Made by a program: the position numbers and the translations under genes. From Macrostomum lignano (Eukaryota): a DNA stretch of 64,000 nucleotides. Of the stretch, positions 1 through 64,000 are shown piece by piece. The stretch is from the NCBI GenBank assembly GCA_002269645.1, contig NIVC01003594.1, forward strand, positions 24,977-88,976, in the 5' to 3' direction. The notes under the pieces were generated by a model that was not told the DNA's origin, ran no database searches, and saw only the letters and a list, made by a program, of their open reading frames with translations. How positions within the stretch are numbered: position 1 is the stretch's first letter; every line of letters starts with the position of its first letter.

Positions 1-355
1 ATAAGTGGATAACCAACTCAGGATAAGTGGATAACCAACTGGGGATAAATGGATAACCAACTGAGGATAAGTGGATAACCAACTGAGGATAAGTGGATAA
101 CCAACTGGGGATAAATGGATAACCAACTGGGGATAAGTGGATAACCAACTGGGGATAAATGGATAACCAACTGGGGATAAGTGGATAACCAACTGGGGAT
201 AAGTGGATAACCAACTGAGGATAAGTGGATAACCAACTGAGGATAAGTGGATAACCAACTGGGGATAAGTGGATAACCAACTGGGGATAAGTGGATAACC
301 AACTGGGGATAAATGGATAACCAACTGAGGATATGTGGATAACCATCTGAGGATA
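1..355. repeat. 22-bp minisatellite (ATAAGTGGATAACCAACTGAGG), about 16 copies, probably within an ALDH intron
   Basis: Direct tandem units visible from base 1. Confidence 0.95.
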
Positions 356-584
356 ACAATATCTAGGTTTACAAACCAAAAACATGCTTACTCCCTGAAT
401 AAAGGATAACAATAGGAGAAAGGTTGTTAAGCCAGCCATATCTTTTAATCCTTTCGTTAATCCTTTTGATTACCTGAACACAAGTGTCTCTTGAATGTAA
501 AAATAGCCTGAAGTCACAAGCAGCAGGCGTGGCAAATCCATCAATTCCTAATTCGCTTCCCTCACCCTCCCCCCCCCCATCCAG

Positions 585-1457
585 CTGGCCTTCACCGGCA
601 GCACGGAGGTCGGCCGCCTGATCCCGCAGTACGCCGGCCAAAGCAATCTGAAGCGCGTCAGCCTCGAGCTGGGCGGCAAGAGTCCCAATGTGATCTTCTC
701 CGACGCTGATCTTGAGTACGCCGTTGAGAAGTCGCACTTTGCTCTATTCTTCAACCAGGGCCAGTGCTGCTGCGCCGGCAGTCGCACCTTTGTTGAGGAG
801 TCCATCTACGACAAATTTGTCGAGATGAGCGTCGAGCGGGCCAAGAAGCGTCTGGTTGGCGACCCTTTCAATCTCAACACGGAACAGGGACCGCAGATCG
901 ACCAGGAGCAGATGGGCAAAATTCTTGAGTTGATCAAGAGCGGCAAGAGCCAGGGTGCTAAGCTGCTCACTGGCGGTGCTCAGCACGGCGATAAGGGCTA
1001 CTTTGTGCAGCCGACCATCTTCTCCGATGTCCAGGTTGGCTGATTTGAACTGCTTGACTATCTTGACTGGCTGACAGTAAAGGCAGCTTTGAATTTCCTA
1101 ACCAAATTGCTATCCAAATCCCAGGACGAGATGCGCATCGCCCAGGAGGAGATTTTCGGCCCGGTCATGCAGATCATGAAGTTCAAATCTGTCGACGAGC
1201 TGATCGAACGCGGCAACAAGACCATCTACGGTCTGGCAGCCGGCATCTTCACCAAAGACCTGGACAAGGCCATGCACGTCAGCCAGGGCCTGCGCGCTGG
1301 CACCATCTGGATCAACGAGTTCGATCATTTCGACGCCGCCGCTCCATTCGGCGGTTTCAAGATGTCCGGCAACGGCCGAGAGCTGGGCGAGTACGGCCTG
1401 GAGGCCTACACCGAGATCAAGTGCGTCATGATACGCCTGGCCGAGAAAAATAGCTAA
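585..1457 (+). CDS. ALDH2: Aldehyde dehydrogenase (ALDH1A/ALDH2 type), last two exons 585-1034 and 1125-1457; 5' exons lie outside the window
   Basis: Motifs [29 protein letters not shown] (catalytic Cys), EEIFGPV and [16 protein letters not shown] 90-bp GT-AG intron (1035-1124) keeps the frame. The symbol is family-level. Confidence 0.93.
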
Positions 1458-1892
1458 ATCTGTTAATGAACATGTTCGAGCTGCAGACATTAGAAACATT
1501 GAACTAGATATTAGATAAGTCAAATGACTACTTTCGATTGGGCGTCTACTCGGAGTTTTTTGGCTAAATTTGTGCACCGAAGTACTGGTAATATATATAG
1601 ACTAAGGCTAGGCCAATTTATCTGAGGACTAGACTGACTGTAGGATGCTATGTATAACTCCTGTGTCCTCCCTGTAAATTTCTATTGGCTGGCTCCTTTA
1701 TCGATCGCTTACCCCCTCCTAGCTCAACCCCCCTCCGGCTGCGTCCGCCTTCCACGCGCAAACCAATAAACCCCATTCCTCCCTGCCCCGTTTATTCCCC
1801 TTGTCAAGCCATGTATGTACATTCTCAGTGGCGCTTGTGAATGTACATTATGACTGCACCCTGTAACAAGCTGCTTACGCTCTTCACGCGTG

Positions 1893-4056
1893 CCCGGTTA
1901 AAAAAAAGACGGTCGCCAAAATGGCTTGCGACTGTTCATTCCGCGACCGTTGGTCGACCGTATGTCGACCGTTCGTCGACCGTTGCCTGTCACGCGTCGA
2001 CCGTTGATTTTCGACCGTCGTTTTCGTCGACCTTTGCGACTAACAATGCGACCGTTTGGGGACCTACTCCTGTGACCGTTCCTGCGACCGTCCATCGACC
2101 GTTCCCACGACCGTCCATCGACCATTCCCGCGACCGTCCATCGACCGTTCCCACGACCGTCTATCGACCGTTCCCACGACCGTCTATCGACCGTTCCCGC
2201 GCCCGTTCCTGCGACCGTCCATCGACCATTCCTGCGACCGTCCATCGATCATTCCTGCGACCGTCCATCGACCGTTCATCGACTGTTCCTGCGACCGTTC
2301 ATCGACCGTACCTGCGACCGTTCATCGACCGTTCCTGCGACCGTTCATCGACCGTCCATCGACTGTTCATCGACCGTTCCTGCGACCGTTCATCGACCGT
2401 TCCTGCGACCGTTCATCGACCGTTCCTGCGACCGTTCCTGCGACCGTTCCTGTGACCCGTCCTGCGACCGTTCGTCCTCCTTTCATCGACCGTTCAGCGA
2501 CTGTTTGGATTGCTCCGGCGACCCTTCGTCGCCCTAGATCGTATTGTGTTCTAAAAGTCTAAAAATGAAAAAAAGCGTGTAAAGACGGAAACTTTCTTTC
2601 GCTACTAATTATTACTTTCGACAAATTGAAGATTTAACGCGTCGAAAATGTAGGAAGCGTAGACAGTGTAGACATTCTTCCCTGTTTATTTTCTACTTTT
2701 TGTTATCAATAATACCAAAAAACAAAAACATTTGCGTATATAAACGAAGCGCATAAAGGAACAAATGCCAAAGGAGTGACAGAGAAGTGGCCAGACGGAG
2801 GGGAGAGATGAAATTGTAAGATGGGTATTTTAGGTTAATGCAGTGCTAAATGCTAAACGCCCAGGCGCATGTGTCTCGCATTTTCGGAAACTGCACGTTC
2901 AAATTCGTGTGAGCAAGTAATTAATAGCTACATACTTCACGCTGCTCGCGAACATTTGTGACACTAATTATAACTACTGCTTTAACTGCTATAACTGCTA
3001 CTGCTATAACTATAACTATTGCTGCTGCTATTTTACCCACCACGGCTGCTCCGTGTTGGGCAAGTAGCATAAATTTTTAAATATCGAGCTGGTGCTAGAT
3101 TTAATGTAGGTGGAGTAAGGGAAAGAAAAAACTGGTGCTCACATTGCCCAAGTAGGAAATTGCCACGAGCAAGTGTTAGTTTAAGTAGTAAAAAAATAAT
3201 TCATTTTTTCAATAACTTGCCACACACTGAAGCTGCTGCACTTGTTGCCGTTTCGTTGTTGGTTTATTGTGCTGTTCTAGATGAATAAATACATTCGTCA
3301 CATATATGGAATTCCATCATCTATGGTAGTGTCACTGAAAGGTGTGGAATAATGGCCACATCGATTAATTATTGCTTCTGGCTAAAAGTATACATACAAT
3401 GAGAGAACACAAGCGTCAGGTAAAATGCACAGGTTCGTATAATGGAACAACAAATGTAATTAAGTAGTTGGGCTCCGTAGTAGGATGGGATAAAGCTAGG
3501 ATAGGCGTGAAACCGTGGTGGGAAAAACGGTCGAAAGAGTGGTCGATAAAACGGTCGACGGACGGTCGACGAAACGGTCGACGGACGGTCGACAGAACAG
3601 TGGACAGAACGGTCGACAGATGGTCGCAGAGACGGTCGCCGAGATGGTCGACAAGACGGTCGACAGAACGGTCGGCAAGCCGGTCGGCAAAACGGTCGAC
3701 AAAACGGTCGACAGACGGTCGACAGACGGTCGCAGAGACGGTCGCAGAGACGGTCGCAGACAAGGTCGCAGAGATGGTCGAAGTAACGGTCGCAGAGACG
3801 GTCGCAGAAGAACGGTCGCAAAAACAGTCGACGGAACAGTCGCTACCAACGGTCGCATGCCACGGTCGCAAGAATTAGTCGCACAGTCGCACACATCGAC
3901 CGTGCAGAATGGTCGACTACTCGGTCGTTCACATGGTCGCATCCGGCGACCGTGCTTAACGGGCGCTGGAATGGTCGCAATAATAGTCGACGCCGGCCAT
4001 CACGGTCGCAGGACGGTCGAGGGCCCTGAAATGCGACCGTTATTTTTTTAACCGGG
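1893..4056. mobile_element. Non-autonomous TIR DNA transposon (CMC/EnSpm-like) with inverted subterminal CGACCGT arrays
   Basis: 24-bp TIRs match at 22/24 (CCCGGTTAAAAAAAAGACGGTCGC at 1893-1916 vs the reverse complement of 4033-4056). GTG flanks both sides (1890-1892, 4057-4059). CGACCGT-rich array at about 1930-2520 and ACGGTCG-rich array at about 3520-4040. No transposase ORF. Confidence 0.75.
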
Positions 4057-4769
4057 GTGGCTTTAAAATTTAGAAAGTCATGCGCGTTCATATGCCCAAA
4101 AGAAAGTAGTCTAAGTGTACTTTTATTAATTTGAGTTTCTGAGTGGTACAGCTAGTAGTGTTTCTAATTACTATGCTTCGACCAAAACAAAAGATTGTGT
4201 CGCTTTAATAAAACAAAAACTATTTATGAGTATAATCTCATAATTCTTGCCTTCTGTATTAAATTTTTACTATAAAACCATACTCATTGGGAGGATTTTT
4301 TACAATGAAGTAACTTGTTTTGGGACTCAAATATTTAATTTTATGTTTTTTATGATTCATTTTCTCATTCAAAATTCAAAGGTTTTGTGTTCCGGTGTTT
4401 TGTTATTACAGTGGCTGCTCACTCAAATGTACTGAACTGTCTGCTGACTTTTCTCCACATTAATATTGGCTGGTGTAATCTCACGTGTTCAAATAAAAAG
4501 TTTTATTGTCCTATTGGTTGATTTAAACTGTCATTAAATATGAGTTTCGTCTTTAAAGCTTTCTTGCTTTTTGATAGAGTGAATTAAGTACTTTGAAGGC
4601 AGGTAGGTAACCCTGTGCTCAGGCTTAGGGTGGACAAAATATAATTTAGTCATTATCTATATGACTGTTAGCATTGATGATAATATGAAGTGACAGCATC
4701 CTTCGCTATAGTAGTTGCTGGGCCACGGTCCTCCCAGATTGCCAGGGCTAGATTACCATCACCCTCGCA

Positions 4770-5495
4770 GATCTTCAGTTGCTGGGCCAGCCTCCCAGAT
4801 CCTCAGTTGCTGGGCCAGTCTCCCAGATCCTCAGTTGCTGAGCCAGCCTCCCAGATCCTCAGTTGCCATCCTCCCAGATCCTCAGTTGCCAGCCTCCCAG
4901 ATCCTCAGTTGCTGAGCCAGCCTCCCAGATCCTCAGTTGCTGAGCCAGCCTCCCAGATCCTCAGTTGCTGAGCCAGCCTCCCAGATCCTCAGTTGCTGAG
5001 CCAGCCTCCCAGATCCTCAGTTGCTGAGCCAGCCTCCCAGATCCTCAGTTGCTGAGCCAGCCTCCCAGATCCTCAGTTGCTGAGCCAGACTCCCAGATCC
5101 TCAATTGCTGAGCCAGCCTCCCAGATCCTCAGTTGCCATCCTCCCAGATCCTCAGTTGCCACCCTCCCAGATGCTCAGTTGCTGAGCCAGCCTCTCAGAT
5201 CCTCAGTTGCTGAGCCAGCCTCTCAGATCCTCAGTTGCTGAGCCAGCCTCCCAGATCCTCAGTTGCCATCCTCCCAGATCCTCAGTTGCCACCCTCCCAG
5301 ATCCTCAGTTGCTGAGCCAGCCTTCCAGATCCTCAGTTGCTGAGCCAGCCTCTCAGATCCTCAGTTGCTGAGCCAGCCTCCCAGATCCTCAGTTGCTGAG
5401 CCAGCCTCTCAGATCCTCAGTTGCTGAGCCAGCCTTCCAGATCCTCAGTTGCTAGGCCAGCCTCCCAGATCCTCAGTTGCCATCCTCCAGATCCT
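4770..5495. repeat. 28-bp minisatellite (CCAGCCTCCCAGATCCTCAGTTGCTGAG)
   Basis: Tandem units; the same family recurs at 49425-50050. Confidence 0.95.
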
Positions 5496-5607
5496 CATTT
5501 GCTGGGCCACCACCGCCCTCCCGATCATCAGTAGTGAGATTTTGGCGCCAGTTAAAATTGAAGATCAGCTCAAACAAAACAAAAATTGGTGCTCTTTGTG
5601 TCCCCAG

Positions 5608-8600
5608 TCGCAGTCGCTAACCGCCCCGATCCCGGCCGCTCTGGCTGCCGAGCTGGCCAAGCAGCTGAACGATCGGCTGCCCACCGTGGAGGCGGTCCGC
5701 GAGCTCGCGCCCGGCCTGCTGCGCGAATCCGCAGAACGGCTGGACCTGCTGCGCAAGCAGGCCCGTCTGCACGACTGCACGCGCTACGGACAGGCCAGGC
5801 TGGCCTGCCGGCAGCTGCAGGCCGAAGTTGCCGAACTGCTGCAGCTGCACGCACAGCTCGCCGACCGCTGCCAGCGTCAGCTGGACAACTGCCGACCGCT
5901 GCTGGTCGACGGCGGCCTAGCGGAGCGGGCGGCCGAGCTGGACTTGGCCGAGGCGCGGCTGGAGGCGATGAAGCTTCGAGAACAGCTGGAGTGCCAGGTG
6001 AGCTGGCAGAATTGTGTCCGGTTGCTCCTGTGCTAGATGCATCTAGTTGATATAGTGTCCTAGATGTGTCCGGTTGATTGTGTCCTAGATGTGTCCGGTT
6101 GATTGTGTCCTAGATAGATGTGTCCGGTTGATTGTGTCCTAGATAGATGTTTCCGCTTGATTGTGTCCTAGATAGATAGATGTGTCGGGTTGATTGTGTC
6201 CTAGATAGATAGATGTGACCGGTTGATTGTGTCCTAGATAGATAGATAGATGTGTCGGGTTGATTGTGTCCTAGATAGATAGATAGATGTGACCGGTTGA
6301 TTGTGTCCTAGATAGATAGATGTGTCCGGTTGATTGTGTCCTAGATAGATGTGTCCGGTTAATTGTGTCCTAGATAGAGAGATGTGTCCGGTTGATTGTG
6401 TGCTAGATAGATCGATAGATGTGTTCGGTTGATTGTGTCCTAGATAGATGTTTCCGCTTGATTGTGTCCTAGATAGATAGATAGATGTGTCGGGTTGATT
6501 GTGTCCTAGATAGATAGATGTGTCCGGTTGATTGTGTCCTAGATAGATCGATGTGTCCAAAGCTGTCAGGAGCCAAACCCAGTGACCCTCCGCCCGCAGG
6601 CGAGCGCGGTGCAGGCCGCCCTAGTCACTGGCAGCTTCGACCGGGCCGCCGAGCAGTTCCGCCGGCTGGCCCTGATGCGCCGCGATCTCCGGCCGCCGGA
6701 TCGCCTGCCCGAAGCCGAAGCTGCCGAGCTCCGCTCGGACGCCGAGGCCAGCCTGGACCACTGGGCCAACCAGCTGCGCCGGAAGTTTAGCGCCGAATTC
6801 GCCGCTGCCGTGCGCGCCATTGGCTGGCCGTTTAACAGCGGCGGCTCGACCGGTGGCGGTTCCGCCGACACCTCCACTCCGGTATCCGCTTCCGGTTCCG
6901 CTTCGTCCGGCACTTCCGGTAGCAGCGGCGGCAAAGAGAGAGACTTTGTGGTGAGCTTTCGCCGATTCGCCCAGCTGCAAGTTCCTGCCGAGGCTTCCGG
7001 CCGGTCGCTACCGCCTCTGGAGGTGATGCTGGAGCCGTTCCGAAAGAAATTCGCCTTCCACTTCTCTGGAGATCGGCCGACTAACGATCCGGCCAGGCCG
7101 GAGATCTTCCTCACGCAGGTGCGATTATTAGCAGGTGGTTTTAGATTGGATAGGAGCATGGCGGAACCCACGAAAGGAGCCGAGAGGAGGGTAGCGGAGT
7201 CCACCAAAGGACCCGAGAGGAGGGCAGCGGAGCCCACCAAAGGACCCGAGAGGAGGGTAGCGGAGCCCACCAAAGGACCGATATTCCTTTGCGGCGTTTC
7301 CAACATCCGGCATCAGAAGTAGAGAGAATTAGTGGCGTCCACCAACTTTTAAAGTAAAAATGAAGATTTTATATAGGGTGGTAATTGTCTGTCGCATAGT
7401 TTTAAACCCCGCAATCACTGTTAACTACCGCCAGGTGCTGAAATGGATCAAAGAGCACGACGCCTTCCTAGGCCAGGTGGTGCAGCCCTGCCTTGATCAG
7501 GTTGGCATGTCCGCTTGGGACGTGCGCGAAGAATTCGCATCCGGCCTGATGGAGCTGGTCAAACGGAAGCTGGGCCAGTTGTTGGAGCAGTACAGGTAGA
7601 AGTTCGCTCTGGCTCTATTTTGGGGCTTGTGCACGAATAATTGTCGTGTGGGTTGTCCTACAATTCACACCTATGAGGCCCGACCCCTAAGCACAGGGTG
7701 TTTCTGACAATTATAAAATAGGGCGATGTCCAGGGAAATCGTATAATGATGCTAAGCAATGATTCGCTAAATTTTCCAGAGAGCTGCCCGACAAAGAGGA
7801 GGCTGACCTCCGCTTGGCGCACCTCATCAACGAGCTGCTGGCGCTGGACCGGGAGCTGGCCGCAGTCGGTCTGCCCTCGGCCGCTGCCACCGTCGGCAGC
7901 GTGCTTGGCGAGCCGCGCTGGCTGGCCTGGTGGGAGGGCCTGGAGGCCAAGTTTGCCCAGGCCCGCCTGGACGAGATCCTGCTGGCTGGCGACGCCTGGA
8001 GCCCCGCTGGCGGCGTTGAAGACTCGTCCTCGTCCTCGTCGGCGGCGGTGCCGCAGTGCGCGGAGGCGGTGATGGCGCTGGTGCAGGCGCTGGGCGGGCG
8101 GGCCAACCTGCTGCGCACCGACCTGCACAAGCGGGCCCGGCTGTTCCGCGTGCAGCTGGACGTGCTGGAGGACTTCCGGGTTCGACTGCGGCAGGTGAGC
8201 AGCGCCCGGAGTGACTGGCTGTGCCCGGAGTGACTGGCTGTGCCGGAGTGACTGGCTGTGCCGGAGTGACTGGCTGTGCCCGGAGTGACTGGCTGTGCCC
8301 GGAGTGACTGGCTGTGCCCGGAGTGACTGGCTGTGCTGGAGTGACTTGCCGTGCCGGAGTAACTGGCTGTGCCGGAGTGACTGGCTGTGCCGATCAGGCT
8401 TTATGACCTATTGCGCCTTTACTATGAGTAATTGTGCCGATGGTGCCATTGTATGGCCAATTGTGCTATTTTATGACTGATATGTGTAATTATATGATCA
8501 AAAGTGCTTTTCCGACCGGCTGTGTGCTCCATTTTTGTGTTTAATATCTGATATTTTTACCTAAAAACACACGGTCTGGCTTCACTCACTCCCGCGACCT

Positions 8601-9864
8601 CAGGTGACCCGCCGCTACCCGACCTCCGATCCGCGCTGGTTCGGCGCCCTGAACAGCCTGCAGTTTGCCCGGGACTCCCTCACGGACTGGGCCGATCAGC
8701 TCGATTACGCCGAGCTGTCCCGGCTGCCCGAGTCTGAGCGGAGCATCCACGGAGCTGCCGCCGCCGCCTCCGGCACCGCTGGTGATGAAGCTGCCAGGTG
8801 AATTTGTTGCACAAATGGTCAGCTAGGATTCAATGGTGTCTCTTGGCGTCTATGGGGGTCTCTAGGGATCTAGAGGTGTATATAGAGATCTAAGGGTGTC
8901 TCTAGGGATCTAAAGATGTATATAGATATCTAAGGGTGTCTCTAGAGATCTAGGGGTGTCTCTAGGGATCTGCAATCATTCAGAGTCTATCAAAGACACC
9001 CTTTGCAATGATTTGCAATCATTTTCCCTAGCAGAGCGCCGGCCGCCGCAGCCGCAGGCCTGGCCGATCTGTCCAGCGCCGCCATCGCTGACGACGACGA
9101 CTCCTCCGGGGCGGGCGTTTTCGCCCCGGTTGCTAGGCGCCTTGCCGCCACCCAATCCGAACTGCTCGAGTCCCTAGTGCGCGGCATCCTTGACCAGCTG
9201 GCCGCCTTGTTGGAGAGCCTTGGACCGGACACTTTCCTGTCTGGTCGGCCGAGCGACGCACCGGCTTTGGCCGCCCTGTTCCTGGCCGTCAGAGACTCGC
9301 TGCAGGCCTGCCGTGATCGCCTGCAGCCGGCCGTGTTCCGGCCCGTGTGGCGCCGTCTGGCTGCCGGGCTCAACCGGCTGCTCATGCGACAGCTGCTGGG
9401 CATGCGGTTCAGCCACGCCGGTGGCCTGCAGTTCGCGCACACAGTGACCAAGGTGAGCCGTCGAGCGTTCGGGCACTGCTCGAGCACCCTAGAGTTTCAC
9501 ATCCCTATAGAGTTTCACATCCCTATAGAGGTTCACATCCCTATAGAGTTTCACATCCCTATAGAGTTTCACATCCTGATAAACCTGATAAATCGAACCC
9601 AACATCAAACCCATGCAGGTATTCATGCCGGTGTTCGCCCAGTACTGCGGCCGGCCGGACCGTCTGCTAGCCGAGAGCGCCCAGGCCTGCTGCCTGCTCG
9701 GCTTGGCGCGGGGCACCGCGGCGCTGCTGCGCCAGGCGCTGGCCGGACCGCCGCGCGATGGCGAAGATCCGCTAAGAATGCTGCTGGATCTGGGCGTGTC
9801 GTCGCTGACGCCCGAGGAGGCGCTGGCCGTGCTGAAGCGCCGGATTGACTTGGACCAGGCGTGA
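5608..9864 (+). CDS. RINT1: RAD50-interacting protein 1 (RINT1/TIP20 tethering factor); exons 5608-5997, 6600 (or 6570)-7118, 7435-7595, 7780-8194, 8604-8797, 9035-9452, 9619-9864
   Basis: GT-AG introns with consistent phases join one frame. Motifs MLEPFRKKFAFHFSGDRPTNDPARPE, WWEGLEAKFAQARLDEIL, LTDWADQLDY and RFSHAGGLQF resemble RINT1. No start ATG found. Confidence 0.88.
6045..6555. repeat. Intronic minisatellite GATGTGTCCGGTTGATTGTGTCCTA plus variable (GATA)n
   Basis: Tandem units in RINT1 intron 1. Confidence 0.9.
7160..7280. repeat. 33-bp tandem repeat, about 4 copies, RINT1 intron 2
   Basis: GCGGAGCCCACCAAAGGACCCGAGAGGAGGGTA units. Confidence 0.8.
8205..8575. repeat. Dispersed repeat, copy 1: CGGAGTGACTGGCTGTGC minisatellite plus a unique tail
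   Basis: The same minisatellite and the tail GTGCTTTTCC..CTGTGTGCTCCATTTTTGTG occur again at 10215-10975. Confidence 0.75.
9490..9580. repeat. 18-bp tandem repeat (CTATAGAGTTTCACATCC) in the last RINT1 intron
   Basis: About 5 units; a single unit recurs near 10036-10055. Confidence 0.8.
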
Positions 9865-10211
9865 CCTGCCTGTGAAGATGCTGCAGGTTCTTATATACTA
9901 CTCATATAGCTACTCATCATTTAGACATGCTGGTTTAGGTTCGCCGTTTATCGATTTCATAAATAAACTGCTGCTGCTTCGCATCGGGTTATTCAGAGAT
10001 CTGTTTTCTTACTGCAAGCAAAACATTTTCACACCCTAGAGTTTCACATCCTATAGTCCGATGCTCTATGAACTTGCATGTAAAAAATTATAGCAAGAGC
10101 ACACAATCTGACTCGCGGTAAATTGAAATTGACTTTTTTAATGGAATTGGAATCCGAGCAACATGTACTCTATCACAATCTATATGTACATGTATATCTC
10201 GAAATGGTTTA

Positions 10212-10975
<764 letters not shown>

Positions 10976-11226
10976 TGAATACTGTTGCACAATCTACATG
11001 AATAAGTCGGAACGGTTTTGATAAATTAGACAAAGTTCTAATTGAATAGTTGCAAAATAAACTTCGGTAGTACGAGGCTGAATAGGTTTACATACATCAA
11101 CGTTTTCAGGAAATGATTGTTAGGTGAAGTGTGGCATGACTAAAAGCTTGTTTAAAACTCGAACTACATGTAAGTCACTTTATATTGCTATATTCTTCCA
11201 TATACGGGTATACATGTACTTATGGT

Positions 11227-11367
11227 AATGGAAGGTAAATTATATAAAGCGAGAATTTAACCTAATGGCCAAGGTCCAGTAGGCATTATTATTGCACTTG
11301 CAAGTAGCGAACTCGTGACCTTTGGCCATTACCTTAAATTCTAGCTTTAAATATTTAACCTTCCATT
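11227..11367. repeat. Imperfect inverted repeat of about 141 bp (hairpin, MITE-like)
   Basis: Arm 11227-11276 AATGGAAGGTAAATTATATAAAGCGAGAATTTAACCTAATGGCCAAGGTC pairs with 11317-11367. Confidence 0.75.
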
Positions 11368-11526
11368 GATTTGAGGTTGCATTCACAAACTCGAACTTTC
11401 ACAACGTCAAAAGCAAATGATTTCACAAGGTCGAAATTTTGCGTCGAAAAACTCGAATGGCAGTGCAGTCACTTTCTCAATGTCGAAACTTTATAAAACT
11501 CGAAATTTCACGACTAACAAGAACCA

Positions 11527-13864
11527 TCCTGTTAGTTGTTAGTTGTTACAAACAACCCTAAAAATGAGTTGTCGGTAGGTATGCGATAGATTTCAGAAAA
11601 AACGGCTCAACCGATTTTCTTCAAACTTGCACCATTCGATCAGAAATTTTCCTGGGACGGTACATACATCTTGGCTAAGAAATTGCTCAATTCTAAAGGG
11701 ATTAAATATTCGAAAAACATGCTTTTTTGCAAAGGTCAAACAGAATTTTCGACTTGAAATGCATTGTAAAAATGCTAGAGAAAAAACTGACTGACTGAAT
11801 TCCTATTCTGATAAAGATTGCATCACAACAAGTTGAAAACAGTGCCAAAGAAATGCGCACAAGAATTGATTTAAATTGCGTAACCATATTGCTAACTTGA
11901 ATTGAGACTGATACTGGCTGACTGAGAAATTGATTATGTCATAACTTTTTACTCTTACTGACTTGCTGTAAGAATTGAAGTATAAGGGCCACAATTCATG
12001 TTCTCCAATTGAAAAGAGATAGCCAAGATGCGAACAATGTAGCGACCTGGGTTCGAATCTTAGTAGTGCAAAATGATTTTTTAAAAACTTAAAAAGACAA
12101 AATGCTAAACATAAAAGAAGCGAAATGTCAAACATAAAAGTGGCACCATGTCAAATATAAAAGAGCTACCGTACCATGTCAGATATAAAAGAGCCACCAT
12201 GTCAGACATAAAAGAACCACCATATCAAACATAAAAGAGCCACCATGTCAAACATAAAAGAGCCACCATGTCAAACATAAAAGAGCTACCATGTCAAACA
12301 TTAAAGTGCTACCATGTCAAACATAGAAGAGCCACCATGACCAACATTAAAGAGCTACTATGTCAAACATAGAAGAGCCACCATGTCAAAGATTAACGAG
12401 CTATCATGTCAAACACAAAAGAGCCACTATGTCAAACAAAGAAGAGACACCATATCAAACATAGAAGAGCCACCATGTCAAACATTAAAGTGCTACCATG
12501 TCAAACATAGACGTGACTCCGTGTCAAACATTAAAGAGCCAACATTTCAAACATACACGTGACTCCATGTCAAACATTAAAGAGCCACCATGTCAAACAT
12601 AGAAGAGACACCATATCAAGCATAGAAGAGCCACCATGTCAAACATAAAAGAGACACCATATCAAGCATAAAAGAGCCACCATGTCAAACATTAAAGAAC
12701 CATTTCAAACATAAAAGAGACACCGTTTCAAACATAAAAAGAAGTGTCATGCCAAACAAAATGGAGCCACTATGAAGCTAAGGAAATTGCTGCACTAGCT
12801 ATTTGTTCTCTGGTGGATGCTTGCTATTTAAGGATGGATACTTGCTATCAGGGGGATGCTTGCTATCAGGGGGATGCTTGCTATCTGAGGGATGCTTGCT
12901 ATCTGAGGGATACTTGCTATCAGGGGGATGCTTGCTATCAGGGGGATGCTTGCTATCTGAGGGATGCTTGCTATCTGAGGGATGCTTGCTATTGGGGGGA
13001 TGCTTGCTATTGGAAGGATGCTTGCTACTGGGGTAACTTGCTATTGGGAGATGCTTGCTCTTAGGGGTGGAGGGTACTTGCTATCTGAGAGGGGGTTGAT
13101 AGATATCTATAAGGTCTCTTTGTATCCAGGTTATGCTTGCTGTCTAGGGTTGCTTGTGGTCTGGGGGATACTTGCTATCTAGGAGATGCTTGCTATCTGG
13201 GGGATGCTTGCTATCTAGGGGATGCTTGCTATCTGGGGGATGCTTGCTATCTGGGGGATGCTTGCTATCTGGGGGATGCTTGCTATCTGGGGGATGCTTG
13301 CTATCTGGGGTTGCTTGCTATATGGGGGGGGATGCTTGCTATCTAGCTGGGGGATGCTTGCTATCTGGGGGATGCTTGCTATCTGGGGGATGCTTGCTAT
13401 CTGGGGGATGCTTGCTATCTGGGGGATGCTTGCTATCTGGGGGATGCTTGCTATCTGGGGGATGCTTGCTATCTGGGGGATGCTTGCTATCTGGGGGATG
13501 CTTGCTATCTGGGGGATGCTTGCTATCTGGGGGATGCTTGCTATCTGGGGGATGCTTGCTATCTGGGGGATGCTTGCTATCTGGGGGATGCTTGCTATCT
13601 GGGGGATGCTTGCTATCTGGGGGATGCTTGCTATCTGGGGTTGCTTGCTATATGGGGGGGATGCTTGCAGTCTGGGGGATGCTTGCTATTTGGGGATTGA
13701 TGTTTGAATGCTGTCTGGGGATGCTTGCTGTCTTGGGATGTTAATTGTTTTTAGAGGCAATGTCTGTTGTTTTTTATGAAGGCTTTATTTCGCTGTCTAT
13801 TTGTTATTTGTAAAGAACAAAGATTCTATCCAGATGTCCCCCATCGGGGGGCGAAGATTGCTAG
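11527..13864 (+). mobile_element. Non-autonomous Helitron, copy 1, carrying 23-bp (12120-12770) and 18-bp (12820-13740) minisatellites
   Basis: The head AAAACGGCTCAACCGATTTTC... is homologous to 19220-19750. 3' hairpin CCCCC-ATC-GGGGG then CTAG|T at 13861-13865. The 5' A|TC at 11526/11527 is tentative. Confidence 0.72.
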
Positions 13865-15167
13865 TTCGCTACTAAAATGTTTCGGTGGGGTGAAATTTTG
13901 AGCTTGAGATTGAGAAGTGTAATTCGATCGAGTTTCGATGCCATATGCATGAAGCTCTGACCTCTAGTGAACAAGGAATTGGTTCGATTTTTGCATAGAC
14001 GACGTTGTGAAATTTCTAGTTTGTGAAGCCCCCGTTTATTGATTGACTACAACCCAGGTGATTGAGTAGCGCCCTTCTTACCTAGCCTTTACTACGTAAC
14101 CTAATAATTTAGGCTATGTCAGATTCTATAAAATGCGGCCCCATATCCCAACCCAGCGAGAAGTGCTGGCTTCTGACTTTGTGGGACAGCTGATGAATAA
14201 GCGAGGGTATCTTATTATTCTAACTTCAAGCTGCATTATTCAGATGAGGACTAATGCTTCAAGACAGTGATTTCGCCATATTCGTGTATTTAAGATCGCG
14301 TGTGTCACTTGACTGCAGTCATAAAAGTTCATAAAATTTTATAAAATGAAGCGACCCGACAAATGTGAAATGTGTGGGGTTTTAGGCCTATCACCTTTTC
14401 GGTAGGTCCAAGCCTAATTCTTAGGTTCGGCTTTGTACATTATTTTTATTGGTAATTCGATCTATTTTAAGTGGCCAGCGCGCCGCGAGTGCAGACTAGG
14501 CAAACCAACTTAAATTTAAACTCGTCAATTAAAAACAACAAAGTTGGTTTCGCTAACACCTCTATCTGAAAAAAGCAATTCTTGTAACAAAATAGAATCA
14601 AAATTAATAACTACAAGTTTTTCTATCTTAAATAAAATACTTAGACACTTTACCTTGAAAGATTTTCGTTTTTGTTTTCGTTTTCAGCTGGAAAGCATGC
14701 TCAAAGTCTCAAACTTAACTAGGCACTCGCTCTCTGCATCAGGAATCCATCAAATTGGATAAAATCAACATGCTGAACACGTGAAACGTGGACGTCATAG
14801 GATACAGTATTATAGTACAGTCAATATCTGAATTAGACTAGGCCCCCAGAAAAGTTTTGTGGCTACATTTTAAAAAAATGCACAACTTTAACTTTATAGG
14901 TTAATTAGCTAGCTTGTGTGGCAATCCTACACTTCCGTTCGGTAAATTATTTTCACATTTGAATTCGTACCACCGAGTCAAATGACGTCGATTGGCAATG
15001 TGTCTATGGCCAAAACTTATGCCGATTTAGTATATTTGGATTAGGCCTACAAAACTTATTTTATTTTTAACTTCAAAATGCTTTTTAAATGCCTCATGCC
15101 TATTATTAGATGCAGTGATCATTTTTGCCTACTTACTATTTAGAAAGTATAGTAAGTTTTATACTAA

Positions 15168-17180
15168 TCAGATATACTAAAAAATGAAAAATTCTATATA
15201 ATTAAACCTGAAATTTAATAAATAAGTTCTATGTATTTATGTATATAATCGATTTTAAAATAAATTTATCCATCCATTTTTTCCAAACTTGTACTAGGCC
15301 CGCTATTCAATTCAAAACTCTTGTAAATTGGTACAGTATAAAGGGATTAAATATTCTAAAAACATGCTTTTTGTAAAGGTCAAGCAGATTTTTTTGACTT
15401 GAAGTGTATTGTAAAATGCTAAAGAAAAAACTGACTAGCGAATTCCAATTCTAAAATAGATTGGGCTACACTAGGCTTTTTATTTATTGTCTGTTTATTG
15501 GCTGAATTAGACATAGGCCTAGACACTGAATTGAATTGTATCACCATGTTAAAAACACAATGTGGAAGCATAACACTAGCACCAGACTTGATTTAGATTT
15601 TGTAACCATATTGTCAACTTAATAGATATATATATAGGTACTAACTTGCCTAAGCAATTGATTATATCATAACTGACTTGGTATGAGTGTTGAATTATAA
15701 GTGCTTAATAGTACTACAAATTCACTGTCTATCTATCTGTCTAGTAAAGTAATTTTCTAAGAGCAAGATTTTGGCTAAATTTGAAGAGGCAAGACTCAGT
15801 CCATAGGGCCACCCAGCCTAGTCTCAGCCTCATCCTAAGGGTTACCAATCACTTCAGCAACAGGTCACTTCAGCAACAGGTCACTTTGGCAATAGTCACT
15901 TTGGTCACAGTCATTTTGGCAACATATTTGGATCACTTTGGCGACAATTATTAACAGCTAAAAAAGACATTTATAATGCATATATTTTTTGCCAATGAAA
16001 CTTCACAATTAAAAAAGCAACACAAATTTATATTTGGCAAGGTTAATACCAGTTCTAGCAGGGGGTTGTAAATGTGCATGCATTACTATGTACTTATATG
16101 TTAACCAATTAGAATGGGGGTGAGAAAGGTGACATAAGGCATAGAAAGGGGCAGGTCATAGGAAATACAAAATTTATTTTGTACTTTATTGTATTTATTG
16201 TAAGCGTTCATAACAAAATACAGAAAATTTGTTAAATTGCTTTTTTAATAAATCTGGATAAATCACACTTTTTAATCTTGAAGTTTCATTGGCAAAAAAT
16301 ATATCCTTTAGCTGCTATTAATTGTTGCTGAAGTGATCCAAATGTGTCGCCAAAATGAATGTTGCCAAAGTGACTTGTTGCCAAAGTGACTGTTGCCAAA
16401 GTGATTTGTCGCCAAAGTGATTGTAATTTATCCTAAGTAGGTGCTTAGTCTTTCTATAGCTGACAAAAAACTGGCGGAAAAAAGTTTGAGTAGTGGGTAG
16501 CAGTAAGGTGAAAGCAGCTATGTGATAGGTAGGGATAGCTCAGTTTTTTAAGACAAAAGGTGTGGCAAGCTGGGCTTCTTAATAGTTTGGGTTGGCTGTT
16601 GCCAAGGGATGCTGGCCCTTGAGAGAGCTAGAGATAAGAGCTAGCCTAGAGGTGAATAGGCTGAACTGCTAATATAGCAGCATAGGTTCAAATTTTTAGA
16701 GCATCAAGTTTTTTTATTAAAAATTTTTAATGTCAAGAAAACTAAAGAAAGCTTTGAAAGTAACATCGTGTACTTGTATGAAAAGTAAAAAATGAAACGT
16801 GATACAAAAATTAAAAAGAACATTATGTAATACACAAAAGAAACATCATGTCAAGCATAAGTATCATCTTAGGAATTAAATAAGCATCATGTCAGGCATA
16901 GGATAGACATAATCTTAACATAAAAGAAGCATCATGTAAAAAATAAAAGAAGTCCTTTATAAAAAGAAGTGTAATGTAAAATATAGTGTCACTTGAAATT
17001 GTGCTGTGACTTTTGGGGGATATAACAGGGGGACAATAGCTATCTGAGGTTGCTTATTATATATGGTGGCTGCTTGCTCTTGGGAGATGCTTGCTTGGGG
17101 GAATTGCTAAGATATCAAGATTTACTGCAGGGGAGTTCCTGAGATGGCTAGGCTCATTGGAGGAATTGCTAAGTTGTTTC
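15168..17180 (+). mobile_element. Older, eroded Helitron, copy 3, with nested insertions; 3' end not found
   Basis: A|TCAGATATACTAAAAAATG start. Alignable to copies 1 and 2 over 15335-15720 and 16640-17170. Confidence 0.62.
15840..16428. mobile_element. MULE/foldback-like MITE nested in Helitron copy 3
   Basis: Long TIRs built of TCACTTTGGC(A/G)AC / GTTGCCAAAGTGA units. 9-bp flanking duplication CATCCTAAG (15831-15839) and TATCCTAAG (16429-16437). Confidence 0.7.
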
Positions 17181-19774
17181 AATCAAATAGTTGATTCACT
17201 CAAATAAACTATTTGAGTGATTTATGGACTTTTACATGAGTATTTTAGGGATTCCTTGACATTGTAAAGGACATTTCTGATTTATAAAAAAATATTACTA
17301 AGGCAGGAGACTTTGGATAAAATGAAATAATTATTGACTAAATAGAAGAATTCTTAAGTCAATAGGAATTTAATTGATCAAGCAGAATATTAAATGATCA
17401 AAGGGACAATTGTGACTATAATTAGGAATTATATTCCTTTATAAGGAATTTATATAGGAGTTAAAACTATTGAATAGAATTGGGATTGGGGGGCAGTTAT
17501 GCTAGTGTAATGCAAATAATAAGAATTGCTATTTAATTTTTTGCCTAATTGATTTATTATATAAGTATTTGATTAATTATTTTTACTATATATATTCAAT
17601 ACTCAATATTTAGGAATCTCAAAGGTTAGCAAAATAGGCAGCTGCAGCTTTTTTGTAGCACTTGTCTGCCAGGTCTACCTAGTGCAAAGCGAATACTTTT
17701 TAGAATGCTATATGAAAAAATGTTGTTACAATGCTATAATAAGTCTTTTATAAAAGTGCAAGAATTTTTGTATTATTTTTTTAATTCTTTTCATCTATAT
17801 CTACATAACTTATAGAACTAATAATATGTAAAACTTGGCTATTAAACCTACAAGATGATAAAATGATCAGATTTACAACCAAAGTAGTTATAAATATTAA
17901 CAGATTTTTTTTAAACTTGCCAATGGGTAGTTTGATAGCATTTTATTATAAACATGCTAAGTTTGTTGCCTTAGGGCTTAAATACTTCTCTCTAAAATAT
18001 ATATAAGGAATTAGGCTAAAGACAAATGTCCCATAGGAAAAAATTCTTACAAAGAAAGTTTTTATATTCTAGCAGGCAAATGCATGAATGAGAAAATTTC
18101 CATTGTGTGATTTTAGTGCATTGCTTGCAAAAAGGTTGAGCACAGGTGATACACAGCATAATACCATCATTTTGAAGATAGTGACAGTATGACTAAAGTT
18201 CAAAGTACTTTAAAAATGAGTTCACATCATAATTGTCAAATATCTTCTCAGATTGCTAGTCTATCAAGTTGTTAGAAGGTCCTCCATGTCTATTATCAAT
18301 CTCCCAATTACCTTTGGCTTTGTTGTCTTCTAGATCTGCTTGTTGCTCTTGCTGCTTAGGAGGAACACGATATATTTTTGGCACTAGTTCTGCTATGCTA
18401 CACTATATGGCATAATGATAGAACCTAGTCTATACCTTCCTTGAAGACATATAACTAACTTGAGCTTGGAGACTAGAAGTATATAATAGCCAAATACTAG
18501 GTTGCAAAAAGTATGCTTTATAAAAAAATCAGTCAACCTCCCAAAGTAAAACTATAAAAAACAAAGTAGCCTGTCATATAGTCTGAAGGGATATTATTTG
18601 ATTCTATGCAGCAATATTAAAGCAGTTTTATTACTAGCAAAAGACATGGATGACACTTATACTAAGAAGGATAGGGCCAGAACAATAATTTTGCAGGCAT
18701 AAAAGTGAGCAGATGATCAGGATAGAATAATAGCACTGCAGGTAGATGATCAATGATAATATAGTAGTATGAGGGCACGGATAGAATATTGGCAAATACT
18801 TAAAAACTAAAAGTATGCCACAATAAAAAATACTTAAGAGCTTTTTATTATAAAGCTATTATATACTTCCAATCTTACAATTTTGTAAGCTTTTGGCCTG
18901 GCTAGCTGGTTATTTTTGGGTGCATTGGCAATAGGCCTATGTCATATTTTATATTTGGTTTATATTTTAACCTTGTCTATTAATAAAATTAATTGTAATT
19001 ATAATACTACTATTAGTAGGATAGCCAAAACCTTTGTAATCAGCCTACTTTGGGTATGTCATACATAGCTTACATAGCTTACCATAGTAATATCATTGAT
19101 TTAAAAACTAACAAACTTGCAATTGCAAATAAGCTTTAAAAACAAAACTGTATCAATCAATAATATCCTATATACTAAAAATGAAAATCTTGCTTGCTTG
19201 CTTGCTTGCTTGTAATCGATTAGAGAAAAAATGGCTTAACCGATTTTCATGAGACTTGCACTGTTCGATCAGAAATTTTCCCGTGACGGTACATGCATCG
19301 TGGCTAAGAAATTGCTCGATGCTAAAGGCATTAAATATTCGAAAAACATGCTTTTTTGCAAAGGTCAAGCAAACTTTTCGACTTGAAATGCATTGTACGA
19401 ATGCTAGAGAAAAAATTGACTGGTTGATTCTGATTCTGAAATAGATTGCATCATAACTGAATTGTAACTCCGACTTGAATCGAAAATGCAGTGTGGAAGC
19501 GTAGCACCAGACTTGATTTAGATTGCGTAACCATATTGTTAACTGATACTGACTGACTGAGAAATTGATTATGTCATAACTGCCTCGTGTGATTTACTCC
19601 ATGCTTGGAGTTTTGAAACTTATAATTATAAGTGCTAAAATTCATATGATCAAAACGATGAGAGCTAGCCTAGAGGTAAACAGACTGACTGCTAAATGCA
19701 GGGACGATGGTTCGAATTTTTAGAGAGTGGAATTTTTTTAATTAAAGCTTTTTAACACCAAGAAAAAAACTAAA

Positions 19775-22770
19775 AAATCATAGAAGCGTCATGTAAAAAA
19801 TCATAGAAGCGTCATGTAAACAATCATAGAAGCGTCATGTAAAAAATCATGGAAGCGTCATGAAAAAACCATAGGAGCGTCATGAAAAAATCATAGAAGC
19901 ATCATGTAAAAATCATAGAAGCGTCATGTAAACAATCATAGAAGCGTCATGTAAAAAATCGTGGAAGCGTCATGAAAATATCATAGAAGCGTCATGTAAA
20001 AAATCATAGAAGCGTCATGTAAACAATCATAGAAGCGTCATGTAAAAAATCATAGAAGCGTCATGTAAACAATCATAGAAGCGTCATGCAAAAAATCATA
20101 GAAGTGTCATGTAAAAAATCATGGAAGCGTCATGTAAAAATCATAGAAGTGTCATGAAAAAATCATGGAAGTGTCATGTAAAAAATCATGGAAGCGTCAT
20201 GAAAAAAAACCATGGAAGCGTCATGTAAAAAATCATAGAAGTGTCATGTAAAAAATCATGGAAGCGTCATGTAAAAAATCATAGAAGCGTCATGTAAAAA
20301 TCATAGAAGCGTCATGTAAACAATCATAGAAGCGTCATGTAAAAAATCATAGAAGCGTCATGTAAACAATCATAGAAGCGTCATGTAAAAAATCATAGAA
20401 GCGTCATGTAAACAATCATAGAAGCGTCATGCAAAAAATCATAGAAGTGTCATGTAAAAAATCATGGAAGCGTCATGTAAAAATCATAGAAGCGTCATGA
20501 AAAAATCATGGAAGCGTCATGTAAAAAATCATGGAAGCGTCATGAAAAAAAACCATGGAAGCGTCATGTAAAAAATCATAGAAGTGTCATGTAAAAAATC
20601 ATGGAAGCGTCATGTAAAAAATCATAGAAGCATCATGTAAAAATCATAGAAGCGTCATGTAAACAATCATAGAAGCGTCATGTAAAAAATCATGGAAGCG
20701 TCATGAAAGCGTCATGTAAACAATCATAGAAGCGTCATGCAAAAAATCATAGAAGTGTCATGTAAAAAATCATGAAAGCGTCATGTAAAAATCATAGAAG
20801 CGTCATGAAAAAATCATAGAAGCGTCATGAAAAAATCATAGAAGCGTCATGAAAAAAAACCATGGAAGCGTCATGTAAAAATCATAGAAGTGTCATGTAA
20901 AAAATCATGGAAGCGTCATGTAAAAAATCATAGAAGCGTCATGTAAAAATCATACAAGCGTCATGTAAAAAGCATAGAAGCGTCATGTAAAAAATCATAG
21001 AAGCGTCATGTAAACAATCATAGAAGCGTCATGTAAAAAATCATAGAAGCGTCATGTAAACAATCATAGAAGCGTCATGCAAAAAATCATAGAAGTGTCA
21101 TGTAAAAAATCATGGAAGCGTCATGTAAAAATCATAGAAGCGTCATGAAAAAATCATGGAAGCGTCATGTAAAAAATCATAGAAGCGTCATGAAAAAATC
21201 ATAGAAGCGTCATGAAAAAAAACCATGGAAGCGTCATGTAAAAATCATAGAAGTGTCTTGTAGAAAATCATGGAAGCGTCATGTAAAAAATCATAGAAGC
21301 ATCATGTAAAAATCATAGAAGCGTCATGTAAAAATCATAGAAGCGTCATGTAAAAAATCATGGAAGCATCATGTAAAAATCATAGTAGCGTCATGTAAAA
21401 AATCATAGAAGCGTCATGAAAAAATCATAGAAGCGTCATGAAAAAAACATAGGAGCGTCATGAAAAAATCATAGAAACGTCATGTAAAAATCATAGAAGC
21501 GTCATGTAAACAATCATAGAAGCGTCATGTAAAAAATCATAGAAGCGTCATGTAAACAATCATAGAAGCGTCATGTAAAAAATCATAGAAGCGTCATGTA
21601 AAAATCATAGAAGCGTCCTGCAGATATCGTAGAAGCGTCATGAAATAATCATAGAAGCGTCATGTAAAAAGCATAGAAGCGTCATGTAAAAAATCATAGA
21701 AGCGTCATGTAAACAATCATAGAAGCGTCATGTAAAAAATCATAGAAGCGTCATGTAAACAATCATAGAAGCGTCATGCAAAAAATCATAGAAGTGTCAT
21801 GTAAAAAATCATGGAAGCGTCATGTAAAAATCATAGAAGCGTCATGAAAAAATCATGGAAGCGTCATGTAAAAAATCATAGAAGCGTCATGAAAAAATCA
21901 TAGAAGCGTCATGAAAAAAAACCATGGAAGCGTCATGTAAAAATCATAGAAGTGTCATGTAAAAAATCATGGAAGCGTCATGTAAAAAATCATAGAAACG
22001 TCATGTAAAAATCATAGAAGTGTCATGTAAAAAGCATAGAAGCGTCATGTAAAAAATCATAGAAGCGTCATATAAACAATCATAGAATTGTCATGTAAAA
22101 AGCATAGAAGCGTCATGAAAAAAACATAGGAGCGTCATGAAAAAATCATAGAAACGTCATGTAAAAATCATAGAAGCGTCATGTAAAAATCATAGAAGCG
22201 TCATGTAAAAATCATAGAATCGTCATATAAAAAGCATAGAAGCGTCATGTAAACAATCATAGAAGCGTCATATAAAAAGCATAGAAGCGTCATATAAACA
22301 ATCACAGAAGCGTCATGAAAAAATCATGGAAGCGTCATGTAAAAATCATAGAAGTGTCATGTAAAAAATCATGGAAGCGTCATGAAAAAATCATAGAAGC
22401 GTCATGAAAAAATCATAGGAGCGTCATGAAAAAATCATAGAAGCATCATGTAAAAATCATAGAAGCGTCCTGCAAAAATCGTAGAAGCATCATGTAAACA
22501 ATCATAGAAGCGTCATGTAAACAATCATCGAAGCGTCATGAAATAATCATAGAAGCGTCATGTAAAAAGCATAGAAGCGTCATGTAAAAAGCAAAGAAGT
22601 GTCATGTAAAAAGCATAGAAGCGTCATGTAAACAATCATAGAAGCGTCATGAAAAAATCATAGAAGCCTCATTTAAAAACTAATGAAAGCGTCATTTAAA
22701 AAAATAAGCATCATGGAAGAATAAAAGAAGTGTAATGTAAAAATCAAAAGAAGCGTCATGTCAAACATTA
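19775..22770. repeat. About 3-kb minisatellite with a 21-23-bp unit (AAAAATCATAGAAGCGTCATGT) inside the Helitron
   Basis: More than 100 tandem units with higher-order variants. Confidence 0.97.
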
Positions 22771-23547
22771 AGGATGTCATGTAAAAATGAAATGCAGCTA
22801 TAATGCTGTGCTGGGAAGAAAAACTGAGACGTAAAGGCTCTCAGAGAATAACTGAGATTACGAGGGGGGGGGTTGTTTCTGGGATCTCAAAGCAAAAGTC
22901 AGAAGCTACTTCAAAGTTCATGTACTTTACTCAATTTTTTATTGCATTCTTTGTTGGCTCGCCATGGGGGGGTGCTGATAGAAGAAGAGTCATGTAAAAA
23001 ATAAAAGTAGCACTATGTATACATAAAAGACAAGTCATGTCGAAGTTAAAAGATTCATTTGGGAATTGGTACGATGTCAAAGCTTGGTGGAAATCGTTAT
23101 AGTGCTGTGATTCTTAAAGAAGGAATCACTAAAATGTCAAGGCTTAGGGGAGAAGAATTGCTGAGATTTCAAGGCTTTAGGTTGGGTTAAAGTTAGGTTT
23201 AAGTCAGGTGTGGGTTGAGGGTTATATTTTATCGGGTTTCAAGGTTAACAGTGGATTTTTTAGATTTCAAGGTTTATGGGGGCCATCGCTGACATGTCAA
23301 GGCTTACGGACGGGGGGGGGAATAGCTGAGATGTCAAGGCTCACGGGGGTATAAATGAGATTTCAAGGCTAAAGTCAGAAGCTACATGTAGTTTATTGAA
23401 AACTTTTTATTACATTATTTGATGCCTCCTCAGGCGAGGGATCGCTGATAAAAAAAGCGTTATGTAAAAAATAAAAGAAGCTTATCGCTATAATGCTGTA
23501 GTAGTGCTATAATGACTCTTAGAGAGAATTACTGAAATTTCAATGCT

Positions 23548-23592
23548 TTAGGGTTAGGTTAGGGTTAGGGTTAGGGTTAGGGTTAGGGTTAG
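23548..23592 (+). repeat. Interstitial (TTAGGG)n tract, about 7 units
   Basis: Direct reading of the sequence. Confidence 0.9.
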
Positions 23593-25726
23593 AAGGTTGA
23601 CAGATATTTTTAGATTTCCAAGGCTTATTGGGGGCATTGCTGAGATGTCAAGGGGGGAAGTTGATATGTTAAAGCTGGGGGGGGGGAATTACTGACATGT
23701 CAAGGCTTACAAGGTTTGACAGGAGATTTTTTAAGATTTCAAGGATACATGTAGCTTATTAAAAAAACGTGTAAAGCATTTCTTTGGCTCCCCAACGGGG
23801 GCGTAGATTGCTAGTAATGTCTCCTAATATCAGTCATCCTCTCACAGTGCTTATACAGCTTTTTTCCTCAGCTTGCTTTTTCCTTTAGCTGCTAGAATTA
23901 ATGTAATAGCCTACTTGACCTCTTAATGGTTTGCAAAATTCTTCTTTGAAAAGTTAGCCTTTAGACATTTGAATAGAAATCCATTGCACAAGTTGAAGTC
24001 TAGGCTATAGGGACCTTGCCTAGTCCCTAGATTTAATCAAAAGATCTAAAATAGCCTTATAAATGAGCAACTAGGCCTACACATTGTTTATCTATCATAA
24101 AATCTCATTCAATTGAATTAGATTTTATTAAAGAGTACATTAAAAGTCCCTAGTATGCTAGCTAAAATTTGATACTAAAGTACTAACTATTGACCTTAGT
24201 GTTTAATAAAGTTATGGAGATAGAGACTTGGATATTCTCTAGCCATAAATAGCACAATTTAGTCGAAATTGGCCTGGAATCTTTAGCTCTTAGCCAATAG
24301 TGATAGTCTCTTTTGTCATCTGACTCATCTAGGACTAGGTATAACCAGGTTTTATCCTTAACAACAATAACAAAAACCTAAATAGCAATTTAGGATATTA
24401 TCCAAGCTCATTGCTATTGAACATCTTCTAGATCTGCTTGGTGCAAGTGTCTTGTTGAAATTCTTTGTGATTTTTGTTAGTTACCATATTGGAATAACTG
24501 CTTGTATGATGTACAACCATCTGTCACACAAAGTTGTTAAATTTTTGGTGCCATACTGCATAACTGCAAAATTAGTTATATTTATATATAACATTCATTA
24601 TGTCAAAGCATAATGTTTATAAACCTATACCATATATCTGCAGGATCTGAAATTGTATTTCAATAGGTATTACTTACATATTACTAGTTATTAGTTACAT
24701 GGTGCAGCAAGGCAAAAAGTCCTTAAAAAGGCTTAAAAGCACAAAGTGATCTTCCTATTTCTTTATGGTGTCATTGGCTTTGTCATAGTGTAGCTTGTAT
24801 AGGCATCTGGTGCACTTAAGCCATAAACTTCAATAAAGGTAGAAATTTCTAGAATTACAATACAATGCATGCTACTACAGCAGCAGCCTCACATCCAGCA
24901 GGCCTCCGAGCAGCTCCAGACACTGGCTAGACCCCATCGGGGCTGGCCGCCAGTGCTGGACTGTCAGGCGTGGGGTGGAAGGTCCGTTGGCCACGGACAC
25001 GAAAGCTGGAATTCCGGCCCCTCTGCTGGGGTTGACCCTGGTGGACCTGGTGGCAGGCTCACCGACATGCCCTCTGCACACTCACGCGGCGACGCGGTGG
25101 TGCAAGGCCCCTGTCCTATGGTGAGCGGGGCATTGACGGCTGGCTGTGCCATGTTGCAGTCAGACCGTTCCCGTAGGCCCATTGACCAGGTGACCCAGCG
25201 GGGCCGGCATCAACAACAACAACAACTACAGCAGCAGTCCCTTTACCAAAGATAAAGTCCAAATAAGAAGAGAACTTTCACAAAATCCAAATGAATGATT
25301 AATGATTAATAAATGGTTTATTAATATTGGTACATACAGTCAGTCAGCCAGCCAGTCAGACTGCTCTAAGCAAAGGAGGGGTTCACTGGCTTTGAAGCCT
25401 TATCCCTGATTGAGCAGCACCTTGCCATTGCCACTGTCTTGCTCTCTCTATATAACAAATAAATTGTGCTTCTTCTCCTTGCCTTCTTAACTTAGACTTG
25501 CCCAGTATATGTGAGCTGCCAAACTGGTGAATGCAATGTGATCCAAACATACAACCTTTGTCATGCAGCCACCAAAAGATTCAATTTTAGTTTTGTCATC
25601 AATTTTTCCATTGACCAATGTTTTTGTTTTAATCTGGCTCGTTAATGTCTGAAATTGAAATTTAATTATGTTGATTAGATTCACAAATGTAGAAAGTTCT
25701 ATTTTTCACCTTGCAGATTGCTAAAA

Positions 25727-27520
25727 ATGGCAAATGCAGACGCAGACGAGGATTCTTTATCTGTGATCGAGCTGCTTACTTGCTCCATATGCAACTGTGT
25801 TGTATCCGATCCTAGGTTTCTTCCTTGCACTCACTCTGTGTGTCTCAGCTGTGTGGATTCTATCAGAAATACCATAGACTGGTGCACTGGCAGCTGTGCT
25901 GTCTGCCAGCACAAACTTCAACTGCCTTTTAGTTCGTCTCAGCTAGGTCGCGATCTCGCCAAATCTCAGCTGGCCAAAACAGTTAAGATCAATAAAAAGA
26001 ACAGACAGCCCCTCTGCTCAGCTCCTGACTGCCAGAATGCGTGGAAGGCCGTGTCAGCCTTGTCGAGCCGAGCCATGTGCGAGCAGCATCTGCAGGCGGA
26101 GCTGGACCGGCTGGCTGCAGAGGTGGCCTCACTGAGAGAGCCGGTCGCGGCTGCACTGGCGCCAGCAAGCCGTCTCTCAGGAATTTGTGGTCGAGCGGCA
26201 GAGAAGAAGCAGAGTCTGGAGGCCACGCAGCGAGAGGTGGAGTCGAAGTTCGAGAGACTTCGAGAGCAGCTCGAGGACGCAGAGACGCTGGCGTTGAAGG
26301 CAGTTCGGATCGACATTGAGAGGAGCTCGAGCTGCAGTGAGAGTGCAGAGTCGATTCGAGCTCAGCTGGAGCAGTTTCAGAGTATGGGTGAGAGCTGGTC
26401 GGACTTGCAGACTGCAGGCAGTCAAGGTGCAGTGCAGCTGGTCGATGAGACGAAGAGAGCACTGCGTCAGCTTGAGCACCTTGACAACTCGTTTGCGACA
26501 GTCTCTGATGTAGTGAACTCTGCGTCTGAGAGTTTAGTTAGCAGCTTAAAGCCTGAATTAGAAAAATTGTCCGCTAAACTCGAGAATCTTGTTGATCGAA
26601 CGGTTTCGTGCCGGCGTGTCTTGTCGCTTGAAGAATCAAAGTCCGTTAAACTGCAGAGCACACCTGACTTTGTGACTCTGTTATCGGACTGCAAGTTGAT
26701 TTTGGACAAAAATTCGTGTTTCCGTGCTATCCCCGAGAAGGGTAAAATTCCTGCTGGAGCTGTGGAAATTCGTGGCTCAGTTTTGTGTTTTCTATATCGA
26801 ACAATAGAAGCTGAGCCAACGGTGCAGTTGTTTTCATTTCCGAGTTGTGACATTATTTTAGGAGGATGTTTCAAGATTCCGTGTTACGATCAGAGGGGCT
26901 ATCCGATTTTTAAAAAATTTGAAGTGGAAGCGTTTCTTGGTGTTTCTTCAAAGAGCGTTTTTATTTTAGCTATCGTGGATCGGATTGTTAGTTTTTCTAT
27001 CGGAGGCGAGTTCTTAAAACGCATCCGAACTAAGAATTCGTCATTGTGGTCATTTTGTTCCAAGTCAGAGCTGCTGATCATTTTTTCACCAGATCATGGC
27101 ATTGGCTTGTATGATTCGGAGCTGCAGATTATGAAATTCATTTCCGTTTCGGATTTGTCGTGTCCTTCGGTCTTGTCAATGTGCCCGCAGTTTATCCTGG
27201 CAGACTTGGGTGATGGGCAGGTGTCAAGAATCGACGTTAGCAACCGCAGCGTGACCACACTGGCACAGTGCAAGCACCTGAGAGCTCAACTTCAACGCGC
27301 CAGTGTTATTTGTGAGGCTGAAAGCAAAATGTGCTTTGTACGCGGTGCAAAGTCAATCTTTGTGATGAACGAACAATTTGGTTTAGTTGAAACACTGAAA
27401 ATAAAACCTGCGCTACCAGGCGGCTTCTTCAAGGTCCGCATCTCAAACATGGATTATCTTGTCGTGTGCAGCGCTGCCGGAAAGTCCGTTGACTTTATCT
27501 CAATTAATAACTATGAGTAG
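25727..27520 (+). CDS. TRIM-like protein A (597 aa, intronless): C3HC4 RING, degenerate B-box, coiled coil, beta-rich C-terminal domain
   Basis: RING CSIC..CTHSVCLSC..CAVC; CSAPDC..CEQH; heptad-rich segment; uninterrupted ORF. Confidence 0.88.
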   Translation: MANADADEDSLSVIELLTCSICNCVVSDPRFLPCTHSVCLSCVDSIRNTIDWCTGSCAVCQHKLQLPFSSSQLGRDLAKSQLAKTVKINKKNRQPLCSAPDCQNAWKAVSALSSRAMCEQHLQAELDRLAAEVASLREPVAAALAPASRLSGICGRAAEKKQSLEATQREVESKFERLREQLEDAETLALKAVRIDIERSSSCSESAESIRAQLEQFQSMGESWSDLQTAGSQGAVQLVDETKRALRQLEHLDNSFATVSDVVNSASESLVSSLKPELEKLSAKLENLVDRTVSCRRVLSLEESKSVKLQSTPDFVTLLSDCKLILDKNSCFRAIPEKGKIPAGAVEIRGSVLCFLYRTIEAEPTVQLFSFPSCDIILGGCFKIPCYDQRGYPIFKKFEVEAFLGVSSKSVFILAIVDRIVSFSIGGEFLKRIRTKNSSLWSFCSKSELLIIFSPDHGIGLYDSELQIMKFISVSDLSCPSVLSMCPQFILADLGDGQVSRIDVSNRSVTTLAQCKHLRAQLQRASVICEAESKMCFVRGAKSIFVMNEQFGLVETLKIKPALPGGFFKVRISNMDYLVVCSAAGKSVDFISINNYE

Positions 27521-28165
27521 TGCGCTGTAGAATCAGCTTACTTTTGATGCTTATAAAATGTTTTGGTGCTTTTTATATGGTGTTTCATTGCACTGTCTGC
27601 TATTCTTAACGACCATAAAACTCGATCCATAAGTGGTAGGGTGGGGTTTCTTCCTAATGGACACATTCATTTCTGAACACAACAGTTGCTGTACAATTTG
27701 CTTGCTCTTAAGAGTGTCCTCTGATTTTAAAACTAATTCTAATTAAACTGTACGTGTTAGAAATATGAAGCATTAAGCTGAGACTGGTCTCGGTTTAAGC
27801 TTAGCTTAAGCCACATTTCGATCGAACTGGGGTGGGTGATGGAGGGACCATATTTACATAGCTTTTTCGTCTCATTAGTTGCCTGAACTGGCCCCGAGAT
27901 TTGCAGTCTATCTGGGGTAGAACAGATTGTAACAAAATGTGGCTCACATATGCATGTCAATTGCCAAGGTTTTTTCTTCCACTGTTGTACTCAAGTTTTT
28001 CCTTCTTTTCTGAATCTCTGTGAAGATTTTTATTTATTTATAACTTGTATTTTTTTATAATTTATTTTTTCGTATCCCTACAGTGTCTTCTATTTTTGTA
28101 CTGGCTATTTTTGCTTTTTATGAGATTTGCGCAAATAACCCTAGAGTTTTTTCCTTCATAACCAA

Positions 28166-28985
28166 CATAGGCGTAGGAACGGGGGGAGCCAGTGGGGCCA
28201 TGGCCCCCACTTTTTAAAATGGGGGGGGGCAATAATGGTATCTGGCCCCTCCACATTTTTAATGTAAAATGTAGACTTTTTGCTTACTTTTGGTTTTTGC
28301 TGCTTTGGATGAATGCATTTTTCTGCAAGGGCGACAAAACATAGCGCCTGCAGCGCTAAAATGAGTGCCTGCAGCGCTTTATAAAATGAGTGCTGACAAG
28401 ATGGGTTCCGAAAATAATCGGTACATGATAATGTGCATTTTCCATATAAAAAATCTAACTCGACGGGGCGTGCGCCCCCCCCCCTTCTAAATCCGTCACT
28501 GAACCTGCCCCCCCCCTTTAAATCCGTCACTGAACCTGCCCCCCCCCCTAAATCCGTCACTGAACCTGCCCCCCCCCTAAATCCGTCACTGAACCTGCCC
28601 CCCCCCCTAAATCCGTCACTGAACCTGCCCCCCCCCTAAATCCGTCACTGAACCTGCCCCCCCCTAAATCCGTCACTGAACCTGCCCCCCCCCTAAATCC
28701 GTCACTGAACCTGCCCCCCCCTAAATCCGTCACTGAACCTGCCCCCCCCCTAAATCCGTCACTGAACCTGCCCCCCCCCCCCCCCTAAATCCGTCACTGA
28801 ACCTGCCCCCCCCTAAATCCGTCACTGAACCTGCCCCCCCCCTAAATCCGTCACTGAACCTGCCCCCCCCCTAAATCCGTCACTGAACCTGCCCCCCCCC
28901 CCTAAATCCGTCACTGAACCTGCCCCCCCCTAAATCCGTCACTGAACCTGCCCCCCCCACTTTTTGAAACGTTCCTACGCCTATG
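28166..28985. mobile_element. Non-autonomous TIR element (hAT or P type) with an internal minisatellite of about 28 bp
   Basis: Perfect 16-bp TIR CATAGGCGTAGGAACG. 8-bp TSD ATAACCAA/TTAACCAA. The (C)nTAAATCCGTCACTGAACCTG array spans 28485-28960. Absent from paralogous TRIM flanks. Confidence 0.82.
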
Positions 28986-29254
28986 TTAACCAAGATTGTT
29001 CTGTATATCAGCCACAAATTTTTAATTTGGTATTATCTAGCATTTAATGAATACACAGGATTATTAATACATTTGCGCCTGTAAATTTTTAGCGATTTTA
29101 GCGTAATTTATTATTAATTTTGTTGTTGAACCGCGCCGTATTTGTGTGATTTCCTATGCTTTTACAGACAGGTTTACAAGTTATATTTTAGTTTTGTTAT
29201 CCAGCAAATATTCGTTAAAGGTCTTTGTCTTTGCTATTCCAGAAAACTTGGCAC

Positions 29255-29761
29255 CATAGATCTTATCTACACTAGATAGGCCACTCAGTAGCACCCAGCC
29301 AAACCATTGAATCTATAGGAAGCTTTCCAAGAAGCGGTATTTTCATCTAATTCTCAGTAGTTAGTGCGCATATTTGTCAGTAGCTGAAACGAGAATTAAA
29401 TGCTTTGTTTATTCAGCTGTGTCAGCGAAGACTTGAAATGCCATTGCATGAATACTGTGAGATTATAATCAGCAGAGTGCGTTTTCAGAGAAAGAAATCG
29501 TCTATGCATTTCTTCTGGGTCAGAAGGCTGTTGGAAAGCAGTGTAGATTTTAAAGAAAACTGAAAGAAGTTGGCGTAAAAAATTACTTTGCGTCATTTTA
29601 TTGCGATTAAATATATTTTTTCGGCCATGTCCATAGGCTACTGACAATTTGTTTTCAGCAGTGCAAGTGAACATGTTATCGTCCACGAGTCATTGTTGGG
29701 TGTCATTTTCTACACATTGACTGGATGGGGAGTGGCCTATCTAGTGTATATGAAATCTATT
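29255..29761. mobile_element. 507-bp TIR element (P or hAT type)
   Basis: 32-bp TIR with 4 mismatches (core TACACTAGATAGGCCACTC). 8-bp TSD CTTGGCAC/CTTAGCAC. Empty sites near 33590 and 35380. Confidence 0.78.
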
Positions 29762-30876
29762 CTTAGCACTAAAAACCCTAGAAGTGACCAATAGATAAAT
29801 ATAATTGGACGATGTGTTGTTAAGTCTGAAACCATTTCGCTGTGAATTCTTTCTAATGTTGACTTTTGCATTAAGGATGCCGCCTTAAAACATATTTATT
29901 CGATAGTTACATACGAGCGTATGTGTTAGAACACTATAAAGCCAGTTACCCCAGTATAATTTGCACTTTTCAATGATAAAATTGGCTGCCCTAGACAAGT
30001 AAAGTCCCAACTATGTTTTCCCGCAACTTTTCTTTTGACAATTTTTACTTTATATTTATAAATTTTATAACTCGAAAAAAAACTTTATAAAATGTTTGAA
30101 AAATTCCATTTTTGATATTAGTTTCACTGTTAATTTTTATTTTAAGACCCGTCAATATTTCGTTTAGCCTCTGTTGCACAACACAACAACAACAACAAAA
30201 TACGCTGTCATGATGGTAAAAGTCAGCGTCACACAGCACACAGCAAGTTCAATTTTAGTTATAAGTTAGTTTCAAACGGGAGTACCAAGTTTGCTTGTTG
30301 AATGGGTTCAGCTTCCGCTACACTCAACAAGCAGCTTGTCGAAGTTTCTTGCCGACTACAAAGGGGGTATCTTGTGGCCACAGATTCGTAGTTTATGAGG
30401 CTCGCAGGAGCAAGTTATTGGGTGAAGTGCTTTGCGGTAAAATAAGATGGCATCAGTAAATAAAATTGATGCTCTCTGTCGCCTATCGGTATCAGCGTTG
30501 CCATTCTCAACGACTCAATATGAATTCTAATTTAGCGTCAACGGCAAAGCAACGTTAAAAGTGCGTGGGAAACATTAAAAATAAGCAGGCACCCTATATG
30601 TATAGAAATATCCGTAGTGTTGTGGAATCTGTGTAACATACACTAGCAAACTTTAACAGGCAAGCTTCATACACCTTTTTTTGAAAATGTCTACTTAAGA
30701 TTTTTTCAAAACACAGCTGCGGTTTTAAGACAAGTTTTGCGGCTCTCAATTTAATAAATAATTTGCCAGAAGCTTATCTATTAAAGACGATAGGTTAATA
30801 ACTAGTCAGTGTCATTCTGTCAATCTTATATCCAAAGAGTTCAATCTTATCATATATTAATTACTTCATGCCAGCC

Positions 30877-32682
30877 ATGGCCACCGCCTCAGCAGACGCT
30901 TCAGGCGACAGTGCTCAGTCTGTGGAGCAGCTACTCACCTGCTCTGCGTGCTGCCGCATGGTCTCCGATCCCAGACTGTTGCCATGCTCACACTCTGTGT
31001 GTCTCAGCTGTGTGGACTCGCTCAGAGAAGCCACAGACCGGTGCACAGGCAGCTGCCCTGTCTGCCAGCAGAAAATTCAGCTGCCGAATAATTCTTCTGA
31101 GCTGAAGCGCGACATCACGAAGTGTCAGTTTGCCAAAGCGTTGAATATCACAGAGAAGAGCAGAGAGCTCTGCTCAGCTCCTGACTGCCAGAATGCATAG
31201 AAGGCCGTGTCAGCCTTGTCGAGCCGAGCCATGTGCGAGCAGCATCTGCAGGCGGAGCTGGACCGGCTGGCTGCAGAGGCGGCCTCACTGAGAGAGCCGG
31301 TCGCGGCTGCACTGGCGCCAGCAAGCCGTCTCTCAGGAATTTGTAGTCGAGCGGCAGAGAAGAAGCAGAGTCTGGAGGCCACGCAGCGAGAGGTGGAGTC
31401 GAAGTTCGAGAGACTTCGAGAGCAGCTCGAGGACGCAGAGACGCTGGCGTTGAAGGCAGTTCGGATCGACATTGAGAGAAGCTCGAGCTGCAGCGAGAGT
31501 GCAGAGTCGATTCGAGCTCAGCTGGAGCAGTTTCAGAGTATGGGTGAGAGCTGGTCGGACTTGCAGACTGCAGGAAGTCAAGGTGCAGTGCAGCTGGTCG
31601 ATGAGACGAAGAGAGCACTGCGTCAGCTTGAGCACCTTGACGACTCGTTTGCGACAGTCTCTGATCGGATCGAATCAACGGCTAAAAAGTTTGTTGCAAA
31701 TCTAACTTTGGAAGTTGAGAAGTTATCCATTGAGCTGGAAAAACTGGTTGATCAAACGGTTTCGTGCCGACGTGTGTTGTCGTTGAAAAAATCAAAGTCC
31801 GTTAAACTGCAGAGCGCACCTCAGTTTGTGACTCTGTTATCGGACTGCAAGCTGATGTTGGACAAGAACTCGTGTTTCACTTTCATCCCCTTTAACGATA
31901 AAATTCCTGCTGGAGCTGTAGCAATTCGTGGTTCGGTTTTGTGTTATCTATTTCAAACACAGTATTCTGAGCCAACTATGCACTTGTTTTCATTTCCTGG
32001 TTGTGACCTTATTTTAGGAGGATTTTTCAAAATTCCTTATTGGCATCAGGACAGCGCGCTATGGTCAGAAGATCCTGATTACATAGTTAAAGCATGTTTC
32101 GGTGTTTCTTCAAGAAGCGTTTTTATTTTGGCTTTCTCAGAAGCGATCGCTAGTTATTATGTCGGAGGCAAGCTTTTAAAACGCATCCAAACTAACCATT
32201 CGTCAATGTGGTCATTTTGTTCGAAGTCAGAGCAGCTACTCGTTTTTTCACGAAATCATGGCATGAGCTTGTATAATTCGGAGCTGCAGATTATGAAATT
32301 AATTCCGGTTTCGAATTTGTCGTGTCCTTCCGTATTGTCAATGTGCCCGCAGTTCATCCTGGCAGACTTGGGTGATGGACAGGTGTCAAGAATTGAGGTT
32401 AGCACCCGCAGCGTGACCATACTGGCACAGTGGAAACACCTGAGAGCTCAACTTCAAGGCGCCAGTGTTATTTGTGAAGCTAAAAGCAAATTGTGCTTTG
32501 TACGCGTTGAAAAGTCAATCTTTGTAATGAACGAACAATTTGATTTAGTTGAAACGCTGGAAATAAGAAATGTACGATCAGGCGGCTTCTTCAAGGTCCG
32601 CATCTCAAACGTGGATTATCTTGTCCTGTGCAGTGCTGCCGAAAAGTCCGTTGACTTTATCTCAATTAATAACTATGAGTAG
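30877..32682 (+). pseudogene. TRIM-like paralogue B with an in-frame TAG at 31198-31200
   Basis: Colinear with paralogue A. GCG TGG in A reads GCA TAG here; the frame is otherwise intact to 32682. Confidence 0.8.
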
Positions 32683-34070
32683 TGAGTAGTTTGCGGTAGG
32701 ATAACCTTGTTTTTCTGCTTACAAATGTGTTTTGGCGTTTCATTGCACTGTCTGCTATTCTCAACGACCATATAGAAGTGGACAAGTCACAGGAAAAAGT
32801 CGATCGATAAGTGGTAGATGGGGCTTCTTCCTATTGGACGCATTGGTTTCTGAACTAACAGTTCTGTTTAATTTACTTGCCTTTGCTTTTAAGGGTTTCG
32901 TATGGTTCTAAAACTAATTTGAATTAAAATGGACCTTTTAAAAAATGAAGCATAAAGCCGACACTGTCCTCGGCTTAAGCCCAGCTTATGCCAAATATCG
33001 ATCGAACTGAGGTGGGTGAAGGAGAGGCCATGTTCGCATAGCTTTTTGTCTCATTTCTTGACTGCAGTCTTCTCTGGAGTAGAGCATATTGTAACAAAAT
33101 GTGGCTCAATGTGCATACCAATTGCCAATGTTCATTTTCTTCCACTGTTTTACTCAAGTTTTTCCTTCCTTTTCCGAATCTTTGAAAGGGAAGTTTTTCA
33201 TTTATCCATAAGTTTTTGCAAATTTTTATATTTCCATTCTTTAGTGTCCTTACAGGCTTACAGTCAGTTCGATTTTTATACTATTTTTTGCTTTTTATAA
33301 GCATTGTGCAAATAATCCTTACAATTTGACTTCCATTTTCAATTGCGTTTTTTCTTACTTGACCAATATTGTATCTGTATATCTGCTACAAGTTTTAATT
33401 TTTTGTCTGATAATTATTACTTTTATTACCTGTCAATTTTAGCCATTTAAGCGTCATTTTTGTTGATTTTGTTGTTGAAACGCCCCATTTTGGAGTGATT
33501 TCCTATGCTTTTTCAAAAGCATTTACAAGTCATTTTAGTTGTGTTATCCAGCAAATATTCGTTAAAAGTCTTTGTCTTTGCTATGCTAAGAAACTTGGCA
33601 TTAGAAACTCCAGACTAGAAGTGACCGATGAGTTCGAGACTCGACGATGTGTTATTAACTCCGAGACCATGTTATTTTCTATATTTTGCGTTGGCAAAGT
33701 TCCAGTAGTTATAAGCTAGTTTCTAACGGGAGTACCACGTTTGCTTGCTGAGGCTTGCTTGTTGTATGTGTACAGCCTCCGCTACATTCAACAGACGGCT
33801 TGTCAAAGTTTTCTTACCGATTACTATGGGGATATCTTATGACCACGGATACCTAGTTTATAAGGCTTACAGGAGCTAATTATTGGGTGAAGTGCTATGC
33901 GGTATAAAAGGGTTGCATGAATGCATAAAATTGATGGACTCTTCCGCCTATTGGCGTTGCCATTCTTGACAAATCAGAGTAAATGCTAATTTAGCCGTCA
34001 ATCTTTCAGTTGATAAGAAGTGCATGGGAAACTTGATAATAAGCAGACACCCTGTAGGTATAGAAACGTC

Positions 34071-34286
34071 GTGTTGTTTGTGAAGCTGAAAGCAAATTGT
34101 GTTTTATACGCGGTGCAAAGTCAATCTTTGTGATGAACGAACAATTCGAATTGGTTGAAACACTGGAAATAAAAACTGCGCTACCAGGCGGCTTCTTCAA
34201 GGTCCGCATCTCAAACATGGATTATCTTGTCGTGTGCAGAGCTGCCGGAAACTGTTGACTTTATCTCAATTAATAACTACGAGTAG
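34071..34286 (+). pseudogene. Truncated TRIM-like remnant (last ~70 codons only)
   Basis: Matches the 3' end of paralogues A and B (CEAESK...ISINNYE*) with a small deletion near the end, followed by the homologous downstream flank. Confidence 0.85.
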
Positions 34287-36394
34287 TGCGCTTTAAGATC
34301 AGCTTGCTTTCTGCTTCTAAAAATGTTTTGTTGTTTCACTGTCTGCTATATTCACAGAATTTATAGAAGTAGACTGATGAAGAGAGGAAAAACTCGATCG
34401 ATATGTGGTATGTGGGGCTTCTCTCTATTGGACGCAATCATTTCTAAGCAGAACATGGCTGTACAACTTGTTTGGTTATGTTTTTGATGGCGTCATCAGA
34501 TTCCTGAAACAAATTCTACTTTGGATCAGCTACTTAGAAATATAAATAAAAGTTATGGATTTTCATTCAAAGGCATAAAATGCATTATTATTCAGTCGTT
34601 TTATAACCTGTAGAAATCTTACAGATTCAAGATACGCTCGTAGTTGCTATGTGCATTGTGCACTGCTTTACGCTCGTATCTAAGCTCTGTTCCTGTCTAA
34701 AGAAATGATAATAGTAGGTTCAGGCTGTCCTCTGCTTATAGCTTAGCTTATAGCATACCAAAAATCGATTGATTTTTACACAGCTATTTTTTGTCGTCAT
34801 TTACTGGGACTGGTCATCACCGAGGTTTGCCGTCTTTTTCAGAGGTAGAACATATTGTAACAAACTGTGGTTCACAGATCCATACCAATTTGCTATTTGC
34901 CAGGTTTATTTTATCACATTGTAGTTGTCTAGTCTTTTCCAGTCTTTTCTGAAGCTCCGTAAAAGAGAACTTTTTATTAATCCAATAATTTATTCTTATA
35001 TAATTACATTTTGTGTGAAAAATGTTACTATTTTTGGTACGGTGTGCTTTGTTTACCGGTAGAGCTTTGTGCAATAAATAAAAAAGTTTTTTTTTTCCTT
35101 TTTTCAGTAGAACTTTTTCCTACTTAACCACAATATATTTTTTACTATATCTGCCTCATTTAAAATTTGTTTTAATCAGATAATTAATACACTGGCTGAA
35201 TTATACTATTGTACTTGTTATTGTAGTTTTTATGAGATTATTTATTGTTTTTTTTTTGTTACACCGCCGTATTTGTGTGATTAACTAGATTTCTTCAAAA
35301 CAAACCACGAGTCATATTTAAGCTTTGTTATCCAGAAAATATTTGTTAAAGGTCTTTGTCTTTGCTATGCCAAGAAACTGGGCACTAGAAACTCTGGAAG
35401 TGAGCCGGCATGGTAAAGAGGATTCGGCAATGAGTTGTTGAATCTGAAACCAAGTCGCTATGAATTTTGGTTATTCTGACTTTTACGTCATGACACTGAC
35501 TTGAAATGCATGTATAGGAGTAGCTACACACGAGGGTAGAATGCTATAAAATACTCGTGCTTGATAAACCAGGAACGTGTCTGAAAAATGGCCTTTTTCT
35601 TGACAGATAATATAATATACTCTTATACTTTGTATATAATATTCAATAATAAACCTTTTTCAATCTGCTTTTTATCAGATTTTCGATGTTATTTGTCAAT
35701 TTAACAGCCGTCAATATTTTATGTAGGCTCATAGTTTGAGTCAGCAAACAAGTTCAAGTATAGTATAACTTATTATAGTTTTAGCTTCAGTACACTACTT
35801 TTGCTTGCTGAAGTTTGCTTGAATGTGTCCAGCTTCCACTGCACTCAACAGGCAGCTTGTCAATATTTTCTTGCCGATTACTAAGGGAATGTCTTGTGGC
35901 CACAGTTTTGTAGTTTATGAGGCTCATGGGAGCTAGTTATTGGGTGAAGTGCTATGCAGTATTTTTAGTGGTCTCTCTGTCACCTATTGGCGTTGCCATT
36001 TTTGACGAATCAAAATTGAATGCAAATTTCTGATAAATTGCGCATGCGCTACTTTATCGCCAGCAACAAAGCAACGGCTTTCAATGCTTCAGTAGGTAAG
36101 ATTAGCAATCTGCGCCCCCTCCGTTTGTGATTGATATGGGCAGTAATGTCTCAACGGTTGTGTGAGTAGGCTACTTCATCCAGAATACGTAGCTTACTCA
36201 CAGGTAATTGAAAAGATCCCAAATCATATGGGATTTAGTATGCAGGAAGAATAGCATCTGTAGGGCGTAAATGAGTGCCTTTCATTAGCCATGAGGCTGT
36301 GTTTTGTGAAGTAGGACTTACAAACCTGTGCTTTTTATTCACTCCAAATCGTACTATTTTTTGTTTAACTAATAAACCTTTCAGCAAACTGGCC

Positions 36395-38212
36395 ATGGCA
36401 ACCTCGGAGAAGACGAACAACAAAGATGACTTACCGTCAGCTGAGCAGCTGCTGAACTGCTCCGTGTGTCACCGCATGGTCTCCGATCCCAGGCTGTTGC
36501 CATGCTCACACTCTGTGTGTCTCCGCTGTGTGGACTCAGTCAGAGATCCCACGGACAGGCGCACTGGAAGCTGCCCTGTCTGTCAGGCAAAACTTGAGCT
36601 GCCGCAGAACTCAAATCAGCTCCATCGAGACGTCATGAAGTTACGATTAGCGGAAAGTGTCAAGGCCTCCGTAGTCAGTACGAAGCCATGCACTCATTCT
36701 GACTGCAAGAAAATGTCAAAAAGCGTGTCAGCCTTGTCGAGCCGAGCCATGTGCGAGCAGCATCTGCAGGCGGAGCTGGACCGGCTGGCTGCAGAGGCGG
36801 CCTCACTGAGAGAGCCGGTCGCGGCTGCACTGGCGCCAGCAAGCCGTCTCTCAGGAATTTGTGGTCGAGCGGCAGAGAAGAAGCAGAGTCTGGAGGCCAC
36901 GCAGCGAGAGGTGGAGTCAAAGTTCAAGAGACTTCGAGAGCAGCTCGAGGACGCAGAGACGCTGGCGTTGAAGGCAGTTCGGATCGACATTGAGAGGAGC
37001 TCGAGCTGCAGTGAGAGTGCAGAGTCGATTCGAGCTCAGCTGGAGCAGTTTCAGAGTATGGGTGAGAGCTGGTCGGACTTGCAGACTGCAGGCAGTCAAG
37101 GTGCAGTGCAGCTGGTCGATGAGACGAAGAGAGCACTGCGTCAGCTTGAGCACCTTGACGACTCGTTTGCGACAGTCTCTGATGTAGTGAAGTCAACAGT
37201 TCAGGCCAGTGTGGAGAGTTTGAAGGCCAGCAATGAAAAACTATGCAGTGAATTGGAGGTTCTTCTTGATCGGAAAGTTTCAGGTGGCTCGGTGTTATCG
37301 CTTAAAGATTCAAAGCCTGTTGGATTTGAGTTCGCTCCTCTCTTTGTAGTCTGCTTGTCGGGTGTGAAGCTCATGTTGGACTCAAATTTGTATGTCTGTA
37401 AACTGAATGGCAGCCTTCCAACTGGCGCTACTACGCTACCAAAGTCGATCATGTTTGTCATCTTCAAACGGTCGAATTATTTCGATTCCAAGCAAGAATT
37501 TCAACTATTTTCGCTTCCTAATTGCATCCCAATTTTCGGAGCGCGATTTGCCTTGCAGTTTCCGAATTCGTATTACTCTCGTACTGAAACGATTGAAGCC
37601 ATTTTTGGCGCTTCTTCTGGGTGTTTTGTTGTCGCTATTTATGGAAAACTCTTCACTGCAGATGCCAGTGGAAAATTGATAAAGTCCGTTGGCATAGAGG
37701 ATAGCAAACTGTGGCACTTTTCTCCGGAATCAGACCAGCTTACGGTTTCTCACTCAAGCTGTGGTGTCCAGTATGTCTCTGTGTTCAACATCAATCTGGA
37801 AAAAATTCGAACCGTAGTGATTTCTGCTTCTTCCATCTCGTCAGTGTTCGCCGTTGGGCCGAAATTCATGTTGGTAGACTTTGGCGACGGCAAGGTGTCG
37901 AGAGTTGATGTAGACAGTCGCAGCATCTCCGAGCTGGCTCAGCTCGACAGACTGGTTGGTCGACACCGTCGTACCACTGCAGAGCCTGGCGCCTTTGCGC
38001 TGTTCTTTGGCGCTGGCAATGCGGTATTTGTTGAAGGCAAGCATGCTGTGGCCGTGAACAAGAGCGGACAGGTGGTGCAAGCTCTGCAGCTGAAGAACAA
38101 GGTGTCGAGAACTGCAACTGTTGTTCGGATGGCGAACCAGTACTATCTGGTCATGCTCAGTGCATCCTGCAACTCCATGGAGCTTGTGTCAGTTGACCCG
38201 ACTTGCTTTTGA
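36395..38212 (+). CDS. TRIM-like paralogue D (605 aa, intronless)
   Basis: RING CSVC..CSHSVCLRC..CPVC, a shared coiled-coil block and a divergent beta-rich C-terminus. ATG at 36395 follows a TTTCAG acceptor-like site. Confidence 0.88.
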   Translation: MATSEKTNNKDDLPSAEQLLNCSVCHRMVSDPRLLPCSHSVCLRCVDSVRDPTDRRTGSCPVCQAKLELPQNSNQLHRDVMKLRLAESVKASVVSTKPCTHSDCKKMSKSVSALSSRAMCEQHLQAELDRLAAEAASLREPVAAALAPASRLSGICGRAAEKKQSLEATQREVESKFKRLREQLEDAETLALKAVRIDIERSSSCSESAESIRAQLEQFQSMGESWSDLQTAGSQGAVQLVDETKRALRQLEHLDDSFATVSDVVKSTVQASVESLKASNEKLCSELEVLLDRKVSGGSVLSLKDSKPVGFEFAPLFVVCLSGVKLMLDSNLYVCKLNGSLPTGATTLPKSIMFVIFKRSNYFDSKQEFQLFSLPNCIPIFGARFALQFPNSYYSRTETIEAIFGASSGCFVVAIYGKLFTADASGKLIKSVGIEDSKLWHFSPESDQLTVSHSSCGVQYVSVFNINLEKIRTVVISASSISSVFAVGPKFMLVDFGDGKVSRVDVDSRSISELAQLDRLVGRHRRTTAEPGAFALFFGAGNAVFVEGKHAVAVNKSGQVVQALQLKNKVSRTATVVRMANQYYLVMLSASCNSMELVSVDPTCF

Positions 38213-39388
38213 GGTCTTTATTTTATTGTGTCGGAGACTTTTTGGATGCAAATGATCCTTATCTAGTTTAATGAAATTTCGCATCTTTGTTCGAATTCAC
38301 GGTTTCACCTTTGATGACCTTTTCTTCTCAATGTTTACAGTTTTTTCAGCATTTTATTTAGTAGCTATCTGTAGTGGGATTTACGAAATTTTTGAGTAGC
38401 ATTTGGAATATGCAATACTTCATTAAATATACTCGTAGCTAGAATACTCGTGTTGAATATCTAATGTTTATTTTATGCAGGTACAAAACTTGAGTCTTCA
38501 ACGTACTCCTGAACCAAATAGCAATTAGATTTCGTTAATTTTGTGTAACCACAGAAAACGTATGTACCAGTATGTATTTCATTGGATTATTAATATTTTT
38601 GAGCAACAGTATTTACTGTAGCAATTATTAATGGTGGAGGTTTTTCAATTGCTGTATTTTTCTAAGAGCCAGCTCAAATGTATTTTTTCCGTTGCATTTG
38701 TTAATTACTATTTTCTATTTTCTACAACCGAACCAAGCCTTTAAACTATGTGTAATGTTTCTCTTGAAGTGCATTTTGCTTTTCTAAGCTCGGTGATTTT
38801 CGCAGTGCATTATTGCCTAATAATCTTGTTTACCAAATTTAACTGTTATGTACATTTAAAGTAGCAATAAACCGTTTCTACTCATTCAGTTTAATTTTGT
38901 TCTTTTATTGGTTATTTATTTCAGTATTTAAATTTGTCAAAAAGCGTTAATAACGTCATAAAATAGTTAAATGCATCATCATCCTTAGTGTAATATAAAG
39001 AACTATCACTTATGAAGATTTCATCTGTGAAAGTCACTGAGTCTTTCTTGTCTCTGATGAAACTGCACGTCTTTGCAACCGCTGTTTTTAAGTTCAACGC
39101 ATATAATTACTGTTTACTAAAAAGTCTGAATTTTGTTAGACTAGGTATAGGAAAAGCCAAGGTGCAAATCATGAGCAGACTGGTCGATAGATAAGGCCTA
39201 TACTTAGAAGTAAGCCTCAAGGTGTTTCGTTCTTTTTATGGCTATTCGTAAGTTCAATAAAATACTACTAATAGCAATCTTGCTTGAATGAGTTTTTAAA
39301 TAGGGCTTTTGTGCTTTCGCTTTACGAGCTATATGCATATTTTCATTGTCAACTCAACTTATTATTTTCAGCCGTCAGCTAGCCAGTC

Positions 39389-40397
39389 ATGTCCTTAGTC
39401 CCGTGGCGTTTCGACAGCCCCTACGCTGACGAGCGCAACAGTCCGGTGCGCAACTTCTGTCTGGCTGGCCATCGTCTGGCCATTGTGCAGGACTTGACTA
39501 GCGGACCCATCGGACCGGCTGAGGGCACCACAGGCAGGCGGCTGTGGAGTGCCGGATTCCTTCTGGTAATTTTGCAAGTGAAGGAGGCGGAGTGAGGTGG
39601 GTGTGCAAGTAAAGGAGGTGGAGTGAGGTGGGTGGGCAAGTAAAGGAGGTGGAGTGAGGTGGGTGTACAAGTAAAGGAGGTGGAGCGAGGTGGGTGTGCA
39701 AGTATAGGAGGCGGAGTGAGGTGGGTGTGCAAGGGACAGAGCGGAGTCGGAGTGAAGTGGGGCTTGCTAGTGACGTAATCAATGACGTAACCCTTAACTA
39801 TTGGACCATTTCCAGGCCAATTTGATCTCCAAATCAGCGGATTGCTTACCGGCCGAGCTTCGACGCTCTTTGTCCATCGGTCGCCAGCGTCAGCGCCAAG
39901 TGCTGGAGCTGGGCGCCGGCTGCGGCCTGCCATCGCTGGTGTGCGCCTGCCGCGGTGCCCAGGTGGTGGCCACCGACTCAGCCGACTCTCTGCCGCATCT
40001 CCGCCGGTCAATCGACGCCAATGCAAGTTTGCCTGACCAGACAAAGACCTCCATTGAAGTTGCCGCATTAGACTGGGCCAATCCAAACAAAGAGCTGCTA
40101 CTTGGCCGCGATTGGCTGGCTGTCATTGGCGCCGATTTGTTCTTTGATCCTGCCGCCTCGGCGGCTCTGTTTGACTTAACGCTGATGCCGCTGCTGCAGT
40201 CCCGACCGGGGCTTGTCTGCGCCTTTGTGTTCAAGCGGCGCGGCCTGGCCGGCGAGGCGGAGTTTCTCGACAGACTGCGGCAGGCGGCCGGTGATGGCCG
40301 GCTGGAGTGGAGCAGCGAAGAGCTGCAGCCAATGCCGGAGTTCGCGGATCCGAGCCAGCACCGTCTGGTGACTGTGCGGTCCAAGGGCTGCGGCTGA
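39389..40397 (+). CDS. METTL21-family (Methyltransf_16) protein-lysine methyltransferase; exons 39389-39565 and 39816-40397
   Basis: TTGRRLWSAG, VLELGAGCG (SAM motif I), ATD, LDW, GADLFF. Phase-0 GT-AG intron containing a repeat of about 31 bp. Confidence 0.87.
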
Positions 40398-40555
40398 AGC
40401 TTATGGATTATTGATTGATGTTGTGCATTTGCTACTCTTTATGGCCTACTAATTAGTAGTATTGTGTATATAAGAAAGTCTTTCTAGTTTCTAGCATGTT
40501 TGTTTATATTGTTTCGATTTTATATATCTGAGCTACTATAATTACTTTGCATTTA

Positions 40556-40871
40556 GGGAATGTAGTGGTTGGAGCGTCGGACTCATGACTGAAAGGTCGG
40601 GGGTTCGATTCCCGATCCCACTCGAAACAATTCGTGTCCTATTTGAGGAAGACACTTTAACTCTGCATTGCTTCAGTTCAACCAGCTGTAAAATGGGTGC
40701 CAGCATTAGCTGGGGTAATTGAGGGTGTGTGGCGACCCTCCAGTCCTTGGACTGAACAGCCGTACGCAGCCTTCAGATGCGCCGCGCAATAGCTGCGGCT
40801 GAGCTGTCGGTTGCAAATCTGGCTCAATTGGGGCAGGTGTAATCAATTATTAATAATAATTATTATTATTT
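40556..40871 (+). mobile_element. tRNA-derived SINE
   Basis: A box TAGTGGTTGG, B box GGTTCGATTCC, core GTGTCC..GAGGAAGACACTTTAAC..CCAGCTGTAAAATGGGT typical of conserved-domain SINEs, and an (AAT/ATT)n tail. Confidence 0.8.
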
Positions 40872-41275
40872 AGGCTTCGCGATATTGTAGCCTACCTGTA
40901 GAACAAAAAAAACAAGGAATAATCTGCAGAAAAAAATCAGAGAAAAATCCGAAAAAAAGAATAATACTTATCGTGTTGAAAGTCTTAAAAATCAGTCAGC
41001 CTTAGAATTCAAAATATGATTATCATTATAATTATTATTCAAAAAGTTCTTGCGCTTGTTGTTTTGGCTGTGGCGGCTTTTTGAATAAAGTTCAAAAGAA
41101 CATTTGAATTATTAGTTAAACGTACATAATTATCAGATAAGAAAATGAACCAAATATGGCCATTTTTTACTGATCTGGCTGGGGTTAATTATTTTGTTGA
41201 TTAAATTCAAATCGCACCAGCCACTGAGCTCAAATCTTTAATGTTGAAATTTCAGCCAAGTATTTCTAAGCCCTG

Positions 41276-44200
41276 ATGAAGCCAAAGCCCGTGCAGCCTC
41301 CCCGGCTAGCTTCATCGGCCTCCGAGCTCGGCGTCAAACGGCCGGCCGAGAAGCGCCGCGAAGCCAAGCAGAAAAAGAAGCAACAGAAAGCCAATGCGAA
41401 AAAGCAATTGAAAGAGAAACGCCAGCAACAGTCGGCTGACGTTTCTATGCGAGACCATAGCGTCCTTGACAACAGTCGCCATAGCAACCGCGAGTCGGCC
41501 GATGAAGACGACGACGACGATGAGGTGGCGCTGAACCCGGATTTCAAATTCGACCTGCCAGCCGCCAAGCCTCATCAACCGCTTTCCCAGCCTCCTGAGC
41601 CCAAGCTGCGCGCCCACGGCGAGAAGACCAACGTTGACGCTCTCATACAGCGGCGCCTGCTGCGGCAGAAGCCCGCTGACGCCGACGCCGACCTGGAAGC
41701 GGCTGCCGATGACCCTGCATCCGGTTCGGCCGCTCCGCAGGCTGAAGCCCCGATCGATCCCGACCTGGTGGACGCTGACGAGGTGAAGCCGAAGGCCAAG
41801 AAGGGCCGCAAACAGGCGGCCGGGCCGGCCACGCCTGGCTTTGCGGACGAGATCGACCGGCCGGACCTGCCGGCTGGGTCCAGCTTCCTGGCTCTCAACC
41901 TGTCCCGGCCGCTGCTGCGCGCCCTGGCCGAGCTGTCCTGGTCGCGGCCGACTCCAATCCAGGCCGCCTGCGTGCCAATCGCTCTGGCCGGCCGCGACAT
42001 CTGCGCCTGCGCTCGCACCGGCAGCGGCAAGACGGCCGCCTTCCTGCTGCCCGTCATCGAACGGCTGCTGTACAAGCCGGCGGGACCGCCTGTGACCCGG
42101 GTGCTCGTGCTCAGCCCCACCAGGGAGCTGGCCGTGCAGATTCACAGCGTGGCCGAGCAGCTGCTGCGCTACTGCGGACGGCGGGTGTCGCTGAGTCTGT
42201 CGGCTGGTGGTCTGGATCTGCGGGGTCAGGAGGCTGCGCTCAGGCAGGTCAGTCAGGCAGTCAGATAGTCAGTCAGTCAGTCAGTCAGTCAGTCAGTCAG
42301 TCAGTCAGTCAGTCAGTCAGTCAGTCAGTCAGTCAGTCAGTCAGTCAGTCAGTCAGTCAGTCAGTCAGTCAGTCAGTCAGTCAGTCAGTCAGTCAGTCAG
42401 TCAGTCAGTCAGTCAGTCAGTCAGTCAGTCAGTCAGTCAGTCAGTCAGTCAGTCAGTCAGTCAGTCAGTCAGTCAGTCAGTCAGTCAGTCAGTCAGTCAG
42501 TCAGTCAGTCAGTCAGTCAGTCAGTCAGTCAGTCAGTTAGTCAGTCCGTCAGTCAGTCAGTCAGTCAGTCAGTCAGTCAGTCAGTCAGTCAGACCGTCAG
42601 TCAGTCAGTCAGTCAGTCAGTCAGACCGTCAGTCAGTCAGTCCAAAGGGACAGCAAGTGGACTTTCCTGATTTCAATCATGTTACTATTAGTACGTAGTG
42701 TTTCTTGTATGTAAATTTGGGTACTAAGTGTGGGAAGCGATTTTTTTCGAATTCCAACCGCTTTGTTGTTTATTTTCCGCGTAAAGTCTGTCCTACCCGC
42801 ATTATAAAGTACATTTTGTACTTGATATTATCTGTAGGTTGCTGTATATTTTCTTCCTAATCCTAATCAACCGCGCAGGGTCCGGACATTGTCGTAGCAA
42901 CGCCCGGCCGCCTCATCGATCACGCGCACAATGCGCCCAGCTTCCACTTGCGCAATATTGAAATTCTTGTTCTAGACGAAGCTGACAAACTGATTGACGA
43001 GTTTTTTATTGAACAGATCAAAGAGATTGTGCGGCTGTGCTCGCCTACTCGACAGGTGCGTCTTGAATGGGTGTTTTATTATTGCTTCAGCTCACTTCAG
43101 TCTCATCTACTGATTTTCTGACTTATTCAGACCCATACTGTCTTACTCAGTCTCACCTACTGTCTCACTCAGACTCACTCACCGTCTCACCTGTCTCACT
43201 CAGACTCACTCACCGTTTCAACCTGTCTCACTCAGACTCACTCACCGTCTCAACCTGTCTCACTCAGACTCACTCACCGTCTCAGCCTGTCTCACTCAGA
43301 CTCACTTACCGTCTCAACCTGTCTCACTCAGACTCACTCAACGTCTCAGCCTGTCTCACTCAGACTCACTCACCGTCTCAGCCTGTCTCACTCAGACTCA
43401 CTCACCGTCTCAGCCTGTCTCACTCAGACTCACTTACCGTCTCAGCCTGTCTCACTCAGACTCACTCAACGTCTCAGCCTGTCTCACTCAGACTCACTTA
43501 CCGTCTCAGCCTGTCTCACTCAGACTCACTTACCGTCTCAGCCTGTCTCACTCAGACTCACTCACCATCTCAGCCTGTCTCACTCAGACTCACTCACCAT
43601 CTCAGCCTGTCTCACTCAGACTCACTTACCATCTCAGCCTGTCTCACTCAGACTCACTTACCGTCTCAGCCTGTCTCACTCAGACTCACTTACCATCTCA
43701 GCCTGTCTCACTCATACTCACTCTCCGGCTATCTCCCAGGTGCTGCTGTTCAGCGCCACCATGACAGACGACGTCCGCGAGCTGTCGGCCATGGCGCTGC
43801 GCAATCCGGTGAAGCTGTTCCTCAGCGACAAGGCCGACGTCACCCTCCGCCTGCAGCAGGAGTTCGTGCGCATCCGCGAACAGCGCGAATCCGATCGTGA
43901 AGCCATAGTCGCAGCGCTGGTGCAGCGCAGCTTCAACGAGCGCTGCATCGTGTTCTGCCCGACCCGCCGGCTGTGCCATCGGATGCACGTCCTGCTCGGC
44001 CTGCTAGGCGTGTCGTGCGCCGAGTTGCACAGCTCGTTGAGCCAGGCCCAGCGGCTGGAGGCGCTAGAACGATTTCACAAGGCCGAGGTTGGCGTGCTGC
44101 TGGCCACAGATCTGGTGTCGCGAGGCCTGGATATTCAGGGCGTGCGGACCGTCATTAACTACAGCCTGCCGGATACGCTCAAGGTGCGAAGAGTTTGGGC

Positions 44201-45232
44201 TTAGTAGAGTTTTCTACTATACATATCGGTAGACTATAATAGACATTTAATATATATTGTATTTGAAGAATTCAACAAATCGTTTCTTTATTGTCTTCCA
44301 GTTAGTAATAAAGTTACCGAACGAGACTCCCACTCTATCGTCCTTCAGATTTACACCCACCCATCGGCCATCCTTATCCAGGTGTGCACTCAGCCCATCC
44401 TCATCCAGGTGTACACTCACCCCATCCTCATCCAGGTGTACACTCACCCCATCCTCATCCAGGTGTACACTCACCCCATCCTCATCCAGGTGTACACTCA
44501 CCCCATCCTTATCCAGGTGTACACTCTCCCCATCAATATCCAGGTGTACACTAACCTCATCCTCATCCAGGTGTACACTCACCCCATCCTCATCCAGGTG
44601 TACACTCACCCCATCATTATCCAGGTGTACACTCCCACAATCCTCATCCAGGTGTACACTCACCCATCAATATCCAGGTGTACACTAACCTCATCCTCAT
44701 CCAGGTGTACACTCACCCCATCCTCATCCAGGTGTACACTCACCCCATCCTCATCTAGGTGTACACTCACCCCATCATTATCCAGGTGTACACTCACCGA
44801 GTTGGCCGCACCGCCCGAGCCGGCAAGCAGGGCCTGGCCATCAGTCTGGCGGGAGAGGCGGAGCGGCCTCTACTGAAGCAGATTGTGCGCAAAGCGCCGA
44901 TCCCCGTAAAGCTGCGCACGGTGCCAAAGTCGACAGTAGCGGCTTATCGAGAGCGCATCGCCGCCCTGGAGCCGGACGTGTCCGCCGTGATGCAGGAGGA
45001 GCGTCTCGAGTCCGCGCAGCGGGCGGCCGAGCAGTCGCTGAATCGGGTTCAGAAGCGCCTGGAAGCGGCTGGCAGCAGCGGCAGTCGGTCGCAGCAGCAG
45101 CAGCAACTGCAGCGCAACTGGTTCAGAGCCAGGGGCGGCTGCAATTCAGCAACTGCCGGCGCCGCCAGCGGAGTCCTTGGCGCGGGAAAACTGGGGAAAG
45201 CCAAGGGGAAGAAAGCAAAAGGCAGTGCTTGA
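41276..45232 (+). CDS. DDX27: DEAD-box RNA helicase DDX27/DRS1; exons 41276-42247, 42879-43055, 43740-44183, 44786-45232
   Basis: LNLSRPLLRAL, PTPIQ, CARTGSGKT, PTRELA, ATPGRLIDH, VLDEAD, FSAT, SRGLDI, HRVGRTARAG, and an N-terminal NPDFKF motif. Confidence 0.92.
42248..42641. repeat. (GTCA)n microsatellite starting at the DDX27 intron 1 donor
   Basis: Direct reading of the sequence. Confidence 0.97.
43100..43720. repeat. 32-bp minisatellite (CTCACTCAGACTCACTCACCGTCTCAGCCTGT), DDX27 intron 2
   Basis: Tandem units. Confidence 0.93.
44365..44797. repeat. 27-bp minisatellite made of the DDX27 intron 3 acceptor plus the exon start
   Basis: 16 copies of (C/T)AG|GTGT(A/G)CACT from 44381 to 44785; the last copy runs into VYTHRVGRTAR. 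Confidence 0.93.
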
Positions 45233-45289
45233 ATTTTGAGTTTTTTAAAATTGGATCCTCACGCTGGGTTCCCCTTGGCTCTTGCCTTT

Positions 45290-46172
45290 GTCTCTCCCCC
45301 CTGTCCCTACCTGAGTCTCCCCCTCTGTCCCTACCTGAGTCTCCCCCTGTCCCTAACTGAGTTTTCTCTGTCCCCACCTGAGTCTCCCCCCTGTCCCTAC
45401 CTGAGTCTCCCCCTCTGTCCCTACCTGAGTCTCCCCCCTGTCCCTACCTGAGTCTCCCCCTCTGTCCCTACCTGAGTCTCCCCCTCTGTCCCTACCTGAG
45501 TCTCCCCCTGTCCCTACCTGAGTCTCCCCCTGTCCCTACCTGAGTCTCCCCCTGTCCCTACCTGAGTCTCCCCCTGTCCCTACCTGAGTCTCCCCCTGTC
45601 CCTACCTGAGTCTCCCCCTGTCCCTACCTGAGTCTCCCCCTGTCCCTACCTGAGTCTCCCCCTCTGTCCCTACCTGAGTCTCCCCCTGTCCCTACCTGAG
45701 TCTCCCCCTCTGTCCCTACCTGAGTCTCCCCCTGTCCCTACCTGAGTCTCCCTCTGTCCCTACCTGAGTCTCCCCCTGTCCCTACCTGAGTCTCCCCCTG
45801 TCCCTACCTGAGTCTCCCCTGTCCCTACCTGAGTCTCCCCCTGTCCCTACCTGAGTCTCCCCCTCTGTCCCTACCTGAGTCTCCCCCTGTCCCTACCTGA
45901 GTCTCCCCCTGTCCCTACCTGAGTCTCCCCTCTGTCCCTACCTGAGTCTCTCCTCTGTCCCTACCTGAGTCTCCCCCTCTGTCCCTACCTGAGTCTCCCC
46001 TCTGTCCCTACCTGAGTCTCCCCTCTGTCCCTACCTGAGTCTCCCCCTGTCCCTACCTGAGTCTCCCCCTCTGTCCCTACTTGAGTCTCTCCCCTGTCCC
46101 TACCTGAGTCTCCCCCTCTGTCCCTACTTGAGTCTCTCCCCCTGTCCCTACTTGAGTCTCTCCCCCTGTCCC
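45290..46172. repeat. 22-24-bp minisatellite (CCCCCTGTCCCTACCTGAGTCT)
   Basis: Tandem units downstream of DDX27. Confidence 0.95.
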
Positions 46173-46429
46173 TTAAATTCAGTTTCTAAAAGGGTTGCAG
46201 TTAATTTATCCTACTATGCTCGCGATTCGCATTGTAAAATAATAAAAAACTTTATTTGCGCGTAAATTATTAACGGCATTTAATATTTTCCGACCTGTTT
46301 GAATAAATGCTGATCCAATGCAGATTGGAGCTGAGCTGTGTGGCTCCTCATTCTGCGACTTTGGACCGTCTGGGCTTGTTCGAGGAAACTGCTGGAGTCT
46401 ATTGATTTTTTTCTGTGGATTAGCTGCTA

Positions 46430-46941
46430 GTCTGTTTTTGTCTGTCTGTCTCTGCTGTCTGTCTGTCTGCCTGTCTCTCTGTCTGTCTGTCTGTGTCTGT
46501 CTGCCTGTCTCTATGTCTGTCTGTCTGTGTCTGTCTGTCTGTAAGTGTCTGTCTGTCAGTCAGTGTCTGTCTCTCTGTCTGTCTGTCTGTCTGTCAGTCT
46601 GTCTGTCTATTTGTCTGTGTCTGTCTGTCTATCTCTCTGTCTGTGTGTCTGTCTGTCTGTGTCTGTCTCTCTGTCTGTGTCTGTCTGTCTGTGTCTGTCT
46701 CTCTGTCTGTGTCTGTCTGTCTGTCTGTAAGTGTCTGTCTGTCAGTCAGTGTCTGTCTCTCTGTCTGTCTGTCTGTCTGTCAGTCTGTCTGTCTATTTGT
46801 CTGTGTCTGTCTGTCTATCTCTCTGTCTGTGTGTCTGTCTGTCTGTGTCTGTCTCTCTGTCTGTGTCTGTCTGTCTGTGTCTGTCTCTCTGTCTGTGTCT
46901 GTCTGTCTGTAAGTGTCTGTCTGTCAGTCAGTGTCTGTCTC

Positions 46942-46986
<45 letters not shown>

Positions 46987-47160
46987 TTGTCTGTGTCTGT
47001 CTGTCTATCTCTCTGTCTGTGTGTCTGTCTGTCTGTGTCTGTCTCTCTGTCTGTGTCTGTCTGTCTGTGTCTGTCTGTCTGTGTCTGTCTCTCTGTCTGT
47101 GTCTGTCTGTCTGTGTCTGTCTCTCTGTCTGTGTGTCTGTCTGTGTGTCTGTCTGTCAAT
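46430..47160. repeat. Complex (TGTC)n microsatellite with higher-order repeats
   Basis: Direct reading of the sequence. Confidence 0.95.
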
Positions 47161-47232
47161 CCAGTCGCACAGGATAGGGTAGATACTGCACTAAAAGCAG
47201 CCCAGCACTCGCACAAATTGCCCGGTTATTGC

Positions 47233-48546
47233 ATGGCCCCCATCAACTGTCCAATTTGTCGCGAGCAGCTGGACGGCGAGAGCGAGTGCTCCGCACTGAC
47301 CAGCTGCGGCCACGTGTTCCACGCCAGCTGCGTGTCAGACTGGCTGGCCGCCAGCCAGCAGAAGATCTGCCCGGCCTGCAGGGCTCAGTCGCGCGGCCGT
47401 CCTCTGCGGCTGTTCTTCTCGGCCGATGAGGGGCTGCCCTCCCTGCCTGACCAGCAGCAGCAGCAGCAACAGCAGTCAACGTTGGAGCAGCAGGAGCTGA
47501 TGCTCATCCAAGAGGAAGAACGAGAAGCCGAACTGCATCAAGTGATGCAGCTATTGCACATGGAACAGGTGAGAGAAACATTAAACAGTAAAAGCTTTGA
47601 GGAAGCATCTAAAGCAGCAGCAAAAGCAGCTGAAGCAGCAAAAATAGCAGCAGAAGCAGCAGCGAAAGCAGCTGAAGCAGCAACAATAGCAGCAGAAGCA
47701 GCAGCGAAAGCAGCTGAAGCAGCAACAATAGCAGCAGAAGCAGCAGCGAAAGCAGCTGAAGCAGCAACAATAGCAGCAGAAGCAGCAGCGAAAGCAGCTG
47801 AAGCAGCAACAATAGCAGCAGAAGCAGCAGCGAAAGCAGCTGAAGCAGCAACAATAGCAGCAGAAGCAGCAGCGAAAGCAGCTGAAGCAGCAACAATAGC
47901 AGCAGAAGCAGCAGCGAAAGCAGCTGAAGCAGCAACAATAGCAGCAGAAGCAGCAGCGAAAGCAGCTGAAGCAGCAACAATAGCAGCAGAAGCAGCAGCG
48001 AAAGCAGCTGAAGCAGCACCAATAGCAGCAGAAGCAGCAGCGAAAGCAGCTGAAGCAGCAACAATAGCAGCAGAAGCAGCAACAATGGCAGCAGCGGAAG
48101 CATTAGAGTATTGCCTAAAAATTTCCTGAGACCGATACTTTTATAATTAACTGAATCAGTGGTTTTTTGCTACTAACAGTAGTACATGCAAATATTCCAC
48201 CGCTTCCTCTTGTCAGGAGCAGCGCCGTTTAGCTGAGCGCCAGTCGCGCGATGCGGAATGGCGCGCAACAGATGCGTCGCGCCAGCTGACCGAAGCCAAT
48301 CGGCGCTGCGACAACTTCAAGGAGAGGCTGGAGGAGGCCGAGAAGGAGCTGGCCGCGGCTTGGCGACGCGTCTCCGAGCTGGAGGCTGCGGCGAGGAAGA
48401 CGGCCGCGTCGCTGTCATCTCGGCAGGAGGTGGGCGCCAGCGAGGAGAAGCTGCGCAGCGACCTGGCAAATCAGCAGGAGCAGAACCGGCTGCTGGCTAT
48501 GGAGCTGGATCTGGTGTCCCGGACTCTGGCGCTGCAGTCTGGCTGA
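47233..48546 (+). CDS. TRAIP-like RING-H2 plus coiled-coil protein 1 (221 aa); exons 47233-47568 and 48217-48546
   Basis: [27 protein letters not shown] resembles the TRAIP N-terminus. Phase-0 GT-AG intron; exon 2 is a coiled coil. Confidence 0.78.
47590..48095. repeat. 42-bp tandem repeat, about 11 copies, in the RING-H2 gene 1 intron
   Basis: Reads [14 protein letters not shown] in the exon 1 frame. Confidence 0.92.
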
Positions 48547-48569
48547 GTGCTCGTTCTGATTCCACTCCA

Positions 48570-48898
48570 TAAGCCCTAATCCTTGTGAGAATCATCCCTA
48601 ATCCTCACGAGAATCATCCCTAATCCTTGTGAGAATCATCCCTAATCCTTATGAGAATCAGCCCTAATCCTCATGAGAATCATCCCTAATCCTCATGAGA
48701 ATCCTCATGAGAATCATCCCTAATCCTCATGAGAATCATCCCTAATCCTCATGAGAATCTGCCCTAATCCTCATGAGAATCATCCCTAATCCTCATGAGA
48801 ATCATCCCTAATCCTCATGAGAATCATTCCTAATCCTCATGAGAATCATCCCTAATCCTCATGAGAATCATCCCTAATCCTCATGAGAATCAGTCCTA
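48570..48898. repeat. 22-bp minisatellite (AATCATCCCTAATCCTCATGAG)
   Basis: Tandem units. Confidence 0.93.
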
Positions 48899-49424
48899 AT
48901 CTTTATCTATACTAATACAATGTAAAGAGGCGCCATGGAAACTCAAAATGTTACCCGATTCATACTGTGTTAATGCCAAATATTTATGCCGTGTACAGAT
49001 GAGCGAGAAACGCGTACAATTAAAATATTTTTCTTCAATAGTACAAAGCCAGATATGCGGTGATCTTTTTGGCTTTCAAAATTTGCTTAAACTGTTTCGC
49101 CATGAAAGTTTACTCGAATGGAGATGAATTTTACATTTTCACGCTTAGGTTCTTAAAGAATTAACCAGATGATAGTCGAACTTCTGTTGCCAAGCTGTTC
49201 TATACTTTTCGATTTGTTGGATTGTTTCTAGAGATGATATGCGTGTACAAACAAACCAAAACAGCTTTTATAATCTTTGCCAATGCGATTTTCTGCTATT
49301 TTAATTCGGTTTAAGAATAAGTCCGCTTCAATGTATTGATTTCGTATTTCAACTGCAAATTATCGATCAGTGTTGTTTTATTTTTGTTTAAATTTTACTG
49401 CAAATTTCAGCTGGTGGGCTGACC

Positions 49425-50050
49425 AGATCCTCAGTTGCTGCGCCAGCCTCCCAGATCCTCAGTTGCTGCGCCAGCCTCCCAGATCCTCAGTTGCTGCGCT
49501 AGCCTCCCAGATCCTCAGTTGCTAGATCAGCCTCCAAGATCCTCAGTTGCTGAGCCAGCCTCCCAGATCCTCAGTTGCTGGGCCAGCCTTCCTGATCCCC
49601 AATTGCTGGGCCAGCCTTCCTGATCCCCAGTTGCTGGATCAGCCTCCCAGATCCTCAGTTGCTGGGCCAGCCTCCCAGATCCTCAGTTGCTGCGCCAGCC
49701 TCCCAGATCCTCAGTTGCTGGATCAGCCTCCCAGATCCTCAGTTGCTGGATCAGCCTCCCAGATCCTCAGTTGCTGGGCCAGCCTTCCTGATCCCCAGTT
49801 GCTGGATCAGCCTTCCTGATCCCCAGTTGCTGGATCAGCCTCCCAGATCCTCAGTTGCTGGGCCAGCCTCCCAGATCCTCAGTTGCTGCGCCAGCCTCCC
49901 AGATCCTCAGTTGCTGCGCCAGCCTCCCAGATCCTCAGTTGCTGCGCCAGCCTCCCAGATCCTCAGTTGCTGCGCCAGCCTCCCAGATCCTCAGTTGCTG
50001 GATCAGCCTCCCAGATCCTCAGTTGCTGGGCCAGCCTCCCAGATCCTCAG
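49425..50050. repeat. 28-bp minisatellite, same family as 4770-5495
   Basis: CCAGCCTCCCAGATCCTCAGTTGCTG(G/C/A)(G/A) units. Confidence 0.93.
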
Positions 50051-50136
50051 CACTTGCTCAGGCTGGCAGAACTGATCCAGTGCCCCAACAATCACCCGTT
50101 TATTCTCTCAGCTCACCGCGCCGCCCCCAACACTTC

Positions 50137-51848
50137 ATGGCGCCCATTACCTGCCTGATCTGCCAGGGCGGCCTCAATGGCGACAGCATCTGCTCCGCTA
50201 TGCCCGCCTGCGGCCACGTCTTCCACCGGACCTGCCTGGCCGCCTGGCTCTCCGGCCGGGCCCGCCCAGCCATCTGTCCAGCCTGCAGGACGCCCGCCCC
50301 GTCACCCCCGCTCCGGTTGTACTTTTCAGCCGCCGGGATGATGAGCAGAGCGACGGAGGCGAGGATGAGACGGCCGAGAGGAGCGCGCGAGAGCAGAGGG
50401 ATCGTCGGGCTTCTGAGCAGCTAACGCGGGTTGGAGTTCCACTTCTAATTATTTTATATCGATAATTAGCGGCTAAATTTAAGGGCCTTAGGCCCGGATG
50501 CTGGGATGCCAAGACTCAATTGGGGAATGCTGAGGTGCCAAAGATCGATTGGGGAATGCTGAGGTGCCAAAGATCGATTGGGGAATGCTGAGGTGCCAAA
50601 GATCAATGGGGGAATGCTGAGGTGCCAAAGATCGATTGGGGAATGCTGAGGTGCCAAAGATCGATTGGGGAATGCTGAGGTGCCAAAGATCGATTGGGGA
50701 ATGCTGAGGTGCCAAAGATCGATTGGGGAATGCTGAGGTGCCAAAGATCAGTTGGGGAATGCTGAGGTGCCAAAGATCAATGGGGGAATGCTGAGGTGCC
50801 AAAGATCAATGGGGGAATGCTGAGGTGCCAAAGATCGATTGGGGAATGCTGAGGTGCCAAAGATCGATTGGGGAATGCTGAGGTGCCAAAGATCAATGGG
50901 GGAATGCTGAGGTGCCAAAGATCGATTGGGGAATGCTGAGGTGCCAAAGATCAGTTGGGGAATGCTGAGGTGCCAAAGATCGATTGGGGAATGCTGAGGT
51001 GCCAAAGATCGATTGGGGAATGCTGAGGTGCCAAAGATCAATGGGGGAATGCTGAGGTGCCAAAGATCGATTGGGGAATGCTGAGGTGCCAAAGATCGAT
51101 TGGGGAATGCTGAGGTGCCAAAGATCAATGGGGGAATGCTGAGGTGCCAAAGATCGATTGGGGAATGCTGAGGTGCCAAAGATCGATTGGGGAATGTTGA
51201 ACTGCCAATCTTAATGGGGGAATGCTGGGAGCGACTCAGCTGCCACAAGAAACAGGCCATTTATTCGTTAAATTTTTTAACAAAACTTTTGTAGCAATAA
51301 ATTTAGCTTCGCTTTTATCAGGCTACTTTCAGTAGGTTGGGCGCACATTCTATTTAGATTATTTTATTTTTACATGGATTTCATCTTAACCCCCCACCCT
51401 GCCCCTTCCCCGCCAGGCGCTTGGCGCGCTTCGCACAGAGGAGGCCGGGCGGCGCCTGCTGGAGCGCCAGCTGGCGTCAACACGGCGCCGCCTTGCCCAG
51501 GCCGAGGCCGACCTGGCGCTGGCTGACCAGCGCGCCGAGGCGAAAGTGGCTGGCCGGATTCGCGAGCTCGAATCCCTGCTGGAGGTGCTGCAACCGGCCG
51601 CCACTACTGCCGCCACTGCCGCCATTTCAGACGAATCTCATGCCGTCGGATCGGTTCAACAGGCTCAGCAGGAGCAGCTGGGCCGCCTAGCCAAGGAGCT
51701 GGTGGTGCGGACTCTGTCATACACATCGGCACCGCCTCATCAGTCTGGCAGGAGGCTGGCCCAGCAGCAGCAGCGATCGCGGCTTGCCATTCACCGGGAT
51801 CGGCGGTTTGGTAGCCGCGGACGAGGGGAGAGTTCCGATGAATACTGA
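50137..51848 (+). CDS. TRAIP-like RING-H2 plus coiled-coil protein 2; exons 50137-50429 and 51417-51848, with an apparent 1-nt frameshift at GGG 50335-50337
   Basis: CLIC..CGHVFHRTCLAAW..CPACR..LRLYF. The acidic and coiled-coil continuation is in another frame. Exon 2 LAKELVVRTL..QSG matches [15 protein letters not shown] in paralogue 1. Could be a pseudogene or a sequencing indel. Confidence 0.65.
50515..51240. repeat. 29-bp minisatellite (GGGGAATGCTGAGGTGCCAAAGATCGATT)
   Basis: Tandem units in the RING-H2 gene 2 intron. Confidence 0.95.
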
Positions 51849-51894
51849 AATTGTGCTCATTTGTATAGTCTAGAATATACAGGCTGAGATTTCA

Positions 51895-52610
51895 GGACTG
51901 AGTGGGGAGATGCTGAGCTGCCAAGACTCAGGGGGTGCTGAGCTGCCAAGACTCAATAGGGGGAATGCTGTGAGCTGCCAAGACTCAATAGGGAGGGGGG
52001 GGGTGCTGAGCTGCCAAGACTCAGGGGGGGTGCTGAGCTGCCAAGACTCAATAGGGGGAATGCTGTGAGCTGCCAAGACTCAATAGGGGGGGGGGTGCTG
52101 AGCTGCCAAGACTCAGGGGGGGGTGCTCAGCTGCCAAGACTCAGGGGGGGGGTGCTGAGCTGCCAAGACTCAGGGGTTGCTCAGCTGCCAAGACTCAGGG
52201 GGGGGTGCTGAGCTGCCAAGACTCAGGGGGTGCTCAGCTGCCAAGACTCAGGGGGGGGTGCTGAGCTGCCAAGACTCAGGGGGTGCTCAGCTGCCAAGAC
52301 TCAGGGGGGGGGTGCTGAGCTGCCAAGACTCAGGGGTTGCTCAGCTGCCAAGACTCAGGGGGGGTGCTGAGCTGCCAAGACTCAGGGGGTGCTCAGCTGC
52401 CAAGACTCAGGGGGGGGGGTGCTGAGCTGCCAAGACTCAGGGGGTGCTCAGCTGCCAAGACTCAGGGGGGGGGGTGCTGAGCTGCCAAGACTCAGGGGTG
52501 CTCAGCTGCCAAGACTCAGAGAGGGGTGCTGAGCTGCCAAGACTCAGTGGGGGGGGTGCTGAGCTGCCAAGACTCAGGGGGGGGGGGGTGCTGAGCTGTC
52601 AAGACTCAAT
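51895..52610. repeat. 24-30-bp minisatellite ((G)nTGCTGAGCTGCCAAGACTCA)
   Basis: Tandem units with a variable G-run. Confidence 0.95.
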
Positions 52611-53019
52611 GGCGCACGGCACCCCAGACCTTTCTACGTATCGTTAAGGATCACAAGAAGTTTTTGATTTGCACACGAAAATTAAAGTCGTTTTTTCTTA
52701 CATATTTTATAGTATGCTTAATGGTTCCTTTAAAATCTGTGTAAAATTTTAAAGCTTGCTTTCCGCACCTTACAAAATTTCTAGCGCTTTTTTTCTAATC
52801 GATCGATTCTTGGAAGTATTGGACTGAGATTTGCCATCTGTCTTCTCCTTTCTGCTTGTGGCAACCTGTATTTCAGTTTTTTTGTATTTTGTACAAATAT
52901 ATATTTTTATATGTAGATTAAGTCCTGCATTCAGTTATTCTTGTATATTAGCAGATCGAATTGCTGCTATAATTGCTTTTTGTTTGCATCATTTCCATTA
53001 ATCACCACCCACCCATTTC

Positions 53020-53700
53020 TAGAATCGCCCTGGACCCGCTTAGAGTTGCCCTCGACACACTTTTAGAAACGCCCTCGACCCACTTAGAATCGCCCTCGAC
53101 CCACTTAGAATTGCCTTCGACCCACTTAGAATCGCCCTCGACCCACTCAGTTATCCTAGAATCAACCTCGACCCACTCAGTTATTCTAGAATCAACCTCG
53201 ACCCACTCAGTTATTCTAGAATCAACCTCGACCCACTCAGTTATTCTAGAATCAACCTCGACCCACTCAGTTATTCTAGAATCAACCTCGACCCACTCAG
53301 TTATTCTAGAATCAACCTCGACCCACTCAGTTATTCTAGAATCAACCTCGACCCACTTCTAGAATCAACCTCGACCCACTTCTAGAATCAACCTCGACCC
53401 ACTTCTAGAATCGCCCTCGACCCACTTCTAGAATCGCCCTCGACCCACTTCTAGAATCGCCCTCGACCCACTTAGAATCGCCCTCGACCCACTCAGTTCC
53501 TAGAATCAACCACGACCGACTCAGTTATTCTAGAATCAACCTCGACCCACTTCTAGAATCGCCCTCGACCCACTCAGTTATCCTAGAATCAACCTCGACC
53601 CACTTCTAGAATCGCCCTCGACCCACTCAGTTATCCTAGAATCAACCTCGACCCACTTCTAGAATCAACCTCGACCCACTTCTAGAATCGCCCTCGACCG
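53020..53700. repeat. 21/30-bp minisatellite (TAGAATCAACCTCGACCCACTCAGTTATTC)
   Basis: Tandem units. Confidence 0.92.
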
Positions 53701-53851
53701 ATATTTAAAATCGCCTTCTAACGAATTTTACTCTCGTAGAAGCACATTCTAGTGATGTAGAAGTTTTCCTTCAATTTTCGAAGCATCCTACTATAAGTAC
53801 TTCAAGTAAAAATGCGCGCATTTTGTTATAAAAATTGTAATAACTCGATGC

Positions 53852-54174
53852 ATGGCAGGCTGCGCTAGCCAGACAATCCGCAACCCGCTGCAGCTGTACA
53901 GGCACTTGCTCAGATTGGTGCGCACCCTGCCGCCCGGCGCCAGGCCCTACTATTCCAATTATATTCGCCAGGCCTACAACAGCCACTCGGACGAGACCGA
54001 CCCGGATCGGGTTCGTCAGATTATCGACCGGGCTCTGCTGGATGCCGACTGGGTAGTGAAGAAGGTTAGCGGGGCTGTGTGTGCTGCTTGAGGGAGTTCT
54101 GATGAAGTTTTTAGCTGATATGGGTAGGCAATGATATGCAGGTAGGCAAGACACAGACACTAAGACAGACAATA

Positions 54175-54251
<77 letters not shown>

Positions 54252-54274
54252 CACTAAGACAGACAGACACACTA

Positions 54275-54359
<85 letters not shown>

Positions 54360-54416
54360 GGCAGACAGACACACTAAGACAGACAGACACACTAAGACAG
54401 ACAGACAGAGACACTA

Positions 54417-54469
<53 letters not shown>

Positions 54470-54571
54470 CACTAAGACAGACAGACACTTTAGACACTAA
54501 GCTATAGACACTAAGACAGACAGACAGACAGACACACAGACACACAGACAGACACACAGACAGACAGACAC

Positions 54572-54610
<39 letters not shown>

Positions 54611-54789
54611 CACTAAGACAGACAGACAGACAGACAGACACATTGGATAAATGATTAAGGTGTTACTGGACAGCTGCCGTTGCAATTCTCAGCAATAAAC
54701 AGCCTGATTGCCGCAGCCAACAGTGCACTCAGTACTTGCAACCCTCCCCCGCCGCTGCCTCAGTACGCCGCCCAGAAGCCGGCCGAGAA

Positions 54790-54793
<4 letters not shown>
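53852..54793 (+). CDS. LYRM9: LYR motif protein 9 (80 aa); exons 53852-54064 and 54764-54793
   Basis: [37 protein letters not shown]|YAAQKPAEK*. The splice restores the conserved ..DADW..KY ending. Confidence 0.85.
54150..54642. repeat. (AGAC)n-based microsatellite in the LYRM9 intron
   Basis: Direct reading of the sequence. Confidence 0.95.
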
Positions 54794-55907
<1,114 letters not shown>

Positions 55908-56464
55908 AAGCGGGGCCGCTTCGATGGGGTCAGCGTTGTGGAACTGAAGTCTGGCGGCAGCTGGCACCGCCTGCCGTGTGCATCCTCTGCCTTGTCCCAG
56001 TTTGTATAGTGTGAGGCTTAAATAATAAGTATTAGGGGAATGGATTGCTAATCTAGCCAACGTCGATATGATGAAGGAATAGAATGGATTGCTAATCTAG
56101 CCTACTTCATTTATAATGGAATAGAATGAATTGCTAATCTACGAGCGTAGCTAAGATTAGATTGGTAATCAAGGTAAATAATAAATCATCCGAGTATCTT
56201 CTTGCTAATGTGGAGCAAACAGTGCTAATCAATCAATCGATCAATAAACGCAAATAAATAAGCAATGCTTTTCGTGTCATTCAAAGCTTGTTTCATTTGT
56301 TAAAATGCGCTCTTATTGTTTAAATATACTCTATTCTGATCTGATTTAAGTTTTGTGTCTGGTGTCAGGCCTCAAGTGAAATGGAATCAGTCAGTTTGTT
56401 TTATTATTTGAATTTCGTCTAGATTTTATACACAAAATAAAACAAAACAAAACAAAATACATGA

Positions 56465-58140
56465 AACTACGGGTTCGATCCTCCAGTGTCGGCGGCTGGA
56501 GAACACGATGGCCACGGTTTTAGGCTCAGATAGCGTGAGACCGCAGCTGAGCGCCCAGCTCTCGACACGGTAGGTGAAAGCTTGGTGGGAAGAGGTCTCT
56601 TAGGCCACAGTGGCGGTAACGTCCGCATGGCCGACCTTTTGAACCGGGTCCGGGTACGGGCTGCTGAGGACTCCACCTGTATGTACCTCCACAGAGCGGG
56701 AGTGTCTCAGGAGGTGCGAGGTGGCAGTACGATGGGAGACCATGTACATGATCCAGCGAGTGAGGTGCTCAAAGAGCGCATTATTGAAAGCACCATCAAT
56801 GCCGAGGAAAAGCGAGTGCGCGTATCCACTGCCGAGTACAGCGCGCTCCAGCTTGTCGACAATAGCGTGCAGCGCGCCTTCGATGAAACGACTAGGTGTT
56901 CCATCAGTTTGAGGAAGAGACGTCAGACTGATAGGACGGTAAGCTTTGGCAAAATGATAGTTCCCTTCCTGGTATAAAGACTACCGTGGCCCTCTTGCCA
57001 GGCCTTGGGCACGTACCCGAGGGTAATGCTGGCCTTGAAGAGGTTGCAGAGGAGCCGAGAAACCTGTCATTTTTAACTGCTCGCGGAGGAAGGCAGATAA
57101 ATATTGTCAGGTCCCTGTGACTTGAAGGTAGAGAAGGATTTTGCGGCGGGAGCCGTCCTCTCTCTGGTAATGATGGTCGAAGCCAGGATCTGTCCAACCG
57201 GACAGTGGTCCGGTGGGCCTAGCTGCGGTGCGGCACATGGGAAAGAGATGGTGAGCATGATGTCCAGCGATTCCCCGGGGTTCTCAGCGAGCCGGCCGTC
57301 CGGTTTTTTAATGACTGAGAGCTTTGACATTTTGTCGAGGGTGAGAGCCTTAACCACGCGTGAAGTAGGGGGTGCCTTCTAACTCCGCGCAGTATTGGCG
57401 CCACTTGTCGGACTTGGCTTTCCTGGTTTCACGCTTAAAGTCGCGGATCGCGTCCTGATAAGCGGCCAGGTCAGCTGGGTCCTTGATCTTGCGAGTTTTC
57501 CGTTGGAGGCACTTTGCTTGCGCCGGAGGGATCCAAGTGCCAGGTGCCACCAAGGCGGATTTTTTGCCTTTGTAGGCCTTAGAGACAGGAGACCTCGTGG
57601 CTGTCAGACGGCTTGCTGAGCAAGTCTGCAAGGTCATCCACTTTCTGACAGGAGGTAGAAACGACGGTGGTCAGCTTGATCTGTCTGGCATTTCAGGGTT
57701 TCCGCAAGGCCGTCCAGATCAGGTGTTCAAGTGTTCCGGACGTTCCTTTTCCGTAGGATGTTAGACTTGGGGCGAGAGGATTGCAAGAGGAAGCGAACGA
57801 AGCGATGGTCAGACAGAGACTCCTCTTCGTCCCAAACCTCCCACCCTGACCAAAGGAGCCAAACCGTGGGAGACTAGGGTCACGTCGTCCGTCCATCGCC
57901 CGTTGCCGAAGGTGGGGTTCCACCTATGCTGCGAAACTCAGTACGTATTGGTGTGTACATGCAGATGTAAGCAAGGAGTTACTTGCCTCTGCTGTTGGAG
58001 GCATTGCTGCCACAGTGAGTGTGGTGGGCCGTTAATGTCGCCCGCCACCAGCAGATCAAACCTGCGGTTAGAGCAGTAGTCCATGAGGGAGGTAGGTTAG
58101 GGAGGTTCGCTTCCCTCGGGTTCTCCCTCTTTCTGCCCTC
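56465..58140 (-). mobile_element. Decayed internal fragment of a non-LTR retrotransposon ORF2 (APE endonuclease C-half plus RT N-half; R1/LOA/I-like)
   Basis: Minus-strand VAGDIN, SLSDHRF, KSDKWRQYC, KKPDG, FKSQGPDNI and AYRPISLTSFLLKLMEHLV, interrupted by stops and frameshifts. Confidence 0.85.
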
Positions 58141-58644
58141 AGAAGGTGCTTGGTATTGGTATATACCATGATTTTTTATTTTTGTCAAGACATACTTTAA
58201 TACAATATACAATATGGCCAGACAGAATCATAGTCCAGATTTTAACTCAATCCATCTTCCATCATCTTAGCCCAGATCTTAGCCCAGATATTAGCCCAGA
58301 TCTTAGCCCAGATCTTAGTCCAGACCTTAACACAATCTTAGCCGCCAGAGCAGCCCCGAGCGAGCTCAACTCGAGCTTCCAGGAACCGATCAGCGCCAGC
58401 CCAGCTGTGCCTGGTTGGAAAATCCAGCTATTTTTGCCATAATGCCGCAGTGTGCAACGGCAGCTCCCAACCCCCCTCCCCTCCGTAGCCCTCTGCACTG
58501 ATTCTCGCCAATATCTCAGCCGTATCTCTCACTGCTGCTGCTAGCTGCTCATATCTGAGTGCTTACGGGTGCTCAGCAGAGCTACAGGCTTACCGCTGCT
58601 CTCCGCCTACGCTGCCGTTCCGGAGGGCGACCGGCTGCCGCCTC

Positions 58645-58718
58645 GGGAATTCCTAGGCGCCTGCGGCTTTTCCAATGCCTCGAACGGATCGTCCGCCGGA
58701 GCGGGCAGCGCTATAAAA
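58645..58718 (+). promoter_or_regulatory. Candidate core promoter of secreted protein 1: GGGAATTCC (58645-58653) and TATAAAA (58712-58718)
   Basis: Motifs in a GC-rich patch 87 nt upstream of ATG 58805. They are short motifs with no functional proof. Confidence 0.4.
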
Positions 58719-58804
58719 TCACAGCTGAAAGAACTTCCCTCAAGCAATTATAAGTCCTCTTCTAAAAGCAGAAATTAATTCAAGCAAGCATTAATATTGA
58801 AACA

Positions 58805-59851
58805 ATGCTTTCCGAAGGAAAGTTCTTTGTTATGCTCTGCCTCGCCGTCTCGCTCGCCTCTGCTCAACCTGCTGGCCGCGCAAGACCAGCAGCGAGCAAC
58901 TTGGAGCTGGCAAAGAAGCACCTGACTCACGCTGCGGATGGGCTGCAAGCCTACGTCGAGAGCATCAGATTGGTTCGCCTGCTGAACAAGTCCATCAGTT
59001 CGTCTCTGATCGACTTCTCTGAACTGCTGCCATCTGGTGCCAGCCTACGTACTCAGCTGCACCGATTTCTGCTCATTGTTAAGCGTCTGGAGAGTCAGGA
59101 GGAGCCGCATGAGACTGGGTGAGTCTTCAGCTGCCGCTTTCTGTGATTTGTTGAGCTCCTTTCTGAAAGGTGCAAATCACTCTCTGGTTGCTTCAGGGAG
59201 ACCGTAATTGCTTTAGGGAAACTCTAATTGCTTCAGGGAAACTCAAATTACTTCAGGGAAACTCTAATTGCTTCTGGGAAACTCTAATTGCTTCTGGGAA
59301 ACTCTAATTGCTTCTGGGAAACTCTAATTGCTTCTGGGAAACTCTAATTGCTTCTGGGAAACTCTAACTGCTTTAGGGAAACTCTAATTACTTCAGGGAA
59401 ACTCTAACTGCTTTAGGGAAACTCTAATTACTTCAGGGAAACTCAAATTGCTTCAGGGAAACTCAAATTACTTCAGAGAAACTCAAATTGCTTCTGGGAA
59501 ACTCTAACTGCTTCAGGGAAACTCAAATTACTTCAGAGAAACTCAAATTGCTTCAGGGACATAGGAGAACTACCTACTCTATAAAATCGCACTCAATCCA
59601 CTGCCACTACTATTGCCATTACCCAGGTGGCTGAACCGGCTGGAATACATCAGGCAGAACGTGGCGCAAGCCTTCGACTACGTAGGACGCCACTTCAATG
59701 ACGCGGCAGCCGCCCCCTGTGCGCCCAGCTACCAGACCGCCTGCTGCCGCCGGTGCCGCACAAGCAGCGAGAACGTCGGTATCTGCGAGACTATGTTGTG
59801 ATTGACTGGCTGCACAAGCAGGTCATGCGGTCAATTCAAGAGCTCGGTTGA
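58805..59851 (+). CDS. Secreted helical protein 1 (LRDY family); exons 58805-59118 and 59627-59851, with an apparent frameshift at about 59701
   Basis: Signal peptide MLSEGKFFVMLCLAVSLASA; phase-2 GT-AG intron; the shifted frame gives PHKQRERRYLRDYVVIDWLHKQVMRSIQELG*, homologous to protein 2. Confidence 0.7.
59205..59560. repeat. 20-bp minisatellite (GGGAAACTCTAATTGCTTC[A/T]) in the intron of secreted protein 1
   Basis: Exact 20-bp period. Confidence 0.95.
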
Positions 59852-60004
59852 CCTAGTTTCAATTGAGTACATATTTGTAAAAAAATAAATTCTATATTAT
59901 AAATATCATAAATATACGTCAGAATCTACTTGTAAAATGTTGAATTGAAAAAAATCGCAAGCCTTAATAATTAGCTCGTATTTCTTTGATAAACTTTTGC
60001 TCTA

Positions 60005-60590
60005 TGAGGAATTGCTCAGATAGTGAGTGACTCAATGGGGAATTACTCAGATTAGTGAGTGACTCAATGGGGAATTGCTCAGATAGTGAGTGACTCAATG
60101 GGGAATCGCTCAGATAGTGAGTGACTCAATGGGGAATTGCTCAGATTAGTGAGTGACTCAATAGGGAATCGCTCAGATATTCAGTGACTCAATGGGGAAT
60201 CGCTCAGATATTCAGTGACTCAATGGGGAATTGCTCAGATAGTGAGTGACTCAATGGGGAATCGCTCAGATATTCAGTGACTCAATGGGGAATCGCTCAG
60301 ATTAGTGAGTGACTCAATGGGGAATTGCTCAGATTAGTGAGTGACTCAATGGGGAATTGCTCAGATTAGTGAGTGACTCAATGGGGAATTGCTCAGATTA
60401 GTGAGTGACTCAATGGGGAATTGCTCAGATTAGTGAGTGACTCAATGGGGAATTGCTCAGATAGTGAGTGACTCAATGGGAATTGCTCAGATAGTGAGTG
60501 ACTCAATGGGGAATTGCTCAGATAGTGAGTGACTCAATGGGGAATTGCTCAGATAGTGAGTGACTCAATGGGGAATTGCTCAGATACATG
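60005..60590. repeat. 31-32-bp minisatellite (GAGTGACTCAATGGGGAATTGCTCAGATAGT)
   Basis: About 18 tandem units between the two secreted-protein genes. Confidence 0.95.
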
Positions 60591-61328
60591 TAGATAGACT
60601 CAATGGCAATCATTATAAGTACAATAGTGATGATTAGATTCTAAAGCAAATAATAAGTAACTCCGTGCATACATCGTTATAGATTTTGAACTGTAAAACG
60701 TGATTCCAAATCAGGAAAAGTTCGCAATGTACTTTGATTGTGCCAGAATAATTTTCAATCTATTCACTATTTTCTAAACCTGATTGCATAATGAATGAAA
60801 CTCTCATTTGCCTGTGGAATCATAACCGCATAGCTACTAAATCTGTAGTCTAAAATAGGGGATCTTGTCCCGCGCGCAGTACTCGCACAGGCCGAGAACT
60901 TCTTCCTCCCTGCACCTTCTGCCCGCACAGCACTCGGGTTGGGGTGCTAAACGAGTTATTTTAGCAGAACCACTCAACACAGCGCAGTTCGCCGCGCAGA
61001 AAAAGTACATTGCCTTATAGCTCAGCTGAACTATTTCTTAGAAATGCTATCGCAAAATTTTCGTTCACAAGCACCGCTGCAGTTCCATTTCTGCTCCTAG
61101 TAGAAACGCACCGTACCCTTGATCGGGGACTTCTTGGATTTCCAAAAGAAATTTTTTGTTTTTCTTTTCTGAATTTTGTGCTGCCTTTTTTACTTAAAAC
61201 AAAGTTCGTGTCCCCTGGAATTTCCAACATCTGATCTGCGACCGCAATGGCATCAGCAACATATAAGCCCCGCTTCTGTCTTAACCTCTGCTGCTCAATT
61301 CAACAGTCGTTCCTGTTTTTTGGTTGTC

Positions 61329-63495
61329 ATGGCAACGCGAACTGTTTGGGCGCCAGTTGTTTTGCTTTGGTGCTTCGTGGCCGCTCACTGTACGGCCGCT
61401 CCTGGACGCACGTGGTTAAGAACCACTGCTTCACCATTCATTTGACCAGATCGCTGCGCTCAGGTGAGAGCAATGTTTATGAAGCTTTGGAAATCTGTGC
61501 GATGCAGTAGCTTTTATGATTTCTGCTCTTCACTTCTTTGGCTACGAAGACAAAGTCGAAGCACTTTTTATTGAAGTTATTAAAGTACTTTTCAACTTTA
61601 GTCATATCGCTTCTCCTGCTCTCTCAGTCTGATCTCCAGTCACCGATCTCTATTCCCATTCTTCCATATTTTAACCTATTTCTACTCTATTCTATTCTGC
61701 TCTACTCTATCCTCCTCTATTCTATTTTACTCTTCTATTCTACTCTATTCTAGTGTATTATATTCTATTCTATTCTACTCTATTCTTCTGTATTCTACTC
61801 TCTATTCCATTGTATTCTACACTATTATATTCTACTCCGTGCTACTCTATTCTATTCTATTCTATTCTACTCTATTCTATTCTACTCTATTCTAGTCTAT
61901 TCTACTCTATTCTATTCTATTCTATCTATTCTAGTCTATTCTACTCTATTCTATTACTCTACTCTATTCTATTCTACTCTATTCTAGTCTATTCTACTCC
62001 ATTCTATTCTACTCTATTCTAGTCTACTTAGTCTATTCTATTCTACTCTATTCTATTCTATTCTGCTCTATTCTATTCTACTCTATTCTAGTTATTCTAC
62101 TCTATTCTATTCTACTCTATTCTATTCTACTCTATTCTATCTACTATTCTATTCTACTCTATTCTATTCTACTCTATCTATTCTACTTATTCTATCTACT
62201 CTATCTATTCTACTCTATTCTAATCCATTCAAGTAGACTCCACTACACTGCACTCAGTACTAATAATCTCTAATGTGCCTCTATTGCGCAACATAATCTC
62301 TTAATCCTCCTCCCCCAATTTGCAGCCGACTCCCTGCTGAGAGGCATGGACATCGTGCGCAAACACCTGGCCCAGGCAATGCAGCTCATGGACAGCTATC
62401 AGACTGGCGTGTTCTCGGCTCGGCTCAGAAACAAAACCCTGCCAGCCGGGGTCGCCAACTTCCAGCTGACGGAGCTCCAGCGAGTCGGCGCAGGAGTTCT
62501 TGAACTCTTTGACCGGCTGGCCGTGACTGCTTGATCGCGGAGCATCTGGAGGCTCAGGAGAAGCAAGTCTTGGCCACGTCCAGGTCTGCATTTGGCTTTG
62601 AAGTGCTTTGAATATAATACTGAACAATACAGTACTTACAGTAGTCAATACAGTGCTTACAGTAGTCAATACAGTACTTACAGTAGTCAATACAGTACTT
62701 ACAGTAGTCAATACAGTACTTACAGTAGTCAATACAGTACTTACAGTAGTCAATACAGTACTTACAGTAGTCAATACAGTACTTCCGTAGTCAATACAGT
62801 ACTTACAGTAGTCAATACAGTACTTCCGTAGTCAATACAGTACTTACAGTAGTCAATACAGTGTAGTCAATACAGTACTCACAGTAGTCAATACAGTACT
62901 CACAGTAGTCAATACAGTACTCACAGTAGTCAATACAGTACTCACAGTAGTCAATACAGTACTTACAGTAGTCAATACAGTACTTACAGTAGTCAATGCA
63001 GTACTCATAGTAGTCAATACAGTATCACAGTAGTCAATACAGTACTCACAGTAGTAAATGCAGTACTCACAGTAGTAAATGCAGTACTCACTGTAGTAAA
63101 TACAGTTAGTTATATTATTCAATGCAGTACTTGCAGTAGTCATTCAAATTTCGATCACAAAGCATAACAAAATTCCCAATTCGCAGGTGGAGCCGGCAGC
63201 TAGCTGACATCAAGTCCGAGCTGGTGAAGTCTCTGTGCTACTCACACTTGCTGCTCCATCTGTCCAGCAGCTACTTGTCAGCTGACAGTCTGCAGCACAT
63301 CCGGTCGCTCTTTGGCCAGTCTCTGATTCCCATCGAGCGCCTGCCACACTCGGAGCGCGAATGGCGCCACCTTAGGACTACGCGGTGACCGGCGCTCTGC
63401 AGAGGGCGGTTCGCCAGTCCATCTCTGAGCTGCAGCTGATGATGCTGCAGGTCGCTGGCGGGCTTAGCAACCCCAGCTTAGCAACCCCAGCTTAG
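61329..63495 (+). CDS. Secreted helical protein 2 (LRDY family); exons 61329-61463, 62326-62583, 63187 to about 63495; three apparent 1-nt frameshifts (about 61408, 62523, 63375)
   Basis: Signal peptide MATRTVWAPVVLLWCFVAAHCTA; GT-AG introns; KHL..Y..RL.NK..F..EL..LE.QE..W..PH..RE.R.LRDY shared with protein 1. The 3' end is uncertain. Confidence 0.62.
61670..62222. repeat. (TATTC/TACTC)n pentanucleotide repeat, intronic
   Basis: Direct reading of the sequence. Confidence 0.95.
62615..63140. repeat. 21-bp minisatellite (TACAGTACTTACAGTAGTCAA), intronic
   Basis: Tandem units. Confidence 0.95.
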
Positions 63496-63740
63496 CAACC
63501 CCAGCTTAGCAACCCCAGCTTAGCAACACAGCTTAGCAACCCCAGCTTAGCAACCCCAGCTTAGCAACCACTGCTTAGCAACCCCAGCTTAGCAACCCCA
63601 GCTTAGCAACCCCAGCCTAGCAACCACAGCTTATAGGCAACCCCAGTTTAGCAACCACAGCTTAGCAACCACGCTTAGCAACCACAGCTTAGCAACCACA
63701 GCTTAGCAACCAGCTTAGCAACCGCAGCTAGCAACCCCAG
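63463..63740. repeat. 14-bp minisatellite (CTTAGCAACCCCAG)
   Basis: Tandem units. Confidence 0.92.
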
Positions 63741-64000
63741 CGTTTAATCAGATTTTTGCACTGTTAATAGATTTTTCACAAAAGCATATTTTATTGCAAC
63801 TTTTAGCTTCTTCTCAAAGTCGCACACAGAACGCACAATGTTTTTGTTTTTCTATTTAATATTTTATTGATCTAGTCTTTTTAAATCTCTGAAAAGCTTG
63901 AAGTCGCATGCTTTGTTCGTTTTATTCGGATATTCCAATACCAGATAACTTTTCCGATCAATTATTTTTAGTAAATATCGCAATATTCATTCATATTCAT

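What the first reader, a model, noticed from the sequence alone, without database searches (positions are those of the whole stretch)
25727..38212. Mosaic TRIM cluster: homogenised coiled coil, diversified RING and C-terminal domain
Seen: a 467-nt block (26051-26517, about 31207-31665, 36725-37191) encoding the B-box end and coiled coil differs at only about 2-7 positions between paralogues, including synonymous sites. Immediately outside it the genes diverge abruptly: A and B differ at many C-terminal residues, and D is barely alignable. Known: TRIM coiled coils mediate dimerisation and C-terminal domains set target specificity, as in TRIM5 and fish finTRIMs. Inference: gene conversion or module swapping keeps a common dimerisation module so that paralogues can form mix-and-match heterodimers with variable recognition heads. 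This would be a candidate combinatorial innate-immune E3 system.
Basis: partly seen in the sequence, partly recalled or inferred. Interest (0 to 1): 0.8.

Follow-up and report, generated by a model that had tools for sequence, protein, structure and literature searches.

The report
Gene conversion homogenises flatworm RING-gene coiled coil
Three neighbouring flatworm (Macrostomum lignano) genes for TRIM-like ubiquitin-ligase proteins share a 460-base stretch kept almost identical by repeated copying between the genes. The rest of each gene is old and divergent, which is a well-known evolutionary pattern seen here in a new, species-restricted gene family.

Summary
Three single-exon genes, A (25727-27520), B (30868-32682, with an in-frame TAG) and D (36395-38212), share a 460-nt block with 4-6 differences per pair. 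Their flanks differ by 20-46% (P 5e-37 to 1e-115). Synonymous divergence is 0.01-0.04 in the block against 0.3-1.8 outside it.

The window is Macrostomum lignano contig NIVC01003594.1. Two further copies of the cluster on other contigs show the cause, which is regional ectopic gene conversion:
- Flanks group by orthology (410 informative sites to 2), but the block groups by locus.
- Two substitutions are fixed in all three paralogues of one contig and in no other copy.
- 30 of 66 site pairs in the block fail the four-gamete test.
- The block diverges between loci at the normal rate, so nucleotide-level constraint is excluded.
- In one locus, a B-type promoter, RING and block have been pasted onto the D-type C-terminus. 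This is real module swapping.

"TRIM" is only partly right. The RING is TRIM2/3-like, but no B-box is detectable. The C-terminal domain is an orphan, probably a β-propeller.

Heterodimerisation and an immune role are untested. The family is tiny, and flank dN/dS is 0.24-0.63. This is a new member of a known kind, comparable to regional conversion in protocadherin clusters.

The parts
25727..27520 (+). Gene A: intact single-exon ORF (597 aa) with a C3HC4 RING, a Cys/His linker, helical coiled-coil region and an all-beta C-terminal domain
   Evidence: ORF; RING hits; helices 100-293 and strands 352-593 in a low-confidence model; ortholog L1A is 96-99% identical in every segment
26050..26509 (+). 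Homogenised block in A (codons about 109-261). A and D remain identical to 26517. A-B identity already starts at 26012
   Evidence: dS 0.009-0.028 against the other copies
30868..32682 (+). Gene B: same architecture, with an in-frame TAG at 31198-31200 (TGG in A and in the orthologs L1B and L2BD). Otherwise the frame is open, so this is a very recent pseudogene, a null allele or a base error
31206..31665 (+). Homogenised block in B
34071..34445 (+). Fragment C: remnant of the last about 218 coding nt plus 3' flank of an A/B-type gene (92.7% identical to A, 88.5% to B). It is also present in the sister locus, so it predates the split of the loci
   Evidence: (D4, D12)
36395..38212 (+). Gene D: intact single-exon ORF (605 aa from ATG 36395) with its own RING type and its own C-terminal domain type
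   Evidence: ortholog L1D is 98.8% identical over the whole gene
36724..37183 (+). Homogenised block in D
28479..28958 (.). 29-nt minisatellite (about 16 copies) in the A-B spacer. It is part of the roughly 5.2-5.5 kb tandem duplication units, which also share spacer repeats
   Evidence: (D1, D8-D10, D13)

Best explanation
This is a tandem cluster of three Macrostomum-specific genes (plus one remnant). Each encodes a RING E3-ligase-type protein with a long helical (coiled-coil) middle and an orphan, probably beta-propeller, C-terminal domain.

The paralogues are old. However, a 460-nt stretch encoding most of the helical region is continually overwritten between neighbouring copies by ectopic (interlocus) gene conversion in short patches. 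This happens independently in each of the three genomic copies of the cluster carried by this polyploid species.

Conversion is probably confined to the block because only there is identity high enough for heteroduplex formation, which makes the process self-reinforcing. Converted RING or propeller sequence is also probably removed by purifying selection. Both of these steps are inferred.

Occasionally a tract runs further. In one locus, the upstream region, RING and block of the B-type gene replaced those of the D-type gene, creating a new RING/propeller combination.

A consequence is that all paralogues carry a practically identical helical module and could therefore co-assemble. This is inferred, not shown.
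For: - Block versus flank difference: P 5e-37 to 1e-115.
- dS is 0.009-0.037 in the block and 0.3-1.8 in the flanks.
- Orthologous pairs between loci (wA-L1A, wB-L1B, wD-L2BD) have block dS 0.023-0.047. That lies within the range of their flanks (0.014-0.085, excluding the replaced RING of L2BD), so the block does not evolve slowly. It is homogenised within loci.
- Quartet wA, wB, L1A, L1B: 410 flank sites support orthology against 2 for the locus grouping and 2 for the third topology. In the block, 3:0:0 support grouping by locus.
- Positions 26290 and 26344 are fixed in all three paralogues of contig NIVC01000390.1 and absent from the five other copies. No such site exists in the flanks.
- A 3-nt deletion plus TCA at 26420-26426 is shared by L1D, L2X and L2BD across gene types.
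- 30 of 66 informative site pairs fail the four-gamete test within 460 nt.
- The chimeric intact gene L2BD has a RING 97% identical to B and 98.4% to L2X, and a C-terminus 99% identical to D. The D-type RING is present in the two other loci, so L2BD is derived.
- GC3 is 0.65 in the block and 0.44-0.51 in the C-terminal part, as expected under biased conversion. The same signature was used for protocadherins (PMC1852091).
- Architecture: RING hits, best solved relatives TRIM2, TRIM3 and RNF135, and a propeller-like C-terminus.
Against: - Only one assembly of one inbred line was available. It was polished with Pilon using multi-mapping Illumina and RNA-seq reads (PMC5730564), which could have erased or moved a few SNPs, so exact difference counts are soft.
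- The locus-grouping signal in the block rests on few sites (2-3 per comparison).
- The elevated GC is also seen at codon positions 1 and 2 (0.57), so it partly reflects amino-acid composition.
- Why the tract edges are so sharp between A and B, whose C-terminal flank is still 82% identical, is not explained by homology limits alone.
- Both structure models are of low confidence (pLDDT 40.6 and 48.7). The fold calls are therefore tentative.
- There is no expression or protein data.
Confidence: 0.82

Rival explanations
1. Selection, not merely mechanics, keeps one common dimerisation module so that A, B and D form mix-and-match heteromers with different RING and recognition heads. The cluster would then be a combinatorial, possibly immune, E3 system. 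Conversion would be the means and heteromerisation the selected end.
For: - The helical module is 97% or more identical at the protein level in all copies, so any homomeric interface is equally available to heteromers.
- Both flanks are under purifying selection, which means they are functional and distinct.
- The tract edges are sharp even for A-B, where flank identity (82%) would still allow longer tracts.
- A new RING/propeller combination survives as an intact ORF in L002.
Against: - There are no interaction, expression or infection data.
- There are only three genes per locus. One has a stop codon, and the B-type copy in L002 is frameshifted and truncated.
- Differences inside the block include replacements at roughly neutral ratios (dN/dS 0.15-0.96 on 4-6 differences). 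That fits drift between conversions.
- About 30 residues of the predicted helix lie outside the block and are divergent.
- Flank dN/dS is 0.24-0.63 overall, with no arms-race signature.
- There is no B30.2/SPRY domain and no family expansion.
Confidence: 0.2
2. The block is conserved by constraint at the nucleotide level. Candidates are an embedded structured RNA, a small-RNA target or an antisense gene, since long antisense ORFs of 100-176 aa lie in the block.
For: Antisense ORFs at 25966-26316, 25989-26462 and 26177-26479, and their equivalents in B. Synonymous sites are conserved between paralogues.
Against: - Between loci the block diverges as fast as its flanks (dS 0.023-0.047).
- Substitutions are shared by locus, not by gene.
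- There is no Rfam match.
- Open antisense frames are expected in GAG/CAG/CTG-rich, GC-rich helical coding sequence.
Confidence: 0.03
3. Assembly or polishing artefact. The block identity comes from collapse of reads, or from Pilon polishing with multi-mapped short reads.
For: The assembly was polished with Illumina and RNA-seq reads, and the genome is highly redundant (PMC5730564).
Against: - Eight copies on three contigs each keep private differences and locus-specific shared differences.
- Flanks that are 30-50% divergent lie within a few hundred bases, well inside single PacBio reads.
- Polishing cannot turn roughly 50% identity into 99%, and it cannot create locus-specific fixed sites.
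Confidence: 0.03
4. The block is a shared splice junction region. Transcripts starting at A are really spliced into B or D, as in the deposited gene models. The cluster would then work like a variable/constant-exon locus.
For: NCBI model BOX15_Mlig027094g1 (P0001) joins the A N-terminus and block to the B C-terminus, spanning 25718-32682. In the sister contig, a 601-aa model runs from the A' start to the D'' end.
Against: - Each gene is a complete uninterrupted ORF containing its own block.
- The join lies inside identical sequence that contains an AG|GT. Any spliced aligner fed a de novo transcript that hopped across a 460-nt identical stretch would therefore produce such a model.
- The annotation used a de novo transcriptome mapped with BLAT (PMC5730564).
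Confidence: 0.05

Closest known systems
Regional (domain-restricted) gene conversion in clustered protocadherin genes of teleosts and mammals (PMC1852091; Noonan et al. 2004 as cited there)
   Same: Tandem paralogues in which one part of the coding sequence is over 99% identical, including synonymous sites. The specificity-determining part stays divergent, GC3 is raised in the homogenised part, and homogenisation is lineage- or locus-specific.
   Different: The protein family is different (RING E3-like rather than cadherin). The cluster is very small, with three genes. The homogenised part lies in the middle of the gene, with divergent sequence on both sides. There is no shared constant exon.
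TRIM/RBCC E3 ligases, especially the TRIM-NHL class (TRIM2/TRIM3) and the B-box-less relative RNF135/Riplet
   Same: An N-terminal C3HC4 RING whose best solved relatives are TRIM2, TRIM3, RNF135 and TRIM5. It is followed by a long helical region and a C-terminal putative beta-propeller, the same order as RING, coiled coil and NHL propeller.
   Different: No B-box is detectable. Only a C-x4-C...C-x2-H remnant is present. The C-terminal domain matches no NHL, WD40 or SPRY model and has no sequence relatives outside M. lignano.
Tandem antiviral TRIM clusters (primate TRIM5/6/22/34 and young chromosome-11 TRIMs, fish finTRIMs)
   Same: Tandemly duplicated RING/coiled-coil genes with partial gene conversion between paralogues and a breakpoint near the RING/B-box boundary (PMC3228819).
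   Different: In those clusters the variable B30.2 domain shows positive selection and the families are expanded. Here flank dN/dS is 0.24-0.63, there is no B30.2 and there is no expansion.

Membership tests
TRIM / RBCC family | N-terminal C3HC4 RING finger | tested here: met
   Pfam zf-C3HC4 scores 27.9 bits (B) and 26.1 bits (D) against a cut-off of 21; A scores 18.4 bits, below the cut-off. All eight ligands are visible in the sequence. Best PDB matches are the TRIM2 and TRIM3 RINGs, E 5e-8.
TRIM / RBCC family | One or two B-box zinc fingers between the RING and the coiled coil | tested here: not met
   No zf-B_box hit for whole proteins at E<=1 or for the isolated linker at E<=10. The linker holds only C-x4-C-x16-C-x2-H, which gives four possible ligands.
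TRIM / RBCC family | Coiled coil of about 100-150 residues after the zinc fingers | tested here: inconclusive
   AlphaFold predicts helices at 100-200, 207-219, 225-229 and 233-293, but pLDDT is below 60. Weak hits to several coiled-coil families appear. No dedicated coiled-coil predictor or oligomer model was available.
TRIM-NHL subclass | C-terminal six-bladed NHL-repeat beta-propeller | tested here: not met
   No NHL (or WD40, SPRY or filamin) Pfam hit at E<=10. A generic propeller-like fold is only suggested. The evidence is a weak WD40 sequence hit at E 1e-3 and Foldseek top hits that are all propellers at TM about 0.3 on a pLDDT 48.7 model.
Concerted evolution by regional gene conversion | Local collapse of synonymous divergence between paralogues relative to the flanks | tested here: met
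   dS 0.009-0.037 against 0.3-1.8; binomial P <= 5e-37.
Concerted evolution by regional gene conversion | Phylogenetic incongruence: the converted segment groups by locus while the flanks group by orthology | tested here: met
   Quartet counts are 410 for orthology in the flanks, against 2 for each alternative topology, and 3:0:0 for the locus grouping in the block. Two sites are fixed across all three paralogues of one contig only.
Concerted evolution by regional gene conversion | Mosaic of tracts (recombination within the segment) | tested here: met
   30 of 66 informative site pairs fail the four-gamete test. Tract ends differ between copies.
Concerted evolution by regional gene conversion | Raised GC3 in the converted segment (GC-biased conversion) | tested here: inconclusive
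   GC3 is 0.65 against 0.44-0.51 in the C-terminal part. However, GC12 is also raised (0.57), and the RINGs of B and D have GC3 0.63-0.68.
Immune-type expanded TRIM arsenals (TRIM5-like, finTRIM-like) | Large lineage-specific expansion with a positively selected recognition domain | tested here: not met
   Only four protein clusters were found in 5.8 billion sequences and two representatives in 1.84 billion. Segment-wide dN/dS is 0.24-0.63, and only some A-B propeller windows reach about 1.

The most novel reading that the evidence does not exclude
The block is actively maintained as a universal oligomerisation cassette and recombination joint. It would let the flatworm both co-assemble A, B and D into heteromeric E3 ligases and reshuffle RING and propeller modules between genes and subgenomes, as seen in the B-RING/D-propeller gene of contig NIVC01000257.1. 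This would be a small, evolvable, modular ligase system built around an orphan substrate-binding fold.
Probability: 0.15. Interest if true: 0.6.

Novelty: new member of a known kind. Interest (0 to 1): 0.3.

Why it matters
It is a clean, well-bounded example of domain-restricted concerted evolution. Three naturally replicated copies of the same cluster in one neopolyploid genome allow conversion to be separated from constraint without needing other species.

It also has practical consequences for M. lignano genomics. The identical block has produced chimeric gene models in the public annotation. It will also mis-assign short reads, RNAi probes and expression counts among these paralogues.

The proteins combine a TRIM-like RING with an orphan C-terminal domain restricted, as far as the databases show, to this species. 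If heteromerisation were shown, the cluster would be a compact model for how modular E3 ligases evolve.

Tried and rejected
- Pfam on whole proteins and on isolated linker and C-terminal pieces found only RING matches.
- Exhaustive HMMER with a C-terminal-domain profile against 1.84 billion representatives found only the species' own copies, a spurious bacterial repeat protein (P0005) and a weak cyanobacterial WD40 protein (P0006).
- Two word-indexed searches of 5.8 billion proteins returned only the same four M. lignano clusters.
- AlphaFold on the full-length protein and on the C-terminal domain gave low confidence (pLDDT 40.6 and 48.7). The Foldseek result, all propellers at TM about 0.3, is therefore only a hint.
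- Rfam on 24000-40000 gave no match.
- A literature search for the locus tags found nothing.
- The 603-aa ORF at 46318-48129 was suspected to be a further family member. It was rejected because it is a translation of (TGTC)n and related microsatellites.
- The antisense ORFs in the block were considered as genes and rejected as a composition effect.
- An unequal-crossover deletion was considered for L2BD and rejected. D's own distal upstream region is still present upstream of the pasted B-type segment, so the event was a replacement.
Full report
**What is in the window**

The region 25.7-38.2 kb holds three head-to-tail, apparently intronless ORFs on the + strand:
- A: 25727-27520, 597 aa.
- B: 30868-32682, open except for one in-frame TAG at 31198-31200.
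- D: 36395-38212, 605 aa.

A 3' remnant of a fourth copy ('C') lies at 34071-34445. The duplication units of roughly 5.2-5.5 kb also share spacer repeats. The surrounding sequence is extremely rich in minisatellites.

**Check of the observation**

A three-way alignment shows a block with only 10 variable columns. It lies at A 26050-26509, B 31206-31665 and D 36724-37183. Pairwise differences are 4-6 in 460 nt. Identity drops within a few bases at both ends.
- RING part: 59-71% identity between paralogues.
- C-terminal part: 82% for A-B and 52% for A/B-D.
- Against the coding flanks, the deficit of differences has binomial P of 5e-37 (A-B), 1e-115 (A-D) and 9e-106 (B-D).
- Nei-Gojobori dS is 0.009-0.037 in the block. 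It is 0.81-1.66 in the RING part and 0.30 or about 1.8 in the C-terminal part. A sliding window shows the same trough.

**Origin and sister loci**

The proteins match only Macrostomum lignano entries. The window is contig NIVC01003594.1 of assembly Mlig_3_7, GCA_002269645.1. This flatworm is a neopolyploid with three subgenomes (PMC10733133).

I fetched two further copies of the cluster:
- NIVC01000390.1 (L001 plus L004). It is colinear with the window and holds A', an intact B', the C' remnant and D''.
- NIVC01000257.1 (L002). It is followed by the same Methyltransf_16 and DEAD-box helicase neighbours as the window.

**Why this is gene conversion and not constraint or artefact**

1. Orthologous pairs between loci have the same low divergence in all segments. 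Block dS is 0.023-0.047, while their flanks range from 0.014 to 0.085. The block does not evolve slowly. It is similar only among neighbours.
2. For the quartet wA, wB, L1A, L1B, 410 flank sites support the orthology grouping. Two flank sites support the locus grouping and two the third topology. The three informative block sites all support the locus grouping.
3. With eight copies, positions 26290 and 26344 are fixed in all three paralogues of NIVC01000390.1 and in none of the other five. No such site occurs among the 804 flank columns that are identical in the window's three genes.
4. Other variants are shared in patches across gene types. For example, the 3-nt deletion plus TCA at 26420-26426 occurs in L1D, L2X and L2BD, and the changes at 26245/26252 occur in wD and L2X. 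In total, 30 of 66 informative site pairs fail the four-gamete test. Many short tracts have therefore been exchanged.
5. Tract ends differ between copies by 10-40 nt.
6. GC3 is 0.65 in the block against 0.44-0.51 in the C-terminal part. This is the signature used for regional conversion in protocadherin clusters (PMC1852091). GC at codon positions 1 and 2 is raised as well, so this point is only suggestive.

Pilon polishing with multi-mapped reads (PMC5730564) may have blurred a few SNPs. It cannot create the block or the locus-specific pattern. No Rfam family matches.

**Module swapping**

In L002, the gene next to the methyltransferase (L2BD, 9338-11149) is an intact 604-aa ORF.
- Its upstream region and RING are B-type. 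The RING is 97.2% identical to wB and 98.4% to its neighbour L2X.
- Its C-terminal domain and 3' flank are D-type, 99% identical to wD.
- The D-type RING is present in the window and in NIVC01000390.1, so L2BD is derived.
- D's distal upstream sequence is still present in L002 upstream of the pasted segment. The event was therefore a replacement of about 1.1 kb ending at the 3' edge of the block, not a deletion.

L2X itself is a decayed B-type copy. It has a frameshift in the RING, and only about 56 recognisable residues follow the block.

Older mosaicism is also visible. The 5' half of B's RING is closer to D, while its 3' half and linker are closer to A. The A-B C-terminal domains (dS 0.30) are younger than the A-B RINGs (dS 0.81).

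**What the proteins are**

- The RING is a complete C3HC4 finger. Its best solved relatives are TRIM2, TRIM3, RNF135 and TRIM5.
- No B-box is detectable, even at E<=10 on the isolated linker.
- The block encodes residues of about 109-261, within predicted long helices at 100-293 (low confidence).
- The 336-342-aa C-terminal domain has no Pfam match.
- Beyond M. lignano's own proteins, its only sequence matches are one spurious repeat-protein hit and weak WD40 hits (E 9e-4 in 1.84 billion representatives; E 1e-3 in the PDB).
- The C-terminal model is all-beta, with pLDDT 48.7. All 50 best Foldseek matches are beta-propellers, but TM is only about 0.3.

I therefore call these proteins TRIM-like, with the order RING, coiled coil, putative propeller and no B-box. 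I do not file them as TRIM family members.

**Function**

Flank dN/dS of 0.24-0.63 shows that the RING and C-terminal domains are functional and under purifying selection. Only some A-B windows in the propeller reach pN >= pS.

Nothing here bears on immunity. The family comprises only these loci. In the window, B has a stop codon.

That the shared helical module allows heteromers is a reasonable inference from its 97% or greater protein identity, but it is untested. The divergent roughly 30 helical residues after the block might restrict partner choice.

**Annotation artefact**

The deposited model BOX15_Mlig027094g1 (P0001) joins the A N-terminus and block to the B C-terminus across 25718-32682. 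A 601-aa model in the sister contig joins A' to D''. The join lies inside identical sequence, and the annotation used a de novo transcriptome mapped with BLAT. These models are therefore most likely artefacts of the block. Real cis-spliced chimeras are not excluded without full-length cDNA.

**Verdict**

The mechanism, regional ectopic gene conversion with occasional module replacement, is well supported.

The TRIM label is only partly right, and the heterodimer and immune reading is untested speculation. The pattern is a known kind, as in protocadherin clusters and primate TRIM clusters (PMC1852091, PMC3228819). Here it appears in a new, lineage-restricted family.

Noticed in passing
window 31198-31200: Gene B has an in-frame TAG where A, L1B and L2BD have TGG. 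The remaining 491 codons are open, so this is a very recent nonsense mutation, a null allele or a base error. It lies 6 nt upstream of the block, inside the extended A-B identity tract (26012-26049 in A).
   Followed up: partly
window 25718-32682 (L003 10001-16965); L001 9416 to L004 8506: Public gene models are chimeric. P0001 joins the A N-terminus and block to the B C-terminus, and a 601-aa model in the sister contig runs from A' to D''. They are probably caused by the identical block and will confound expression and RNAi work on these genes.
   Followed up: partly
L002 5474-6440 and 9030-11152: The third copy of the cluster is rearranged. It holds a decayed B-type gene (frameshift in the RING, C-terminus lost after about 56 residues) and a B-RING/D-propeller hybrid. 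No A-type gene lies within the roughly 5.5 kb of L002 upstream of L2X.
   Followed up: partly
window 34071-34445: A remnant of the 3' end and downstream flank of an A/B-type gene lies between B and D. It is conserved in the sister contig (L001 19303-19668).
   Followed up: partly
window 46318-48129: The longest other ORF in the window (603 aa) is a translation of (TGTC)n and 21/42-nt repeats (Cys/Leu/Ser-rich). It is not a gene of this family. In L002 and L004 a small RING-H2 (zf-rbx1) gene is annotated in the region syntenic to about 47.8-48.9 kb.
   Followed up: partly
window 1-64000, e.g. 19771-22787, 12107-13695, 28479-28958, 44368-44798, 45297-46173: The density of minisatellite arrays with 18-46-nt units is extraordinary (66 TRF rows at score >=150). 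One is a 3-kb array of 22-23-nt units. A 27-nt in-frame-length array lies where the DEAD-box helicase gene is annotated in the sister locus.
   Followed up: no
window 39544-39764 vs L002 12586-13279: The 31-nt repeat array just upstream of the Methyltransf_16 gene is about three times longer in the sister locus.
   Followed up: no
window 25700-25726 and 36375-36394: Polypyrimidine-AG acceptor-like sites (ttgcag, tttcag) lie 10-12 nt upstream of the ATGs of A and D. They may be spliced-leader trans-splice acceptors, which raises the possibility that the tandem genes are co-transcribed.
   Followed up: no
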